Assembly (NCBI GenBank): GCA_026692845.1
Contig: JAPLNM010000181.1
Coordinates: 5,945 to 69,944, forward strand
Direction: 5' to 3'
Source of the DNA: Planctomycetota bacterium
GTDB taxonomy: Bacteria; Planctomycetota; Planctomycetia; Pirellulales; Pirellulaceae
Length of the DNA stretch: 64,000 nucleotides
Shown: piece after piece, positions 1 through 64,000 of the stretch
Position numbering within the stretch: position 1 is the first letter of the stretch
How the letters are laid out: the number at the start of each line of letters is the position of its first letter
Notes under the pieces: generated by a model
Database searches by the model: none
Told to the model about the DNA's origin: nothing
Seen by the model: the letters and a program-made list of their open reading frames with translations, nothing else
Translations under genes and position numbers: made by a program

Positions 1-609
1 GATGGTTCGTTTGCGATTGAAGCCGGCATCTTCCGACTGCGTGCGGATCTTCCGCGTCGCGAATAACACGGCATCACTCCACTCGCTCATCAGCGCCGCA
101 GCGTGCTTGTGGAGCCTGGGGCTGTAGCGGTCGTAGGGCGATGATTCGGGGTCCTCGAATCGCTCGACCTTGCTATGCGCGATCATCAAAACGACCATCC
201 CACGCTGGTTTCGCAGCGCATTGAGGTGCTCGATGATTTCCCGCCAGTAGGTCAGCGCGAGCGTGTAGCCCTTGGCATAGCCACCAGCGACCTGCTCGAT
301 CGAGGTGGCGTTGTGTTCGGCACACAATCGGTCGAATACCAGTCGCTCAAGCCAATCCAGCGAATCGATAACCACGCTCTCGTAGTCATGCGACTCGCGC
401 TGCAGATCCGTCAAAGCCGAGATCACCTCTTCGTACTTGGTCGCCAGCGGAAATTTGTCGACATCGATCTCATCCAAGCCGTCTTCACATTGGATGAAGA
501 CTGGCTTCGGTGCTTGAGAGGCGAAAGTCGATTTGCCGACGCCTTCGATTCCGTAACAAAGAATTCGAGGTGGTCTCGCGGTGCGACCCCGCTGTAGTTT
601 TGAGAGCAT
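1..609 (-). CDS. AAA_24 / Sak4-like RecA-fold ATPase (phage or mobile-element type); C-terminus runs off the window
   Basis: Absent from the ORF track because no stop codon lies in the window. My minus-strand translation from the ATG at 609-607 reads MLSKLQRGRTARPPRILCYGIEGVGKSTFASQAPKPVFIQCEDGLDEIDV... It has Walker A GIEGVGKST, then VVIDSLDWLE and VVLMIAHSK strands typical of PF13479-like proteins. The start lies 2 nt after the stop of the upstream ORF. Confidence 0.7.
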   Translation of the reverse strand, partial: MLSKLQRGRTARPPRILCYGIEGVGKSTFASQAPKPVFIQCEDGLDEIDVDKFPLATKYEEVISALTDLQRESHDYESVVIDSLDWLERLVFDRLCAEHNATSIEQVAGGYAKGYTLALTYWREIIEHLNALRNQRGMVVLMIAHSKVERFEDPESSPYDRYSPRLHKHAAALMSEWSDAVLFATRKIRTQSEDAGFNRKRTI

Positions 610-611
610 GC

Positions 612-911
612 TCACGCGGCCACCCCCTTGCACTGTTGCTGCTTGGAAACGCGTTCGACGTCGAACGCGTCAGGTCCGAACTCCCGAGCAATGAAGCCCG
701 TGAAGAGCCGGTTGAGATCTCGTCCGATCTGCGTGCCCGCGTCGATGACGAGGGCACGCGTGTTCGGATCGAGGTAATGAGCCGCATCAAGTCGAGTCTG
801 GGCTTCGCCATGCAGGCTCTCTGTTGCCAGAACGGCCAGCAGGAACGAGGCTTCGACCTCCTCGACGGGCACTTCCGCAGTGAAGCGGTAGCGATACAGT
901 TCCTTGGTCAT
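612..911 (-). CDS. hypothetical protein (99 aa), co-oriented and tightly packed with the AAA_24 gene
   Basis: ORF-track ORF with no recognisable motif. Its stop lies 2 nt from the downstream start, which suggests an operon. Confidence 0.5.
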   Translation of the reverse strand: MTKELYRYRFTAEVPVEEVEASFLLAVLATESLHGEAQTRLDAAHYLDPNTRALVIDAGTQIGRDLNRLFTGFIAREFGPDAFDVERVSKQQQCKGVAA

Positions 912-981
912 TTCGTTTTCCTCGCGTCGATTGGGTAGGTCTCTATCTGCTGACCTACCCGGTTCCGGCGCGAGATGACGA

Positions 982-1572
982 TTACGATTCCAGGTAATCC
1001 TGCATGCCTGCTTTTTCGAATCGCTGCCGAATGCGACGCATCCAGTCGTTGAGCGTCGTGCGAGGAATGCCCATCACTTCCGCGATTTCCACCATCGTTC
1101 GCGATTTCCGCAGCTCGAGCATGGTTCGCCATGCGTCCGGCAGCGTGGACATGACCTCCGCCATGTCCAGCGCCAATTCGTTAAGCTCCTGCTCGCTGCG
1201 ACGCTCGCGGCCGAATCGGGCATCGAGTTCTCGATCGCCGATGGTTTGGGACAACTCCGTCGGCCCTTCGTCGGTGATCTCGATCGTCACGTTGAGTGAC
1301 GTGATCCGTCGATAGTCGCGTTTCTCCGCCTTCTTGTTGCGAAGCATGTTGGCGACGTACCGCTCGACAACGGCCGTGACGAATTTGTTGCGATGAGCAA
1401 CGTCCGGATTGAATCGGGGCAGGCTCTGCAGCACGCGAGCGAATAGTTCCTGTTCGAGGGACTCGCGGTCCTGCAAAGTGAATCCAGCACGACCGATCAA
1501 CTGGTTGACCTTGCGCTTGATAATGCCGCGGATGAAACGATCTTCACTGGGATCAAAACTGGCCTTCGCCAT
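982..1572 (-). CDS. ECF-type sigma-70 family RNA polymerase sigma factor (mobile-element encoded)
   Basis: Region-2-like segment ELFARVLQSLPRFNPD...FVTAVVERYVANMLR. Region-4 HTH segment LPDAWRTMLELRKSRTMVEIAEVMGIPRTTLNDWMRRIRQRF. I trimmed the start to MAKASFDP (ATG at 1572), which has GAGGAG 10 nt upstream. The longer track ORF to 1695 looks like a non-coding extension. Confidence 0.7.
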   Translation of the reverse strand: MAKASFDPSEDRFIRGIIKRKVNQLIGRAGFTLQDRESLEQELFARVLQSLPRFNPDVAHRNKFVTAVVERYVANMLRNKKAEKRDYRRITSLNVTIEITDEGPTELSQTIGDRELDARFGRERRSEQELNELALDMAEVMSTLPDAWRTMLELRKSRTMVEIAEVMGIPRTTLNDWMRRIRQRFEKAGMQDYLES

Positions 1573-1581
1573 AATTAAAAA

Positions 1582-1599
1582 CTCCTCGCCGGCGAGGAG
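1582..1599 (-). promoter_or_regulatory. perfect 18-bp palindrome (CTCCTCGCCGGCGAGGAG) containing the sigma-gene Shine-Dalgarno, followed by TTTTT on the minus strand
   Basis: Read directly from the sequence. On the minus strand the hairpin is followed by TTTTTAATT and then the ATG. It could act as an upstream terminator, an RBS-sequestering hairpin, or both. Confidence 0.35.
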
Positions 1600-1781
1600 C
1601 GGGTGGCGTGGGCACACGACGAGTGGCGAAGGGAATGCAGGCCAACGAAAAAGCGGAGGCGATGCGAGTCGCGCCATAATCGGCGTCGCCCACAATCGCC
1701 TCCGCTGTGCGGCCGGCTAAAATGTCAGGTGAACAAAATTGAAAAAACGAACGTCACGCAGCGGGTGCCTAACCCCAGTGA

Positions 1782-2105
1782 TTAGGCGGGCACCTCCGTG
1801 ACGATCATGCGAAACGGCAGACCGTGCTTGATTTCCAGGACGTCGATGATGCCGTTCTGCAATTCATCGAAAAATGCGAACAGCTCAACGACCTGCTGTT
1901 TCAACGAAAAATCCATCGAGTGCAGTTCAGGACGGGGACCGTTCTCCCCCGCGAACTTGTGCTCGCGGACAATGCCTGGACTTGGCGATAAAACTGGCTG
2001 GCCGTCACGAACGTGCAAGGCTTCGAGGCGACCAAAATTGATACGCTGTAACTCTCTTACGAACTGCCTGCGCTGGGGAGTCAATGATGCCCAGGAGTGT
2101 GCCAT
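1782..2105 (-). CDS. hypothetical protein (107 aa)
   Basis: ORF-track ORF on the same strand as the sigma/AAA_24 block. No motif recognised. Confidence 0.45.
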   Translation of the reverse strand: MAHSWASLTPQRRQFVRELQRINFGRLEALHVRDGQPVLSPSPGIVREHKFAGENGPRPELHSMDFSLKQQVVELFAFFDELQNGIIDVLEIKHGLPFRMIVTEVPA

Positions 2106-2248
2106 AACTCATTCCTTTCCTTGCGGAAACGAGTCTATGGCGCATGGCGTGGCTCCAATCTAGAACCATCAAGATACGCCGAGTGCGCCCTCAAAACGGA
2201 AGGGGGAGACACCCTGCGTAGCGGAGGCTACGTCTCGCGTAGCCTTAC

Positions 2249-3155
2249 AAGCCCTGACAAAACCTTTCGGCACAGCATTTGCGCAATAGCCTGGTAGACC
2301 TCCTTGGCACCGGAGATTCCTACCATGGCCACGGCTCAACTTTCCCCCGAGTTCTTCGGCATCCTCGTCCACCACCTCCCTCCCGAATTGCCCGTCGGAC
2401 CCGCGGGTGGCCGGCCTCGGGTCGGCCATCTCACGGCGATCCGAGTGATTTGGTTCGTACTGACCACTGGGGCCCGCTGGGAGGACGTCCCGCCCGAAAT
2501 GGGCTGCTCCGGCCGCACGGCCCACCGCCGCCTCCGGGCCTGGGAAGAGGCTGGGATCTGGGATTGCCTGCACGCCGACCTGCTGGGGCTGCTGAAGCGA
2601 GCAGGCAAGCTCGACCTCGATACAGTGGTCGTCGACGGCGTCACGGTGCGGGCCTTCGGCGGCGGCGAGTCCACCGGCCCGAGCCCCGTGGACCGCAGAA
2701 AACTCGGCTCGAAACACACCGTCATGGTCAACAAGACGGGGGTCCCGCTGGTCATCCGCACCGCCGGAGCCAACGCCAGCGACCACACCCAGATCCTGCC
2801 CGTGATCCTCGACTTCCCCAAGGTTGGCGGGGTACCGGGCCGCCCCAAGGAGTTGCCCAACGCGGTGTATGCCGACCGGGGCTACGACAGCGAGTCCTTG
2901 AGGGCGCTCTTGTGGTGGCTCGGCATCGAGCCGCACATCGCCAAGCGGAAGACACCTCACGGCAGCGGCCTCGGAAAGGTCCGCTGGGTGGTCGAGCGGA
3001 CGATCAGCTGGCTCAAGGGCCTGAGGCGTTTGCGGGTCCGGTACGACCGGCTCGGCGTGATCATGAACGCCTGGACGACGCTGGCAGCAAGCGTCATCTG
3101 CTTCCGCATCCTGCGTCGTCATGCTATGTGAATATCTAGGTTTTGTCAGAGCCTT
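2249..3155 (+). mobile_element. IS5-family insertion sequence (single DDE transposase); ends approximate
   Basis: Terminal inverted repeats AGCCCTGACAAAACC (2250-2264) and the reverse complement of GGTTTTGTCAGAGCC (3139-3153) match at 13 of 15 positions. The interior is visibly much more GC-rich than both flanks. It contains one transposase ORF. Confidence 0.8.
2304..3131 (+). CDS. IS5-family DDE transposase
   Basis: N-terminal HTH-like segment RVIWFVLTTGARWEDVP...RTAHRRLRAWEEAGIW. DDE-type blocks VVVDGVTVRA, VYADRGYDS and VVERTISWLKGLRRLRVRYD are typical of IS5/IS4-like transposases. Confidence 0.9.
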   Translation: MAPEIPTMATAQLSPEFFGILVHHLPPELPVGPAGGRPRVGHLTAIRVIWFVLTTGARWEDVPPEMGCSGRTAHRRLRAWEEAGIWDCLHADLLGLLKRAGKLDLDTVVVDGVTVRAFGGGESTGPSPVDRRKLGSKHTVMVNKTGVPLVIRTAGANASDHTQILPVILDFPKVGGVPGRPKELPNAVYADRGYDSESLRALLWWLGIEPHIAKRKTPHGSGLGKVRWVVERTISWLKGLRRLRVRYDRLGVIMNAWTTLAASVICFRILRRHAM

Positions 3156-3177
3156 TTAGAATTTTCTCATTTTTTTC

Positions 3178-5301
3178 TCACCCGTTCTTTACTGGTCGTG
3201 TTTCCCAGGAAAGCAAATCTTCGGGAATGTATCTCGGCGAGTTTCCGAAACTAATTGCTTTGCCCAAGTGGTCTGCCAGGTTGGGGTCGGTTTCCCTGAT
3301 CTGCTGGTCGATGACCCTTTTTACGTTACTTCTGAAACTATCCCGGATGTTTTTCCGCTTATCATTGGATTGCTTCAGTTTTCCCCCAATGCCAACGGAT
3401 TCATTGATCTTTGAGACGATCATGGTCAAATCGCTCTGGTACTGCTGTTCAAGCACATTATTGTTGTCCCGCCGGGCATTTTCGATCTCGGCGATTAATT
3501 CCTCGGCCTCCCTTCGGTAGTCCTTAACCGCTGCCCAATCAGATATGTCTCCTAAGCTTGCAAGCAGCGGATTTGACGCCGATTGTAGCCCTTGCTCGAT
3601 CGCTTCCTGGTTGCTGATTGCTACATCGCAGAAATCGATTGCCGTTCTACAGACGATCTCGACGGCTTGTTGAGGCACATTAGGTGAACTGAGCAAGTAA
3701 TAGAGGTAGCTTGCGCCAAGCCAAGGCAAAACAGTAAACGACTTTTGCCCTCGAAATCGAACCTGCCACGCACCACCCGAACGACGAAAGAGATTGTCCG
3801 GAAGAGGTTCGTCTGGTAACGGCGTGGCAGGGACGGAAGTAGGAAGATGAGATTCATAAACGATACGCATCAACGCGTCTGGTGGGAATAATCTCTGACG
3901 AATTCCAGAGCTGTGCACAGCAAACATTTTATCAATCACTGAGTTGACCTCTCTCGCATGCCGCCGGTACAAGTCAAAGCAACGCTGCGAGGTAGCCCCC
4001 GGGTTGCCGTCCATGAACCGTAACGCTCGAGCTACCTCCGGATACTTTGAGAGAAATTGCGTTGCTGTGGCAACTCGCTCAACCTGATTGGCGCGTTCAA
4101 GGTAGTTTGCAAACATGGTCTTGTCTTCATGAACCTTGACTGTTTTGTCGCGGCTTTGCGTGAATACATCTACTGCGTACTGCCCAAGCGGATCATGATT
4201 CTCTGCATTTGCTGCGATCACGGCAAAACGACGGTCAATGCATTGAGAGCACGTGCCACAATGAGAATGCTCCTTGGTCATTTCCCAAGTATGAGTACAG
4301 CTGATTGACGGGCCAACTAGTTCTTTGCAACCTGACCTAACTATCAGGTCCACCACTTCGCCTTTGGTTTTCCAAATAAACGGGTTCTCCACAAAGAAAC
4401 CGTTATCCATCACAAGCGAAAGGAGCTTTTGAAATCCATCGAAGACACGCGGATGTGTTGTTCGAGTGGCTTTCCCGCCAACTACCTGGGCGCATATCGG
4501 CAGGTTCATGCTAATCACGCCATTCTCGTAGAATCGAACACTGGTTTGCCCCAACATGTTCGCAATTACTGCGCCCAGTGCGACATAAAGGAACGACCTG
4601 CTCCTTTGCGTATGTTCTCGGTTCATCCATTTCTTTTTGTGAACAGTTACGCGAATGTGCGTTGGCTTGTTAAAGTCCGCCTTTGCATCAAGCAAGGTCC
4701 GGATCGATCTGTAGCGTTTATCAAGCTTTTCCGTCGATCGATGATTAACAAGAATCAATCGACGTTTTTGATTGACGACCTCCTCGACAGCGCCACCGAG
4801 AGAATCCAGTCCCCCTGAAAACATGACCACTTGCTCGGGAAAACCAAGCATCGCTCCGTCGTCGTTGAGATTCGCCAGGAATCCTTGCAACGATGGGCGT
4901 TGCTTTATTGGCAGGAACTCGAAATCGTAATGATCGTCCGAAAGGAATCCGAGCGTCTCAGTAAGCAACTTTTTCACACTATCAGTCTGCCAAAAGTCAA
5001 AGTCACCAACTGGAATCACAAAATGAAAGCGGCGACGCCAGCTAGTGCCGAAGGTTTCGACGTCATTCACGCCTCTCTTGATCGCTTGGTCTGCGGCATA
5101 GACGTAAGTAGCGATATCGAGTAAGTCTCGAAGTCGAGTCGGAACATCTTTATAAATCTGCTTGCGAATGTCCTCAATTTCGAGCTTGATCTTGTGATCG
5201 TCGTCAGATCCATACAGGTGAAGGCGGAGAAGTTCACTTCCATCCTCAGGTTGCAAGTGAGGCGAGTCCGTTCCGCAAATGATGTATCGCTTACCTTCCA
5301 T
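3178..5301 (-). CDS. QueC-like PP-loop ATPase (7-cyano-7-deazaguanine synthase-like core) with about 155-aa N-terminal and about 320-aa C-terminal extra domains
   Basis: PP-loop VVMFSGGLDSLGGA. QueC-like blocks RSFLYVALGAVIA, ENPFIWKTKGEVV and Cys cluster CTHTWEMTKEHSHCGTCSQCIDRRF. At 707 aa it is about three times the length of housekeeping QueC. Its start overlaps the upstream ORF stop by 11 nt. Confidence 0.8.
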   Translation of the reverse strand: MEGKRYIICGTDSPHLQPEDGSELLRLHLYGSDDDHKIKLEIEDIRKQIYKDVPTRLRDLLDIATYVYAADQAIKRGVNDVETFGTSWRRRFHFVIPVGDFDFWQTDSVKKLLTETLGFLSDDHYDFEFLPIKQRPSLQGFLANLNDDGAMLGFPEQVVMFSGGLDSLGGAVEEVVNQKRRLILVNHRSTEKLDKRYRSIRTLLDAKADFNKPTHIRVTVHKKKWMNREHTQRSRSFLYVALGAVIANMLGQTSVRFYENGVISMNLPICAQVVGGKATRTTHPRVFDGFQKLLSLVMDNGFFVENPFIWKTKGEVVDLIVRSGCKELVGPSISCTHTWEMTKEHSHCGTCSQCIDRRFAVIAANAENHDPLGQYAVDVFTQSRDKTVKVHEDKTMFANYLERANQVERVATATQFLSKYPEVARALRFMDGNPGATSQRCFDLYRRHAREVNSVIDKMFAVHSSGIRQRLFPPDALMRIVYESHLPTSVPATPLPDEPLPDNLFRRSGGAWQVRFRGQKSFTVLPWLGASYLYYLLSSPNVPQQAVEIVCRTAIDFCDVAISNQEAIEQGLQSASNPLLASLGDISDWAAVKDYRREAEELIAEIENARRDNNNVLEQQYQSDLTMIVSKINESVGIGGKLKQSNDKRKNIRDSFRSNVKRVIDQQIRETDPNLADHLGKAISFGNSPRYIPEDLLSWETRPVKNG

Positions 5302-6085
5302 CGGCCTTAGCCCTCGCCTTCAGTTCGTCTTTCATTTTTTTCAGTGCATAGGAGGCAAAGCCCTTAACCGACTCACTTGAGATGCTGCCTTGTTCTTCGT
5401 AACGATGCTTGGAGAACCACTCCTCCGAAAACTGCTGGACGATCTCTGATGCCTCGCGACAGTGCGTGGTAAGCGCCTCTTCGAATTGAGCCATTTGATT
5501 CATTGTTGCAAATCTTTGACCCTCACCGAGATTTGTCGCAAGTGTCTTACTCAGAAAATAATTCATGCATTCATTCGTTAGCCTGGCGAAGAACTCGCGT
5601 GTGAGCATCCCAAACTCCTTTTCTTTTCGGAACTGTGCTAGCGCTTGCTGTGCATGCTCGGCCTGAAGGTTGAACAGCGACCCCTGTTCGAGTTTAGGTT
5701 CCAAGCGACGGATTACTGCATCAACCAACGCGCGTTGTGCCAATTCGCCCAGATCCGAATGTCCATCTATCGAAGCAAAGTGCCTGTCGAGCGCATCAGT
5801 GAGAGCAACGGCAATTCCGGGAAGCGATGTGTTTGCGGGAATGTCGATGCCGTGTTCTCGAAGGTACTCGAGCGGGCTAGGATGGGACTGTGCTAGTCCA
5901 AGCTGGGTCATTAGCCAAACCGCGTGGTTGTAGCCGCTATCGTCGCTGACGAATGAGAATGCTGACTCGGCGGCCTTGATGGTAGCATTGGCGACTTGGG
6001 CCACGTCTGCACCCGAAGCGACGAGTTCAACGACTTCTCGCCATTTTCGTGTTTGCGGTAGTTGCCCAAGCCTCGTATGCCCCAT
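5291..6085 (-). CDS. hypothetical protein (264 aa), translationally coupled to the QueC-like gene
   Basis: ORF-track ORF, predicted mostly helical, no motif recognised. There is an 11-nt overlap (ATGGAAGGTAA) with the downstream QueC-like start. It lies 102 nt downstream of the DUF499 ATPase on the same strand. Confidence 0.65.
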   Translation of the reverse strand: MGHTRLGQLPQTRKWREVVELVASGADVAQVANATIKAAESAFSFVSDDSGYNHAVWLMTQLGLAQSHPSPLEYLREHGIDIPANTSLPGIAVALTDALDRHFASIDGHSDLGELAQRALVDAVIRRLEPKLEQGSLFNLQAEHAQQALAQFRKEKEFGMLTREFFARLTNECMNYFLSKTLATNLGEGQRFATMNQMAQFEEALTTHCREASEIVQQFSEEWFSKHRYEEQGSISSESVKGFASYALKKMKDELKARAKADGR

Positions 6086-6187
6086 CGCCTTTTGTTCCGT
6101 GGTTTCGCTGAATCAGTCTTGCCGTCGCATCATAAACAGGTGCTCCATCCGACAATATCGAAATGTCGAATGGCGTTGGATCTAGTG

Positions 6188-9058
6188 TCACTCCCACATT
6201 TTGCTCTTGAAGCCTAAGGCGGTTGCGTTTTCGGTAACAGCACGCTTGATTTGGTCCGAAGCTCCGGACGGGAAGTCGGCGTTGATTTCGAGTGTGATGT
6301 TGAGCGATGCGTTAGGGTCACCTGCCAGGAGGCTGATGATTTCCTCGGCGACTTGGACGAGGTGCATCTTGGCGGCTGAGGGCTTGATCTGGATGGAACC
6401 GTGAAAGGTCTTCGGTTTCGATGCGGTGGTTGTGCCTCCGCCAGTCGTGCCCGTTCCGCCGCTGGTTCCGGTTCCAGTCTCGCTGCCAGTGGTTGAGCCT
6501 GTGCCAGTCGCGCCGCCGGTTGTGGCACCGCCGGTTGATGTGCCGCCAGTGGTCTCTGTTGTACCAGACTTTTTGGCTTCCTCCGCCTTCTTCAAGTTGG
6601 TCTGGTATTCGAGGGCGGCGTTGGGCTCGATCAGCAGAAGCGTGTCGTCGAACTGAACGTTTCCTTCGCCAACATGGAACCCGGTGTATTTGTCGCCTTC
6701 CTGGCCGTAGGCCGTGCCGAAGAAGTCGCTTGATGCTGCTCCCGTGCGAATTGCCTGTGTCAACGAATCGCGGTTCTTGAGCCTCGGCAAGTACAAATAT
6801 CGCAGCGTGTCTTCCCAGAAGGCCATCGCTCCAGCTGCGGCTTTACCGTCCTTCCAGTACAGATACTTGAGCTTCGCGCGGAGGTGGATCGGGGACCAGG
6901 TCGTGATGACCAGTTCGTTGTCGATGCAGACTCGCTCGATCTCGCTGCCTGCCGAGCCGCCGGTGGTCGTGAGCGGGAATGCTTCGACGGTCGGCTTCGG
7001 GTCGGTGGGCGTATTTTGAACCGGGCACAGGAGCCATTTGTAGCATTCACGCGCGGCGCGGGGCACGACTTCTTCGGCGCTTTGAAGTTCCTTTTCGGCT
7101 TGCTTCTTTTGGAGCAGGTCGATGTTGAGTCGGCCTTCCTTTACGTCTTCGACGATGGAGTGCCAAGCCAGAGCCACGCGGGCGGTGTCTCGGAGTCTGG
7201 CCAGTACAGCCATGTCGGGTGCGAGAAAGACGAGCCGATTGCCTCGGTATCGCGGCTTGGTGCCGTTGTTGCGCACGTAATCGAGTACCACGCCTTCAGC
7301 CGGTTGTTTCAGATCTCGCGAGTGGCAGTTTTCTGGCGCGAGGACGACGAGGCGGAGCGCACTATCATCGGGTACGTCACCATGCGGTGTGAAGATGTGG
7401 ACGCCGTCGAAGAATGTCGCGCTGCCCACCATCTTCTTGAGCGCTTCGCCGATTTTGCCTCGCACATCGGTGCCGTCTTCAAATCGTCGCTTACGGTCTT
7501 CCATTTCGCGGCGCAGGTTGGCGCGGGTATCGAACCAGAAGCGAGTGGCCTCTTGGGCTTTGTCGCCGGAGCTGTTGAGGTAGTGGAGTCGATCCGCCAA
7601 GCGGTTTAGGGCGTCGATGTAGGTAGCGGAGGTCTGGCCCGGCTGTAAACAACCGAGCAGGACGCGAGCCCGATCGAGGCCACGAATTCCAGCCTTCCCG
7701 GCAACCGACGAGGGGGCACTGCCGAGAAACAGCGTGCGGGCGACGCGGCGAGCGGCGTTCACTTGGCCGAAGCGAGGTTCCTTGTTCTCCAGCTCGGTCG
7801 TCTCGGCACGGTCGCCGTCGATGTCCTTTTCGACAACGGCGTCCCAACCGGCGGGCAAATAGTACGTCAGCTCGTTCCGCGAACTACCATCGTGCAGCGG
7901 AAGACTACCGGGCAGAATCATCAGGTCTTTGTTGTCATCCTTCCAGAGTCGGTAGATGACCTTGGCCATCAATTTCAGCACACCGCGTGTGCGCTGGAAT
8001 CCGTCGATAGTGGTCCAGTCCTCGTACAGCCGATCGAACACTTCGGGATGGATCGGGTAGGCTTGCACCAGTCGGTCGTAGTAGCGGCCTTCCTGCGTCT
8101 CGGCGGGAAGCTTGGAACCTTCGGCCACATAGGCATCGGCAAAGGCTCGGCATACTGCGTCGCGGGTTTTGCCGTCACGCATTGGCTCGAACAATCGCCG
8201 CCGCACAATCTCAAACGCTTCCTCGGTGGCGACCGGCTTCCAGAGCGCCTGAATTCGACCAAAGGTCTTTTCAAGAGCCCGGAGTGCCGCGACGCCACGT
8301 TGGCTGCCAGCTTCAACTTCGGATTCGGGCAACGATGCCAGGACGATGGCATTGGGAACGAGCTTCACCGCTTCCGTGAGCGCCTGCACGAACGACAGGT
8401 TGGTGTCGTAGCTGCCGCCGCTCAGGGTCTGGCCTTCGGAGAACTGCCGGACGTAGGCGACGAGTTCGTCGATCAGAATGATGCATGGTGCATATTGGGT
8501 CAGCAAATCGCGCAACACGTCTTTGCCTGGCGACGTTCCCGTGGCATCGGCTTCCTTTACCAGCGCGTACCCCTCGCTCCCGCCAAGCTGCCAAGCAAGT
8601 TCGCCCCACAGCGTCTTGATCGTTTGCTTGCCGTGTTTCCAGGCTTGGCCGGGCGCGTGAGCCGTCCCGTCCAAAACCGCAACGCGGGCCTGGGGTACGT
8701 CCATCATTCCGGCTTGCTCGACGAGCGAGGGAATGCCGGCCAGTTCCGACAGAGCGCACTTGCGTGTGGCTAGGTGGTATACGGCCAGCATGGTGTGCGT
8801 CTTGCCGCCACCGAACGCGGTTTGAAGCTGGATGACCGGCTCGCCACCCTTGCTGACAAGCCGCTGGGCAACCTGCGTCAACAATAATCGCATCCCCTCG
8901 GTGATGAAGGTGCGATCATAGAACGCCGAGGCATCCTGGTATTCTTTGGTGGCTTTTCCGGAATGCACCGCCGTGATATCGGCCGCGAACTCCGACTGCT
9001 GAAAGGTTCCTTCCAGCACATCGCGATGCGGTACAGCAATTTCTCGCCAAGGTTTCAT
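6188..9058 (-). CDS. DUF499-family P-loop ATPase (ATPase component of a helicase-methylase-ATPase module)
   Basis: Walker [12 protein letters not shown] and Walker [12 protein letters not shown]. The N-terminus [19 protein letters not shown] is characteristic of DUF499. A G/T-rich low-complexity linker precedes a small C-terminal domain. I prefer the ATG at 9058; the track's TTG at 9073 would overlap the methylase stop. Confidence 0.85.
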
Positions 9059-9069
9059 GGTCTGTTCCC

Positions 9070-11997
9070 TCAATTGTCAAACAGTGTGCGTTGGGTGGCG
9101 GTCGGTTCTTTGGCGGCGGCGGATTCGATTCCGGACCAGGAGGTGACGACTTCGTTGTAGGCGCGGGCGTCTTCGGCCCAGTTCTTGCGCTCGCAGAGCG
9201 TGTAAAGCCGGTATGCGAGTTGGCGGGCGGCTTCGGCTTTGGACTGAACAGCGGCAAAGACAGCCGCCGCTCCCGTTTCGCCGTCGGTGTTGAAGACGCG
9301 GATCAGTTGGTGCAGGACTTCCCAAATTGGAAGCCGTTGATCGGCTTGCGGGTCCCAGTCACTCGGATACTCAGCCCATTTCAGCAGACGAACATTCCCG
9401 CCCGCCGCGTGGAGCACTCCTGCCTGCTTTACGCCGTCGACGCTGGTTCCTTTAGATCGGGCAAGTACATCCGCCTCGCCGAAGTTGCCTGTCTCCCAGC
9501 CATATTGCTCGAACCAGTGCAAACAGAACTGTGTATCAGCGTCGAAGTCATCTTCTGCAAGGAATCGATTAATAAGTTGGAGTGCAGTGTGTACAGTCAT
9601 CGGAGTTCCGTCAGCCTCTAGCACTGCTGAGTATTTTGAAAAGACTGCCATGCCCGGACCGATGATTGCTTGGGAAAGGTCGACCGGCGCGACGGGCGAA
9701 TGTAGGCCCTCACTCTCCCGAGTCATGGCATCTAACGCAATTGGAAGAGTGGCATTCAGCTCTCGTATGAAATGGCGTCGGGAAATTGAATCAGCCCCAG
9801 GCTTTCGCCGTTGACACACAAGCACTATTGATGACGCGAGAGCATTCGAGTCCATGCCACGCATTCGACTAGAATTTTCAGTTCTTACGGGCCATGTGCC
9901 GGTAATATGCAAACCAGAGCTAAGCACAGCTTCGAGAAACGTCTCCCATCCTGTACTGTTCGTTCCAGCAGCTTCCGTTTCAGATTGTTTGAATGCGTAG
10001 AATATGGTTACAGGAAACGCGGGATGTGACTGAGCAGCCAGTCTTCGCATTACCAGCGTCATTCCGCTCAAAAAGAATTGCTCGGCCTTCTCTTTCGTTC
10101 CGTGTCGGTATGTTACGGCGACAAGTTCCTCGGCTTTTGGGACAGCGATCGTAGCGAGTAGTTCAGGAAAGACTTCGCGAAGAGAGCGCCTGAGCCAGAT
10201 GTAAAAGAAGTCAGATAAGTCGGCATAGCCAATATTGTCATAATAAGGCGGATCAGTTGAGATAACCTTACCACATGAAATATTTTGGGTTGAAGCATCC
10301 GCCTGCTGCGCCAAGCCGATTGACTTTGCGGACACACCTCCAAACGCATTTGCGAAAGCATTCGAAATGCCGTTTACGAAAACGGCCCAAGAGCCGGACG
10401 AATCACCAAGCGGGTTCCCCTCGGCGAAGTCCCAGATGATTGGGATGGCTTGCCTTCCAAAGAGATTTCGTGGGCATTGCGCGATCGGCTCCCATCGGCA
10501 AAGGCTATTTGCCAAGTCAGCTTGCTTGCTCAGGACGAATGCAAGATACACACTAATTGCTTCGGCATAGGCTCTTGCACCATTGCCATGATGCCCGAGT
10601 GCTTGATCATCGTCGGCGAAGCCGGCGGAGATAGCGTCCGCGCAGATCTTTGTACGCGATTCGCTCACGAGATCACTGAGAGTTATCAAGGCCTTTAGCT
10701 GGCGTGACGTAAACAACTGATCGAATCGGGTCATGCCATAGAGTAGGCATGTCATAGGTCGTGGATCGTTTGCAATTTGAACTCTAATTGAATCAACCCC
10801 AGCACCAGGGGATGCTGCCTTTGCAATCTCTTCGTGCTCGGCAGTTGGCGAGTGATAAACACGACCGCTCGTGCCTTCAGCCACGATTGCCATAAGCTTT
10901 GCACCCATGCGGCCTGCGGCCGCCTCTGCTTTAATATATTCTGGTTCAATTGCGGCTTGGGACATGACGCAGCGAAAGTTTGCGCCTCTAGCAGCCTTTG
11001 TCCCGGTCTTAGCTTCGACCGGTGGTTTGCCGGTTCTAACGGCAAAGTGATAACATCCCTGCGCAATCACTGGCTCGACGTAACTCTCCTTACCCGGCTT
11101 GCTGCAAAGGATAAAAGAACTAGCAAGAGGCACATCAATGTGCGAAAACGCAGGGTTCGGGCTCTTGACGGTTCTGGCCCAAAGCCAAGCAATGACGTTC
11201 AGCTTCCTGCCCTCATACGATTTTAGATCTGGGCGATCTTTCACAGTATGACTTGTGATGGCAAGGGGCGGATAGAGACTGCCGATGCGCTTCTTTGCTT
11301 CGTCTAATATCCACTGGCCGTAGTAACGCAGATCTTCCGCAATACCCTCCGCTCCCCTCCGATCACCTGCAATTAATAGCTCGGCGTTCCGCGACTGAGC
11401 GTTCACCGGTGGCCTTCCAGCAAATCTCGGCGGAATCTCAATCATTGCTTTGTTAATGAGTACGGAAACAGGATTCAGGTCGGAGGCGTACGCATCGATC
11501 CCAAGGCGATGCGCTTCAAGGGGAATAGCTCCGCCGCCTGCGAATGGATCATGCAATCCAGGAAGCTTGTCAGCGTCAAACAGTTCCTTAGCGAGTGGGT
11601 GTTCCTTATTGAGTTCACACGTCTCTCGCCAGCTTTGGCGGATCGCATCGCGCGCCTTTTTTAGAAATGTCTCGTTTGTAGTGTTTTCCCATTTCACCAG
11701 CTCTTCGATGATTTCAAAGAGTCGGGCACGGGCTTTTGTCCAATGTCCTTTGACCTGCTGGTTTGGTTCGTTCCCCGGGTTTTGGCATCGCCAAAGATCC
11801 TCAGGGTCATTCACCAGCTGTGAGAAGATCACTGCTCGCGCCGCCGCGAGTGGGCGACGCGCCCACCAAAGATGCAACGAACTTGGATGGCCCTGCCTAA
11901 TGGATTTTTCCCGAGCCGACGCTTCGTTTATTGCGTCCAGCGGCAATGCAACTTCGATCAACTTCTTCGGCGAGATAACGGGATGATTAACGGTCAT
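9070..11997 (-). CDS. DUF1156-family DNA methyltransferase (DPPY motif; N6-adenine or N4-cytosine type)
   Basis: N-terminal DUF1156 signature [40 protein letters not shown]. Putative SAM-binding segment [13 protein letters not shown]. Catalytic motif [27 protein letters not shown] overlap with the helicase stop. Confidence 0.9.
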
Positions 11998-14900
11998 CGT
12001 GACTCGCCTTTCTGAAGCAGATCGCTCAGGTTGTAATTGATCGAGGAAACGCCCCAGCCGGGCTCGCGGTCGAACGGGCGTCGAATGTAGTACGGCCCTT
12101 CGTGGCTGTCGTCTTCGTTGACCAGGACGATAGCCAGCACGAACTTGTCGCCTTGATTGAAGGCGTAGAGCATCTCATTGCGGGTGACGGTAATCGTGGC
12201 TGCCCCTTTGATGCGTCCCTTGACCTCAATGTGACGCGGGTCCGGTTGCTTTTGTTCGATGGCTGGCGGATGCGATGTCAGATCCCAGCCGCATTTGTCA
12301 GCGGACACATCGACAACGTGGCAGCCTTGGGATTCTTCAGTGTGCCGGACGGCGTCCATCGCGATGCGTTCGATACGGCTGCGAGCGATTGGATCGGCTG
12401 AGAAGCTGGACGAGGATTCTTCCTCGCCGCGAACCCGACGCATCAAGCCAGCCGGAACGACCAGAGCACCACCGAGGACAATCGGTGTGCCGTTAACAAC
12501 GTGACGCATCGACTGGAGTTCCTTCCTGCGATTCTCCAACCGACCTTCGAGATCGGTGACGGTGCGGCGGGCGTTCTCCACGTTCAAACGCACATCCTTG
12601 CCCGCTTCCTGGTCTTCCTTCAGCTTGAGCCAACGATCCGACCAGAATTCAATCTCGCGACTCAATCGCTCATGAACGGCTGCCAGCGTCTTGTCGACAT
12701 GGGCCACGCGACGGTCGTTTACTTCGCGGAAGTGTTCTGGAACGATCGATGTGGCAGCCAGCGCCACAGCACGTTGTTCCTGGTCGGCCCGAATCCATGG
12801 CGCATCGAGAACGTCTTTGATGAGCGATCGCTCTGAATCGGCCAGTGGCTCCAAGTCGAGATGCGGTGCCCAGCCTGCGAACGAAGTTGAGCCATCGGGG
12901 TTGACTCGCACAAACTGCAATCGCTTGGAGAGGACTTGCCCATCGCCTGATTTCACTTCGTGCGTGACGAGGAACATGAGCCACGGCTCGACGCCATCAT
13001 CGGCGGGGTCAATCAGCACCGTTCCTTGACGCAGGAGGTTGGCATGCTGCTCCAGCAGCAAGTCACTGACGGCGAGCATCAACGGATGACCGGGATGCAT
13101 CAGGACGGCGCGGGAGATTCCTGGTTTATCAGACGGTTGCAAGGCATCCTTTTCAAAGCAGATGCGATCGTAGCGTTTCAACACCGGCTCTTGTTCGCGG
13201 CGATTGCGGCCGGTGATCCGGCGATCACGCTCGCGAATGGATGTGGGGACGTGGGTGACCTCGAACCGTCCCAGCTCGCGTGGATAGATCGAACCGCCGA
13301 TTTGCTCAAAGGCCTTTAGGAAGAACGATCGCACGAAGTAGGGTTGCAGGCGGCGTGCTTCGGCCTTCTCCATTTCTCCCTTCACGGCATACAGCCGGTC
13401 GGCACTCATCGTCTCTTGCGCGAGTGCGTTTCGGTTGAGAAGGGATTTCAAATGGTTGTGATCGAGAGCTTGGTCGATCTTGCGCGAGAGTCGAGACCGC
13501 ACTTCGGGTTGATCGCCGTAGCGAATGGCTTGAATCAGCAAATCCTTCAAGCTGGTTTCTTCGAAGACTTCGCCCAGGATGTCGAACACACGACCTTTCA
13601 AAGCGTCGCTTTCGACTTCCAATTTTTCCAGCAGCCGATGGTAAACGTCGCCTTCGCGTGTCTCTTTTGCCACGAGGTTCCAAAGATGGCAAACCTCGAC
13701 TTGTCCGATTCGGTGAATACGACCGAATCGTTGTTCCAGCCGATTGGGGTTCCACGGGAGATCGTAGTTGACCATCAGGTTGGCACATTGCAGGTTCACA
13801 CCTTCGCCCGCTGCATCGGTAGCGACCAGCACACGGACATCGGGATCGGAACGAAACAATGCCTGAATCTTACGTCGTTCGTCGCGATGCGTTCCGCCAT
13901 GAATCGTGACGACCGCTTCATGATTGCCGATCACGCCAGCAATCTTTTCATGGAGATAATTGAGCGTGTCGCGATGCTCGGAAAAGATGATCAACTTGCG
14001 TTGGCGACCGGATGCATCGCGCATCTCAGGTGCGTTTTGCAGGATCTTGGAGAGTTCGTCCCATTTGCGATCCTGGCCCGATGCGACCACGGTCTTGGCT
14101 TGGGCCTCAAGGCCTTTGAGAATGACGATCTCAGCCTCAAGCTCGTTGATGCTGCGGGCGGCCGTGGCATCATCGACGAGGGTCTCTTCCAGGTTTTCTT
14201 GTTCTTCGGCATTGAGATCGTCGTCATCCTCGGGAACGTCCGCCAATGTATCGGCGAGTACTTGGCGGCCCCGAATGCCGAGCTTCTCTTCACGTAGTCG
14301 GCTTTCGAGACGTTCCTTGCGGCGGCGCAGCGATTGGTAGATGGCTTCTGGACTAGAGGCGAGTCGTCGCTGAAGTGCGGTAAGTGCGAAACCAACCGAT
14401 CCCTTACGAGAGCCGGTCAACTCGTCGGCCTTGCCCATTTCCGTTTTGACGTAGTCCGTGACAGACTCGTACAGGCCAACTTCGATGTCGGAAAGCTTGT
14501 AGTTGACGGTGTAGGCTTTGCGTTCTGGGAACAGCGGTGTGTTGTCGAACTTGACGAGTTCTTCCTTGACCATCCGCCGCATGAGGTCAGAGCAATCAAC
14601 CTGGTGTGCCGCATCGCCCCGGAACTTGCCGTAGAAACGGTCGGAATCAAGGAGGGACAGAAATAGTTGGAAGTCCTCGTCTTTGCCGTTGTGGGGAGTC
14701 GCTGTCATCAAAAGCAGGTGGCGAGTTCGTTCACCAACTCGCTCAGCCAGACGAAAGCGAGCGGTTTTTTCCAGCTTCGTTCCGAAGTAGTGTGCCGACA
14801 ACTTGTGGGCTTCGTCGAATACGACCAAATCCCAACCCGCTTCCAACAACTTGATCTGTAGATTCCCAGGCGCTCGTCCTGTGGGTGTTTGCTCTTCGGC

Positions 14901-15533
14901 CCGGGACAGCTGGTCCAAGCGAATGATCAGGTGATTATGTTCTTCAAATGGGTTGCCGCTAGGAGAGGCTTGTTCAAGCTCCGACGAATAGATGCGGAAC
15001 TCCAAGCCGAACTTTTCGTATAACTCGTCTCGCCATTGTTCCACCAAGCTACCAGGTGCCACAATCAATATGCGATGCGCATCGGCTCGCATGACGAGCT
15101 CGCGAATATAGAGGCCCGCCATGATCGTCTTGCCCGCGCCCGGATCGTCGGCCAGGACAAATCGGAGCGGCTGCCGGGGAAGCATCGATTCGTAGACGGC
15201 AGTGATTTGATGCGGCAACGGATCGACGTTTGATGTGTGGACCGCCATCATCGGATCGAACAGGAACGCGAGGTCGATGCGTTTGGCTTCGCAAGTCAAC
15301 TGAAACGCCGCGCCATCGCCATCAAACGACCACGGACGCTCGACGGTGGCGATGCTGAGATTGGCTTCGTCATCGCGGCCAAGTAGACGTTCTTTCGTGG
15401 TGCCATCGGGCGTTCGATAGAAGACCTGCACCGCACCATCACCAATCGGCACGACGGCAGCGACGGTCGCGACTGAAGCAGGCTCCAGTCCGACAAGCGG
15501 AAGTCCAGGTTTGAGGTCTTCGAGTTTGAGCAT
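11994..15533 (-). CDS. SNF2/DEAD-like superfamily-2 helicase with C-terminal DUF3883 (PD-(D/E)xK nuclease-like) domain
   Basis: Helicase motifs [20 protein letters not shown] and [11 protein letters not shown]. The C-terminal segment [16 protein letters not shown]...[23 protein letters not shown]...FVLAIVLV matches the DUF3883 pattern. Confidence 0.9.
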
Positions 15534-15546
15534 TGTTGTTTGTAAC

Positions 15547-15765
15547 TCAGACCTTTGGTTTCTTTGGCAATGGCACTGGCCGCGCCAGTGTCTTCAGGAA
15601 CTTTTCCAAATCGTCTCTCCGGAACAGCCGGTATCCGTTCGCCGGGTTCTTGTGCATGGGGATCTTGCCGTCAGTCGCCCAGGTCCGGATCGTGCCCTGC
15701 GACACCCCCAGAATCTCGGCAGCCTCGGCCACCATCACGTATTCACTTACTTTTGTTTTGGCCAT
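15547..15765 (-). CDS. excisionase/MerR-type helix-turn-helix DNA-binding protein (72 aa)
   Basis: [57 protein letters not shown] fits the excisionase-family HTH pattern. I trimmed the start from the 157-aa track ORF. Its stop lies 13 nt upstream of the helicase start. Confidence 0.7.
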
Positions 15766-16118
15766 GTGACACGCCCTCGTCCGAACGAGTGATGCTCGAC
15801 AGACGGAAGTATAGCAAACCCTACAGGCCAATGATAGCAATGCTGCATTGGCCAAGTTGCCTCGTTTCCCAGTCGGATTCTCTCTCTGAACAGCCCAGAT
15901 CCACCGCAGCAACGATGGATGTATCGGGTCAGAATCGACAGCGGCTTGGACACCTTCGGTCAAGATCACGCCTTTGCCGGGCTGAAAAATTTGCCGGAGC
16001 CCGTCAGCGTCGAGCTCCACCGGGTAGTTCAGAAGTAGGCGAACTCTCTATCCCTGTTGTCTGACGGCGATGCGACCGCGAAGCGGAACACGTTGTGGGC
16101 GTTTCTACGGACGCGACC

Positions 16119-16277
16119 ATGACGAAATTGACCGACCCCAACGAACTGAGTCGCGATGAACGAATCTGCGAACTGGCCAGCATTCTCGCGAAAGGCGTAA
16201 TCAGGCTCCTGGACGCCGCATCTTCAGGTCAGGAATCCTCAACGAAAGAGCCCCAGAGTTGCTCAATAGAGCCTTGA
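16119..16277 (+). CDS. possible small ORF (about 52 aa) upstream of the recombinase cassette
   Basis: Only ORF-track support (16095-16277) plus its position at the head of the plus-strand cassette. No motif recognised. Confidence 0.25.
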   Translation: MTKLTDPNELSRDERICELASILAKGVIRLLDAASSGQESSTKEPQSCSIEP

Positions 16278-16349
16278 TCTTTCCTCCAAAACGAGGCTCA
16301 CTGTGTCCCCGTGTTCAATATTGGCTCACGTTTTCTATGGAGGACAAGA

Positions 16350-16829
16350 ATGGTTGAAAAACAGAAACAATCAGGCGAGGCAGGCCACAGCGTGCTTCGC
16401 CAGATCAATGAGATTCAGCGGATGTCGCTGAACGAGCTTCGCAAGAAATGGGTGGATCTTTTCGGTAGCGATCCCGCCAACCTGTCAAAGCCGTATCTGG
16501 TCCGTCGCCTCGCCTACCGGGTGCAGGAGCTGACGTTGGGAGGCCTGTCGAAAGCGACTCGGGAGAAACTGGCTAGCTGGGCGGAGAACCCAAAACAGAC
16601 CGAAAAGAAAACGGTACGCGAAAAAACCTCGTTGCAGTTGGGGACGAGACTACTGCGAGATTGGCACGGCGAGAGATACGAAGTGATTGTTCAGGAGGAT
16701 GGTTTCCTTTTTCAGGGCAAGAAGTATCGCAGCCTCAGCGCGATCGCTCGATCGATCACGGGCACTCATCGCGGTGGCCGTCGCTTTTTCGGCCTGCAGC
16801 CGACCAGTAGCAAAGGCGGCTCTAAATGA
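16350..16829 (+). CDS. DUF2924-like protein (serine-recombinase-associated)
   Basis: SLNELRKKWVDLFGSDPANLSKPYLVRRLAYRVQE and WHGERYEVIVQEDGFLFQGKKYRSLSAIARSITGTHRGG resemble DUF2924. Start chosen at the ATG preceded by GGAGGA. A 4-nt overlap joins it to the recombinase gene. Confidence 0.7.
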   Translation: MVEKQKQSGEAGHSVLRQINEIQRMSLNELRKKWVDLFGSDPANLSKPYLVRRLAYRVQELTLGGLSKATREKLASWAENPKQTEKKTVREKTSLQLGTRLLRDWHGERYEVIVQEDGFLFQGKKYRSLSAIARSITGTHRGGRRFFGLQPTSSKGGSK

Positions 16830-18367
16830 TCAGTGACAAAAAGAAGATCCGCTGCGCGATCTACAGCCGCAAAAGCCATGAAGAGGGCCTCGATCAGGAC
16901 TTCAACTCGCTCGACGCCCAGCGCGCCGCCGCCGAAGCCTACGTTCAGTCGCAGGTACACGAAGGCTGGAAGTTACTGCCAACCCGCTACGACGACGGCG
17001 GGTTCTCCGGCGGGAACATGGATCGGCCGGCGCTCAATGCGCTGATCGACGACATCCGTGCCGGAAAGATCGATTGCGTGGTTGTCTACAAGGTCGACCG
17101 CCTGAGCCGATCGCTGTTGGACTTCTCAAGGCTCATCGCCTTGTTTGACGAATACCAAGTTTCGTTTGTCTCGGTCACGCAGCAGTTCAATACGACCACG
17201 TCGATGGGGCGGCTGACGCTCAACATACTCCTTTCGTTCGCCCAATTCGAACGGGAGATTATTGGCGAGCGAATCCGCGACAAGAAGCTACTCACCGCCC
17301 GCCAAGGCAAATACATCGGGGGGCAACCCAAGCTGGGAATCGATATTGTCGATCGGCGATACGCCATCAACGAAGAGGAAGCCAAGCTGGTGCGGCGCAT
17401 CTTCAAGTTGGCCGTGCAGCTCCAGTCCTGCCAGAAGATCGCTGATACGCTCAACGGCGAGGGGATTCGTTCCAAGGTCTACAACACCAAGACCGGCAAG
17501 ACATTTGGTGGAAATCTCTACTCGGGTCGCAGCGTCCACAACATTCTCACCGACGCGAAGTACATCGGCCGGATCGTTCACAAAGGTGTCAGTTACCAAG
17601 CGGAGCATCAAGCGATTATTGCCGAAAACCTGTTCGAGCAGGTCCGCAAGATTCTCGCTGCCAACCGAACCTACACCCACGAACATCAAGCGACACGATT
17701 CGCCATGTTGCGTCGTTTAATTCACTGCGGCGAGTGCGGCAGCCTGGTTCTACCCGCGTGGACGAACAACCACGGACGAGAGTATCGATACTACACCTGT
17801 TCCAAGAAGGTAAAGTCGGGCTACAAGAAGTGCTCGCTACCATCGCTGCCCGCGGGCGAGCTCGAGAAGATCGTCATCGAACAACTTCGCTCGCTTCTTC
17901 GCCACCCCGACGTGATTGCCCACACGTTCCGCGAGGTTTACGCCAGTTCGCAAAGTGGCCCGGATGCGACGACGGTATCGCGCCTTGAAGAACTACGCGG
18001 ACGTCGCCACCAAGCGGAACAGGCGGCCCGGTCACTCCTGAATCTCAACGATCCTGAGGGCCCTTTCGTTCAAACGGAGCTCAAACGAATCAACGGAGAA
18101 ATGAAATTACTTGGTGATTCCATTCGTGGGCTCGAATCGGTCCCGAATTCCGCACGAGCCGTTGAGCTATCCGAAGTCACCCAGGCACTACAGCGACTCG
18201 ATCCGGTCTGGGAAGTCCTTTACCCCAAAGAGCAATCTCGCGTTCTGGAGCTGCTCGTTGAATCAGTCACTGTTTCCAAGCACAGCGTGGACATTCATTT
18301 CCGGGCCAATGGCATTGAACAAATCGTCGACGAGTTGACACCCATGAGCGAGCGAACAGATGGCTAA
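16826..18367 (+). CDS. large serine recombinase (resolvase domain, recombinase domain and zinc-ribbon/coiled-coil)
   Basis: Catalytic N-terminus IRCAIYSRKSHEEG. Also VVVYKVDRLSRSLLDF, QFEREIIGERIRD and zinc ribbon LIHCGECGS...YYTCSKK. Confidence 0.9.
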   Translation: MISDKKKIRCAIYSRKSHEEGLDQDFNSLDAQRAAAEAYVQSQVHEGWKLLPTRYDDGGFSGGNMDRPALNALIDDIRAGKIDCVVVYKVDRLSRSLLDFSRLIALFDEYQVSFVSVTQQFNTTTSMGRLTLNILLSFAQFEREIIGERIRDKKLLTARQGKYIGGQPKLGIDIVDRRYAINEEEAKLVRRIFKLAVQLQSCQKIADTLNGEGIRSKVYNTKTGKTFGGNLYSGRSVHNILTDAKYIGRIVHKGVSYQAEHQAIIAENLFEQVRKILAANRTYTHEHQATRFAMLRRLIHCGECGSLVLPAWTNNHGREYRYYTCSKKVKSGYKKCSLPSLPAGELEKIVIEQLRSLLRHPDVIAHTFREVYASSQSGPDATTVSRLEELRGRRHQAEQAARSLLNLNDPEGPFVQTELKRINGEMKLLGDSIRGLESVPNSARAVELSEVTQALQRLDPVWEVLYPKEQSRVLELLVESVTVSKHSVDIHFRANGIEQIVDELTPMSERTDG

Positions 18368-18848
18368 AACGAAACGAACCAAAGCGAACAAATCCGACCA
18401 ATCACTTGAGGATGATTTCACCGCCGAGAACCTTGAACCCGCGTTCGCGCTGTCGGATTGCAAGATCACCGTTCGCCGGGACGGGGGCAAGGTGGTGGTG
18501 TCCGTGCCCGTCAGGTTCTATCGCCGCAACGGCCGGCAGATGATATTGGCGCAGGACGACGCTTTGAGCACCAACCAACAGGACGCTCTCTCCCCCAACA
18601 CCGCCCTCATCGTCAACTTGGCGAAGGCTTGGCTCTGGCAAGAACAGTTGGAATCCGGCGAATTTGAATCGCTGGAGGAAATCGCAACTGCAAACAACAT
18701 CGATCGAGCCCACATCAGCCGCATTCTTCAATTGACGTCATTGTCACCAGAAATGGTCGAGCAAATTATGACTGGTAATGAACCCGAAGGTTTGAGTCTC
18801 CGTCGGCTGCGAAAGGGCATTTCTGTCATTTGGAGCCAGCAGCCATAA
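18360..18848 (+). CDS. hypothetical protein with ParB-like HTH-type C-terminal segment; third gene of the recombinase cassette
   Basis: An 8-nt overlap joins it to the recombinase gene. The C-terminal segment LEEIATANNIDRAHISRILQLTSLSPEMVEQI resembles the ParB/Noc HTH region. Confidence 0.5.
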   Translation: MAKTKRTKANKSDQSLEDDFTAENLEPAFALSDCKITVRRDGGKVVVSVPVRFYRRNGRQMILAQDDALSTNQQDALSPNTALIVNLAKAWLWQEQLESGEFESLEEIATANNIDRAHISRILQLTSLSPEMVEQIMTGNEPEGLSLRRLRKGISVIWSQQP

Positions 18849-18882
18849 GTCATTCCCTGCAATGCCTCGGCGAGACTCCCGA

Positions 18883-21651
18883 TCAAGCAAGAGGTTCTTG
18901 GGATCGACACCGAAGCTCATCAAGTTTCTTCGAAATGGATCCTTTGTGTTTGTCGTCTTTGCAGACATCAAGTGCTAGATTCAAATCCTCGACGGCCTTT
19001 TCGTCTCCTCGCTTACGACGAAGCTCGAATCGTTGTTCGTAAAGAGCTGCTCTGAAATTGGCGGCCTTCGGTTCTTCAATAGCCTCATCGATCAGCACTA
19101 TCGCACGATCGAACTCGCCCAGTTCGCCAATCGCTTTTGCAAGCCAATAACGATTCCAGGCATTGGGCTTGCGATCAACAAGCGGACTGAGCACGAGTTT
19201 TGCGTCTTCGTAGCGTCGCAATCGGAAATACGCATGCCCCATTTGTTGCACAACAAAATCGCTCTTGTTGCTCAATGAGTCAAAAAAGGCCAATGCAAGA
19301 ATGGCATACTCGTCGGTATTTTCGACTGTCTTCGCGTCGCTCGCTGAAAGATAGATATTTCCCCAGGCCTCTCGTTCCTTGTCGTCTCCAATTTCCTCTG
19401 GTCGTACGATACCCAACGATGACAACACTTCTAGGAACAGATTTTCGTCGTGATACCTCAACGCCCTTCCAATATTTGCGAACGACACGAATGCTTGATC
19501 GAAACCTCTAGCCGCAGACGCCATGATGAACTCTGCGACTAGTCCTCCATAGGTATTCAGCGCTTCCGGTAATGCATTTGGGATGCCTTTATTCAGTAAT
19601 CCCCATCCTAACGTTTCAATAGACGCCAATACGACAGAAATGGATGCATCGTCTGGATTCGTCCTCGCACTTTCTAGGATACTCAGCAGAAGTTTGCGTC
19701 CTCGCTCAACGTCTGAAACATCGCCGTACAAAAGCAAGCGCGCGAGAAGAAGATTTGTTGCTGGACTGTTGTATTCGCGTGCAACGTCTTCAGCGAGTTC
19801 TTTGGCGTCATCGAACCGTTTTAGGTTCCGAAGAGCCTTTGCTTTGTGATGGAGCACTGTTCGTCGACCAAAGCTAGATATGGTCTTCGTTTGTGCCACT
19901 CGTGAATACAAATGAATTCGTTGTTCCAGCGATTTCCGAGCGTCATCCTCACCCAGGTCCAATTTGTCTCGGCGGTACAAGCACTCCAGCAACTCGCAAA
20001 ACGCACTCACATCAATATCTTGATTGACAGCGCCAGTCTCTAGATCGGTTGAAAGTTCCTTTGGATCAGGCAAACTTGCAGGGATTATTTCTTCACTCGA
20101 CCATGCATGAGCAAGACAGTAAAGGCAAGAACTGCGTTTCGGATTCGCTGACAACAGCCGCTGCAGGTGAGACTTGTGTATTTGGCAGAAGTTGAGGAAA
20201 TTCAGGGCTTCTCCAGGAGAGAATGCAAGTTGTTGAACGTGTGTCTCTAGTTTCGTTGAAAACTCTGTCTCGTAACGGTGAATGGGAATACCCGTGGATT
20301 TGAGGGCAGCCCAAACAACTTCGTGTAGTCGAATTACATCGTGCCGATCAGCGGATAGTAAACAAGACCCTTCGAGTTTTCTTAGTCCAACCGGCGCGAT
20401 CACGCGTCTTGCGAATGCGCGGTCAACGCGTCCCGACCCTGACCACAGAAACATTGCGAGCTCTCGCTCAAGAGATTGTCGTATTCTGCCAAGAAGACGA
20501 TCGGTTAGGCGTTGCACCCTTTCTTCATCTTGATACTCTCCAATCGCATCGCAGTCGGCGTACAAGTCGTCCCAACTACTCTCTTTGACACCAGCATTCA
20601 TCAGTCGCAATGTCAGAACATGTCCCGCAGCTGTCGATCGCACTTTCTCGAGCACAAATGCAGGGCATTTAGAGCTAATACCCTCTTGTAGAATCTGAAG
20701 TGCGCTACCATCGTCTAAGTCAGGAATACGATAGTCACCTTCTTTCGCGATCTGGCGTGTGACTAGAATTGCAGATCTGTTGTTTGTTCGCGATTGCATC
20801 TGCGCCACAGTTTGTGGTATCCGCAGATCATCGAGCACGAGTAAGCAAGATCTCTCTTGAAGCAAGGTATCAATGTTCACTCGTCGTCCACGACGTTCAA
20901 CATCGAGGCCTTTGAGTTCGGCGAAGTCTCTAACTTCAGTTGCTACTACCCAAACTACAAGGTCAAACTCCTTGGCGAGTTCATTAGAAACGGCAACGGC
21001 CGTTTCAGTCTTGCCAGATCCGCTTACTCCGGCGATGGCTGCAATGCGGTCGCGGCGAATCCTGCTTGCGACCTCGTCAATCACATTGATTTGGCGGACA
21101 TAGTGATCGCTTTGGGACGGTACAAGATTTGTAACGGCGTATTCATCGCGAATACGCGCAAGAGGGCCTAGAATCGATGAAAGACAATCGGTCGCGTCAT
21201 CATTCAAAAGCAGATCGTCAACGATAAATTCAGCAATTCTTCGTGAATCATAGACTTCGACTGAGATACCTCTGCGGTTTGAAAGCCAGCCTCGGATATT
21301 CGTCAATCGCGTGCCTAGCTTTGGACCACAGTCTTGAGCGGATAGTAAGAAAATGCGATTTGCCTGTGGATGGTTCGAACGGACATGGCGATAATCGCCA
21401 CACAGCTTCTTGAACGGCTTTTCGAAGTAGTTCTTTTCCGCACTGTACTGAAAGGCAATCTCTCCGCTTGCCGAATAGCTATCAATCGTGTGGCCGACCG
21501 GGAGTCCGTTAGCGTTTAGCCCGCGGTGTGTAAGGTCTTCGGTAACCAAGTAATCCGCAATCTTCTGTCCAAATGATTCAAACAATGGACCAATGTCGGA
21601 TATCCCACGAATGAGTTCGTTGACGAGGTAGCGTCGATGTGAGGGGTTCAT
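18883..21651 (-). CDS. STAND-class (NB-ARC-like) NTPase with C-terminal TPR repeats and an unassigned about 190-aa N-terminal domain (Avs-like architecture)
   Basis: Walker A IAGVSGSGKTETA and Walker B SCLLVLDDLRIP. The C-terminal third has TPR-like repeats (YFRLRRYEDAKLVL..., YWLAKAIGELGEFDRAIVLIDEAI...). The gene is visibly AT-richer than the neighbouring operon. Confidence 0.8.
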   Translation of the reverse strand: MNPSHRRYLVNELIRGISDIGPLFESFGQKIADYLVTEDLTHRGLNANGLPVGHTIDSYSASGEIAFQYSAEKNYFEKPFKKLCGDYRHVRSNHPQANRIFLLSAQDCGPKLGTRLTNIRGWLSNRRGISVEVYDSRRIAEFIVDDLLLNDDATDCLSSILGPLARIRDEYAVTNLVPSQSDHYVRQINVIDEVASRIRRDRIAAIAGVSGSGKTETAVAVSNELAKEFDLVVWVVATEVRDFAELKGLDVERRGRRVNIDTLLQERSCLLVLDDLRIPQTVAQMQSRTNNRSAILVTRQIAKEGDYRIPDLDDGSALQILQEGISSKCPAFVLEKVRSTAAGHVLTLRLMNAGVKESSWDDLYADCDAIGEYQDEERVQRLTDRLLGRIRQSLERELAMFLWSGSGRVDRAFARRVIAPVGLRKLEGSCLLSADRHDVIRLHEVVWAALKSTGIPIHRYETEFSTKLETHVQQLAFSPGEALNFLNFCQIHKSHLQRLLSANPKRSSCLYCLAHAWSSEEIIPASLPDPKELSTDLETGAVNQDIDVSAFCELLECLYRRDKLDLGEDDARKSLEQRIHLYSRVAQTKTISSFGRRTVLHHKAKALRNLKRFDDAKELAEDVAREYNSPATNLLLARLLLYGDVSDVERGRKLLLSILESARTNPDDASISVVLASIETLGWGLLNKGIPNALPEALNTYGGLVAEFIMASAARGFDQAFVSFANIGRALRYHDENLFLEVLSSLGIVRPEEIGDDKEREAWGNIYLSASDAKTVENTDEYAILALAFFDSLSNKSDFVVQQMGHAYFRLRRYEDAKLVLSPLVDRKPNAWNRYWLAKAIGELGEFDRAIVLIDEAIEEPKAANFRAALYEQRFELRRKRGDEKAVEDLNLALDVCKDDKHKGSISKKLDELRCRSQEPLA

Positions 21652-21984
21652 TGTCGCATTCCAATCCAGTTATTTCAGTTCTGACGTCGCTTTGCCGCAG
21701 TACCGCTGCGATTCGCTCACCATCTCGCAGGCGTGACGCGGGTTCCTCCGCATCGCGCCTCCTGGGAGTTCAACCAAAATTGCCTCAGGGGATAAATTGA
21801 CATAACTCGTCCATCTTACGTGACTTGTAGCGTCGTGACTCACTTGGGGTGAGTCACGGTGTTTAGAGCCTTTCGATCGATTTGAGCCCTTCGGGACTAA
21901 AAATCGGCGCGAGGTGCGTCACGCGTCGAAGGTTGGACTGGAAGTCCAACACGCGAAAAAGTCCCATATATCGGCGTAGAAACG

Positions 21985-22019
21985 CAAAGACCCGCTGGGG
22001 TGAGCCAGCGGGTCTTTTG
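21985..22019 (-). terminator. stem-loop downstream of tmRNA (AAAGACCCGCTGG / CCAGCGGGTCTTT) with T-rich tracts on both sides
   Basis: Read from the sequence. A 13-bp stem with a 6-nt loop begins about 32 nt past the tmRNA 3' end, followed on the minus strand by TTGCGTTTCT. Confidence 0.5.
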
Positions 22020-22050
22020 TGTTGTGGTCACGTTGCGGTGACCAAGTTTA

Positions 22051-22382
22051 TGGAGGCGGCGGGAATTGAACCCGCGTCCCGTGATGCTTCCGATCCGGCC
22101 TCTACATGCTTAGCCAACTTTTATTTGTCTCGCCCACCGCGTTCGTCGTTGGCATCGGTGCGGTGCGCCAGCCTCGGCTTTTTTAACCATAACCGTGCGA
22201 GACACGGGTCATGGCGATTCGGAATTGCGACAGGCACTCCAGCGCCTCCGACGGGCCCCGGGTGCCTGGGAAGCCTAAACTAGGCCGCCAGTGCGAGAGT
22301 ATTCTCTGCAGTTACTTTTTTTGATCGAGTATGACATGCCACCAAAATCTTCAACTCATCCGGTCGATTCCAATTCGCCCCC
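22051..22382 (-). ncRNA. ssrA: tmRNA (SsrA)
   Basis: Minus-strand 5' end is GGGGGCGAATTGGAATCGACCGG. The 3' end is GCGGGTTCAATTCCCGCCGCCTCCA, a T-arm plus acceptor with the G3:U pair. The internal tag frame reads ...GCAGAGAATACTCTCGCACTGGCGGCCTAG, giving AENTLALAA and a stop. The CCA end is not encoded. Confidence 0.85.
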
Positions 22383-22467
22383 GATGAAGCGTCAGTGCGA
22401 ACACCGACGACCTTGAGTATTATCGGCACAGACTGCCCGATTGGATAGGCCCAGTGCCAAGAAAAAA

Positions 22468-22554
22468 GATCAGTCGGATCAGTCGGATCAGTCGGATCAG
22501 TCGGATCAGTCGGATCAGTCGGATCAGTCGGATCAGTCGGATCAGTCGGATCAG
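22468..22554. repeat. tandem repeat of the 9-bp unit GATCAGTCG, 9 full copies plus a partial copy
   Basis: Counted directly from the sequence. It lies in the divergent intergenic region between ssrA and nusA. Confidence 0.95.
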
Positions 22555-22687
22555 GAACTTGACACCGTAATGGTTTGCGAGTAGCCTTGCCCGCTTCACA
22601 AACTCCCAAGTTTCCCTGTCCCCGAAACCCAATCGGTGAGGCAGACTTCGGACGCCAAACCTCCACCATTAGCACGAAAAAAACAGC

Positions 22688-24076
22688 ATGAATCCCCAAG
22701 ATTTGCTCCGAATTGTCGATTCTTTGCATCGAGAAAAGCAAATCGACCCGGAATTGGTCATGCAGGCGATCGAAGCGGCATTGATCACGGCCGCCAAGCG
22801 ACAGTTTGGTGAAGAGGCCGAGGTCGACATCCACATCGTGCGCGGGGTCGGTGCGATCAATGCAACGGTCGACGGTAAGACGCTTAGCCAGGACGAAATC
22901 GGGCGTATCGGCGCTCAAACGGCCAAGCAGGTCATCATCCAGAAGCTTAAAGAGGCCGAGCGCGACGCTCGACTCGAAGAGTTCCACGAGCAGGTCGGAC
23001 AGCTCATCACCGGCATTGTCCAGCGGACCGAAAAAGGGCTTACCATTGTCCAGCTTGGGAACGTCGAAGCCATCTTGCCTAAAAGTGAGCAGATCCCTGG
23101 GGAAGCTTATCACAACGGGTCGCGTGTTCGGGCTGTCATTTACGAAGTCAAGGCGGCAGGAAACCGTGTGAAGATCATCCTTTCGAGAACCAAGGGGACA
23201 TTGGTCCAGCGGTTGTTCGAGCAAGAGGTTCCGGAGATTGCCGAAGGGGTCATTAAAATCAACGCCATCAGCCGCGAGCCCGGCTACCGCAGCAAGGTCG
23301 CCGTCAGCAGCACCGACCAACGCATCGATTGCGTTGGGGCTTGCGTGGGCATGCGGGGCAATCGGATCAAAAATGTGACAAGCGAGTTAGCCGGCGAACG
23401 GATCGACATTGTCCGCTGGAGCGACGATCCGATGGTCCTGATTCCTAACGCCTTGCAGCCAGCCCAAGTCGAGCAAGTCTTGTTGTGCGACATGATCGGA
23501 CGAGCCATTGCGCTAGTCAACGACGAGCACTTGTCCCAAGCCATCGGCAGGTTTGGACAGAACGTCCGATTGGCTAGCAAGCTTTGCGGTTGGGACATTG
23601 AGATCATGACCGCACCGGAGCTTGAGCGTCAAATCGAACGAGCGATGGAAGCGTTCATGCAGATTGACGGCATGACCGAGGAAGTCGCTCAGCAGCTTGT
23701 CGAGCAAGGTTACTTGTCGTTCGACGACCTTTCGGTCATCGAGCCGGAGGCCTTAATCGAGATGGGTGGTTACAGCGAGGACCAGGTCAATGCGATTGTC
23801 GAGCAGGCCGAGGATCGGGCTGCCGAGCAAGAAGCGGAAGAAGAGGCCCGCAAGCGGCAGGATAAGCTTGACAAAGAGCTTCGGGCGTCTGAGGAGCTCG
23901 ACAAGCTCGAAGCGGCTGGAAAACCGCAAGCCCCCGCAGTTGAGCAGCCTGAGGCGTCGGTTGAGCAGCCTGAGTCGCTTGCCCAGCAGCCTGAGTCGCC
24001 GGTGGAGAATACGGATTCGCTTGCCGAGCAACCTGAGGCAACCGAGCCACCCTCTGAGCCCAAAGTCGAAGGCTAA
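22688..24076 (+). CDS. nusA: transcription termination/antitermination factor NusA
   Basis: N-terminal domain, S1 and KH blocks: GQLITGIVQR, RVKIILSRT, REPGYRSKVAV, CVGMRGNRIKNV and ERIDIVRWSDDP. An acidic C-terminal tail is present. Confidence 0.95.
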   Translation: MNPQDLLRIVDSLHREKQIDPELVMQAIEAALITAAKRQFGEEAEVDIHIVRGVGAINATVDGKTLSQDEIGRIGAQTAKQVIIQKLKEAERDARLEEFHEQVGQLITGIVQRTEKGLTIVQLGNVEAILPKSEQIPGEAYHNGSRVRAVIYEVKAAGNRVKIILSRTKGTLVQRLFEQEVPEIAEGVIKINAISREPGYRSKVAVSSTDQRIDCVGACVGMRGNRIKNVTSELAGERIDIVRWSDDPMVLIPNALQPAQVEQVLLCDMIGRAIALVNDEHLSQAIGRFGQNVRLASKLCGWDIEIMTAPELERQIERAMEAFMQIDGMTEEVAQQLVEQGYLSFDDLSVIEPEALIEMGGYSEDQVNAIVEQAEDRAAEQEAEEEARKRQDKLDKELRASEELDKLEAAGKPQAPAVEQPEASVEQPESLAQQPESPVENTDSLAEQPEATEPPSEPKVEG

Positions 24077-24447
24077 TCGAAGGCTAACGGGCCGAAAGCA
24101 CCCGTTTTCCGTTCAGAAAAAAGTGATTTTAGGGGCTCTGATCCCTGACGGATCGGGGCTCTTACGTTAAACTAATTAACTTACCGTTTCGATGGATTGC
24201 ATATCGCGACCGCTTGGGCATCCCCTCTAAGACTAGGAGAGATGTTACCGAGAGGCAAATCTAGCTTGTGGAAGAATCGCAAAATGAGGAGTCACAAGAT
24301 GGGTCTGCTGGCAAAGCGAAGGGGCGTTCAATGAGATAATTCAACAGAACTAAAAGGCGAGCGAAGATATCCGAATCTGATGTCCGAATCCGATCTCTGA
24401 GTCTCGCCTGACAAATCGTGGGCCCAGGCCCCGGGGATTTTTGCTCA

Positions 24448-27400
24448 GTGGCAGTTCGAATTTATTCGCTTGCAAAAGATTTGGGTATCGACAGCAAAGA
24501 GCTAGTCGATTTGTGTGCTCGCATAGGAATCCAGGGCAAGGGAAGTGCGCTGGCGAGTCTCGAGAACGATGAGATTGCCAAGATTAAGAATCATCTCGCG
24601 GAGAAAGCTGCGCCATCCGCGGAGGTGGCCAAGGAGTCGCCGAAGTCTCAACGAGAGCCAGCCAAAGACGCACCGATTCGGGATTTAGGTAGGCCTGTTA
24701 CGGCCAAGCGGGAGATTGGCGCCATTCGTCGCCCTGCTGCCCTGGTTGATGAGTCCAGCGATGAGGGGCTCGAAGTGTCAGTCGGGTTGTCCACTGATGC
24801 TCCAGCGGGGGAACCTCAAAAGCTAGCAGCCGAACCGCCCATGGCGCAGGTAGAAGAGAATTCTGCTGTCGACTTTGGGGCGGACACAAAGTCACCCGAA
24901 TTGTCCGAAGAGGATAATGCAGTTGTTAAGTCCCCTGGGCTTCGCGTCGGAAGAGCACCGATTGCGGCTCAAGACGAGGGTTCGATTGGGGCTCTGAGCC
25001 CAGAGGTTCAGGATGACTCAGTTTTAGTAGTTGCCACGGGGGATATGCCTGCTGCGGCTCCCGTTGCGGCCAAAACTCGAGATTCGCGAGTGTCTGAGCC
25101 CAGCCGAGATTTTACCTCGATGAACGTACCGGGTAAGGTGCGAGTCATTGGACGGACCAAGCCGATTGATGGAGCCAAGCCGGTGGGAACCGGCGATGCG
25201 GTTAAAGGGGTTCGAAAGCCAAGAGAGCCTGTGATCAACCTTGCGAAGATTCCCAAGTCGGTGGCACCATCTCCGGCGGCGCGAGCCCAGGAGCCAATGA
25301 CTCTGAAGCCTTTGGTCAAGCTCACGCCCGAGGTTCTCAAGGGAGTTCAGCAGCAGCAACAGCAGAAGCAACCCGGAGTTCAAGACAAGGCTGGAGTCGG
25401 CGCCGCAGCGAAATCCGGAACGGGAACTGGCAGGGCAACGGCACCGAGTCAGACCCAGCACGCCGGACTGACCGAGTTCAAACAGGCCGCTGAGAACAAA
25501 CTCAATCAAAAGAGCCGCAAGCCGACGGCCGACGTCGAGGAACCAGCCCGCAAGAAGGGCTTGGCCAGTCTCGAGGCTAGTCGCGCCGAGCGAAGCAAGC
25601 TTCGGGTTCCGAACCGGATACAGACGACCAGGGACCTAGCGCGTGTCGAAGAAGAGGAAGATCGAAGGCTCGGCGGTCACCGCCACAGGAAAAAGCAGCA
25701 GTTGGACACCGGGCGCAAGGAAAAAGTCGAGCTTGCTTTGCCTTGTACCGTCCGAAGTTTCTCCGAGGCTGCAGGTGTCCCTGCCGCACGCGTCCTGCGA
25801 TCGCTCATGATGATGGGAGCGATGACCAACATCAACGCGACGTTGAACCAAGAACAAGCCGAAATGCTCGCCGTGGATTTAGGGGTAGACCTTGAGTTCA
25901 AGCAGGCCGAGACACTCGAGACGAGCGTGATCGCCAAGCTCGATGATTTTGTCGACATTCCAGAGGATCTTGTTCCGCGTCCACCGATCGTGACGTTCCT
26001 TGGGCACGTCGACCACGGCAAGACCTCGCTGTTGGACTACTTGATCGGTACGAAGATCGTCACAGGCGAAGCCGGTGGGATCACCCAGCATATTAGGGCT
26101 TACCAAGTCAAAAAGGATGGTCGGGCCGTATCGTTTGTCGATACTCCAGGTCACGAAGCCTTCACCGAGATGCGAGCTCGGGGAGCCAATGTCACCGACA
26201 TCGCGATCTTGGTCGTCGCAGCCGACGACGGCATCATGCCCCAGACCGAAGAAGCCATTTCGCACGCCAAGGCTGCCGGTGTACCGATCGTTGTGGCCGC
26301 CAACAAATGCGATTTGCCAGGGGCCGACATCAATCGCGTCATGACCCAGATGACCCAGCATGGGCTTACCCCCAGCGCTTGGGGTGGGGATGTCGAAGTC
26401 GTCCCGACAAGCGCCATTACCGGTGAGGGGATGGACGCTTTGCTCGAGACGGTCTTGACCGTCGCAGAACTCAACGACTACCGAGCCAACCCCAAACGAG
26501 CGGCGATGGGTGTTTGTTTGGAAAGCGAGCAGTCAGCCGATCGCGGTGTGATCGCCAAGGTCATGGTTCAAACAGGCACTTTGCGCGTCGGCGACATCGT
26601 CGTTTGCGGTACGACATTCGGGCGAGTCAAAGCGATTCACGATACGCTCAAGAGCACCAAGCAAATGACCGAGGCGGGACCATCGATGCCGGTCAATATC
26701 ACCGGCTTGGATCATCCACCCGAGGCAGGCGAGAAATTTTACGTCATCGATGAGATTGGCCAAGCACGCCAGTTGGCATCACGGCGCGAGCAAGATTCTC
26801 GGGCCACCTCGCTCTCGGGCAGTTCGCCTAAGGTCTCCTTTGAAACCTTCCAAGAACTGCTTCAGTCCGGCAAGCTTGGAGCCAAAGAAGATCGCGTGAT
26901 TTTGAACTTGATCATCCGAGCCGACGTTCGAGGGTCCCTCGAAGCGATCGAAAAAGAACTGAGCAAGCTCGATCACCCCGAGGTCGATATTCGGATTTTG
27001 CAACGGTCCGTCGGTGGGATTTCCGTCGCAGACGTCACGCTGGCCAGTGCCTCCCAAGGCGTCATCGTCGGCTTCAACGTCATCCCCGACGAATCGGCTC
27101 GAATTCTGGCCGATAGCAAGAACGTTGAGATTCGACGCTACGACATTATTTACAAGCTAGCCCAAGACATCCGCGCCTTGGTCGAAGGTCGATTGAAGCC
27201 AGAAGAGAAAGTCGTCGAACTCGGACGCGCCTTCGTCAAAGCGGTCTTTACCGTCTCTCGCGTCGGTACGATTGCTGGTTGTTTTGTGGCTCAAGGAACG
27301 ATTGAGCGGGGTTGTCGAATTCGGGTCCACCGCGAAGGACGCAAGATTGGCGATTATCAACTCGATACGCTGCGACGCGTCAAAGACGACGTCAAGGAAG

Positions 27401-27522
27401 TCAACCGCGGCATGGAATGCGGGATCAAACTCGCTGGCTTCAATGACGTTAAAGTCGACGATGTTCTCGAAGCCTACAAGATCGAGCAAGTGGCTAGAAC
27501 ACTGGAATCTTCGAAATCATGA
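24448..27522 (+). CDS. infB: translation initiation factor IF-2
   Basis: G domain VTFLGHVDHGKTSLLD, DTPGHEAF and NKCD. Start placed at the GTG giving VAVRIYSLAKDLGIDSKELV, the conserved IF-2 N-terminal subdomain. The track start at 24418 is an alternative. Confidence 0.93.
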   Translation: MAVRIYSLAKDLGIDSKELVDLCARIGIQGKGSALASLENDEIAKIKNHLAEKAAPSAEVAKESPKSQREPAKDAPIRDLGRPVTAKREIGAIRRPAALVDESSDEGLEVSVGLSTDAPAGEPQKLAAEPPMAQVEENSAVDFGADTKSPELSEEDNAVVKSPGLRVGRAPIAAQDEGSIGALSPEVQDDSVLVVATGDMPAAAPVAAKTRDSRVSEPSRDFTSMNVPGKVRVIGRTKPIDGAKPVGTGDAVKGVRKPREPVINLAKIPKSVAPSPAARAQEPMTLKPLVKLTPEVLKGVQQQQQQKQPGVQDKAGVGAAAKSGTGTGRATAPSQTQHAGLTEFKQAAENKLNQKSRKPTADVEEPARKKGLASLEASRAERSKLRVPNRIQTTRDLARVEEEEDRRLGGHRHRKKQQLDTGRKEKVELALPCTVRSFSEAAGVPAARVLRSLMMMGAMTNINATLNQEQAEMLAVDLGVDLEFKQAETLETSVIAKLDDFVDIPEDLVPRPPIVTFLGHVDHGKTSLLDYLIGTKIVTGEAGGITQHIRAYQVKKDGRAVSFVDTPGHEAFTEMRARGANVTDIAILVVAADDGIMPQTEEAISHAKAAGVPIVVAANKCDLPGADINRVMTQMTQHGLTPSAWGGDVEVVPTSAITGEGMDALLETVLTVAELNDYRANPKRAAMGVCLESEQSADRGVIAKVMVQTGTLRVGDIVVCGTTFGRVKAIHDTLKSTKQMTEAGPSMPVNITGLDHPPEAGEKFYVIDEIGQARQLASRREQDSRATSLSGSSPKVSFETFQELLQSGKLGAKEDRVILNLIIRADVRGSLEAIEKELSKLDHPEVDIRILQRSVGGISVADVTLASASQGVIVGFNVIPDESARILADSKNVEIRRYDIIYKLAQDIRALVEGRLKPEEKVVELGRAFVKAVFTVSRVGTIAGCFVAQGTIERGCRIRVHREGRKIGDYQLDTLRRVKDDVKEVNRGMECGIKLAGFNDVKVDDVLEAYKIEQVARTLESSKS

Positions 27523-27947
27523 GTACACGCAGGTTGCTCAAGGCCGCCGAAGCGATTCGCGGCGTCGTGTCGATGGCCATCCTTACTGAATTACGCGACC
27601 CCCGCGTTCAAAACGTCACTGTCGTAGGCGTGGAGGTCACCCCCGACATGCGCGAAGCAAAGGTGCTCGTGAGCGTCATGGGCAACGAGGCTCAGCAACG
27701 GACAGTCTTGAAGGGATTGCAAAACTCCGTCGGTTTTTTGCAATCCAAAATCGCAGATCGGATCGAGACGCGCTATATCCCCCGCTTGACATTCGTGATG
27801 GACGAGGGAGTGAAAAAATCGGTTGCTGTCCAACAGATCCTCGAACAGATCTCCAAAGAGCGCGAATCGAATCCGGCCAGCGATACAGTCGATACACAGG
27901 AGCAGTTCCATCAGGAAACTCCTAAGGACGTTGGCGGTAATCCGTAG
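27519..27947 (+). CDS. rbfA: ribosome-binding factor A
   Basis: RLLKAAEAIRGVVSMAIL..LRDPRV..VTVVGVEVTPDMREAKVLVS follows the RbfA pattern. A 4-nt overlap joins it to infB. Confidence 0.9.
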   Translation: MSTRRLLKAAEAIRGVVSMAILTELRDPRVQNVTVVGVEVTPDMREAKVLVSVMGNEAQQRTVLKGLQNSVGFLQSKIADRIETRYIPRLTFVMDEGVKKSVAVQQILEQISKERESNPASDTVDTQEQFHQETPKDVGGNP

Positions 27948-28010
27948 CGTCACCTAGACACAGCTTTGACGAACTTGAGCAAGAGCGATTGAAAGGAAAA
28001 GGAACGGTCG

Positions 28011-29696
28011 ATGAGTTCCGGTAACCGCACGGTTAAATACGAAAACCTACTGAAGACCCTCAGGAAGCATTACAAGCCCCTTGCCGATCCTCCCGAAAGG
28101 ACGATCCTTGAGCATCTTCTCTACTCTTGCTGCTTAGAGGATGCCCGAGTCGAGCAAGCCGATGAGGGATTCGCCAAATTGCAACAGACCTACTTCGATT
28201 GGAACGAAGTCAGGGTCACGACCGTCGCGGAGTTGGCCGAGGCACTCAAAGCCCTTCCCTTCCCGATGCAAGCCGCATCGCGGATCAAGCAATGCTTGCA
28301 GTCCATATTCGAAACCCGGTATCAGTACGATATCGACGACATGAAGAAGGCCAATTTAAGCAAAGCCACGGCTGAACTTGAAGCTTGGAAAGGCATGTCC
28401 CCGTTTGCTGTCGCTTACGTCTCTCAGCATGCCTTAGGGGGGCATTCCATTCCTCCAAGCACCCTGATTTGCGATGCGATGTGGCAGTGCGAGATTCTTA
28501 CAATCGCCGAGATCCCCAAGAACGCCCTGCCAGGCATCGAGCGAGCGATCCCCAAAACAAAGGGAGTCGAGTTTGCCGGCCTTGTGCATCAATTCGCAAC
28601 CGACCTGTACCACCATCCCAAGAGCGCTGCCCCTTTAGCAGTCCTCAAAGACATGGGGGTCAGTTACAAGTCAAAGCCCAAGCCGGTCGAAGAGCCAAAG
28701 GTTTCTAAAGCAAAAGTACCCGCAGGCAAGCAACCTCCAGCGAAGACGCCCCCCGCCGAATCGTCAAAGGAACTAACCTCGAAACAGAACGCTGGCGCTG
28801 CCCCCAAGGTAGCACCGAGCGGTATTCCATCGGCCAAGTCCTCTGCCGGCCAGAAGACCGATAAAGCCAATCTCAGCAAACCGTCGTCCAGTGAGCAGGC
28901 CAAGGACTCCAAGTCGGCAAGCAAGCTTCTTTCGGCTCTTGTATCCAAAGTCACAAGCAAGACCAGCAAACCATCGGAGAGTGACCAGTCCTCTAGCAAG
29001 CTCCCGAGCAGCAAGTCAGCAAGCAGCAAGTCAGCAAGCAGCAAGCCAGAAAGCAGCAAGCCAGAAAGCAGTAAGCCTGCAAGCAGTAAGCCAGAAAGCG
29101 GCAAGCCTGCAAGCAGTAAGCCAGAAAGCGGCAAGCCTGCAAGCAGTAAGCCAGCAAGCAGCAAGCCTGAAAGCAGCAAGCCAGCAAGCAGCAAGCCAGC
29201 AAGCAGCAAGCCAGCAAGCAGCAAGCCAGCAAGCAGCAAGCCAGCAAGCAGCAAGCCAGAAAGCAGCAAGTCAGAAAGCAGCAAGTCAGAAAGCAGCAAG
29301 TCAGAAAGCAGCAAGTCAGAAAGCAGCAAGTCAGCAAGCAGCAAGTCAGAAAGAAGCAAGTCAGAAAGCAGCAAGTCAGCAAGCAGCAAGCCAGCAAGCA
29401 GCAAGTCAGCAAGCAGCAAGCCAGAAAGCAGCAAGCCAGCAAGCGGAAAGCCAGCAAGCAGCAAGCCAGCAAGCAGCAAGCCAGCAAGCAGCAAGCCAGC
29501 AAGCAGCAAGCCAGCAAGCAGCAAGCCAGCAAGCAGCAAGCCAGAGAAAAGCGCTTCGGACAAAGGCAAGACCGATAAAGGCAAGACCGAAAACTCCAAG
29601 GCGCCCAAGAAGGATGTTAAGGAAACAGGCAAGGCAAGTAGCAAGGGCAACCACGGTTCGGTGGGTGCGAGCCTTGCGAAAAAAAAACCTAGATAA
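28011..29696 (+). CDS. protein with endonuclease-III/HhH-like N-terminal domain (tentative) and a long Ser/Lys/Pro-rich pentapeptide-repeat tail
   Basis: The ORF-track ORF has a globular N-terminal region of about 225 aa. This is followed by about 37 consecutive SSKPA/SSKPE/SSKSE units and a K-rich end. The N-terminal family call is from weak recollection only. Confidence 0.6.
   Translation: MSSGNRTVKYENLLKTLRKHYKPLADPPERTILEHLLYSCCLEDARVEQADEGFAKLQQTYFDWNEVRVTTVAELAEALKALPFPMQAASRIKQCLQSIFETRYQYDIDDMKKANLSKATAELEAWKGMSPFAVAYVSQHALGGHSIPPSTLICDAMWQCEILTIAEIPKNALPGIERAIPKTKGVEFAGLVHQFATDLYHHPKSAAPLAVLKDMGVSYKSKPKPVEEPKVSKAKVPAGKQPPAKTPPAESSKELTSKQNAGAAPKVAPSGIPSAKSSAGQKTDKANLSKPSSSEQAKDSKSASKLLSALVSKVTSKTSKPSESDQSSSKLPSSKSASSKSASSKPESSKPESSKPASSKPESGKPASSKPESGKPASSKPASSKPESSKPASSKPASSKPASSKPASSKPASSKPESSKSESSKSESSKSESSKSESSKSASSKSERSKSESSKSASSKPASSKSASSKPESSKPASGKPASSKPASSKPASSKPASSKPASSKPASSKPEKSASDKGKTDKGKTENSKAPKKDVKETGKASSKGNHGSVGASLAKKKPR
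28993..29547 (+). repeat. in-frame 15-bp tandem repeat (AGCAGCAAGCCAGCA and variants), about 37 units, inside the CDS
   Basis: Seen directly in the sequence. It produces artefactual long ORFs in several other frames. Confidence 0.95.
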
Positions 29697-29834
29697 ACCT
29701 GTTGCGAACCTTGTGGGGTTTTAAGATCCACCATATTCGCTAGTGTTATGGCAACGGCCCACTATGGATGACTATCCCCAAGTCTTCCAATCAACGACAC
29801 ACGTACAAAACGAAATCAAACAAAGGGAACTGCC

Positions 29835-30584
29835 ATGGCAGGACATTCACAGTGGGCCAACATCAAGCACCGCAAGGCGTTGGTGGATAGCAAACGCAGC
29901 AAGTTATGGAGCAAGCTCTCGAAGGCGATCATTGTTGCCGCGAAGTTAGGGGGTGGGGATCCTGCAAATAACATTCGTTTGCGAACGGCGATCCTCGATG
30001 CCAAAGCCGTTTCGTTGCCCAAGGACAATATCGATCGCGCGATCAAGAAGGGGACTGGGGAGATCGAGGGTGGGGATGTCGAAGAGGTGCTCTATGAGGG
30101 GTATGGCCCTGGTGGGGTCGCCATTCTTTGCGATATCATGACCGACAATCGCAACCGCACCGCACCCGAGGTACGAAAACTCTTCGAAAACCACGGCGGA
30201 AATCTCGGGTCCACCAATTGTGTGGCTTACCTGTTTGAACGCAAAGGTCTCATATCGATCAGCAAGTCGGCTGTCGATTTGGAAAAGCTCATGGAATTGG
30301 CATTGGAAAACGGTGCTGACGACGTCACCGAAAGCGAGGGCGGCTTTGAGGTCACCTGCCAAACCGACGTTTATACCGAGCTTGTCGATGCCCTCGAGTC
30401 AGCACAGATTGTGTTGGAATCCAAGCAAGTGACCCGAGTCCCGAATTTGACCGTTGAAGTCGACTCCAATACCGCCGTATCGGTCATGAAGTTACTCGAC
30501 AAACTCGAAGATCATGACGATGTTCAATCGGTAGCGACCAACGTGAACTTCACTGCCGAGCAACTTCAGGCTCTGCAAGCTTAG
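29835..30584 (+). CDS. yebC: YebC/PmpR-family DNA-binding transcriptional regulator
   Basis: The N-terminus MAGHSQWANIKHRKALVDSKRSKLWSKLSKAI is diagnostic for the family. Confidence 0.9.
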   Translation: MAGHSQWANIKHRKALVDSKRSKLWSKLSKAIIVAAKLGGGDPANNIRLRTAILDAKAVSLPKDNIDRAIKKGTGEIEGGDVEEVLYEGYGPGGVAILCDIMTDNRNRTAPEVRKLFENHGGNLGSTNCVAYLFERKGLISISKSAVDLEKLMELALENGADDVTESEGGFEVTCQTDVYTELVDALESAQIVLESKQVTRVPNLTVEVDSNTAVSVMKLLDKLEDHDDVQSVATNVNFTAEQLQALQA

Positions 30585-30611
30585 GATTCCTCAGACCCTC
30601 CGAGTGGATGG

Positions 30612-31958
30612 ATGCTAACGCGACTCGATACGAAGACAGCGGATTTTGAAGAGCGGCTCGAAGGGTTGCGAAGGAAACTTAGCCCAGACGGGACGGTTGT
30701 ATCCGAGCGATCGGCGAAACTGACGTTGTCCCTTTTTGGTCAAGCGCTCAGCCCCCAGCAGGTCGTCGAGAGGATTTGCCACGACGTACAAACGGGCAAG
30801 ACGCAAGCGGTTCTCAAGTACGCCAGAGCGTTGGACGATCCGAACATTGTGGCGGAACGATTGCGAGTTCCAATGGATCGCTTGGCCGCTGCACATGGAA
30901 CGGTTTCAAAAGAGTTCCTTCAATCCGTCCGCGCGATCCGAACCAACATCGAGCGTTTTCAGCAAGCTATCTTGCACAAGGACGTCGAGGTCTCGGATGC
31001 AAATGGCTCGTTGCTCAAGCAGCGTTATACGCCATTGGCTCGTATTGGGATTTGCGTACCTGGTGGGGCTGCGGCCTATCCTTCCACTGTTTTGATGACG
31101 GCCGTTCCGGCGTTGGTCGCTGGAGTTCGGCAGATTGCAGTCATGGCCCCCCCTACCCCGTATGGTGCTTACAATTCCGAAGTTCTTGCGACTTGCTATG
31201 AGCTCGGGATACAAGAGGTCTATGCCGTTGGTGGTGCACAGGGCATCGCGAGTTTGGCGTATGGAATTCCCGAGATCCCTGCCGTCGACATGATTGTTGG
31301 CCCAGGGAATTTGTTTGTGGCTTTGGCCAAGCGATTAGTCTATGGAACCGTAGCGATCGATTCGATTGCAGGTCCGAGCGAGGTGGTGGTTATTGCGGAT
31401 CGCAGCACCAAGCCCCGTTATGCGGCTTCGGATTTGATTGCTCAAGCAGAGCATTCGCCTGGATCGAGTATTGTTTTATCCTCGGAAGGGCAAGTGCTCG
31501 ATGCGATCGATCAGGAGCTTGCAAGTCAACTTCAGACGCTCGAGCGAGCCGATTTGGCACGTGCTTCGTTGATCGAATTCGGAGCGAGTATCCAATGCAG
31601 ATCCAACCAGGAGGTCATTGAGATATGCGATCGTCTTGCTCCCGAGCACCTGCAGATCTCGGTCGATCGGCCCGATGCGTTTTCGAGTCGGATTCGCAAT
31701 GCGGGAGCGATTTTCAAGGGTCATTATTCGCCCGTGGCGCTGGGTGATTACGCCGCAGGTCCTTCCCATGTCTTGCCGACTGGAGGGACCGCGCGGTGGG
31801 CTTCAGGATTGTCCGCCAATCACTTCCTGAGGTCCTACAGCGAGGTCGAATTTACCCTTGAGGCCTTGCGGAATATCGAGCCATGCGTCACCGAGTTGGC
31901 TGACAAGGAAGGGCTTACTGCCCACCGAGAAAGCGTCAAGATTCGGCTGCAATCTTAG
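30612..31958 (+). CDS. hisD: histidinol dehydrogenase
   Basis: Blocks GICVPGGAAAYPSTVLM, VGPGNLFVALAKR, IAGPSEVVVIAD, LIAQAEHSPGS and GDYAAGPSHVLPT. Confidence 0.93.
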   Translation: MLTRLDTKTADFEERLEGLRRKLSPDGTVVSERSAKLTLSLFGQALSPQQVVERICHDVQTGKTQAVLKYARALDDPNIVAERLRVPMDRLAAAHGTVSKEFLQSVRAIRTNIERFQQAILHKDVEVSDANGSLLKQRYTPLARIGICVPGGAAAYPSTVLMTAVPALVAGVRQIAVMAPPTPYGAYNSEVLATCYELGIQEVYAVGGAQGIASLAYGIPEIPAVDMIVGPGNLFVALAKRLVYGTVAIDSIAGPSEVVVIADRSTKPRYAASDLIAQAEHSPGSSIVLSSEGQVLDAIDQELASQLQTLERADLARASLIEFGASIQCRSNQEVIEICDRLAPEHLQISVDRPDAFSSRIRNAGAIFKGHYSPVALGDYAAGPSHVLPTGGTARWASGLSANHFLRSYSEVEFTLEALRNIEPCVTELADKEGLTAHRESVKIRLQS

Positions 31959-33196
31959 CGGGTTTGCTCGGCGGGACCTGATACTCCAGAGTGCTGAGCA
32001 AATCATCGATCTGAGCGATCGCGCCGTCGATGTCGTCGGCATACATCAGCAAGTGGGTTTGCAGTGCTGACATGGTGACTTTGCCAAGTGGGATACGTTC
32101 GGCGAAAGCCTGGGCGCTTTGGTCGGATGCATTGGGAAAAAACCGCAGGAACAGTCGATGGGCTTGCTCACGGTTGGCAGGTCCGATGTAGAGTTTACGG
32201 TCGATTCGTCCTGGGCGGATCAAGGCTGGGTCAAGGCGAGCGATGTGGTTGGTAGTCGCAAAGAGCAATCGGCCTTCGCCTGCGGCCACTCCATCGATGG
32301 CATTGAGGAGTCCACTGAAGGTGACTTTGCTCCGTTTGTCTTCCCCTTCTTTACGTTCGAGAAACGCGCAGTCGATGTCTTCCATCAGAACGATGCTGTT
32401 GATAGGAATCGAGCTGAAGAGTTCAGAAACGCTGTTGTCATCGAGGTTCGAATCCCCGAGGCTCAGCACTGCGATATCCATCTGGAGGGCAGACGCAAGC
32501 GCGACGACCGCAGAGCTTTTTCCGGTGCCTGGAGGGCCATGGAGCAGGTAGCCTCTACGGTAAGGTATCCCGCGTTGGACATACCATTCACGGCGTGCCA
32601 AAAACTTCTTGGAATCCTCGAGCAATTCGTCCATGAGGCCATTGGCCAAGATCACCGAATCGAGCGGACGCGGAAGACGCTTCATTTGTTCCATCCAATA
32701 TCCTTGGCCGGCGCGGTGGACCGTCAACCGCAATTCGGATTTTGGAATGGCCACATCGCGAGCTTCCTCGACGAGTTGCTGAGCGAGTTTTCGGTCACGC
32801 GAGAAAATGGTGATATTGAAGCACTCGCGCACGTTGATCTGTTGTCCGGAACCTTCGTTGGGTTTTGGGCGTTCACGATGCAGGCAGATCAGACGATTGC
32901 GGAAGAAGGGTGTGCTGGGCCAGCCATTTTTCGATCCACTGAAACGCTGGATCCCGGTCCAAAATGTCGATCTCAGTGATCACTCTTCGACGGATGAATT
33001 GATAGATCTGCGCAGGGACTTGGCGGAAATACGCTAGAAGCGCTCCGCCGACCATGAGCACCAATCCACCGCTGAAGATTTGATTGTTCTGCAGGAGGTT
33101 TGCTAAGTACTGCCAAAAGTCCTGAATCATCCTTAGTGCGACTTTCCAACCAAAATAGGAACGGAACAAAATGGGAACAAAAAACTGAGGAGCCAT
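31936..33196 (-). pseudogene. BCS1-like AAA+ ATPase, apparently split by a frameshift (N-terminal TM/BCS1_N part 32873-33196; AAA part 31936 to about 32915)
   Basis: The N-terminal ORF MIQDFWQYLANLL...ITEIDILDRDPAFQWIEKWLAQH ends at a TGA. The adjacent frame continues without a start codon as ...FFRNRLICLHRERPKPNEGSGQQINVRECFNITIFSRDRKLAQQLVEEAR. That frame then carries the AAA core GYLLHGPPGTGKSS and IVLMEDIDCAF. Confidence 0.5.
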
Positions 33197-33508
33197 TCCT
33201 CGCACGCTTAGATGATCCTGCAGCGGAAAAGTTCGGGGGAAATTCCTCAACGACTTAAAACGTTTTTGAGTACCTCTACTCAAAGAATAGAAGAGCCTAC
33301 CTGGCTACTGCAAAAAACGATCGGATTCTAGGCTGACTAGAGAACTCCTTTGGCCCGCCGTGTGATAGGCAAACTCAGAAAATAGAAGTAGGATTTGACT
33401 TGTTCTTGTTCGCGGTTTTTGGGTATCCAAGCGGTCAATAGGTCTGAGTCGGACTCTTGCCCAATCGCTTGGGCGAACTGGGCTGTTTTATGTTTTTAGG
33501 AGATTGCG

Positions 33509-34243
33509 ATGAATATTGGAAAACGATGTGCGGCTGAAGCTCTCGGCACGTTTTGGTTGGTTTTCGGGGGTTGCGGCAGCGCGGTGCTGGCGGCGAAGTT
33601 TGTTGCTATGGAAAACGCTACCCCGTTGAATCTCGGGATCGGTTTTGTCGGTGTTTCTCTGGCCTTCGGTTTGACGGTCTTGACGATGGCCTATGCCATC
33701 GGTCACATCTCCGGTTGCCACTTGAATCCTGCAGTGAGCGTCGGTTTGATGATCGCCAAACGCTTCCCATCGAAGGATTTGGTACCCTACATCATCGCTC
33801 AGGTAATCGGCGGAGCATTGGGAGCCTTTGTCCTCTACTTCATCGCATCCGGTAATTCGGATTTCAGCCTTGCGGGGAGATTTGCTACCAACGGGTACGA
33901 TGAATTTTCACCGGGCAAGTACAACATGGTTTCAGCTTTCCTTGCGGAAGTGGTCCTGACGTTCTTCTTTCTGATGATCATTCTAGGAGCGACCGACAAG
34001 CGGGCTCCGGCCGGATTCGCTCCGATCGCCATTGGGTTGGGGTTGACCCTGATCCACCTGATCGGAATTCCAGTGACCAACCTATCGGTCAATCCCGCGC
34101 GAAGCACCGGACCAGCCTTGGTCTTGGGAATCTTCAATGGTGATTTTTCTGCCTTTTTTCAAACGTGGCTTTTCTGGGCCGCTCCGATCCTCGGCGCTTT
34201 CCTCGCCGGGGTCGCTTATCCTCAGATCGCTGACGACAAGTAG
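33509..34243 (+). CDS. aqpZ: aquaporin Z
   Basis: Two NPA boxes (HLNPAVSVG and [10 protein letters not shown]) and a six-TM MIP pattern. Confidence 0.93.
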
Positions 34244-34373
34244 TAGGCCGATAAGTAGCGCGCCGACAACACGCTGCTACAAGCGTTGCGAAGCTTAAAG
34301 TCCTCGCATCTTGACACCCAAATTCGTGTTAAGCTGCGGGGACTCTTCGTTTCATGCCTAGAAAAACGCTTGG

Positions 34374-35849
34374 ATGGGCGCCGCTTGGCTCTCCTGTCGG
34401 ATCCAAACTCAACGGCGTATCGCTTCGGCTCCGATCTGTCTTGGTATGGATCCGATCCGAAGCGAATGTTGCCAAAACTCTAGACCTTACCGCGTCGACC
34501 CTGGCGTCAAGCGATTTGGTGGGTACCGTTGCGTCCAGTTCGTCTTTGGGATCGGGTTTGGCGTACTGGCATCGCTGATCGTGGACACCCAACAGGTCGC
34601 AGCCCAGTCGATCCGTGCTCCGAGCGAGCCGATCAAGCTTTTCCCACCCAAGGGTGCACCTGAGGCGATTCCCCAGCGCGTGATTCCACCTCAGCGATGG
34701 AGTCAGATTCCTGCCGAGGGGATTGTCTTGGATCCTGGGGCGCACGAAGCGTTGGATGCAGCCGATCCTGCGTCGCCATTCCAGTCGTCAGGCTCGGGCA
34801 AGAGCCCGGTAGCCAGTCGTTTTGGGAGCAAGATTCCAGGCGGGCTACCCGACAGGGAAATCAGTGAGGGAAAGCCCTTGCGATCCGAGTTGGTATCCGA
34901 TTCAGGCTCGGCCTTGATCGAGCAAGAGACCCTCGAAGGGATGGGGGATCCTGACGATGAGCAGGAGGGTGTCGAGGGGGGCTTACGAAGTTCCCAGAAG
35001 AAGGCCAATCGGCAGCGCCAGATGCAGCAGCATCGGCTTGTGGGATCCTTTCCCAGGGATTTTCTTCTCGATGCGACCGATCCTGGCTTGTTTCAATTTA
35101 TGAATGATCAGTGGATCCCAAGTCGTGCAGCCAATGGCAAAGAGGCGCAGACTCGCTTCGAGGTCAACGCCAATGCGGCTTGGGAGGAACTTCGCCCGCA
35201 GCTTCTAGCGCGACTCCAAGCATGCGATGCACTCTTGCGAAAAGGGAGTATCTACAGTGCTCGCGATGAGATTCGCATGGGGCTTTCGAGTCTTGCTCGC
35301 AAGCTCGATCAACTTTCCGGGCCGAGCCATGCGGCTGGTGGCCAGCGCAAAACTGCGATCCGTAAATCCATGCCTCACGAATCGGCATTGCAGCATGCGT
35401 TGCGGGAGATCGATGAGTGCAGTTATGCCAAAGCAAGCGATCTTCCGACTGCCTTGCAGACCTTCTCGGACTTGGTCCCTCAAGCGACGTTAAACCATCC
35501 CTGGGCGGCAGATTTTTGGTACGCGATGGGAAAAACCTACGAACGAGAAATGGAGTACGCACCCAAGCAGCCGGATATCTTGCGTTTGCAGTCGGTCGAA
35601 TGCTACAAAGTTGCGCTTCGAATGGCTCCATCGCGAGGATACATCGCCAATCAACTGGGTTACAGTTATTTGCATACCGGCTCGCTCGAGGATGCGTCGA
35701 AAGCATTGAAACAGGCCCTCGATGCCGGTCCAACCCCGTACTCTTGGCGGAATCTTGCGGAGCTCTATCGTCTCCGCGGATCGATGCGTGAAGCTCGACT
35801 GGCCGATGAGCAAGCTGAGTTTTTACTGACTGAGCGAGCGAAACCCTAA
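34374..35849 (+). CDS. hypothetical secreted or membrane-anchored protein with C-terminal TPR-like repeats (start uncertain)
   Basis: ORF-track ORF. The C-terminus has a TPR-like pattern: AADFWYAMGKTYERE..., YIANQLGYSYLHTGSLEDASKALKQALD, WRNLAELYRLRG. Confidence 0.45.
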   Translation: MGAAWLSCRIQTQRRIASAPICLGMDPIRSECCQNSRPYRVDPGVKRFGGYRCVQFVFGIGFGVLASLIVDTQQVAAQSIRAPSEPIKLFPPKGAPEAIPQRVIPPQRWSQIPAEGIVLDPGAHEALDAADPASPFQSSGSGKSPVASRFGSKIPGGLPDREISEGKPLRSELVSDSGSALIEQETLEGMGDPDDEQEGVEGGLRSSQKKANRQRQMQQHRLVGSFPRDFLLDATDPGLFQFMNDQWIPSRAANGKEAQTRFEVNANAAWEELRPQLLARLQACDALLRKGSIYSARDEIRMGLSSLARKLDQLSGPSHAAGGQRKTAIRKSMPHESALQHALREIDECSYAKASDLPTALQTFSDLVPQATLNHPWAADFWYAMGKTYEREMEYAPKQPDILRLQSVECYKVALRMAPSRGYIANQLGYSYLHTGSLEDASKALKQALDAGPTPYSWRNLAELYRLRGSMREARLADEQAEFLLTERAKP

Positions 35850-35870
35850 GTAAGCTTCTTGAGTCGGCAG

Positions 35871-38069
35871 CTATCCGATGAACCTCGCATCGAGCACGAT
35901 CGCTTGCTGGTCGTTGACCAGCACGGGGTTGAGATCCGACTCGTGAATCCAATCCTGTTCGGAGATCAACTCCGAATAACGGGTCATCACATCCACCAAC
36001 GCCTCGATGTTTGCTTTGGGCCGTTGGCGATAGCCATTTAGAAGTGGCCAGCATCGCAACGAACGCAACATGGGCATCAATCGCTCGGCGGTAATTGGAG
36101 GCAACCCAAGGGCACGGTCTTGGAAGAGTTCGGCCGTTACTCCTCCGAACCCGACTAAGATGACAGGTCCAAAGACAGGATCTCGCTTCGACCCAAAGAT
36201 CAACTCGACGGAGTTGGTCCAATGGATCATAGGCTGTACCGTGATCCCCTCGATCGTTGCATCAGGCCTAGCCTTCGAGACACTTTGCTCGATGCGTTGG
36301 AACCCTTGTGCGACAGCCTCAGCATCCTTGAGCGAAAGCAACACGCCTCCGACATCGGTTTTGTGGGTGATTTGATGAGAATGGATTTTGAGAACCACCG
36401 GGTACCCAAAAGCATCCGCTAAGGCGACGGCCTGAAGCGCGTTCGAGGCGATCTGAATGGGGGGCGTTGGAATCCGATACAGGTTCAGCAATCGCTTGGA
36501 GTCGACCTCCGTGAGGATCGCTCGGCGGCCATCGCTTTGGTTGCAAGGACCGAGCGACTCGATGAAACGATTGCGTTCGAGAAACTCGGGTGCTTGGCTA
36601 GACGTGTTTGATTCCTGGACGGATACTTGGCGCCATGCGATCGCATCGAAGGGCTCTAAATCGCGAAGCCGTTGATTGCTCCGCTTGTACTCGATCAAGC
36701 GCACTAGGCCGCGGATCGCTTGTTCGGGAGTTTCAAAATTGCGGATGCCGTTCGACTGGAGTATTTCGATCCCTGCTTGCATCGATAGACCACCCATCCA
36801 AGCTGCGACCAAGCGTTTCGAGGTGGGGATAGGGATTTGCGAGACTTGCTCGGCGGTATGAGTGGGGTCGGTCATCGCTTGCGGGGAAAGAATCGCAAGG
36901 ACGGTATCGACGTTGGGATCTGCCAGAACAATGCGTAGGGCGTCGGCGAAACGCTCCGGAGTTGCATCGCCGATCACATCGATAGGGTTTCCTTTCGACC
37001 AATTGGCAGGAAGAGATGCATCGAGTTGTGCGATCGTCGATGGATCGAGCTTTGCGAGGCATCCATCGTGTCCGAGCAGCGTGTCGCTAGCCATCACACC
37101 CGGCCCACCGGCATTGGTAACGATTGCGATTCGCTCCCCGATCGAATTTGGGCCCGATAAGGATGGTTGCGAGAGAAGTTCGGCGCACTGGACCATCGAA
37201 TCCATATCATAAACTCGAACGATCCCGCAATGGTCCATCACTGCTTGGTAGACATCGTCAAGGCCTGCGAGCGATCCGGTGTGGGATGCGGCCGCTTGGG
37301 CCGAGGCTGCAAATCGACCCGCTTTGTAAGCAATCAGTGGTTTGCTCAAGCTAAATCGTCTTGCGGCTTTGATAAACGCCTTGGGCTTGGTGATCGACTC
37401 GATGTACAAAATCGCTGCGGTGGTTTTCGGATCGTCGGCAAGATAATCAAGCAGATCGGAAAAGCCTACGTCGAGTTGATTGCCCAGCGATACGAAATTC
37501 GAAAAGCCGATTCCTTCTCGCAGCGACCAGTCGAGGAAAGCGGTACATAATGCGCCGGATTGCGAAACAAATGCCAGGCCTCCGGCCTGCGGCATGCCGC
37601 GCGCAAAGCTCGCGCTCAATCGGCTCTCGGGGTGAATAATTCCTAGGCAATTGGGGCCAAGGACTCGCAGCGATGGGTATTTGGCGATCGCTCTATTTAG
37701 GTCCTCTTGGAGCGCAAGACCCTTCGGGCCGATCTCTTGGAAACCGGCCGTGATGACCAACGCGGCGCGGATCCCCAAGCTGCCGCACTGCTCGAGCAGA
37801 TTGGCGATCGTCGAAGCAGGAGTGCACAGAACCGCGAGATCGACCTGCTGAGGCAAATCCGACAACGAACCGTAGGCTCGCTGACCGGCAACGGTCGTAC
37901 TCTTTACGTTTACCGGATAAACGGTTCCGGTGTAGCGATGCTCGAGCAGATTCCGGAAGATGCTCGTCCCGACCTTGCCGGGTGAATCGCTTGCACCGAC
38001 GACCGCGACCGAGCCGGGTGCGAGCAAGGGCTGTAGGCTCTTTAGGGAGTTCATGGGCTCGGAGTCCAT
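35871..38069 (-). CDS. acetate/acyl-CoA ligase (ADP-forming) family protein: CoA-binding, succinyl-CoA-synthetase-like and ATP-grasp domains
   Basis: SVAVVGASDSPGKVGTSIFRNLL (CoA-binding), GPNCLGI, FVSQSGAL, and a C-terminal ATP-grasp segment LNLYRIPTPP...GYPVVLKI. Confidence 0.8.
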   Translation of the reverse strand: MDSEPMNSLKSLQPLLAPGSVAVVGASDSPGKVGTSIFRNLLEHRYTGTVYPVNVKSTTVAGQRAYGSLSDLPQQVDLAVLCTPASTIANLLEQCGSLGIRAALVITAGFQEIGPKGLALQEDLNRAIAKYPSLRVLGPNCLGIIHPESRLSASFARGMPQAGGLAFVSQSGALCTAFLDWSLREGIGFSNFVSLGNQLDVGFSDLLDYLADDPKTTAAILYIESITKPKAFIKAARRFSLSKPLIAYKAGRFAASAQAAASHTGSLAGLDDVYQAVMDHCGIVRVYDMDSMVQCAELLSQPSLSGPNSIGERIAIVTNAGGPGVMASDTLLGHDGCLAKLDPSTIAQLDASLPANWSKGNPIDVIGDATPERFADALRIVLADPNVDTVLAILSPQAMTDPTHTAEQVSQIPIPTSKRLVAAWMGGLSMQAGIEILQSNGIRNFETPEQAIRGLVRLIEYKRSNQRLRDLEPFDAIAWRQVSVQESNTSSQAPEFLERNRFIESLGPCNQSDGRRAILTEVDSKRLLNLYRIPTPPIQIASNALQAVALADAFGYPVVLKIHSHQITHKTDVGGVLLSLKDAEAVAQGFQRIEQSVSKARPDATIEGITVQPMIHWTNSVELIFGSKRDPVFGPVILVGFGGVTAELFQDRALGLPPITAERLMPMLRSLRCWPLLNGYRQRPKANIEALVDVMTRYSELISEQDWIHESDLNPVLVNDQQAIVLDARFIG

Positions 38070-38181
38070 TCATCGAATGCATCGAGGCGCCCAAGAGTTA
38101 CCATGGAAGCCGTAAAAAAGAACGGCCAAAAAAACACCAAAAAATGATGCCGAAAAAGCGATCGCTGACGAACAAAAACGC

Positions 38182-38481
38182 TCAGAGGATCCGCGAGGCA
38201 ACTTGGACCCATGGCGCATCGCCGAGCAGTTCGGGGAAGTGCTTGCGGCCCTCCTGGATATGAGCCGACTGACCGTGTTTGTTCAACGCATCGCGACTGG
38301 CCCACTCCTCGATGAAAGTGAATCGGTTGGGGTGATCCAGGTCGACAAACAGGTCGTAGCGGATGCATCCGTCCTCCTGGCGCGTTGGAGCGACGAACGA
38401 CTCGAGGACGTTGCGCAGTTGATCCTCACAACCGGGTTTCGCGTGCAGGTGGGCGACGACATCGACTTTTTGATCGGACAT
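38182..38481 (-). CDS. antibiotic-biosynthesis-monooxygenase (ABM) domain protein
   Basis: 99 aa. The pattern VVAHLHAKPG...CIRYDLFVD..NRFTFIEEWASRDALNKH is typical of ABM/YgiN-like proteins. Confidence 0.75.
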   Translation of the reverse strand: MSDQKVDVVAHLHAKPGCEDQLRNVLESFVAPTRQEDGCIRYDLFVDLDHPNRFTFIEEWASRDALNKHGQSAHIQEGRKHFPELLGDAPWVQVASRIL

Positions 38482-38580
38482 GTTTGTGGGAGGCTCCTGA
38501 GACCAAAGCGGCGGGAAAGATGGTATGATACCGCTTCGTGTTCGATCAATCTACCTAAGCATTTTCGCACGGAAACTATT

Positions 38581-39663
<1,083 letters not shown>

Positions 39664-39685
39664 GCGATCCACAGGAGACTCTTGA

Positions 39686-41212
39686 GTGCAATGGGATGTA
39701 TCGGTAGGCCAAGCGACCTTGCTGACACTCCTGATCGGGGTTTCGGTCGGAACGCTTGCGACCCTTCTGGCGCTGGTTGTGAGCCTAGGGACATTCTGGT
39801 TCCGAATCGCGGGCTGGCACTTAGCAGTCGGGCTCGTGTCGAGTTTTCTGCTCGTCCCGGTGTACGTACAAGCCACTGCGTGGAGCGCGGGGTTCGGCTC
39901 CAACGGTTGGCTTAGGCTCAGCCAAGTCGATGCGGCCAAGTGGCCCTGGATGGGCGTCGCAAGCGTCGTTTGGATTCATGCTTGTGCGGCATTGCCCTAT
40001 TGCTTTTGGATCGTCTCGCTTGGGCTACGACGGATCCATGATGCACGGGTCGATCAAGCTCTGGTGGAGTTTGGACCATGGTTCTCCTTGCGTCGGCAGA
40101 TTCTCCCGAGGCTCGGGACTTGGCTCTTAGGGGCTTTTCTCTGGGCGTTTGCTTCCGTGCAATACGACATGGTCGTTACCAATCTTTTCCAAACGCCAAC
40201 GTTGTGCGAGAGTGTTTATCAACAGGTGCAATTTGGGAAACTACGCAGCGTGCCTATCTTGATCGCCTGGGGGATCTCGATGGTCTGTGGGCTGGCACTT
40301 GCACTGAGTGTATTTCTCTCGATGCCCCACGAGGCATCGCAAGGAGGCCGATCGACCGCCGACCCATCGGGATCTGAGCGGCTAGAGGCTTCGATAGCTG
40401 GCCCCTGGCACGTCTGGCTGACGCTGACGATCTGGGGCGTCTTGGCCGTTTGTTGCATGGTACCTTGGATGAATCTGATTTCACGCATGGGATGGAGCTC
40501 GCTCGTCGTCGAGGGCCGAGGCGTTCGGAGTTGGAGTCTGAACGAGAGCATCGATTCGATCGGGCATGTGGCGGATTTTCGAGAAGAGTTTGGATGGAGT
40601 TTGCAGTTGAGCTTGTGGGCCACTGGGCTGAGTCTGTTTCTCACTGCAGTGATGATCCAGTGGTCTAGCAATCGCTATCGGTCTGCATGGATGTTTGGGA
40701 TCATCGGTTGCATGCTGGCGACTCCTGGGCCATTGATCAATCTGACGGTCGGTCAGTTGCTGAATCGATGGTTGCCAGGCTCATGGAGCTTCCTTTCGGA
40801 TCGGACGTTGCTAGGCCCGATCCTGGCGTTGCAATTCCGGGTACTGCCGGTGGTCTTTGGATTGATATGGGTCACGCGTCAAGCGTATTTGAAACGGTAT
40901 GGAGAGTTGCTCGCATTGGAAGCAGGGTTACCGCATCGCATGCGAGTTTATTCGTCGATGCGCTTCTGCCAGTGGGGTTGGATCCTCGCGTTTTGGATCG
41001 GATTTTCGATCGCTTTTGGGGACCTAGCCAGCTATTTGTTGGTCCAGCCCCCCGGGGTCACAACCGTCGCGATGCGGATGTTCGACCTACTGCATTATGG
41101 GACCAAAAATCGCGAAGCTGGCTTGGCCGTCGTCCTGGCGTTTTTTGGTACCCTTTCGAGTCTTGCATGGCTGCGATTCCCTCGAAGTCGCCCAAATGCG
41201 AATCGTTCTTGA
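39686..41212 (+). CDS. polytopic membrane protein, probably a duplicated ABC-transporter permease (FbpB/ThiP-like)
   Basis: About 12 hydrophobic segments. Two regions resemble the binding-protein-dependent permease loop (...ALVEFGPWFSLRRQILPRL... and ...ALEAGLPHRMRVY...). The family call is tentative. Confidence 0.5.
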   Translation: MQWDVSVGQATLLTLLIGVSVGTLATLLALVVSLGTFWFRIAGWHLAVGLVSSFLLVPVYVQATAWSAGFGSNGWLRLSQVDAAKWPWMGVASVVWIHACAALPYCFWIVSLGLRRIHDARVDQALVEFGPWFSLRRQILPRLGTWLLGAFLWAFASVQYDMVVTNLFQTPTLCESVYQQVQFGKLRSVPILIAWGISMVCGLALALSVFLSMPHEASQGGRSTADPSGSERLEASIAGPWHVWLTLTIWGVLAVCCMVPWMNLISRMGWSSLVVEGRGVRSWSLNESIDSIGHVADFREEFGWSLQLSLWATGLSLFLTAVMIQWSSNRYRSAWMFGIIGCMLATPGPLINLTVGQLLNRWLPGSWSFLSDRTLLGPILALQFRVLPVVFGLIWVTRQAYLKRYGELLALEAGLPHRMRVYSSMRFCQWGWILAFWIGFSIAFGDLASYLLVQPPGVTTVAMRMFDLLHYGTKNREAGLAVVLAFFGTLSSLAWLRFPRSRPNANRS

Positions 41213-41314
41213 ATCCTAACCGGTTCGTGAAAGCTTATAATGACGTTCGGTCCGGATTGTGACTCCATTTCGATCCCAGGGCAAGCACTTTTTAGCAACA
41301 GCAACTGAGCCAAA

Positions 41315-42796
41315 ATGATGAATCGATTTTCAACGAACCGTAAACCGGGGATTTTGAAACTGGCCATCGTGCTAGGGGGTTGGATTTTTACCATGGCCAT
41401 CGAGTGGATCGGCTTGCCATGGGCGATCGGCTTGCCACAAGCATTCGGTCAAGCGGCGTCGGAATATCGGCTTACCGAACGATCGATCGTCAAGGATGCA
41501 GAGCAAATCAAACGCGTCGAGGATTCCACGCGTTGGGATCCGACTCGGACTGCGGTGATCGTCTGCGACGTTTGGGACTACCATCACTCGATCAATGCCG
41601 TAGGGCGGCTCGAGGAGATGTTGCCGAGCATGGACAAACTGCTGCGGACCGCGCGGCAATCGGGTTCGATCATCATCCATGCGCCGAGCGATTGCATGCC
41701 CTACTACGCAGAGCATCCTGCAAGGTTGCGTGCGATCGATGCTCCCAAAGTCGATCTTCCTCGGAACATCGCTTCCTGGAATTGCAAAACGGCCCAAGAG
41801 GCCACCGGTGAGTATCCGCTCGACCAAAGCGATGGAGGCCAAGACGACGATCCTCAAGAACACCAGTTATGGGCAGACAAACTCATGGCGCTTGGACGCA
41901 ATCCGGACCTGCCATGGAAAGCTCAAAATCCCGCGATTGCCATCGATGAAAGCAAAGACTACATCAGCGACAAGGGAGATGAGGTTTGGGCGATCTTGAA
42001 GAGCAAAAAGATCGAGCAGGTCATTATGATCGGTGTCCATACCAACATGTGCGTCCTAGGTCGCCCCTTTGGTCTAAGGCAGCTTGCAAGCAACGGAGTA
42101 AAGGTCGTCCTTGTACGAGACTTGACCGACTGCATGTACAACCCCAAGCAGTGGCCCTACGTCGATCACTTCTCTGGCAACGACTTGATCATCGCGTATG
42201 TCGAACAGCATGTTTGTCCGACGATCAGCAGTGACCAGATCCTTGGGGGAAAACCCGTTGTTTTCTCCAAGGATACACGGGCGAAAAGGGAGCTGCTTGC
42301 GAAAGGGATTCAGGGGCCAAATGACCAGCCTGCTCCATGGGTACTGACGCAGTGCACAGGGTTGTTCGAACACTCCTTTTCGCAAGGGGCAAAACGGCCT
42401 TTCGTGCGGTGTTCGCTGAGGATTGCTCCCGAAGCGTTTTCAGGGCAGGTCACATTGAGTCATCCTCGGATCCGAAAAGCGTGGCTCAATGGCCATCCGA
42501 TGGAGCTTGCCAATCGCCAAAGTTCGTTGACGACCTTCGCTTTCGACTTTGCGCACACCTTTGGGAACGATGATGCGAATGTTTTGGTTTTGGAAATCGA
42601 TGCTTCGGCAGTTTCCGAGGATCCGCAGGTCAATGCGTCGCATTCTGCCCCGATCGTGCAGGGGCCCTCCGGAGCAGTGACCTTATCGGGGCGATGGCAG
42701 ATCAAGTCGCCGTCGGATCCGGGCGACACGAACTTGCCGTTGCCGGCCAAGTTCGCTTTGCCCCCTGCGGTATACTACACGCTCGAGACCCCTTAA
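41315..42796 (+). CDS. secreted isochorismatase-like cysteine hydrolase domain protein with C-terminal extension
   Basis: N-terminal hydrophobic signal-like segment. TAVIVCDVWDYHH and IEQVIMIGVHTNMCVLGRPFGLRQL resemble isochorismatase-family motifs. Confidence 0.6.
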   Translation: MMNRFSTNRKPGILKLAIVLGGWIFTMAIEWIGLPWAIGLPQAFGQAASEYRLTERSIVKDAEQIKRVEDSTRWDPTRTAVIVCDVWDYHHSINAVGRLEEMLPSMDKLLRTARQSGSIIIHAPSDCMPYYAEHPARLRAIDAPKVDLPRNIASWNCKTAQEATGEYPLDQSDGGQDDDPQEHQLWADKLMALGRNPDLPWKAQNPAIAIDESKDYISDKGDEVWAILKSKKIEQVIMIGVHTNMCVLGRPFGLRQLASNGVKVVLVRDLTDCMYNPKQWPYVDHFSGNDLIIAYVEQHVCPTISSDQILGGKPVVFSKDTRAKRELLAKGIQGPNDQPAPWVLTQCTGLFEHSFSQGAKRPFVRCSLRIAPEAFSGQVTLSHPRIRKAWLNGHPMELANRQSSLTTFAFDFAHTFGNDDANVLVLEIDASAVSEDPQVNASHSAPIVQGPSGAVTLSGRWQIKSPSDPGDTNLPLPAKFALPPAVYYTLETP

Positions 42797-42828
42797 GAAA
42801 ACCTACACCCATCAACGAGATACCGAAT

Positions 42829-43140
42829 ATGGCAAAATCCAAGAGCACCGATCAAGACGAATCGAGCTTGAGTTTCGAAGGAGCCATGGCGTCCTTGGAG
42901 CAGGTCGTCCGCAAACTAGAGAGTGGTTCGTTACCCTTAGAGCAGATGCTCTCTGAGTATGCCAAGGCAGTCGAATATGTTCAGGTCTGCCATCGGCAGC
43001 TAGAGGGGGCTCGGCGGCGCATCGCGCAACTGCAGAGCGTCGATGCCGATGGCACGGCGGTGACGAAGGCTTGGGACGACACGGAACCCTCGGTTCAGGA
43101 GAACCGCGATGCTCCTTCACGTCGAAAAAGCAGTTCTTGA
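42829..43140 (+). CDS. xseB: exodeoxyribonuclease VII small subunit
   Basis: SFEGAMASLEQVVRKLESGSLPLEQMLSEYAKAVEYVQVCHRQLEGARRRI matches the XseB pattern. Start trimmed to the ATG at 42829. Confidence 0.8.
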   Translation: MAKSKSTDQDESSLSFEGAMASLEQVVRKLESGSLPLEQMLSEYAKAVEYVQVCHRQLEGARRRIAQLQSVDADGTAVTKAWDDTEPSVQENRDAPSRRKSSS

Positions 43141-43415
43141 GTCCGTTGTCGGTCGCTTCGTCTTTGCGAATCTCGAAAACGTATTGGCCCCAAAGAGTCT
43201 GACGAAGAAACGTTTTTCACTCGATTTCCTACGCTAAACCAAGTAGCCCAAAGCACGCTAGAGGCTGAACCAAAACACGCCGATGGTCTTATCCACCATG
43301 GAAGTGCCATTCTTTTCTCGATTTTCTCAGTTGCCTCGTCACTCAATGATGATGGTATCCCATCCAGAGGGCCCCAGTCCTAAATCGAAGGCGATCGAGT
43401 TGGACACCCGATCTG

Positions 43416-43492
43416 GTTTAACAGTCAGCCGCAGGCTTACTGGATTCATTGCCATCTTCGACGACCTGTACGCCTGCGGCTGACTGTTAAAC
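43416..43492. repeat. perfect 21-bp inverted repeat (GTTTAACAGTCAGCCGCAGGC ... GCCTGCGGCTGACTGTTAAAC) with a 35-bp spacer
   Basis: Read directly from the sequence. It lies between xseB and the 3' end of the minus-strand AI-2E transporter gene. Confidence 0.9.
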
Positions 43493-43516
43493 GAAATAGG
43501 GCTCTGTGAACGTGTT

Positions 43517-44596
43517 TCAAGCCTTGGCGGGCATGGACACGGTTTTCTCGTGATGCAATTCCAATAAAACTTGCGTGATCATCAAAACGATCGGGCCCAA
43601 GAGAATCCCTGATGGGCCAAACAAAAGCATCCCACCTACCACGGAAATGAACACGAGTACCGTATGCGTCTGCAATCGCTTGCCTACCAATATTGGCCGA
43701 AGCATATTGTCTACGATGACGATCACAAAGACCCCGGCTGCGACCAACAGTATCGCCTTAACCCAATGTCCGTCGACAACCAAGAAGACTGCTGCCGGTC
43801 CCCAAACCAGGAAAGCTCCGGCCACGGGAGCCAATGCCAATCCTGCCATGATCATGCCCCAGAGGACCGGAGCCGGTAGCTCCAGGCCCCAAAAGGTGAT
43901 TCCTAGCGCTGCACCTTGAACGACCGATACGACGAAACTGCCATAAACCGTAGCGCAAATCGTATCATGGACACGTTGATACACGCGACTCATCTGTCCT
44001 TCGGTCAAGGGGGAGAAACGGCAGAGAGTTTTTAGGGCAAGATCTCTATCCCTGAGCAAAAAAAACAGCAAGTAGAACGTAAGTCCAAAATCGATGAGTT
44101 GATAGAACGAGCCCCTAAGTATCGATAGGGTCGCTTCACTCATCGACGATGCGAACATCTTCGCAATGCCAGGTAAATCCACTTGCGATTCAAGCCACTC
44201 TAGGGCAGAAGCAATTTGGGGTTGAGAAGAAAAGACTAGTCGCCATTCGCCAGATTGAATTTTTTCTTCCATGAGCTTAGCCCCATTGGCCGCTTGAACA
44301 ATCAGTTGCTGAATCGCAAAGGAAGTCGGTACCACAACGACGAGGCTGAGGATCAAGGTGCAGGCCAGCGAGCATAAGCTAGGATGTCGAAGTTTCGTTT
44401 CAAGCCACTTTTGCAAGGGAGCGGCTAGAACGGATAATCCGATAGCCCATGCTAGGGAGGGCAGGAATGGCAGGGCAATTAAGTAGCATAGATAAATGCC
44501 TAAGAGTAGCGAGAGCATGAAGAAAGCGAAGTGCATATGGCTAGGCGAAGCCCAGTCTTCAGATGGTTTTCCGTTCTCTTGATGATTCTGACTCAT
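43517..44596 (-). CDS. AI-2E family transporter (PerM/UPF0118)
   Basis: Eight TM-like segments. The C-terminal block DNMLRPILVGKRLQTHTVLVFISVVGG..LFGPSGILLGP is typical of the family. Confidence 0.8.
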   Translation of the reverse strand: MSQNHQENGKPSEDWASPSHMHFAFFMLSLLLGIYLCYLIALPFLPSLAWAIGLSVLAAPLQKWLETKLRHPSLCSLACTLILSLVVVVPTSFAIQQLIVQAANGAKLMEEKIQSGEWRLVFSSQPQIASALEWLESQVDLPGIAKMFASSMSEATLSILRGSFYQLIDFGLTFYLLFFLLRDRDLALKTLCRFSPLTEGQMSRVYQRVHDTICATVYGSFVVSVVQGAALGITFWGLELPAPVLWGMIMAGLALAPVAGAFLVWGPAAVFLVVDGHWVKAILLVAAGVFVIVIVDNMLRPILVGKRLQTHTVLVFISVVGGMLLFGPSGILLGPIVLMITQVLLELHHEKTVSMPAKA

Positions 44597-44657
44597 GGAG
44601 GTCCTGATGGTATAGATCCGTTGGCGACTTAAACGCTACGCGTTAAAGAACGCAGAT

Positions 44658-45197
44658 CTAGGATCGATCCGCTGGCTTTTTTGTAAAATGCGCGATCAGG
44701 ACCGGGATCGAACGAGATACAATCTCTTCAACAACTCGCACCGTAGCATTGAGAGCAAGCGACCGGGCTTGGGTGGCGGTCGATTGCCGTGACCCCATCT
44801 CGTACGCTGCGGAAAGCGCCGAAAGACTCGCTGCGGAATCCGCCTCATGGCCAGAGTCGCCAACGTCTATCGCATCAAGCGACGCGATGCCCAAAGATCC
44901 TGATGCGGTGCGCTTTGAATCTCGTCCCTTTCGATCGCGTGCTCCAGCTGCAAGGTATCCTATAGCCATTGCCCCACCCAACAACCACCAAGGATGCCGC
45001 TCAAAATGACCCCGCACATCTAAAGCATTCGATACCGAATGCACTGCACTTTCGACAGCTCCGACGGTGGATTTTACTTTGCTACCCGTAGTTTCCATCG
45101 TTTCGGCAATTTGCTCTTCGAGCAATTGCAGCTTCGCAAAGAGCTGGGCTTTGGTTTCGTCTAACGTCTGACGCATCTCTTGTTGGTCATCAATCAT
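44658..45197 (-). CDS. membrane-anchored coiled-coil stress-type protein (DUF883/DUF3618-like, tentative)
   Basis: N-terminal coiled coil, then a central TM segment HPWWLLGGAMAIGYLAAG. A 4-nt overlap joins it to the upstream gene. Confidence 0.4.
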   Translation of the reverse strand: MIDDQQEMRQTLDETKAQLFAKLQLLEEQIAETMETTGSKVKSTVGAVESAVHSVSNALDVRGHFERHPWWLLGGAMAIGYLAAGARDRKGRDSKRTASGSLGIASLDAIDVGDSGHEADSAASLSALSAAYEMGSRQSTATQARSLALNATVRVVEEIVSRSIPVLIAHFTKKPADRS

Positions 45198-45601
45198 TGC
45201 ATTTTCCTATTCAGCGTATCGAAAGATTTGAAGCTGCTACCCCATGCTCGAAACAACCTCCTGCCGATCAAAACCGTAGCGCCTCCAGCCATCGCGATGA
45301 GTGCCGTTACGATCGCGAAACATCCCCACATTGGCAGCCATTCTGGGGGATCAGCCGCCGGTGATACCAGCCAATGTAAAAAATGTACGCACCCCATCGA
45401 GGCCAAGATCGCAGACAATCCGAGCATCGCCCCACCCAACGCGACGATCGACATCGCCATCGCACGCTGCTTTAATTCGCGTTCCACATTGGCCTGGGCA
45501 AGTCGGAACTGCAGGTCGACGAGAACCTGCAGATCCTTGACAATCTTGCCGACGAGGGAAGTCGGGATCCGTTCGATCGGAGTATCAAGAGTATCCTTCA
45601 T
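45194..45601 (-). CDS. small two-TM membrane protein (Holin-X / phage-holin-3-like superfamily, tentative)
   Basis: 135 aa with two long hydrophobic segments. It sits in an operon with two DUF883-like genes. Confidence 0.45.
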   Translation of the reverse strand: MKDTLDTPIERIPTSLVGKIVKDLQVLVDLQFRLAQANVERELKQRAMAMSIVALGGAMLGLSAILASMGCVHFLHWLVSPAADPPEWLPMWGCFAIVTALIAMAGGATVLIGRRLFRAWGSSFKSFDTLNRKMQ

Positions 45602-45604
45602 CTT

Positions 45605-46027
45605 CTATTTTCTGGTCATGCGCGATGCAATCCAGCCTAAGCCAATCGCGATGAAGATGGTTGGGACGGGGTTGCTTCGAATCAACGTCGCCAGATCGTG
45701 GCGCATCCCACTTAGCTTGGAACACTCCATGTATTCGCCACCTTCTGTAACCGTACGAGCGACGCTCTTCGATACACTCCCAAGCATCCCGGACTGAGGT
45801 GTATTGCGCCTCAACTGTTCTCCGAAGCGTTGCACCCCTCGACCGGCAATCGATGCCAAGTCGTCGGCTTCTGCGCTGAGATTGGTAGCTGTTCGATTCG
45901 CCATATCACCGACGGCCGACGCAGCAGCCTCGGCTTTCTCACCAATCATCCCAGATGTCTCTTTGACCCTTGCTGCAACATTACAAAATTCATGGTCAAG
46001 CTTAGATAGTACCTCTGTACTGGACAT
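45605..46027 (-). CDS. YqjD/ElaB-like (DUF883) tail-anchored membrane protein (tentative)
   Basis: Helical N-terminal region and a C-terminal TM anchor NPVPTIFIAIGLGWIASRMTRK. Confidence 0.45.
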   Translation of the reverse strand: MSSTEVLSKLDHEFCNVAARVKETSGMIGEKAEAAASAVGDMANRTATNLSAEADDLASIAGRGVQRFGEQLRRNTPQSGMLGSVSKSVARTVTEGGEYMECSKLSGMRHDLATLIRSNPVPTIFIAIGLGWIASRMTRK

Positions 46028-46592
46028 TGTATATTCCTATTCCCATTCGAGTTTTGGACCAATTGCTGGGTTGGCCCCGAGCAAAGAATTGGTTCGTGTC
46101 AAAAAAACGATGCAGTGAACTCCTTTTAGAAAGTCTACCTCATCGGCATACTCCTTGTTCCGCTGATCGGTATTCTCCGACCGGCGTCTTTTTAGTCTTC
46201 CATTGGATCGCTATTGCATTTCAAAGTACTTTGTATAAACAGTAGCTCCCGTTTCAACTCTAGCATTCCGAAATGATAAGGCAATAGTCGATCCCATTTC
46301 CACGGAGCCACCGATGCTGTTTTATTCGCGGGGTGATTCAATTTTTTTAAAACAAAGCACGGACGTCCGTTCGAATTGCTATCGGCTCGGAATTTGCAGG
46401 AAGAATGGCGGATTCCACCATGCTTATATCGGTTTTCTCTCGATAAACAATTCGGCTAAAAGATGGTACATTTAATTGGTCGAAGTGAGTTAAAGCCTTG
46501 TGTCTAAGCTTGCTCCTTAAACTGGGCTGCTCGCGAAGTTCTACAAAGGCTTCATGCTAGATATGCATTCACCTTAGAAAAGGAATGCAGAA

Positions 46593-46748
46593 ATGCTCGG
46601 TACAGTTCTCCTCGTGGTTTTGATTTTATTGCTTCTTGGTGCGTTACCAAATTGGCCTCACAGCAGAAGCTGGGGCTATGCTCCAAGCGGCGGAATTGGA
46701 TTGATTGTCCTGATCATCATCATCCTGCTGCTGCTAAAACGTATTTAA
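46593..46748 (+). CDS. DUF3309-family small membrane protein (51 aa)
   Basis: Below the ORF-track size cutoff. My translation reads MLGTVLLVVLILLLLGALPNWPHSRSWGYAPSGGIGLIVLIIIILLLLKRI. The central PxWPHSRSWGYxPSGG motif flanked by two TM helices matches my recollection of DUF3309. Confidence 0.7.
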   Translation: MLGTVLLVVLILLLLGALPNWPHSRSWGYAPSGGIGLIVLIIIILLLLKRI

Positions 46749-47022
46749 AAACAATACCCAGAGTTGGTGGGTTGCAATTAGTAAATGAAGTCTAAGCAGT
46801 TGCAGGGGATAAGATTCGCCTATAGGAGTGGCAAGGTAGTTGCCATGAATCGTCGGGTCAAATTTACTATTGCATCACTGAGTTGGGATACGATGCCGAA
46901 TAGTCGAGGGGAGTGATCAAGGTCCTCGTGTTCGGCGCCAAGACTTCCTCGTGATTGATCATCCGGTGATTTTTTTCGAACACTGTTTGCATGCACAAAT
47001 GGCGGTAGGGAGGGAAAAGAAA

Positions 47023-47151
47023 ATGAGCAAGCTTTTGAGAGGTGTGGTTGCTGGAGCTGGGGCCTGGAAATGGGGTGGTGGGTGCCTGTCGACGATTTTT
47101 ATCTTTTTGATCCTGTGGTGGATTCTCGGGAGTTTCGGTATCTTTCGTTGA
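47023..47151 (+). CDS. possible small membrane protein (42 aa)
   Basis: MSKLLRGVVAGAGAWKWGGGCLSTIFIFLILWWILGSFGIFR, from within track ORF 46951-47151. Supported only by hydrophobicity. Confidence 0.3.
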   Translation: MSKLLRGVVAGAGAWKWGGGCLSTIFIFLILWWILGSFGIFR

Positions 47152-47467
47152 AAACTGAAAACAAGCACGCCTCGGCTAGAGACCTTCAACCGTCCCTGCT
47201 CGTCGGCATGAGCAGCCGAGGATAGCGGCACTCCATGACCTATCCTGTTGAAGCACCGCGTCCGAATTCCTACGCAGAGCCTGTGTACGCTTTGGCAAAA
47301 TTGCGTTCCGCGTTTTGTACCATCGAGGATTTGTTGGCCACTCGAGACTGAGGATTCCAGCCCCAAACCTACAGCAGGATCGCTATCGCCTAGGGTGCTT
47401 TTCGCGGGCAAAAAGGTGTGGAATTGCGCGATGAAAACAGCTCGCACGGGTACTGAGTCGGTCTACG

Positions 47468-47500
47468 AAAAAACCCCAGATTCGGTGGGCGAACCTGAGG
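47468..47500 (-). terminator. possible terminator of tRNA-Lys (6-bp stem including one G:U pair, about 15-nt loop, U6 tract)
   Basis: The minus strand reads CCTCAG...CTGGGG followed by TTTTTT, 22 nt past the tRNA 3' end. The structure is weak. Confidence 0.35.
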
Positions 47501-47521
47501 TTTTCGCTTAGAAATCAAAAG

Positions 47522-47594
47522 TGAGAGCGGAGGGGCTCGAACCCTCGACCCAAGGATTAAAAGTCCTTTGCTCTACCGACTGAGCTACGCTCTC
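47522..47594 (-). tRNA. tRNA-Lys (anticodon UUU)
   Basis: The reverse complement folds as a cloverleaf: GAGAGCG TA GCTC AGTCGGTA GAGC A AAGGA CTTTTAA TCCTT GGGTC GAGGG TTCGAGC CCCTC CGCTCTC A. The CCA end is not encoded. Confidence 0.93.
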
Positions 47595-47824
47595 TTTCTT
47601 GGGATTTGACCAACTTCAGGGCCCGATGTGAATCAGCTTTCTGATTCACGGGAGTCTCTCAAGCCAGTTTCAAAATTTTATCAAAAGATCGAGAACTTTG
47701 TAGGGGGGCCCTCCCTCAAAATCCTAGGGAAACCCAAGTAGGAGGCTTCGCGGTATAATCCTTAGGAACGCTTCAAAACTACCCTGGGAAATCCCCTTTT
47801 TCTCGCACAACACCATCCATTCCT

Positions 47825-48775
47825 ATGCTCGACGCGATCGAAGACAACCAGACCGATGCGAATCTGACCCGCGATGGTGGGTACCTTGAATACTCCAAGG
47901 CCGCCAACCCCCTGGCATCCGGGTCGATCCTGCCCATTCCGATCCTCCAGTTCCCCGCAAATCTGCACTCCACTGGGCCCTCGCGCATCATCCCCCTGGA
48001 TATTAGCCAGCAGCTCGGATCCCCTGCCCCGGCCTCGAGCGCCAGTTTGCTGGCTAGCTTTATTCGTATCGAGGCCAACGATAGCCTCGCTGCTCCCAAC
48101 CGCGCCACATCCCACCTGTTCTATGCCCTAAATGGCAAAGGAATTCTGCGATTTGCCGACATCGCTATCCCTTACCAAGCCGGGGATTTGATCACCCTGC
48201 CGTGCGGTCCAGACCCCGTCCTTACTGCCCACGACGAGTCGATTTTCTACTGGGTCAACGATGAACCCTTGCTCAGGTACCTTGGCGTAAGTGCTTCCGT
48301 GCCGCGATTCGAACCGACCCTCTATGCAAAAAAAGACTCGCAAGCGGCGCTTGCTCAAGCCGCCTGCGACCCGCTTGCAGCCCAACGCAGTCGCATCAGC
48401 GTTCTATTGACCAATACGCACTTCCCTCAAACGCTGACCATTACCCATGTGCTCTGGGCCATGCTGGGAATCCTACCCGTGGGCGCCAATCAACTTCCTC
48501 ATGCCCACAAATCCGTCGCGCTCGATTTGATCATCGATTGCAAGCCAGGTTGCTACACCTTGGTCGCCGAAAAAGTCGACTCCGAGGGAAATCTCATCGA
48601 TCCGATCAAGGTCCCTTGGGAAAGCGCTGGGGCATTTATCACCCCTCCAGGTTGGTGGCACTCCCATCATAACGAATCGGGCCAAATAGCTTATCTCATG
48701 CCGATTCAAGATGCAGGTCTCCATACCCACCTGCGAACGCTCGATATTCAATTCCACCGATCCAGTGTCGTCTAG
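47825..48775 (+). CDS. cupin-domain (bicupin-like) protein
   Basis: The C-terminal segment AFITPPGWWHSHHNESGQIAYLMPIQD is a cupin metal-binding-type motif. An earlier segment HLFYALNGKG..F...GDLITLP suggests a first cupin. Confidence 0.6.
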   Translation: MLDAIEDNQTDANLTRDGGYLEYSKAANPLASGSILPIPILQFPANLHSTGPSRIIPLDISQQLGSPAPASSASLLASFIRIEANDSLAAPNRATSHLFYALNGKGILRFADIAIPYQAGDLITLPCGPDPVLTAHDESIFYWVNDEPLLRYLGVSASVPRFEPTLYAKKDSQAALAQAACDPLAAQRSRISVLLTNTHFPQTLTITHVLWAMLGILPVGANQLPHAHKSVALDLIIDCKPGCYTLVAEKVDSEGNLIDPIKVPWESAGAFITPPGWWHSHHNESGQIAYLMPIQDAGLHTHLRTLDIQFHRSSVV

Positions 48776-48791
48776 ATCCAGTGTCGTCTAG
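48760..48791. repeat. perfect tandem duplication of the 16-bp unit ATCCAGTGTCGTCTAG, spanning the cupin gene stop codon
   Basis: Read directly from the sequence. Copy 1 is 48760-48775 and ends in the TAG stop. Copy 2 is 48776-48791. Confidence 0.95.
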
Positions 48792-48801
48792 AGAGGTCCG
48801 T

Positions 48802-49041
48802 TCAAGAGACGAACCACTGCAAGCAGCCGGCAAGAGTCAGTAGGCTGCCCCCGGCAAGTGCGATCGCTAACCACTGGGTCCAGCGATGCGGATCGGTGAT
48901 CCCAAGCTCCCGGGCTAACGCATGCACCTTGGCCTCGGCTTGGGTCAACGAGACTCCGAGTTCGTCGCGGTAGAGGCCTGCGGCATCCGACCAGTGGCCT
49001 TCGCGAATCAATGTTTGGACAAGCGTATCGAGATTCGACAT
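48802..49041 (-). CDS. hypothetical small protein with C-terminal TM segment (about 79 aa)
   Basis: Trimmed from track ORF 48802-49143 to MSNLDTLVQTLIREG... Weak support. Confidence 0.3.
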   Translation of the reverse strand: MSNLDTLVQTLIREGHWSDAAGLYRDELGVSLTQAEAKVHALARELGITDPHRWTQWLAIALAGGSLLTLAGCLQWFVS

Positions 49042-49314
49042 TTCGGTCCGATGGATTCGGGTTTGCTTGCGCGGGAATCTTGAAAAAGATCCAAGGACTT
49101 GGGCAATCTGGGGCCTGTGGGCGGATTGGGGGCACCAGGGCACAAGTTTTCATGGGTATCCGTCTTCGATCGGTAGAGAATCTGAGGGACTTTAGCGAAA
49201 CCTCGGTCTTGAGTCGGTTTTTCCGGATTTCTATACTCCAGGTACGCGCAAAGCCTAAAGGGACAAAGGTTTCGTGCTCCTTTGGCGAGCTCATCCTAGG
49301 AAAAATCACCACTC

Positions 49315-52300
49315 GTGGTATCACCGGCGGACTACCCAATCCAAAAACTCCTCGTCCGTTGCTTAGCGTGCTTGTACGTCTTGGTCTCGGTCCTCGGAGG
49401 CTCCTGCGCGCCGAGCCAAGCAGCAGAAATCGGATTGCCCCTCTCGGACCCTCGCTTCAGCGTCACGATCCAAGCCCACTCGGCGAGCAAGTCCCAGCAG
49501 GGCAACTACACTGTCTATCAACTCGACGGAGGGGTGCGGATCGTCCAGGGCTCCTTTCGGGCTTCATGCCGTAAGGCCAACCTGTGGGTCCTGAGCGAAG
49601 AGTTACCCAGCCCTGAGGACTCGACAGGGATCCCAAGCTCGACGCTCCGAGCTTCGATGAATCCCGCATCGATGATCCATCGCATGGTTTTGGATACCCA
49701 AGAAGACTGCGATATCCAATGGTCCGAAGACCAACGCTTGAGAGACCAACGCTGGATGGGAAAACTCTATAGCCAACATGAACCGAAATTTGACGTTCAA
49801 GTTTGGCAACAGCCCGTCACAGCACTTTCACCTTTGGACTGGGCGCCGGAGGAGTCTCGATCGACTCGACCCATTCAATCCCATTTGGAGGCTACAAGAA
49901 ATTCATCCGTCAGGGACGCCGTGGTATGGACCGCGCAAGACGAACAAACGCACCTGCGCCTTGCTTCGCAACTTCTGCAATCCCAGCCACCCTCGGCTCT
50001 GCCGAGTGTCCCTGCTTCAGAACCCCTCGGCTCGCCCAACTCCATGCAGATCGGTAACTCGACTTTAGGCGGAACGGTCTTGGATCCAGGTTCGATCCCT
50101 CTGTTCGAATCCATACAGCCGGCTCCCCAAATCCCGGCTCCCCAAGTCCCGGCGACACCCCCGGTTGGGCAACCGGTCGAATCGTTCCAGTTACCGGCTC
50201 CAGCGGCCAACACCGGCCCGATCCCGGTACCTCTGGCCGCCCCGGTGGCTGCCTCGGCCCCGAATGTCCGCTCCGGTGTAAGGGTCGGGGCTCGCACTTT
50301 CAAAATCAGTGGTCGCAGTGGGATCGATCCACTCTATTCGGCCAAGAGTCGACCGGAACGAGGCGACAGTGTGGTGACCATCAGCCGAGGTATTCGGCTG
50401 ATGATCGGCGACGTGGCAGTACAAACCTCTGGCGGACTTTTCGACATGGGGACTGTGCTGATCGAAGCCGATCGCTGCGTGGTCTGGACGGCGGACTTGA
50501 ATCGATTGCTGTCGCAGAAAATCGACGACCTACCAGTCGAACTGTACCTTGAAGGAAACATCGTTTTTCAGCAAGGTGCCCGGGTGATCTATGCCGACCG
50601 GATGTACTACAACGTGCAATCCGAATACGGAATGATCTTAGGGGCCGAGGTCCTGACTCCGGCTCCCAAGTACGAAGGGATCGTGCGGCTCAAAGCCGAC
50701 GTGATCCAACAACGCTCTCGTGAAAATTTCTTAGCCAATCGCGCAGCGATGACCAGCAGTCGCCTAGGGGTCCCTCGCTATTGGCTCCAAGCTGATCGGA
50801 TCGAACTGAACGATCAACGCCAGTCGACGGACCAAACCGGATTGCTCGGTTTCGGGGTCCTGTCTCCCTCCGGGGATACCACGGCGATGAAGGCCAAGGC
50901 ACGGCATAATTTCGTCTACATGGAGGGCGTGCCTGTGGCCTATTGGCCGATCCTCAATACCAACGTCGATACCCCGAGTTTCTATATCTCCGGTGCTAGT
51001 TTCCGCAACGATAGTATCTTTGGCACCCAAGCCATGCTCGATTGGAATCTTTACCAGATCTTCGGACTCGATGCCGTCGACGGAACGAAGTGGACTCTCT
51101 CGACGGACTATCTGAGCAAACGAGGGTTTGCGATCGGCACGAACTTTCGCTACAACCTCCCTTCGCTCCACGGTGGGGGACCGGCTTACGGTGAATTCGA
51201 CGCCTGGGGACTCAATGACAAAGGGCTCGATACGCTCGGTAGTGATCGGATCGATATGGTCCCCGAGGAGACGACCCGGGGGCGAGTGGCCTGGCGGCAT
51301 CGCCAATTGCTATCACCCGACCAGGAGTTGTGGGCGGAGGTTGGATACATCAGCGACCGCAACTTTCTCGAACAGTACTTTGAAGAAGAATGGGATACGA
51401 TCAAGGATCGCTCGACGGCTTTGCGTTACCGCCACTATTTCATGGGTCAGCAAATGCTCGATCTATGGGCTCAAGTCCGTTTGAATAGCTTTTTTACCGA
51501 AACCCAGTGGCTTCCACGTATCGATCACTACTGGCTCGGCCAGGACCTAGGAAATTTCTTCACTTGGTATTCTCATTCCCAAGCAGGCTATGGGCAATTG
51601 AAGGTCGCCTCGAGGCCGACGGCGCCCCAGGACGCCGCGAAATTTCAGTTGCAGCCTTGGGAACAGACTTCATCAGGGATCCAAGCCGTTACTCGCCATG
51701 AGGTTTCACTGCCGTTTGACACAGGCCATAGCAAATGGACCCCCTTTGTCTCCGGCGAAGCGGCTTACTGGGGCGAAGACGTCTATGGCGATTCGCTCGG
51801 GCGATTGACCGGTCAAGCTGGACTGAGGACCTCGCTGCCGATGATCAAAGTGGCCCCTGAGATTCAAAGCTCTCTTTTCAATCTCAACGGCTTAGCTCAC
51901 AAAGTCTCTTTCGAAACCGAAACATGGTACGCCGACACGACCAAGGATCTCGATTTGCTCCCGCTATATGATCCCATCGATGACAACAGCCAGGAGCACT
52001 TTCGACGGCGAATGGTATTCAACACGTTTGGCGGTAGTCTGCCCGCCCAGTTCGAATCGCGTGACTATGCGGCCCGGCAAGGCATGCAACGGTATGTCAC
52101 GGCAGCCAGTTCCCAGATCGTCGCCGACCAGCTTCAAAGTCGCTTGGGTATCCACCAACGATGGCAGACCAAGCGAGGGGTTGCAGGTCGTGAGCGAATC
52201 GCCGATGTCGTGGAATTCGACGTTGATGCGATCTATTTCGCGAAGCCTGACCGCGATAACTTCGGTGAGAATTTCGGTGGCTTGAACTACGAGTTTCGAT

Positions 52301-52734
52301 ACCACGTCGGTGACCGCGTCACGCTCTTGAGCGACGGATACTACGATATGTTCGACCGAGGATTGCAAGCCACCTCGATCGGCACCTTGATCTCGCGTCC
52401 TTTGCGTGGCGATTTCTATGTCGGCCTGACCAACCTCGATGGACCTGTCTCGGCCAAGCTCCTGACCTCGACTCTGACTTACCGCATGAATGACAAGTGG
52501 GCGGCCGTCGGTAGTTCGGTGTACGATTTTGGTCCCACAGGTAGCAACGGACAAACGATCGGTTTGACTCGAATCGGCGAATCGTTCCTGTTTCGAGTCG
52601 GACTGGCTGTCGATAGCGGTCGAGACAACGTGTCGCTGCAATTTGCGCTTGAGCCAAGATTCTTACCGACGCGAGGCCTAGGGGTTGTCGGTGGCCAAGC
52701 CATTCCGCCGGCCGGATTCTTTGGGCTCGAATAG
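49315..52734 (+). CDS. large outer-membrane protein, LptD/OstA-like (tentative)
   Basis: Signal-like N-terminus LLVRCLACLYVLVSVLGGSCAPSQA. OstA-like segment NYTVYQLDGGVRIVQGSFRASCRKANLWV. A Pro-rich linker is followed by a long C-terminal region rich in alternating aromatic beta-strand patterns. Confidence 0.45.
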   Translation: MVSPADYPIQKLLVRCLACLYVLVSVLGGSCAPSQAAEIGLPLSDPRFSVTIQAHSASKSQQGNYTVYQLDGGVRIVQGSFRASCRKANLWVLSEELPSPEDSTGIPSSTLRASMNPASMIHRMVLDTQEDCDIQWSEDQRLRDQRWMGKLYSQHEPKFDVQVWQQPVTALSPLDWAPEESRSTRPIQSHLEATRNSSVRDAVVWTAQDEQTHLRLASQLLQSQPPSALPSVPASEPLGSPNSMQIGNSTLGGTVLDPGSIPLFESIQPAPQIPAPQVPATPPVGQPVESFQLPAPAANTGPIPVPLAAPVAASAPNVRSGVRVGARTFKISGRSGIDPLYSAKSRPERGDSVVTISRGIRLMIGDVAVQTSGGLFDMGTVLIEADRCVVWTADLNRLLSQKIDDLPVELYLEGNIVFQQGARVIYADRMYYNVQSEYGMILGAEVLTPAPKYEGIVRLKADVIQQRSRENFLANRAAMTSSRLGVPRYWLQADRIELNDQRQSTDQTGLLGFGVLSPSGDTTAMKAKARHNFVYMEGVPVAYWPILNTNVDTPSFYISGASFRNDSIFGTQAMLDWNLYQIFGLDAVDGTKWTLSTDYLSKRGFAIGTNFRYNLPSLHGGGPAYGEFDAWGLNDKGLDTLGSDRIDMVPEETTRGRVAWRHRQLLSPDQELWAEVGYISDRNFLEQYFEEEWDTIKDRSTALRYRHYFMGQQMLDLWAQVRLNSFFTETQWLPRIDHYWLGQDLGNFFTWYSHSQAGYGQLKVASRPTAPQDAAKFQLQPWEQTSSGIQAVTRHEVSLPFDTGHSKWTPFVSGEAAYWGEDVYGDSLGRLTGQAGLRTSLPMIKVAPEIQSSLFNLNGLAHKVSFETETWYADTTKDLDLLPLYDPIDDNSQEHFRRRMVFNTFGGSLPAQFESRDYAARQGMQRYVTAASSQIVADQLQSRLGIHQRWQTKRGVAGRERIADVVEFDVDAIYFAKPDRDNFGENFGGLNYEFRYHVGDRVTLLSDGYYDMFDRGLQATSIGTLISRPLRGDFYVGLTNLDGPVSAKLLTSTLTYRMNDKWAAVGSSVYDFGPTGSNGQTIGLTRIGESFLFRVGLAVDSGRDNVSLQFALEPRFLPTRGLGVVGGQAIPPAGFFGLE

Positions 52735-52745
52735 CAACCAAAGGA

Positions 52746-53597
52746 TCAACTCAGTTCGGCAGTCTGCTTCTCCTCGGCTGCACTGCTGCGATAGTACTTA
52801 GGCAACAAACCAAATGGCTCGGTCGTTTGCTGTCTCAGCCATGCTCTCCATGCGAGTCTTGCCACTGTCGATGCTCTGGGCTCACCACAGTTCCTGTCCT
52901 CCCAAACCAGCTTGCTGTTCTCGAGTTCCGTTGGGCTCTGCGCGGTTACAAAATCCCGATGGCAGTCTCGCAGTTTTTGAAGCGATGGTCCTGCTACCGA
53001 GCAACTGCCGGATCGGTTCTGCTGCGCGATCTCTTTGGCTAGCCAAGTATTGTCATCGATTCGAGTTGGGATTGTCTGGACGCACTCCCCTGCCCCGAGG
53101 CGATACTTAGCCCAAAAACTTTGCCCTCGAAACGCGTCGGCAACTGCAAACAGATCGACACTTTCCAATCCTCGATCCATCCATGTATCGGAAACCTGCT
53201 GGGCGATCACATCCAAGGTGTCGATAGCAACGACGGGTAGTCGCAGCGCATAGGCCATCACCTTGGCCGTCGCGATCCCGACGCGTAACCCTGTAAACGA
53301 GCCAGGACCCTGGACCACGCCAATCGCATGGAGATCCTTGGGCTCAAGACCGTCTTGGGCCAGCAGTTTTTGGATTGCCGGTGCCAACGTCTTTGCCGAC
53401 CCCCAGCTTGGATCCAACTCGAGCGATAGGACCTGCATGGGATCGATGAGGTTTCTGAGGCTAAAACTTCCAGAGGATAGCCCCTGTAGCCCTGGCCCGA
53501 GCGATTCCCTCAGTGTTTCGAAGGAATCAGGCATTTTCGCTAAGGCGATCGATCCGCTCCGTCCCGAAGTTTCCAACGCGAGCAGGTTTGTCGTCAT
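52746..53597 (-). CDS. tsaB: tRNA threonylcarbamoyladenosine biosynthesis protein TsaB (YeaZ family)
   Basis: LLALETSGRSGSIAL and GVVQGPGSFTGLRVGIATAKVMAYAL. Confidence 0.85.
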   Translation of the reverse strand: MTTNLLALETSGRSGSIALAKMPDSFETLRESLGPGLQGLSSGSFSLRNLIDPMQVLSLELDPSWGSAKTLAPAIQKLLAQDGLEPKDLHAIGVVQGPGSFTGLRVGIATAKVMAYALRLPVVAIDTLDVIAQQVSDTWMDRGLESVDLFAVADAFRGQSFWAKYRLGAGECVQTIPTRIDDNTWLAKEIAQQNRSGSCSVAGPSLQKLRDCHRDFVTAQSPTELENSKLVWEDRNCGEPRASTVARLAWRAWLRQQTTEPFGLLPKYYRSSAAEEKQTAELS

Positions 53598-53634
53598 GCA
53601 TGGAACCTAGTTGAAGGGTCTCAATACCAGGGTT

Positions 53635-56457
53635 TTAGCTTCCAGCGATCGATTGCCAAGTGCTCTTGGCAACCGCCAGTGCCTGGTCGATGTTACTGGG
53701 CAGTTTCCCACCGGCTTGGGCGAAGTCAGCCCGACCGCCGCCGCTGCCTCCGACTACTTCGGCCACCGGTGCGATCCACTTGCCGGCACTGTAGCCTTGA
53801 TCGACTAAGGCTTGGCTAAGTCCGGCCAACAAGGTGACCTTGTCCTGATCATGGGTGGCAAACAGAACCGCCACGGGCTTGGCCGATTTCTTGCGGATCT
53901 GATCGATCCATTGCCGCATCATCGCAGTGTTGGCGTTGGGGACTCTGGCAACGATCACTAGGCTAGGGCCTACGGTCTGGGCCGATGCGATCAGTTGATC
54001 GACGTCCAAGCTGCTGGCGTTTGAAAGCTGAGCTAGTTGCTCATGGAGTTGTTGCTCTTCTGCCAGCAGGGCATCCATTCTACTGCCGACTTCATCGAGC
54101 GAAACATTCATCGCCCGTGCAGCGTGCTTCAGAGCGCTGCGGATATCCGCATAGGCAAGCTTCGGGCCTCCTGAGGCGCTTTGCCCACCGACTTTGAGTG
54201 GTGGGGTTTCGTTTCCTCCTGCCGATGTAGCGATCTTTTTAAGTTTGCGAATGGCGGTGACAAGCTCGACGCTACGCGCTGCGAGTTGATCGATTGAGCA
54301 ACCGAGTTTCTGCGCGACCAAGGCCGCTTGGGACTCGATCTTGGTCCGATGCTCTAGAGCTTTCGCGCCGGTCAACGCGGTGATCCGCCGGACGCCTGCC
54401 GAAACGCTTTCATCGGTAAGTATTTCCAGGGTACCGATTTCTGCGGTGTTGCTCGCGTGGGTTCCACCGCACAGTTCGCGGGAAAAATCCCCCATACTGA
54501 CCATACGGACCGGATCGGGGTACTTTTCTCCAAAGAGCATCATCGCACCGAGTTCGCGGGCTTGCGTTAAGGGAACCGTCTCCCAACGGATCGTCGCTCC
54601 TAGGGAGATTTTTTCATTGGACAAGCCCTCGATCAGCTTGAGGTCATCGTCCGACAGGGAGTCTTGGTGGCTAAAGTCGAATCGCAACCAATCCGAGTCG
54701 ACTTTGCTGCCTTGCTGTTGGGCGTGTTTTCCGAGTCGCGACTGAAGTGCATGGTGCAGAACATGCGTCGCAGAGTGCGCGCGGCGAATCGAATTTCGTC
54801 GATTTTCGTCGACCAAGGCTTGGACCGTTTCGCCTTCCTTGAGCGATCCGGTGAGCATCCGTCCAAAGTGGACGATCAAGTCTCCGCTTTTTTGTGTGTC
54901 GGTGACTTCAAAACTGCCGCTAGCGGTTTGAAGTTGGCCGCTATCGCCTACTTGTCCACCACTTTCTCCGTAGAACGGCGAGCGATCCAAAACGATGCGT
55001 AGCATTTCTGCTTGGGTGTCGTTCGAGACGGTGCTGACCAATCGGTCATCCTTTGGCTTTCCGACGATTACCCCCTTGATCTGAGCCGGGGATTGGGAGG
55101 TGGTGTATCCGAGAAACTCCGATTGATGCAGAGCTTCTTTGAGCGTTTCGATAGGACCGGTTTCGAACAGCTCGCCGGTTCCCCCACCGCTGATATCACC
55201 GTGCCTGAGCATGGCTTCACGGTATGCGTCCCAATCGAAGGAATATCCTCGCTCGGCGGAGATCTGTTGAAAAAGTTCCGGTGGAACCCCGTGGGTTTGG
55301 TAGAGCGTTGCGGCTTCGGCACCATCGACCATGGTGCTCCCTTTACCGGACATCTCGTCGAATAACCGATCGATGCGTTCGAGTCCCGATCCGATGGTTG
55401 CAAAGAAGTCGGTCTCTTCGCGCTTCATGACCATAGCGACTCGGTCGATGGTATCGGACAGCTCTGGATAGGATCCTTTCATCATTTCAGCGACGATCGG
55501 AACGAGCTGATGGAGGAATGGATCTCGCATGCCGAGTTGATGTCCATCGAGCACGGCGCGTCGCAAGAGCCGTTTGATCACGTAGCGGGCCTTTTTCGGT
55601 CCGGGGTAAACGTTCTCGTGGATGGCAAACGTACAAGCCCTGACGTGGTCGGTGATCCGACGCAAACGACGGCCATCGTCGCTTTCGTAGGTGTATTTCA
55701 CTCCGCAAACTTCAGCGGCAGCTTGCACAATCGGAAATAGAATATCGATATGGAAGTTCGTCGGCACGCCTTGTAAGACGCTTGCTGCGCGTTCCAAGCC
55801 CATCCCGGTATCGATGTTCTTGCTGGGCAAGGGGCGCAGGTTATTCGGAGGTTCTCCGACGCGGTTGAATTGGGTGAAAACCAGATTCCAAATCTCGACG
55901 GTCTTGCCCCCTTCGAGCGTGTAGTAGATTTCGGAACAGGGTCCGCAGACCCCATCGGGGCCTTGGCTCGGTGCGCTGGCGGGCCAGAAATTATCGGCTT
56001 CGTCCATGCGGGTGATCCGGGACGTGGGCAAGCCAATTTTCTCGTTCCAGATCTTGGCCGCCTCGTCGTCGTCTTTGTATACCGTGATGGTCAATCGTTC
56101 CGGATCGATCCCAAACCATTTTTTATCCGTCAGCAGTTCCCAAGCCCAAGCGATCGCTTCGGCTTTGAAGTAGTCTCCGAAGCTGAAGTTACCGAGCATT
56201 TCGAAGAAGGTGTGGTGATAGGCGGTCCGGCCGACATTGTCGATGTCGCCGGTGCGCAGGCATTTTTGACACGTCGTCGCGCGGGTGTAATCGAGTTTGA
56301 CTTTCCCGAGAAAATGGTCCTTGAACTGGTTCATTCCCGCAGGCGTGAAAAGGACCGACGGATCCCACGTCGGAACCAACACATCGCTGGCTTGGCGATG
56401 ATGACCCTTGGATTCAAAGAACGCTAAGTACTTTTCTCGCAACTCGTCTGTTTTCAT
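53635..56457 (-). CDS. alaS: alanine--tRNA ligase
   Basis: MKTDELREKYLAFFESKGH, FTPAGMNQFKD, RTGDIDNVGRTAYHHTFFEMLGNFSFGDYFK, editing-domain HSATHVLHHAL and CGGTHASNT, plus a C-terminal DHHA1-like domain. Confidence 0.97.
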   Translation of the reverse strand: MKTDELREKYLAFFESKGHHRQASDVLVPTWDPSVLFTPAGMNQFKDHFLGKVKLDYTRATTCQKCLRTGDIDNVGRTAYHHTFFEMLGNFSFGDYFKAEAIAWAWELLTDKKWFGIDPERLTITVYKDDDEAAKIWNEKIGLPTSRITRMDEADNFWPASAPSQGPDGVCGPCSEIYYTLEGGKTVEIWNLVFTQFNRVGEPPNNLRPLPSKNIDTGMGLERAASVLQGVPTNFHIDILFPIVQAAAEVCGVKYTYESDDGRRLRRITDHVRACTFAIHENVYPGPKKARYVIKRLLRRAVLDGHQLGMRDPFLHQLVPIVAEMMKGSYPELSDTIDRVAMVMKREETDFFATIGSGLERIDRLFDEMSGKGSTMVDGAEAATLYQTHGVPPELFQQISAERGYSFDWDAYREAMLRHGDISGGGTGELFETGPIETLKEALHQSEFLGYTTSQSPAQIKGVIVGKPKDDRLVSTVSNDTQAEMLRIVLDRSPFYGESGGQVGDSGQLQTASGSFEVTDTQKSGDLIVHFGRMLTGSLKEGETVQALVDENRRNSIRRAHSATHVLHHALQSRLGKHAQQQGSKVDSDWLRFDFSHQDSLSDDDLKLIEGLSNEKISLGATIRWETVPLTQARELGAMMLFGEKYPDPVRMVSMGDFSRELCGGTHASNTAEIGTLEILTDESVSAGVRRITALTGAKALEHRTKIESQAALVAQKLGCSIDQLAARSVELVTAIRKLKKIATSAGGNETPPLKVGGQSASGGPKLAYADIRSALKHAARAMNVSLDEVGSRMDALLAEEQQLHEQLAQLSNASSLDVDQLIASAQTVGPSLVIVARVPNANTAMMRQWIDQIRKKSAKPVAVLFATHDQDKVTLLAGLSQALVDQGYSAGKWIAPVAEVVGGSGGGRADFAQAGGKLPSNIDQALAVAKSTWQSIAGS

Positions 56458-56596
56458 AGTTCTTGATCGTCTGATGGAAGTCGAGGTCCGAACGGAACCT
56501 CTGGGGCCACGAATAATGGAATAAATTTACCCGCAATTGGCCCTTTCGCGTAGTCCTTTTGAGCCCCGGAACCGTTACGATATTCGCCAAATCTCT

Positions 56597-58366
56597 ATGA
56601 GTTCGTTCGTCGATAAGGTAGCTGCTATGTCCTGGGAATCGATCCAATCTCGTTTGCTTCGACGCAAAACACTCGCTCAGATCGACCAGGAATTCGAAAA
56701 CCAATCCTCCGAGTCTTTGGTCCGTAGCTTGACGCTCTTTGACCTGACGTGCTTCGGAATCGCTGCGGTCATCGGTGCAGGTGCCTTTACGACCATCGGC
56801 AGGGCCTCGTTTGATGGCGGACCTGCAATCTCGCTGCTGTTTGTCATCACCGCCGTCGCATGTCTGTTCTCGGCCTTGTGCTACGCTCAGTTCGCCTCGA
56901 GCATCCCAACGAGCGGTAGCGCCTACACCTACGCCTTTGTGGCCTTCGGGGAATTGACCGCTTGGATGATCGGTTGGAATCTGCTGATGGAGTACGCGAT
57001 CGGAAATAGCGTCCTGGCGTTTGCTTGGTCAAGCTACTTTGTCAACCTGCTCGAAGGGATGCAAGGGTGGCTATCGGGCTTCGGATGGGGATTTCAGATC
57101 CCACAATGGCTCGTTCAAGACTACTACAGCTGTGCGCGCGCTCCGGCCCAATGGGCGGCGGTCCAAGCCGCCAACGGCATCCCGGGCGAGGAACTCCAGA
57201 GGCACCTCCAAGCTTGGGAAACGGCTCCGAGCCTCGGAGGACTCAAACTGATCGCCGACGTACCGGCACTGGTCATCAACATCCTGGTTACCGCTCTGGT
57301 GATTGTCGGGATCCACGAATCCAAGAAAATCAGCAACGCGATGGTGTTGCTGAAAATGGCCGTCGTGATGCTGGTCGTCTTGGTCGGCGCGTTCTATATC
57401 AAACCGAGCAACTGGAGCCCCTTTGCCCCGAATGGTTTAGAAGGTGTTTTCAAGGGAATCGCCGGTGTCTTCTTCGCATACATCGGTTTCGATGCGATCT
57501 CGACGACCGCCGAAGAGTGCAAGAACGCTCAGCGCGATATCCCTCGTGCGACGTTGCTGACACTGCTGCTATGCACGGTCATCTATATCATCCTCTCGTT
57601 TACCTTGACCGGAATGGTCTCGTACAAGGAACTCGATGTCGACGATCCGCTAGCATATGTCTTTGAGAAAATCGGTCTGCCCTCCTTGGTCGGCATCATT
57701 TCGCTCAGCGCCGTGATCGCTACGACGAGTGTCTTTCTGGTTTTTCAACTCGGCCAGCCGAGAATCTTCATGAGCATGGCTCGCGATGGACTTCTCCCAA
57801 AACCTTTCGCATCGATCCATCCAAGATTCAAAACTCCTGCTTTCTCGTCAGTGATCACCGCAGTGATGGTCGCCTTGCCAACCCTGTTCTTCAATTCGCA
57901 GTTCGTCACCGACCTGGCCTCGATCGGCACTTTGTTCGCATTCATGTTCGTGTGCGGAGGAATCCTCGTCTTGGGAAGCACCAACCCCCAATCGACCGGA
58001 TTTCGGGTCCCGAAATTACCCGGCGCGATCCTTGTGCCGCTGAGCTTTATCGCTTATTGCATCGTGCTCCCGAATCTTCCCGACAATCACCAACTAGGGG
58101 GTGATTGGATGCCCGAGGGCAATTTCCACTACGATCGAATCCCTTACGCGATCTTCCTGTCGACCTTCTTGGCCCTATCGGCCGCAACGGTCCGCTACCG
58201 TTGGTCGGCCATCCCTGTCCTGGGGGTCATTGTCAATCTCTACCTGATCGCAGGACTCGGAGCGGCAAATTGGATTCGCTTTGGCATTTGGTGCGCCATC
58301 GGACTGTTGGTCTACGCCCTCTACGGCTACCACCACAGCCGTCGCCGCAACGAATACCTCACTTAG
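56597..58366 (+). CDS. APC-superfamily amino acid permease (cationic amino acid transporter-like)
   Basis: LTLFDLTCFGIAAVIGAGAFTTIG, SGSAYTYAFVAFGE and FAYIGFDAISTTAEECKNAQRDIP, with about 14 TM segments. Start set at the second ATG (MSSFVDK). Confidence 0.85.
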   Translation: MSSFVDKVAAMSWESIQSRLLRRKTLAQIDQEFENQSSESLVRSLTLFDLTCFGIAAVIGAGAFTTIGRASFDGGPAISLLFVITAVACLFSALCYAQFASSIPTSGSAYTYAFVAFGELTAWMIGWNLLMEYAIGNSVLAFAWSSYFVNLLEGMQGWLSGFGWGFQIPQWLVQDYYSCARAPAQWAAVQAANGIPGEELQRHLQAWETAPSLGGLKLIADVPALVINILVTALVIVGIHESKKISNAMVLLKMAVVMLVVLVGAFYIKPSNWSPFAPNGLEGVFKGIAGVFFAYIGFDAISTTAEECKNAQRDIPRATLLTLLLCTVIYIILSFTLTGMVSYKELDVDDPLAYVFEKIGLPSLVGIISLSAVIATTSVFLVFQLGQPRIFMSMARDGLLPKPFASIHPRFKTPAFSSVITAVMVALPTLFFNSQFVTDLASIGTLFAFMFVCGGILVLGSTNPQSTGFRVPKLPGAILVPLSFIAYCIVLPNLPDNHQLGGDWMPEGNFHYDRIPYAIFLSTFLALSAATVRYRWSAIPVLGVIVNLYLIAGLGAANWIRFGIWCAIGLLVYALYGYHHSRRRNEYLT

Positions 58367-58384
58367 TCGAAGCTTAGTCGAAGC
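58363..58384. repeat. perfect tandem duplication of the 11-bp unit TTAGTCGAAGC, spanning the permease stop codon
   Basis: Read directly from the sequence. Copy 1 is 58363-58373 and contains the TAG stop at 58364-58366. Copy 2 is 58374-58384. Confidence 0.95.
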
Positions 58385-58429
58385 TAAAATGCCGGTCGAT
58401 TTTTTTGTGGATATTCTTCCCTGATAGGA

Positions 58430-58879
58430 TCATACGTCGCTGATCTTGATCACCAAGACCGGAACGTGCGCAAAACGTACCACGCGCTCTGCGACACTTC
58501 CCAAGACCAATCGACTGATGCCACTTCGGCCATGCGAAGGGATCACGATCAGGTCCGCTCCGATGGCCTTGGCTCGCTCGACGCACGTTAAGCCGGGATC
58601 ACCGATCATCACCTCCTTTGAGCATTGTGCAAACCGAGGATCCGCGAATTCCTCATCGAGCGATTTTTGTGTGTATTCGAGGCGAAGCTGATCGTCGATC
58701 GCCTCGACGGGAAATCCCTCTGGCGCTAAGGGTATGAAGGTCGGGAGCACATGCAGAAAGTGCACCTGCGAGGGTGAATCGGCGATCGATAAGGCCTTGT
58801 CTACCGCAACCCGAGAGTACGCAGAGAAATCATAAGGGACCAGAACCGCTTTGCTAATCGACCACGCCATGGTTGCCAC
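58430..58879 (-). CDS. universal stress protein (UspA family)
   Basis: The C-terminal block ADLIVIPSHGRSGISRLVLGSVAERVVRFAHVPVLVI is a UspA hallmark. Confidence 0.85.
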   Translation of the reverse strand: MATMAWSISKAVLVPYDFSAYSRVAVDKALSIADSPSQVHFLHVLPTFIPLAPEGFPVEAIDDQLRLEYTQKSLDEEFADPRFAQCSKEVMIGDPGLTCVERAKAIGADLIVIPSHGRSGISRLVLGSVAERVVRFAHVPVLVIKISDV

Positions 58880-59120
58880 CTTTTGGGGCTGAGAGGTTTA
58901 CATCCCAGAGGTTTGCATCGCTATGCAGTGTTTCTGGGCTGATGAATTCATTCTACGCCCCTGCTCCGGTGCCGAGAGATACCTTCTCGATGAGAATCGG
59001 CAAATAAATTACCAGGGCAAATTTCTTGATTTGAGCAGCCGGTCGTATACCATGACGGTTTGTTTCATCATGAACCAATCGTTCCTATCCTCTCCTTTCC
59101 CCTCCTTCAGGTGCTTTGCA

Positions 59121-60083
59121 ATGCGATTCCTCGGCCAACCTCTCGTTCGCTTCGCTGCGACTTGCTTGAACTTCATGCTTCTGGGCGCTTCGTCGGTCCT
59201 AGCCCAAGACCTCCCTGCGGTCGATAAGATCACGGCGATGAAATTATTCGAGGTCCCAAGCTATTGCGAAGGCGTCGTGTTCGACCACGATGGAAAGGGG
59301 TATATCTCTTGGGATAAAACTCTGACCGAGTTCCAACTCGATGGAACCCATCGCGACTTTGCGATCACCGGTGCTCCGAACGGCCATAAAGTCCTCGCCG
59401 ACGGAACCCATTTGGTCTGTGACGCAAGCCAGCATGCGGTTCTTCACCTCGATCGCGATGGCAAACCACTGGCTGCTGCTTCCAAGGAATGCGATGGCAA
59501 GCCTCTGCGAGGTCCCAACGACCTGACGCTCGATCCCCAAGGCGGATTCTACTTTACCGACCCAGGCGATTCGGGCAAAGACAAACCCATCGGTACAATT
59601 CATTACGTGGACGCCGCGGGCAAAACCCATTTGGTTGCTTCAGGTTTGGCCTTTCCAAACGGCATCGTATTGACCCAAGACGCCAAGCGATTGCTCGTCG
59701 GTGAGAGCCAATTCAATCGAATCCTCGAATACCCGGTTGCCGCACCTGGGAAAGTCGGTCCGATGAGGGTCTTTGCGGACCTGCCCAAGAATGCCAGTGG
59801 CAAATGGGAAGACAACCAGCCTGACGGCATGTGTTCGGATGCCAAAGGCAACTTATACGTGGCCCACTACGGCATGCAACAAGTCCAAGTCCTCGATCCT
59901 ACTGGCAAGTTGCTCAGGTCCTATCCCGGTGGCAATCGTTTGACAAGCAATGTCGCTTTCGGAGGCCCGAAGCACGATCAGCTCTTTGTCACCGGCGCGA
60001 TCAACCCCGATGGCAAACCCGGTGCCGTATTCCGATTGGACTTAGGGATCCCAGGCCGAGTGATCCTGCCTGCGAAAAAATAA
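59121..60083 (+). CDS. secreted SMP-30/gluconolactonase/LRE-family beta-propeller protein
   Basis: Signal-like MRFLGQPLVRFAATCLNFMLLGASSVLAQ. Also PNDLTLDPQGGFYFTD, FPNGIVLT, PDGMCSDAKGNLYVAHYG and NVAFGG. Confidence 0.8.
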   Translation: MRFLGQPLVRFAATCLNFMLLGASSVLAQDLPAVDKITAMKLFEVPSYCEGVVFDHDGKGYISWDKTLTEFQLDGTHRDFAITGAPNGHKVLADGTHLVCDASQHAVLHLDRDGKPLAAASKECDGKPLRGPNDLTLDPQGGFYFTDPGDSGKDKPIGTIHYVDAAGKTHLVASGLAFPNGIVLTQDAKRLLVGESQFNRILEYPVAAPGKVGPMRVFADLPKNASGKWEDNQPDGMCSDAKGNLYVAHYGMQQVQVLDPTGKLLRSYPGGNRLTSNVAFGGPKHDQLFVTGAINPDGKPGAVFRLDLGIPGRVILPAKK

Positions 60084-60125
60084 ACCATTTGAAAAACAAA
60101 TCGGCCAAAAATCGAGTTTTGCTTT

Positions 60126-61007
60126 TCAGCCGCTTGGGTTTTGATCCAAGCGGCAGTTGTTGATCGAGAACTCCAAAATCGCAATCGCTCCGATCTGCTC
60201 GAGATGCTCCATGATCGTGATGACATCCTTGCGCTTGACCATCGCTCGGACTGCACACCAATTGGGATCTTCCAAACTATTGACCGTCGGAGAGGTAAAC
60301 CCAGGTGTGATGGCCTCGGCCTGCGACAACTTCGCTCTGGGGATGTTGTACTCCAGCAGCGAATAATCGCGCGCGATGACGACCCCCTCGAGCCTTCGCA
60401 CGATTCGGTCTGCGGTGGCTAGATCCCGACACTTCGGACTCTGGATCAAAACGGTCTCATACTCGCCGATGATGTCCAAGATTCTCAACTGATTGGCCGC
60501 AAGCGTACTGCCTGTCTCGACCAAATCCACGATCGCATCGGCAACGCCCAGCGAGATCATGATCTCGACCGATCCGTTCAATTCTACCAAATGAACCGGT
60601 GCCGAGTGCTTTTCTAAATACCGCTCGGTCGTCCGAGGAAAGCTCGTCGCGACGCGTTTGCCAGCCAAATCGCCCGCCGATTGGATGTTGCCGTGCAACG
60701 GCACGCATACGGCCAACTTGCATCGGCCCACCCCTAGCTTCATGCGGACGTCGATCAGTGCCCCGGCCTCCTCGACCAAATCGCTCCCGGTGATGCCCAG
60801 ATCGATCGCACCTTCGGCGCACAGGGTCGGAATGTCGTCGGTCCTGAGGAACGTAATGTCGGCAGCAAGCCCACTGACCCTGGCGAATAAGGCCCGCTCT
60901 TGGCGACGAAAGTTCAACCCCGCCTGCAGCAGTAGCTCAGTAGCCAATTCGCTCAACCGGCCCTTGCTCGGTATCCCAATTCTCAACATGTTGTCGCTCA
61001 AACTCAT
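60126..61007 (-). CDS. hisG: ATP phosphoribosyltransferase (long form with C-terminal regulatory domain)
   Basis: LRIGIPSKGRL, DDIPTLCAEGAIDLGITGSD and VDLVETGSTLAANQL. Confidence 0.9.
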   Translation of the reverse strand: MSLSDNMLRIGIPSKGRLSELATELLLQAGLNFRRQERALFARVSGLAADITFLRTDDIPTLCAEGAIDLGITGSDLVEEAGALIDVRMKLGVGRCKLAVCVPLHGNIQSAGDLAGKRVATSFPRTTERYLEKHSAPVHLVELNGSVEIMISLGVADAIVDLVETGSTLAANQLRILDIIGEYETVLIQSPKCRDLATADRIVRRLEGVVIARDYSLLEYNIPRAKLSQAEAITPGFTSPTVNSLEDPNWCAVRAMVKRKDVITIMEHLEQIGAIAILEFSINNCRLDQNPSG

Positions 61008-61345
61008 TGACGCTGCTCCTTCTGGCGATTCTGCTTTTCCACGATCCCTGAGACCCCCTCGCGACGCTCAAGCTCGGCTCGCAACTCCTCGACGGTGATC
61101 TGGCGCGTCGCAAGGATCACCCACAGATGGTAGAGAACATCGCAAGCCTCCTTGGCCAAATGCTCGCGGCCCGCGTGACCCTCCTCGCGGGCCGACTCGA
61201 CGAGCTCAAAAACCTCCTCGGCGAGCTTGCCTCCCATCTTGGACAATCCACCCCGGATCAGCTTGGTCGTATACGAACCTTCAGGCAACTCCTGGGCTCG
61301 CAGGTGTAACTGTGCCATCAACCGATCTAGAATATCCGTCGACAT
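61004..61345 (-). CDS. hisE: phosphoribosyl-ATP pyrophosphatase
   Basis: GSYTTKLIRGGLSKMGGKLAEEVFELVESA...EACDVLYHLWVIL. A 4-nt overlap joins it to hisG. Start trimmed to MSTDIL. Confidence 0.85.
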   Translation of the reverse strand: MSTDILDRLMAQLHLRAQELPEGSYTTKLIRGGLSKMGGKLAEEVFELVESAREEGHAGREHLAKEACDVLYHLWVILATRQITVEELRAELERREGVSGIVEKQNRQKEQRQ

Positions 61346-61510
61346 AATGAAAAACGTCTTGAGAAGGACAACCCGGACAACAGACAACCCTTGTTTCCAA
61401 GCCGAACATCCTAGGCATTTTGACGTTATTTGTCGATTCCAAGTGCTTGCCAAGCCCCTATAACTAAGGAAACCTTCCCCTGCCTTTTCGCTCCCGCGAT
61501 CGATCCGCTG

Positions 61511-62491
61511 ATGAACTCCGAATCTCAAATGCTCGCCGATTGGATCGTTCCCCCCCTGGACAACGTCCTCTACCTGACCGGACCGACCGGTTCAGGCAAA
61601 ACCCAAGTCGCCGTCGAGCTTGCTGAATCGTTGCAAGCCGAAATCGTATCGGTCGATTCTATGGCCGTTTACAAAGGCATGGACATCGGGACGGCCAAGC
61701 CGAGCATCGAGGCTCGCAAAAAAATCCCCCATCACCTGATCGATATCGTCGATCCGACCCATGACTACAGTGTTTCGGAGTTCCTCAAAGAATCCCACAG
61801 CAAAGTTGGGGAGATTCAAGGTCGTGGCAAAAACGTACTGCTCGTCGGTGGAACGCCTCTGTATCTGAAATCATTGATCTGCGGTTTCTTCCATGGCCCA
61901 CCGGCCGATTGGGATTTCCGCAAGGCCGTCGAAGACGAAGTCCAAACGGTAGGAATCCAAGCCCTGGCTCAGCGGCTAAAGCAAGTCGATCCACTCTCGG
62001 CCCATCGAATCCTGCCTGGCGATCAACGCCGCATGATCCGTGCCCTAGAAGTCTCTAAACTCACGGGAAAACCCCTTAGCCACTGGCAGACACAATTCGA
62101 ACGCTTCGTCGTGCCGGCCAAGAGCCACGCGTTTGTCCTGGGTTGGGAACGTTCGGTCCTGCACCATCGGGTCGCACTGCGCGTCGAAAAGATGCTCTCG
62201 GAAGGACTGGTCGATGAAGTCGCCCAACTCAAAACACGCTACGGCACTCTCGGCCGGACCGCCTCGCAAGCCGTCGGCTACAAGGAACCTATCGCGTATC
62301 TTTCAGGCTCGATCGGCTGGGATTCCATGAAAGAAAAAATCATCGTCCACACCCGTCAATTCGTAAGACGTCAGGAGATCTGGTTTCGATCCATGCCCGG
62401 CATGCGACGCTTGGAGTTGACGCATCCCGCTGAGCTCGACACGGTCTCCTTGAAGATTCTCTCAGCGTTGGAAAATCGGCAGATAGCCTAA
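61511..62491 (+). CDS. miaA: tRNA dimethylallyltransferase
   Basis: LTGPTGSGKTQVAVELA, VSVDSMAVYKGMDIGTAKPS, HHLIDIVDP and VGGTPLYLKSL. Confidence 0.9.
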   Translation: MNSESQMLADWIVPPLDNVLYLTGPTGSGKTQVAVELAESLQAEIVSVDSMAVYKGMDIGTAKPSIEARKKIPHHLIDIVDPTHDYSVSEFLKESHSKVGEIQGRGKNVLLVGGTPLYLKSLICGFFHGPPADWDFRKAVEDEVQTVGIQALAQRLKQVDPLSAHRILPGDQRRMIRALEVSKLTGKPLSHWQTQFERFVVPAKSHAFVLGWERSVLHHRVALRVEKMLSEGLVDEVAQLKTRYGTLGRTASQAVGYKEPIAYLSGSIGWDSMKEKIIVHTRQFVRRQEIWFRSMPGMRRLELTHPAELDTVSLKILSALENRQIA

Positions 62492-63523
62492 GTCCAATTG
62501 CAACATGATCAGGTTGCAAGCCGAGATGTAGATATTGTGAATCTGACCCTCCCAGGCACCCTCAGGGCCTTGGTCGTTCTCGATGTTCGTATAGAGTCGA
62601 TCCCTGAACGGCAACCACTCGTCGTCCCCCTGACGGTAAACGACTTGGCTGTAGTACAGATAGGTGTAATGCCAGTGGCCAAACGCATCGTCGACTTTCT
62701 TGACGTCGTAAAGCTCTCTGCGGCTGTAAGTGAGCATCTCGGGAACCTTGGCGTTCTCATAGTCCCCTGCGTTGTACAAGGCAGCCAGCGACGCAGCGGT
62801 AATCGCCGGCCGTGAACTTCCCATCTGCTGGCTCGAGTAACTGATGCCACCGTCGGGATTCTGGCACGTGTAGATGTACCGCTTTGCCGCTTCGATGATC
62901 TCACCAGGGACGGTGATCCCCGCGTTGCGACAGCCCCGCAATCCTTGGACCTGAGTGATCGTCGTGGAGCCCTCGTCGTAGTCCTGGCCATCTTTGGCGC
63001 TGACATAGCCCCAGCCTCCGGCCGGAGTTTGTGCTTTTCCACAAAATGCCACGGCACGATCGAGCGCTTCGACCAAATCGTCTCGTCGATCCTGCAAGCC
63101 TTCTTCTCCGAGGACCTGCGAAAGAAATAGCATCGAAAATCCATGGCCATACGTGTAGCGCTGGTCGTTCTGAGGATCCCCGATAAGCCCGTTTTTTCGC
63201 GATTGGGACAGCAAATAATCGGTCGTCCTTGCAATCTGCTTAGAATAAGGACCTTGGGTCACCGTCGAACCGCTGCAGAGCAACGCTAAACCTGCCAATG
63301 CTGTGACGGCTACTGGGTAAGGAGGGGTATTCCACTGTCCGCGTGAGGACTGGGTTCGAGCTAAGAAATCCAAACCCCGACGCGTAGCTGCATCCCACTT
63401 GGGATTTCGCTCCCCAGCTTTGCATCCCCCTGGAGACCAACCCTCAGAGTTTGCAAGTGTCAGTCCAGTTGCCAAAGCTCCAGCGAGAAAACCGCGACGT
63501 CGAATCGATGGGATTGGGGTCAT
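62462..63523 (-). CDS. secreted prenyltransferase/squalene-oxidase-repeat (terpene-cyclase-like alpha/alpha toroid) protein
   Basis: Tat-like signal SIRRRGFLAGALATG. Repeated QxxxGGW/GxW-type motifs (QSSRGQWN, QTPAGGWGY, QNPDGGISY, GPEGAWEG). Confidence 0.65.
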   Translation of the reverse strand: MTPIPSIRRRGFLAGALATGLTLANSEGWSPGGCKAGERNPKWDAATRRGLDFLARTQSSRGQWNTPPYPVAVTALAGLALLCSGSTVTQGPYSKQIARTTDYLLSQSRKNGLIGDPQNDQRYTYGHGFSMLFLSQVLGEEGLQDRRDDLVEALDRAVAFCGKAQTPAGGWGYVSAKDGQDYDEGSTTITQVQGLRGCRNAGITVPGEIIEAAKRYIYTCQNPDGGISYSSQQMGSSRPAITAASLAALYNAGDYENAKVPEMLTYSRRELYDVKKVDDAFGHWHYTYLYYSQVVYRQGDDEWLPFRDRLYTNIENDQGPEGAWEGQIHNIYISACNLIMLQLDLGYLPIFQR

Positions 63524-63590
63524 GCAACTGTTGCCTGCTGTTGTTTCGAATCGGTGGACGAAATCGGTGATCAACCGGGCCTTGGGTGAA

Positions 63591-64000
63591 TCACCCCGCG
63601 TCGGCAAAAAGTGGTGTCGATAGGTAACGCTCTCCCAAACTGCACATGATCGTGACGATCCGCTTGCCTTTCCATTCCGGACGCGAAGCCAACTGCGCCG
63701 CTGCACACAGGTTCGCACCGCTGCTGATCCCGGCCATGATCCCTTCCTGACGATGAAGCTTGCGTCCCCACTCAAAGGCCAACTCGTCGTCGACCTGGAT
63801 CACTTCGTCGATCAAGGAAGTATCTAAATTCTTTGGGACAAACCCAGCACCGATCCCTTGGATCCGATGCTTGCCAGGCTGACCGCCACTGATCACCGGG
63901 GACTGCTTTGGCTCGACTGCAATTGCTTTGAAATTCGGATTGAGCTTCTTGATGTACCTTGCCACACCCGTAATCGTTCCCCCAGTCCCGACACCCGCGA
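63591..64000 (-). CDS. cysK: cysteine synthase A (O-acetylserine sulfhydrylase); N-terminus runs off the window
   Basis: [15 protein letters not shown] (read past the track start), [26 protein letters not shown] and [11 protein letters not shown]. Confidence 0.9.

What the first reader, a model, noticed from the sequence alone, without database searches (positions are those of the whole stretch)
3178..6085. Oversized QueC-like PP-loop ATPase plus a translationally coupled 264-aa partner, with no TGT, TatD or CD-NTase nearby: candidate new nucleobase-conjugation-type defence module
What the sequence shows:
- A 707-aa ORF has an unmistakable QueC-type core: SGGLDS PP-loop, NPFIWKTKGEVV and the Cys cluster CTHTW...HCGTCSQC.
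- The core is embedded between an N-terminal domain of about 155 aa and a helical C-terminal domain of about 320 aa.
- The C-terminal domain contains a winged-helix-like segment, GGAWQVRFRGQKSFTVLPWLGASYLYYLLSSPN.
- The start codon overlaps the stop of a 264-aa unknown ORF by 11 nt, so the two are almost certainly made together.
- Both sit on the same strand, 102 nt downstream of a helicase-methylase-ATPase operon, inside an island full of defence-type genes.

What I recall from the literature (needs verification):
- QueC-like proteins occur in QatABCD, where QatC sits next to the small unknown QatB, an ATPase and a TatD nuclease.
- They also occur in type IV CBASS as Cap9, together with a TGT-like Cap10.
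- There the QueC-like enzyme was recently reported to attach a 7-deazaguanine derivative to a partner protein.

Inference:
- The 264-aa protein, whose N-terminus is MGH..., may be the conjugation substrate or partner, analogous to QatB.
- The extra domains of the 707-aa protein, or the neighbouring DUF499 ATPase and the DUF3883 nuclease-like helicase, may replace the missing TatD/ATPase functions.
- I do not recognise this gene combination as a described system.
Basis: partly seen in the sequence, partly recalled or inferred. Interest (0 to 1): 0.85.

Follow-up and report, generated by a model that had tools for sequence, protein, structure and literature searches.

The report
Long QatC enzyme with new partner
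This is an undescribed two-gene relative of the QatB-QatC anti-phage core: a QueC-like enzyme with an extra tail domain and a new partner protein it probably tags at its first glycine, carried as swappable cargo in prophage-like elements of many bacterial phyla.

Summary
Window 5291..6085(-) encodes a 264-aa protein. Window 3178..5301(-) encodes a 707-aa QueC-like protein. The two genes overlap by 11 nt.

The 707-aa protein belongs to the QatC clade, not to housekeeping QueC or Cap9:
- hhalign against QatC gives E 3.5e-50 over residues 21-460.
- All QatC signature motifs are present, including TRTTHP.
- Residues ~495-707 form an orphan domain that also occurs on unrelated proteins.

The 264-aa partner shows no detectable homology to QatB. 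It does keep an invariant N-terminal Met-Gly-His and an LP...W motif like QatB's.

The pair is conserved in 80 of 81 loci. At least 569 species genomes and 177 IMG/VR contigs encode a relative of the long enzyme.

The neighbouring Hma system is not an obligate partner. Bona fide Hma sits nearby in the window and 3 of the 80 other loci.

The pair usually sits beside a serine-recombinase module in prophage-like elements. In sister proviruses it is cleanly replaced, together with its repressor gene, by another cassette.

Best reading: a QatBC-like minimal N-terminal conjugation module acting in prophage-borne phage exclusion. It is a new variant of a known kind. Function is untested.

The parts
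5291..6085 (-). 264-aa partner protein ('MGH partner'). It is all-alpha, and the first ~14 residues are a free tail.
   Evidence: ORF. Family of ~255-265 aa with 1505 representatives at E<=1e-3. AlphaFold2 model: pLDDT 79.6, pTM 0.83, 11 helices. No hit in Pfam, PADLOC, NCBIfam, PHROGs or PDB sequences. Foldseek found nothing in PDB or BFVD.
6041..6085 (-). N-terminal motif MGHxRLGxLPxTRKW of the partner. It is the presumed acceptor glycine (Gly2 after Met removal) plus the docking motif.
   Evidence: M1, G2, H3, L9 and W15 are invariant in 20 and in 44 sequences. In 62 of 80 loci the longest ORF starts with MGH. QatB has MGTS...P16..W18, and both G2 and residues 16-22 are essential (PMC13279940).
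5291..5301 (-). 11-nt overlap between the partner's stop codon and the enzyme's start codon (translational coupling).
   Evidence: The same 11-nt overlap occurs in 56 of 80 loci and an 8-nt overlap in 7.
3178..5301 (-). 707-aa long QatC-family PP-loop ATPase ('QatC-L').
   Evidence: PADLOC QatC 9.3e-56. NCBIfam QatC 212.7 bits, below the 280-bit cutoff. PDB QatC 9vlk/9zee, 3.7e-29. hhalign against the QatC alignment: probability 100%, E 3.5e-50.
3922..5241 (-). QatC-homologous region (residues 21-460): N-terminal extension, QueC Rossmann core and canonical C-terminal helices.
   Evidence: hhalign aligned range 21-460. Present motifs: D59, D71x4R76, W88xR90, D123xY125, R233xR235, E259xG261, P307x4T312K313 and Y375, matching the QatC motif list in PMC13329287.
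4801..4818 (-). PP-loop SGGLDS (residues 162-167), which binds the ATP pyrophosphate.
   Evidence: Invariant in A1. SGGxDS is present in 80 of 81 loci.
4450..4467 (-). TRTTHP (residues 279-284). These QatC-specific threonines replace the Tyr/Asp that recognise CDG in QueC and Cap9.
   Evidence: Aligned to STRTTHP of QatC 9vlk. Present in 79 of 81 loci. T278 and T280 are essential in P. aeruginosa QatC (PMC13279940).
4240..4299 (-). Zinc-binding cysteine cluster: C335, C348, C351 and C354, followed by DRR.
   Evidence: Invariant in A1. The pattern is present in 81 of 81 loci.
3181..3819 (-). Orphan C-terminal domain (residues ~495-707): a small three-stranded sheet with a helix, then long helices. 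The domain is portable.
   Evidence: AlphaFold2 model of residues 390-707: pLDDT 83. No PDB fold or sequence match and no Pfam match. No similarity to QatA or QatD. An HMM of this domain hits, at 1e-33 to 1e-39, the C-terminal halves of ~400-aa proteins that lack a PP-loop, in 6 provirus loci.
2244..3159 (+). Context: an IS5-family insertion sequence between QatC-L and the prophage early genes. It is not part of the module.
   Evidence: A gene call in a 99.98%-identical contig gives a 268-aa DUF4096+DDE_Tnp_1 transposase. There are 22-nt inverted repeats at 2244-2265 and 3138-3159. The element is absent at this position in the other loci.
1..2105 (-). Context: phage-type early genes. They are a 107-aa unknown (1782..2105), an ECF-like sigma factor (982..1695), a 99-aa unknown (612..911) and a Sak4-like ATPase (1..633, cut by the window edge).
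   Evidence: NCBIfam and PHROGs. The same block lies downstream of the pair in 20-22 loci.
6188..15533 (-). Context: a complete Hma system (HmaC, HmaB, HmaA) inserted between the pair and the recombinase module. It is an independent neighbour.
   Evidence: Full-length PADLOC HmaA/B/C hits. Hma is near the pair in only 3 of the 80 other loci.
15547..18848 (.). Context: the integration module. It comprises a MerR/HTH_17 protein (15547..16020, -), a DUF2924 protein (16311..16829, +), a large serine recombinase (16826..18367, +) and a 162-aa protein (18360..18848, +).
   Evidence: Pfam. The same DUF2924 + serine-recombinase module lies within 10 kb of the pair in 44 of 80 loci. The counterpart of the 162-aa protein in L003 hits a PHROG 'recombinase' family.

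Best explanation
This is a two-gene, QatBC-like N-terminal conjugation module carried as cargo by prophage-like elements.

Shown by the analyses:
- The 707-aa protein is a QatC-clade PP-loop ATPase with intact ATP-binding, zinc and QatC-specific active-site motifs.
- It is always encoded with, and translationally coupled to, a ~262-aa all-helical partner.
- The only invariant stretch of the partner is its extreme N-terminus, MGH...LP...W.

Inferred by analogy with QatB-QatC and with Cap9-CdnD:
- Met1 of the partner is removed.
- The Gly2 tail threads into the enzyme's active site.
- The enzyme uses ATP to adenylate a carboxylate. The likely substrate is 7-carboxy-7-deazaguanine from the host queuosine pathway.
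- That group is then transferred to the Gly2 amine.
- The state of this modification arms or triggers the complex, which blocks an infecting phage.

The extra C-terminal domain is a separable unit. I infer that it is the sensor or output part that stands in for QatA and QatD. The effector chemistry is unknown.

The module sits downstream of the prophage repressor gene, as rexAB sits after cI in lambda. I therefore expect it to be expressed in lysogens and to act as superinfection exclusion or defence.
For: Family placement:
- PADLOC QatC 9.3e-56.
- PDB QatC 3.7e-29, with TRTTHP aligned.
- hhalign E 3.5e-50 over residues 21-460.
- All Cluster-2 (QatC) motifs of PMC13329287 are found.
- Motifs are conserved in 79-81 of 81 loci.

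Partnership:
- The partner is directly upstream on the same strand in 80 of 81 loci.
- The gene overlap is conserved.
- MGH is invariant.
- A short LPxxxxW motif is shared with QatB and with a third partner family.

Literature:
- QatBC alone is sufficient for defence.
- QatB G2 and its tail motif are essential.
- The QatB tail sits in the QatC active site.
- An NDG-modified QatB N-terminal peptide was detected (PMC13279940, PMC13376578, PMC13639016).

Cargo and defence context:
- 177 IMG/VR contigs carry a relative of the enzyme.
- The pair lies beside the recombinase module in 44 of 80 loci.
- Hma and type IIG restriction-modification genes are neighbours in loci without the recombinase.
- In proviruses with 96-97% identical flanks, a clean 3.5-kb cassette is swapped. 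In one set it is a DBD-only repressor plus the pair. In the other it is a LexA-like repressor plus two other genes.
- GC content dips to 0.50 across the pair, against ~0.58 in the flanks.
Against: - There are no experimental data for this family.
- The partner is not detectably homologous to QatB: hhalign probability 3%, no hit to QatB models, no PDB hit.
- Its free tail is ~14 aa, against 30-90 aa in QatB.
- Position 3 is an invariant His rather than Thr.
- The enzyme scores below the NCBIfam QatC equivalog cutoff.
- No effector domain can be named.
- Even for canonical QatC, the chemistry was not reconstituted in vitro and the modification was seen only at low level.
- The tight linkage to one family of integrative elements, and the co-swapping with the repressor gene, would also fit a role in the element's own lysogeny control.
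Confidence: 0.6

Rival explanations
1. The pair is part of the prophage's own lysis-lysogeny circuitry rather than a defence system. It would work with the 77-aa repressor that consists only of a DNA-binding domain. For example, it could sense host state and control induction, taking over the job of the missing RecA-responsive S24 peptidase domain.
For: - In 42 loci a LexA-type winged-helix protein without an S24 domain lies directly upstream on the same strand.
- In sister proviruses the whole cassette is exchanged for a full LexA-like repressor (DNA-binding domain plus Peptidase_S24) and two other genes.
- The pair is linked to the same recombinase family in 44 of 80 loci.
Against: - The pair also occurs without the winged-helix gene or the recombinase: in the window itself and in about 14 loci, where it sits next to Hma or type IIG restriction-modification genes.
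- Its closest characterised relatives are defence proteins.
- Genes downstream of prophage repressors are classically exclusion genes.
- In the window, Hma has been inserted into the same slot, which marks it as a cargo hotspot.
Confidence: 0.15
2. The enzyme does not modify the partner. It makes or modifies a small molecule or a nucleic acid, for example a 7-deazaguanine derivative as in Dpd-type DNA modification. The 264-aa protein would then be a scaffold, regulator or effector.
For: - The Tyr/Asp pair that recognises CDG in QueC and Cap9 is replaced by Thr-x-Thr, so the first substrate is uncertain even for QatC.
- The partner's globular domain is unrelated to QatB.
Against: - No TGT/DpdA or any other conserved pathway gene accompanies the pair in 81 loci.
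- The strictly invariant Met-Gly-His N-terminus of the partner is hard to explain unless the N-terminus is itself the reactive or recognised element.
- QatC does not complement an E. coli queC deletion (PMC13329287).
Confidence: 0.12
3. The pair is an accessory of the adjacent Hma (helicase-methylase-ATPase) system and supplies or receives functions from it.
For: - In the window the pair lies on the same strand, 102 nt downstream of hmaC.
- Hma is also near the pair in L071, L077 and L078.
Against: - Bona fide Hma is absent from the other 77 loci.
- Where it is present, it occurs in both orientations.
- In relatives of the window's element the pair abuts the repressor and recombinase genes directly, so Hma is an insertion into the same slot.
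Confidence: 0.03
4. It is a housekeeping or divergent queuosine-biosynthesis QueC, as the database annotation '7-cyano-7-deazaguanine synthase' states.
For: - A Pfam QueC hit at 3.1e-07 over residues 287-360.
- The public annotation.
Against: - The TIGR00364 QueC model scores 24 bits against a cutoff of 150.
- Canonical QueC catalytic motifs are replaced by the QatC set.
- No que genes are nearby.
- The gene is located on a mobile element.
Confidence: 0.02

Closest known systems
QatB-QatC core of the QatABCD anti-phage system (Gao et al. 2020; structures 9vlk, 9zee; PMC13279940, PMC13376578, PMC13639016)
   Same: - The enzyme clade is the same, with about 30% identity over ~350-400 aa.
- The N-terminal extension, PP-loop, zinc site, TRTTHP motif and C-terminal helices are all kept.
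- The gene order is the same: partner first, enzyme second, with overlapping genes.
- The partner is an all-helical protein of ~260 aa with a Met-Gly N-terminus and an LP..W tail motif.
- QatBC alone can defend, so a two-gene version is plausible.
   Different: - QatA (KAP NTPase) and QatD (TatD) are absent.
- The partner's globular domain is not detectably homologous to QatB (PF28083 and the NCBIfam and PADLOC QatB models all miss it; hhalign probability 3%).
- The partner's tail is ~14 aa rather than 30-90 aa, and begins MGH rather than MGTS.
- The enzyme carries an extra ~210-aa portable C-terminal domain.
- The enzyme scores below the NCBIfam QatC cutoff.
- The genomic setting is mostly prophage-like elements.
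Cap9-CdnD of type IV CBASS (deazaguanylation; bioRxiv 10.1101/2025.04.06.647259)
   Same: A QueC-family enzyme acts on the N-terminal glycine of a partner protein encoded next to it, and the chemistry depends on an ATP-binding PP-loop.
   Different: - Cap9 is a minimal ~185-aa QueC that keeps the canonical CDG-binding Tyr/Asp.
- Its substrate is a CD-NTase, and a TGT-like Cap10 is present.
- None of these features is found here.
Plasmid-borne QatC-like variant with an ImmA/IrrE-XRE protein (L084-L086; apparently unnamed)
   Same: - It also has a small partner gene upstream, followed by a QatC-like enzyme.
- It also lacks QatA and QatD.
- Its partner shares only the N-terminal G-x-H...LP...W motif with the 264-aa protein.
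   Different: - Its enzyme is 458 aa and lacks the extra C-terminal domain.
- Its partner is ~190 aa and starts MSDGPH.
- It is followed by an XRE/ImmA-IrrE peptidase gene and a ~200-aa gene.
Lambda cI-rexA-rexB (positional analogy only, from general knowledge)
   Same: A two-gene module lies directly downstream of the prophage repressor gene within the immunity region, and it is exchanged together with the repressor between related phages.
   Different: There is no sequence or mechanistic relationship. Co-transcription with the repressor has not been tested here, and the window copy has no repressor gene upstream.

Membership tests
QatC protein family (QueC Cluster 2) | SGGxDS PP-loop and a four-Cys zinc site (C...CGxCxxC followed by RR) | tested here: met
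   S162-S167; C335, C348, C351, C354 and R357-R358. These are invariant in A1 and present in 80 of 81 and 81 of 81 loci.
QatC protein family (QueC Cluster 2) | QatC-specific motifs (D63; Dx4R...WxR; DxW/YxxxF; RxRxxxF/Y; ExG; T-x-T-HP; Px4TK), with the QueC motifs YxQxHxxE, VPxRN and YPDC absent | tested here: met
   D59, D71/R76/W88/R90, D123/Y125/F129, R233/R235/Y239, E259/G261, T279/T281/H283/P284 and P307/T312/K313, checked against the list in PMC13329287. The spacing between R and W is 11 residues rather than 7.
QatC protein family (QueC Cluster 2) | N- and C-terminal extensions flanking the QueC core | tested here: met
   hhalign aligns residues 21-460 to columns 14-429 of a 442-column QatC profile; probability 100%, E 3.5e-50.
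QatC protein family (QueC Cluster 2) | Score above the curated NCBIfam NF041925 equivalog cutoff | tested here: not met
   212.7 bits against a cutoff of 280. The protein is a divergent subfamily and is annotated publicly as a 7-cyano-7-deazaguanine synthase.
QatABCD system | A partner of the QatB family (PF28083; NCBIfam and PADLOC QatB models) encoded upstream of qatC | tested here: not met
   A partner is present upstream, but no QatB model matches it. Precomputed Pfam annotation is '-' for its homologues, whereas QatB homologues carry PF28083. hhalign probability is 3%. Fold-level similarity could not be tested, because QatB structures may post-date the Foldseek library.
QatABCD system | The partner has a conserved Met-Gly N-terminus on a flexible tail with a P/W docking motif | tested here: met
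   MGH is invariant, and L9-P10 and W15 are conserved. The tail is shorter (~14 aa).
QatABCD system | QatA KAP-family NTPase in the operon | tested here: not met
   No such gene is present in the window neighbourhood or among the conserved neighbours. The C-terminal domain is not similar to QatA.
QatABCD system | QatD TatD-family nuclease in the operon | tested here: not met
   No such gene is present. The C-terminal domain is not similar to QatD.
QatABCD system | Protection against phage; covalent modification of the partner's Gly2 | not testable with these tools
   This needs plaque assays and mass spectrometry.
Type IV CBASS (Cap9/Cap10/CD-NTase) | A minimal Cap9 that keeps the canonical QueC substrate motifs, with an adjacent CD-NTase and a TGT-like Cap10 | tested here: not met
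   The enzyme is QatC-type (Thr-x-Thr replaces Tyr/Asp). No CD-NTase or TGT is found among the conserved neighbours.
Canonical QueC (queuosine biosynthesis) | Score above the TIGR00364 cutoff and a que-gene context | tested here: not met
   24.2 bits against a cutoff of 150.3. The gene sits on a mobile element with no que genes among its conserved neighbours.
Hma system (PADLOC) | The pair recurs together with HmaA, HmaB and HmaC | tested here: not met
   Hma is complete in the window, but it lies near the pair in only 3 of the 80 other loci, and in both orientations.

The most novel reading that the evidence does not exclude
QatC-type enzymes may be general 'N-terminal taggers'. They would recognise unrelated partner proteins through a short N-terminal motif only (Gly, then LP...W). 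Three non-homologous partner families would already be in view: QatB, the MGH partner, and the MSDGPH partner. In this reading the portable C-terminal domain is a shared sensor or output unit. The long enzyme has it, and so does an unrelated two-gene cassette in the same prophage slot. It would link different biochemical modules to one trigger in the immunity regions of a widespread family of temperate elements. That would make this pair an experimentally simple system, two genes with no nuclease or ATPase accessory, for working out what protein deazaguanylation does.
Probability: 0.3. Interest if true: 0.8.

Novelty: new variant of a known kind. Interest (0 to 1): 0.6.

Why it matters
How QatC modification of its partner stops phage is an open question in the 2026 literature. 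The reaction could not be reconstituted in vitro, and the effector is unknown.

This family offers a natural minimal version:
- It has two genes only.
- The partner is different and has a very short tail.
- The extra domain on the enzyme is separable.
- It is present in at least about 570 species across many phyla and in 177 viral contigs.

It shows that the enzyme plus an N-terminal-glycine partner is the conserved core. The partner's body and the accessory parts are interchangeable.

Current defence finders and genome annotation miss it and label it '7-cyano-7-deazaguanine synthase'. It also marks the slot beside the repressor and recombinase genes of these prophage-like elements as a place to look for further systems.

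Tried and rejected
1. QatB homology of the partner. The PADLOC, NCBIfam and Pfam scans, phmmer and profile hmmsearch against PDB sequences and hhalign against an 18-sequence QatB alignment were all negative.

2. Fold search of the partner model against PDB and BFVD. Nothing scored below E 0.06. The PDB library stops at 2026-04-08, so QatB structures may be missing.

3. Identity of the C-terminal domain.
- Foldseek against PDB, Pfam at E<=10 on six homologues, a PDB profile search and PADLOC gave only coiled-coil noise.
- I therefore rejected the winged-helix label.
- An AP2/integrase-arm-like reading of the small sheet-plus-helix is my own impression only.

4. Testing whether the C-terminal domain is a fused QatA or QatD. 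hhalign probability was below 1%.

5. Hma linkage: rejected.

6. The 317-aa ORF as a third gene: rejected. It is the shadow of an IS transposase gene.

7. The long enzyme was not found in isolated phage genomes, nor its C-terminal domain in plasmids.

8. The promoter/terminator scan of 1700-6500 gave no more sites than shuffled sequence.

9. An alignment of the regions upstream of the partner gene in close relatives showed no conservation. My coordinates for it were also imprecise.

10. A scan of the flanking genes against PADLOC found nothing relevant.

Full report
**1. Observation**

- 3178..5301(-) encodes 707 aa.
- 5291..6085(-) encodes 264 aa.
- The two share 11 nt.
- The 264-aa gene starts 102 nt after the stop of the upstream gene.

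All quoted motifs are in the translation. The exact proteins are deposited from a Planctomycetota MAG as '7-cyano-7-deazaguanine synthase' and 'hypothetical protein'. GC content falls to 0.50 across the pair, against about 0.58 on either side.

**2. The enzyme**

Hits against profile libraries and solved structures:

| Library or model | Result |
|---|---|
| Pfam QueC | 3.1e-07, short stretch only |
| PADLOC QatC | 9.3e-56, residues 26-407 |
| NCBIfam QatC equivalog | 212.7 bits, below the 280-bit cutoff |
| NCBIfam QueC (TIGR00364) | 24 bits, cutoff 150 |
| Solved QatC structures 9vlk, 9zee | 3.7e-29 and 3.5e-22 |

In the alignment to the solved QatC structures, the loop TRTTHP aligns exactly. 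A profile-profile comparison with canonical QatC sequences taken from plasmids gives probability 100% and E 3.5e-50 over residues 21-460. The N-terminal '155-aa domain' and the first ~95 residues after the cysteine cluster are therefore ordinary QatC.

Every motif listed for the QatC cluster in PMC13329287 is present and invariant or nearly invariant in 16 homologues of 49-79% identity. Across 81 loci, SGGxDS is found in 80, TRTxHP in 79 and the cysteine cluster in all 81.

The protein is thus a member of the QatC clade. It is not QueC and not Cap9. It forms a divergent long subfamily.

**3. The extra C-terminal domain**

Residues ~495-707 are conserved through the family. An AlphaFold2 model of residues 390-707 has pLDDT 83. 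It shows helices, a disordered linker, a small three-stranded sheet with a helix, and then long helices.

Searches for relatives of this domain:
- Foldseek against PDB, Pfam at E<=10, PADLOC and a PDB profile search return nothing but coiled-coil noise.
- The domain is not related to QatA or QatD.
- The winged-helix reading is not supported.

The domain is portable. A BLASTP comparison first showed this. An HMM built from 68 long enzymes then confirmed it. The HMM matches, at 1e-33 to 1e-39 and over its full length, the C-terminal halves of ~400-aa proteins with no PP-loop. Those proteins are the second gene of a different two-gene module in the same kind of provirus. Some viral-contig relatives of the enzyme are only 550-650 aa, with a different or shorter tail, yet keep the same partner.

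**4. The partner**

The 264-aa protein has no hit in Pfam, PADLOC, NCBIfam, PHROGs or PDB sequences. Its family is large: 1505 representatives at 50% clustering reach E<=1e-3, and nearly all are 255-265 aa.

M1, G2, H3, L9 and W15 are invariant in alignments of 20 and of 44 sequences. The model is all-helical with 11 helices and pTM 0.83, and only about 14 residues at the N-terminus are free.

Canonical QatB proteins taken from qatABCD operons on plasmids start MGTS...NPLLPxW and have long disordered linkers. Their family carries PF28083, which the 264-aa family does not. Comparisons with QatB:
- Profile-profile comparison of the two families gives probability 3%.
- A PDB profile search finds no QatB.
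- Foldseek finds nothing in PDB or BFVD. The PDB fold library ends on 2026-04-08 and may lack the QatB entries.

The partner is therefore an analogue of QatB. The shared features are:
- position upstream of the enzyme gene;
- coupling to the enzyme gene;
- similar size;
- helical build;
- a Met-Gly start;
- an LP..W tail motif.

It is not a demonstrable homologue.

A third partner family turned up on plasmids. It is ~190 aa, starts MSDGPHxSLP....W, and lies upstream of a 458-aa QatC-like gene and an XRE/ImmA-IrrE gene. It again shares only the N-terminal motif.

**5. Conservation of the pair**

A scan of one genome per species found at least 569 relatives of the long enzyme. They come from Planctomycetota, Verrucomicrobiota, Acidobacteriota, Desulfobacterota, Alpha-, Beta- and Gammaproteobacteria and other groups.

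In the 80 loci fetched, plus the window:
- The partner gene is directly upstream on the same strand in 80 of 81.
- The 11-nt overlap occurs in 56 of 80 and an 8-nt overlap in 7.

**6. Context**

Bona fide Hma lies near the pair in only three of the 80 other loci (L071, L077, L078), and in both orientations.

The recurrent neighbours belong to mobile elements.
- Upstream, in 42-44 loci: a DUF2924 protein, a large serine recombinase and a ~150-aa protein on the opposite strand. A 77-83-aa LexA-type DNA-binding protein also lies directly in front of the partner gene.
- Downstream, in 20-22 loci including the window: a 107-aa unknown, an ECF-like sigma factor of phage type and a Sak4-like ATPase, sometimes with a PD-(D/E)XK nuclease.

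The window holds the same recombinase module at 16311..18848 and a MerR-type gene at 15547..16020. A STAND-type NTPase follows at 18883..21651, then a tmRNA gene at 22051-22382, and then nusA and infB. The 'island' is therefore the cargo region of a prophage-like integrative element.

In the window, two insertions have spread the element's parts:
- the complete Hma operon at 6188..15533, between the pair and the recombinase module;
- an IS5-family element at 2244..3159, between the pair and the early genes.

**7. The pair is cargo, not core**

177 IMG/VR contigs encode a relative of the long enzyme. Among 80 viral contigs found with the recombinase as the seed, most lack the pair.

Proviruses L195, L196, L204, L207 and L192 carry the DBD-only repressor gene followed by the pair. 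L194 and L199 have flanks 96-97% identical to L195. In the same 3.5-kb slot they carry a full LexA-like repressor (DNA-binding domain plus Peptidase_S24) and two unknown genes of 410 and 379 aa.

The repressor and the two-gene module are exchanged as one cassette. This is how immunity regions behave, and in lambda the exclusion genes rexAB sit in the corresponding place (general knowledge).

**8. Mechanism**

The published work establishes the following.
- QatB and QatC form a 1:1 complex that is sufficient for defence against some phages.
- The QatC PP-loop and the Thr-x-Thr motif are essential.
- QatB loses Met1. Its Gly2 tail sits in the active site.
- G2D and deletion of the tail motif abolish defence.
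- An N-terminal peptide of QatB carrying 7-amido-7-deazaguanine was detected at low level.

By homology of the enzyme and analogy of the partner, I infer the same reaction here: ATP-dependent activation of a carboxylate, followed by transfer to Gly2 of the 264-aa protein. The steps after modification are unknown for every member of this group. I assign the sensor or output role to the portable C-terminal domain and the partner's helical body, but this is inference only.

**9. Rivals**
- A role in the element's own lysogeny control fits the co-swapping with the repressor gene. It fits less well with the loci that lack both repressor and recombinase.
- A small-molecule or nucleic-acid product cannot be excluded, but it does not explain the invariant Met-Gly-His.
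- Dependence on Hma and a housekeeping QueC role are both contradicted by the data.

**10. Verdict**

This is a QatC-type enzyme with a dedicated partner that starts with glycine. It lacks the accessory genes of the known systems, and no library or paper I could search describes it.

It is a new variant of a known kind (QatBC-like), not a new category. It is widespread and overlooked by current annotation. It would be a convenient minimal system for the open question of what this protein modification does.

Noticed in passing
window 2169..3159: The 317-aa ORF on the - strand is a shadow ORF. The real gene is a 268-aa IS5-family transposase (DUF4096 + DDE_Tnp_1) on the + strand at about 2325..3131. 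It is bounded by 22-nt inverted repeats at 2244-2265 and 3138-3159. The IS separates the long QatC gene from the 107-aa gene that directly follows it in other loci.
   Followed up: yes
window 6188..15533: A complete Hma (helicase-methylase-ATPase) system with full-length PADLOC hits to HmaA, HmaB and HmaC. It appears to be inserted into the same cargo slot as the pair.
   Followed up: partly
window 18883..21651 (-): A 922-aa STAND-like protein with weak NB-ARC and TPR hits. It lies between the recombinase module and the tmRNA gene and may be another defence gene of the element.
   Followed up: no
window 22051..22382 (-): A tmRNA gene (tag peptide AENTLALAA) whose 3' end faces the island. It is the likely integration site or boundary of the element. 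nusA and infB follow at 22688 and 24418.
   Followed up: partly
L194:3976-6917 and L199 (same coordinates): An alternative immunity cassette in sister proviruses: a full LexA-like repressor (223 aa; LexA_DNA_bind + Peptidase_S24) followed by unknown proteins of 410 and 379 aa. Neither unknown has a Pfam or PADLOC hit. This may be an unknown exclusion system.
   Followed up: partly
L190:3298-5671; L185:3480-5946; also L187, L202, L215, L232: A two-gene module (400-414 aa plus 398-436 aa) in the same prophage slot. The second protein ends in a domain homologous to the C-terminal domain of the long QatC. No Pfam or PADLOC hits.
   Followed up: partly
L084:3375-7117; L085:3303-7036; L086:3270-6973 (plasmids): A third QatC-like architecture: a ~190-aa partner starting MSDGPHxSLP...W, a 458-aa QatC-like enzyme, a ~390-aa XRE/ImmA-IrrE metallopeptidase and a ~200-aa protein. 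The glycine is at position 4, so the peptidase might expose it. It lies next to Lit, Shedu and AbiE genes.
   Followed up: partly
L003:8956-9189; L013:8933-9184 (42 loci): A 77-83-aa protein that consists only of a LexA-type DNA-binding domain. It lies directly upstream of the partner gene on the same strand and is absent from the window copy.
   Followed up: partly
window 28001..30000: A strong AT skew (0.387) coincides with a 561-aa ORF at 28011..29696 that has a sub-threshold extensin-like (proline-rich repeat) hit.
   Followed up: no
window 982..1695 (-): The phage-type ECF-like sigma factor gives a weak hit (1.7e-06, far below the cutoff) to the type III-E CRISPR-associated RpoE-like sigma model. 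In 20-22 loci it lies just downstream of the pair, after a conserved 107-aa unknown.
   Followed up: no
L027: A locus of the betaproteobacterial type (48% identity to the query, same synteny as the Comamonadaceae loci) is labelled as coming from a Bifidobacterium MAG. This is probably a binning error.
   Followed up: no
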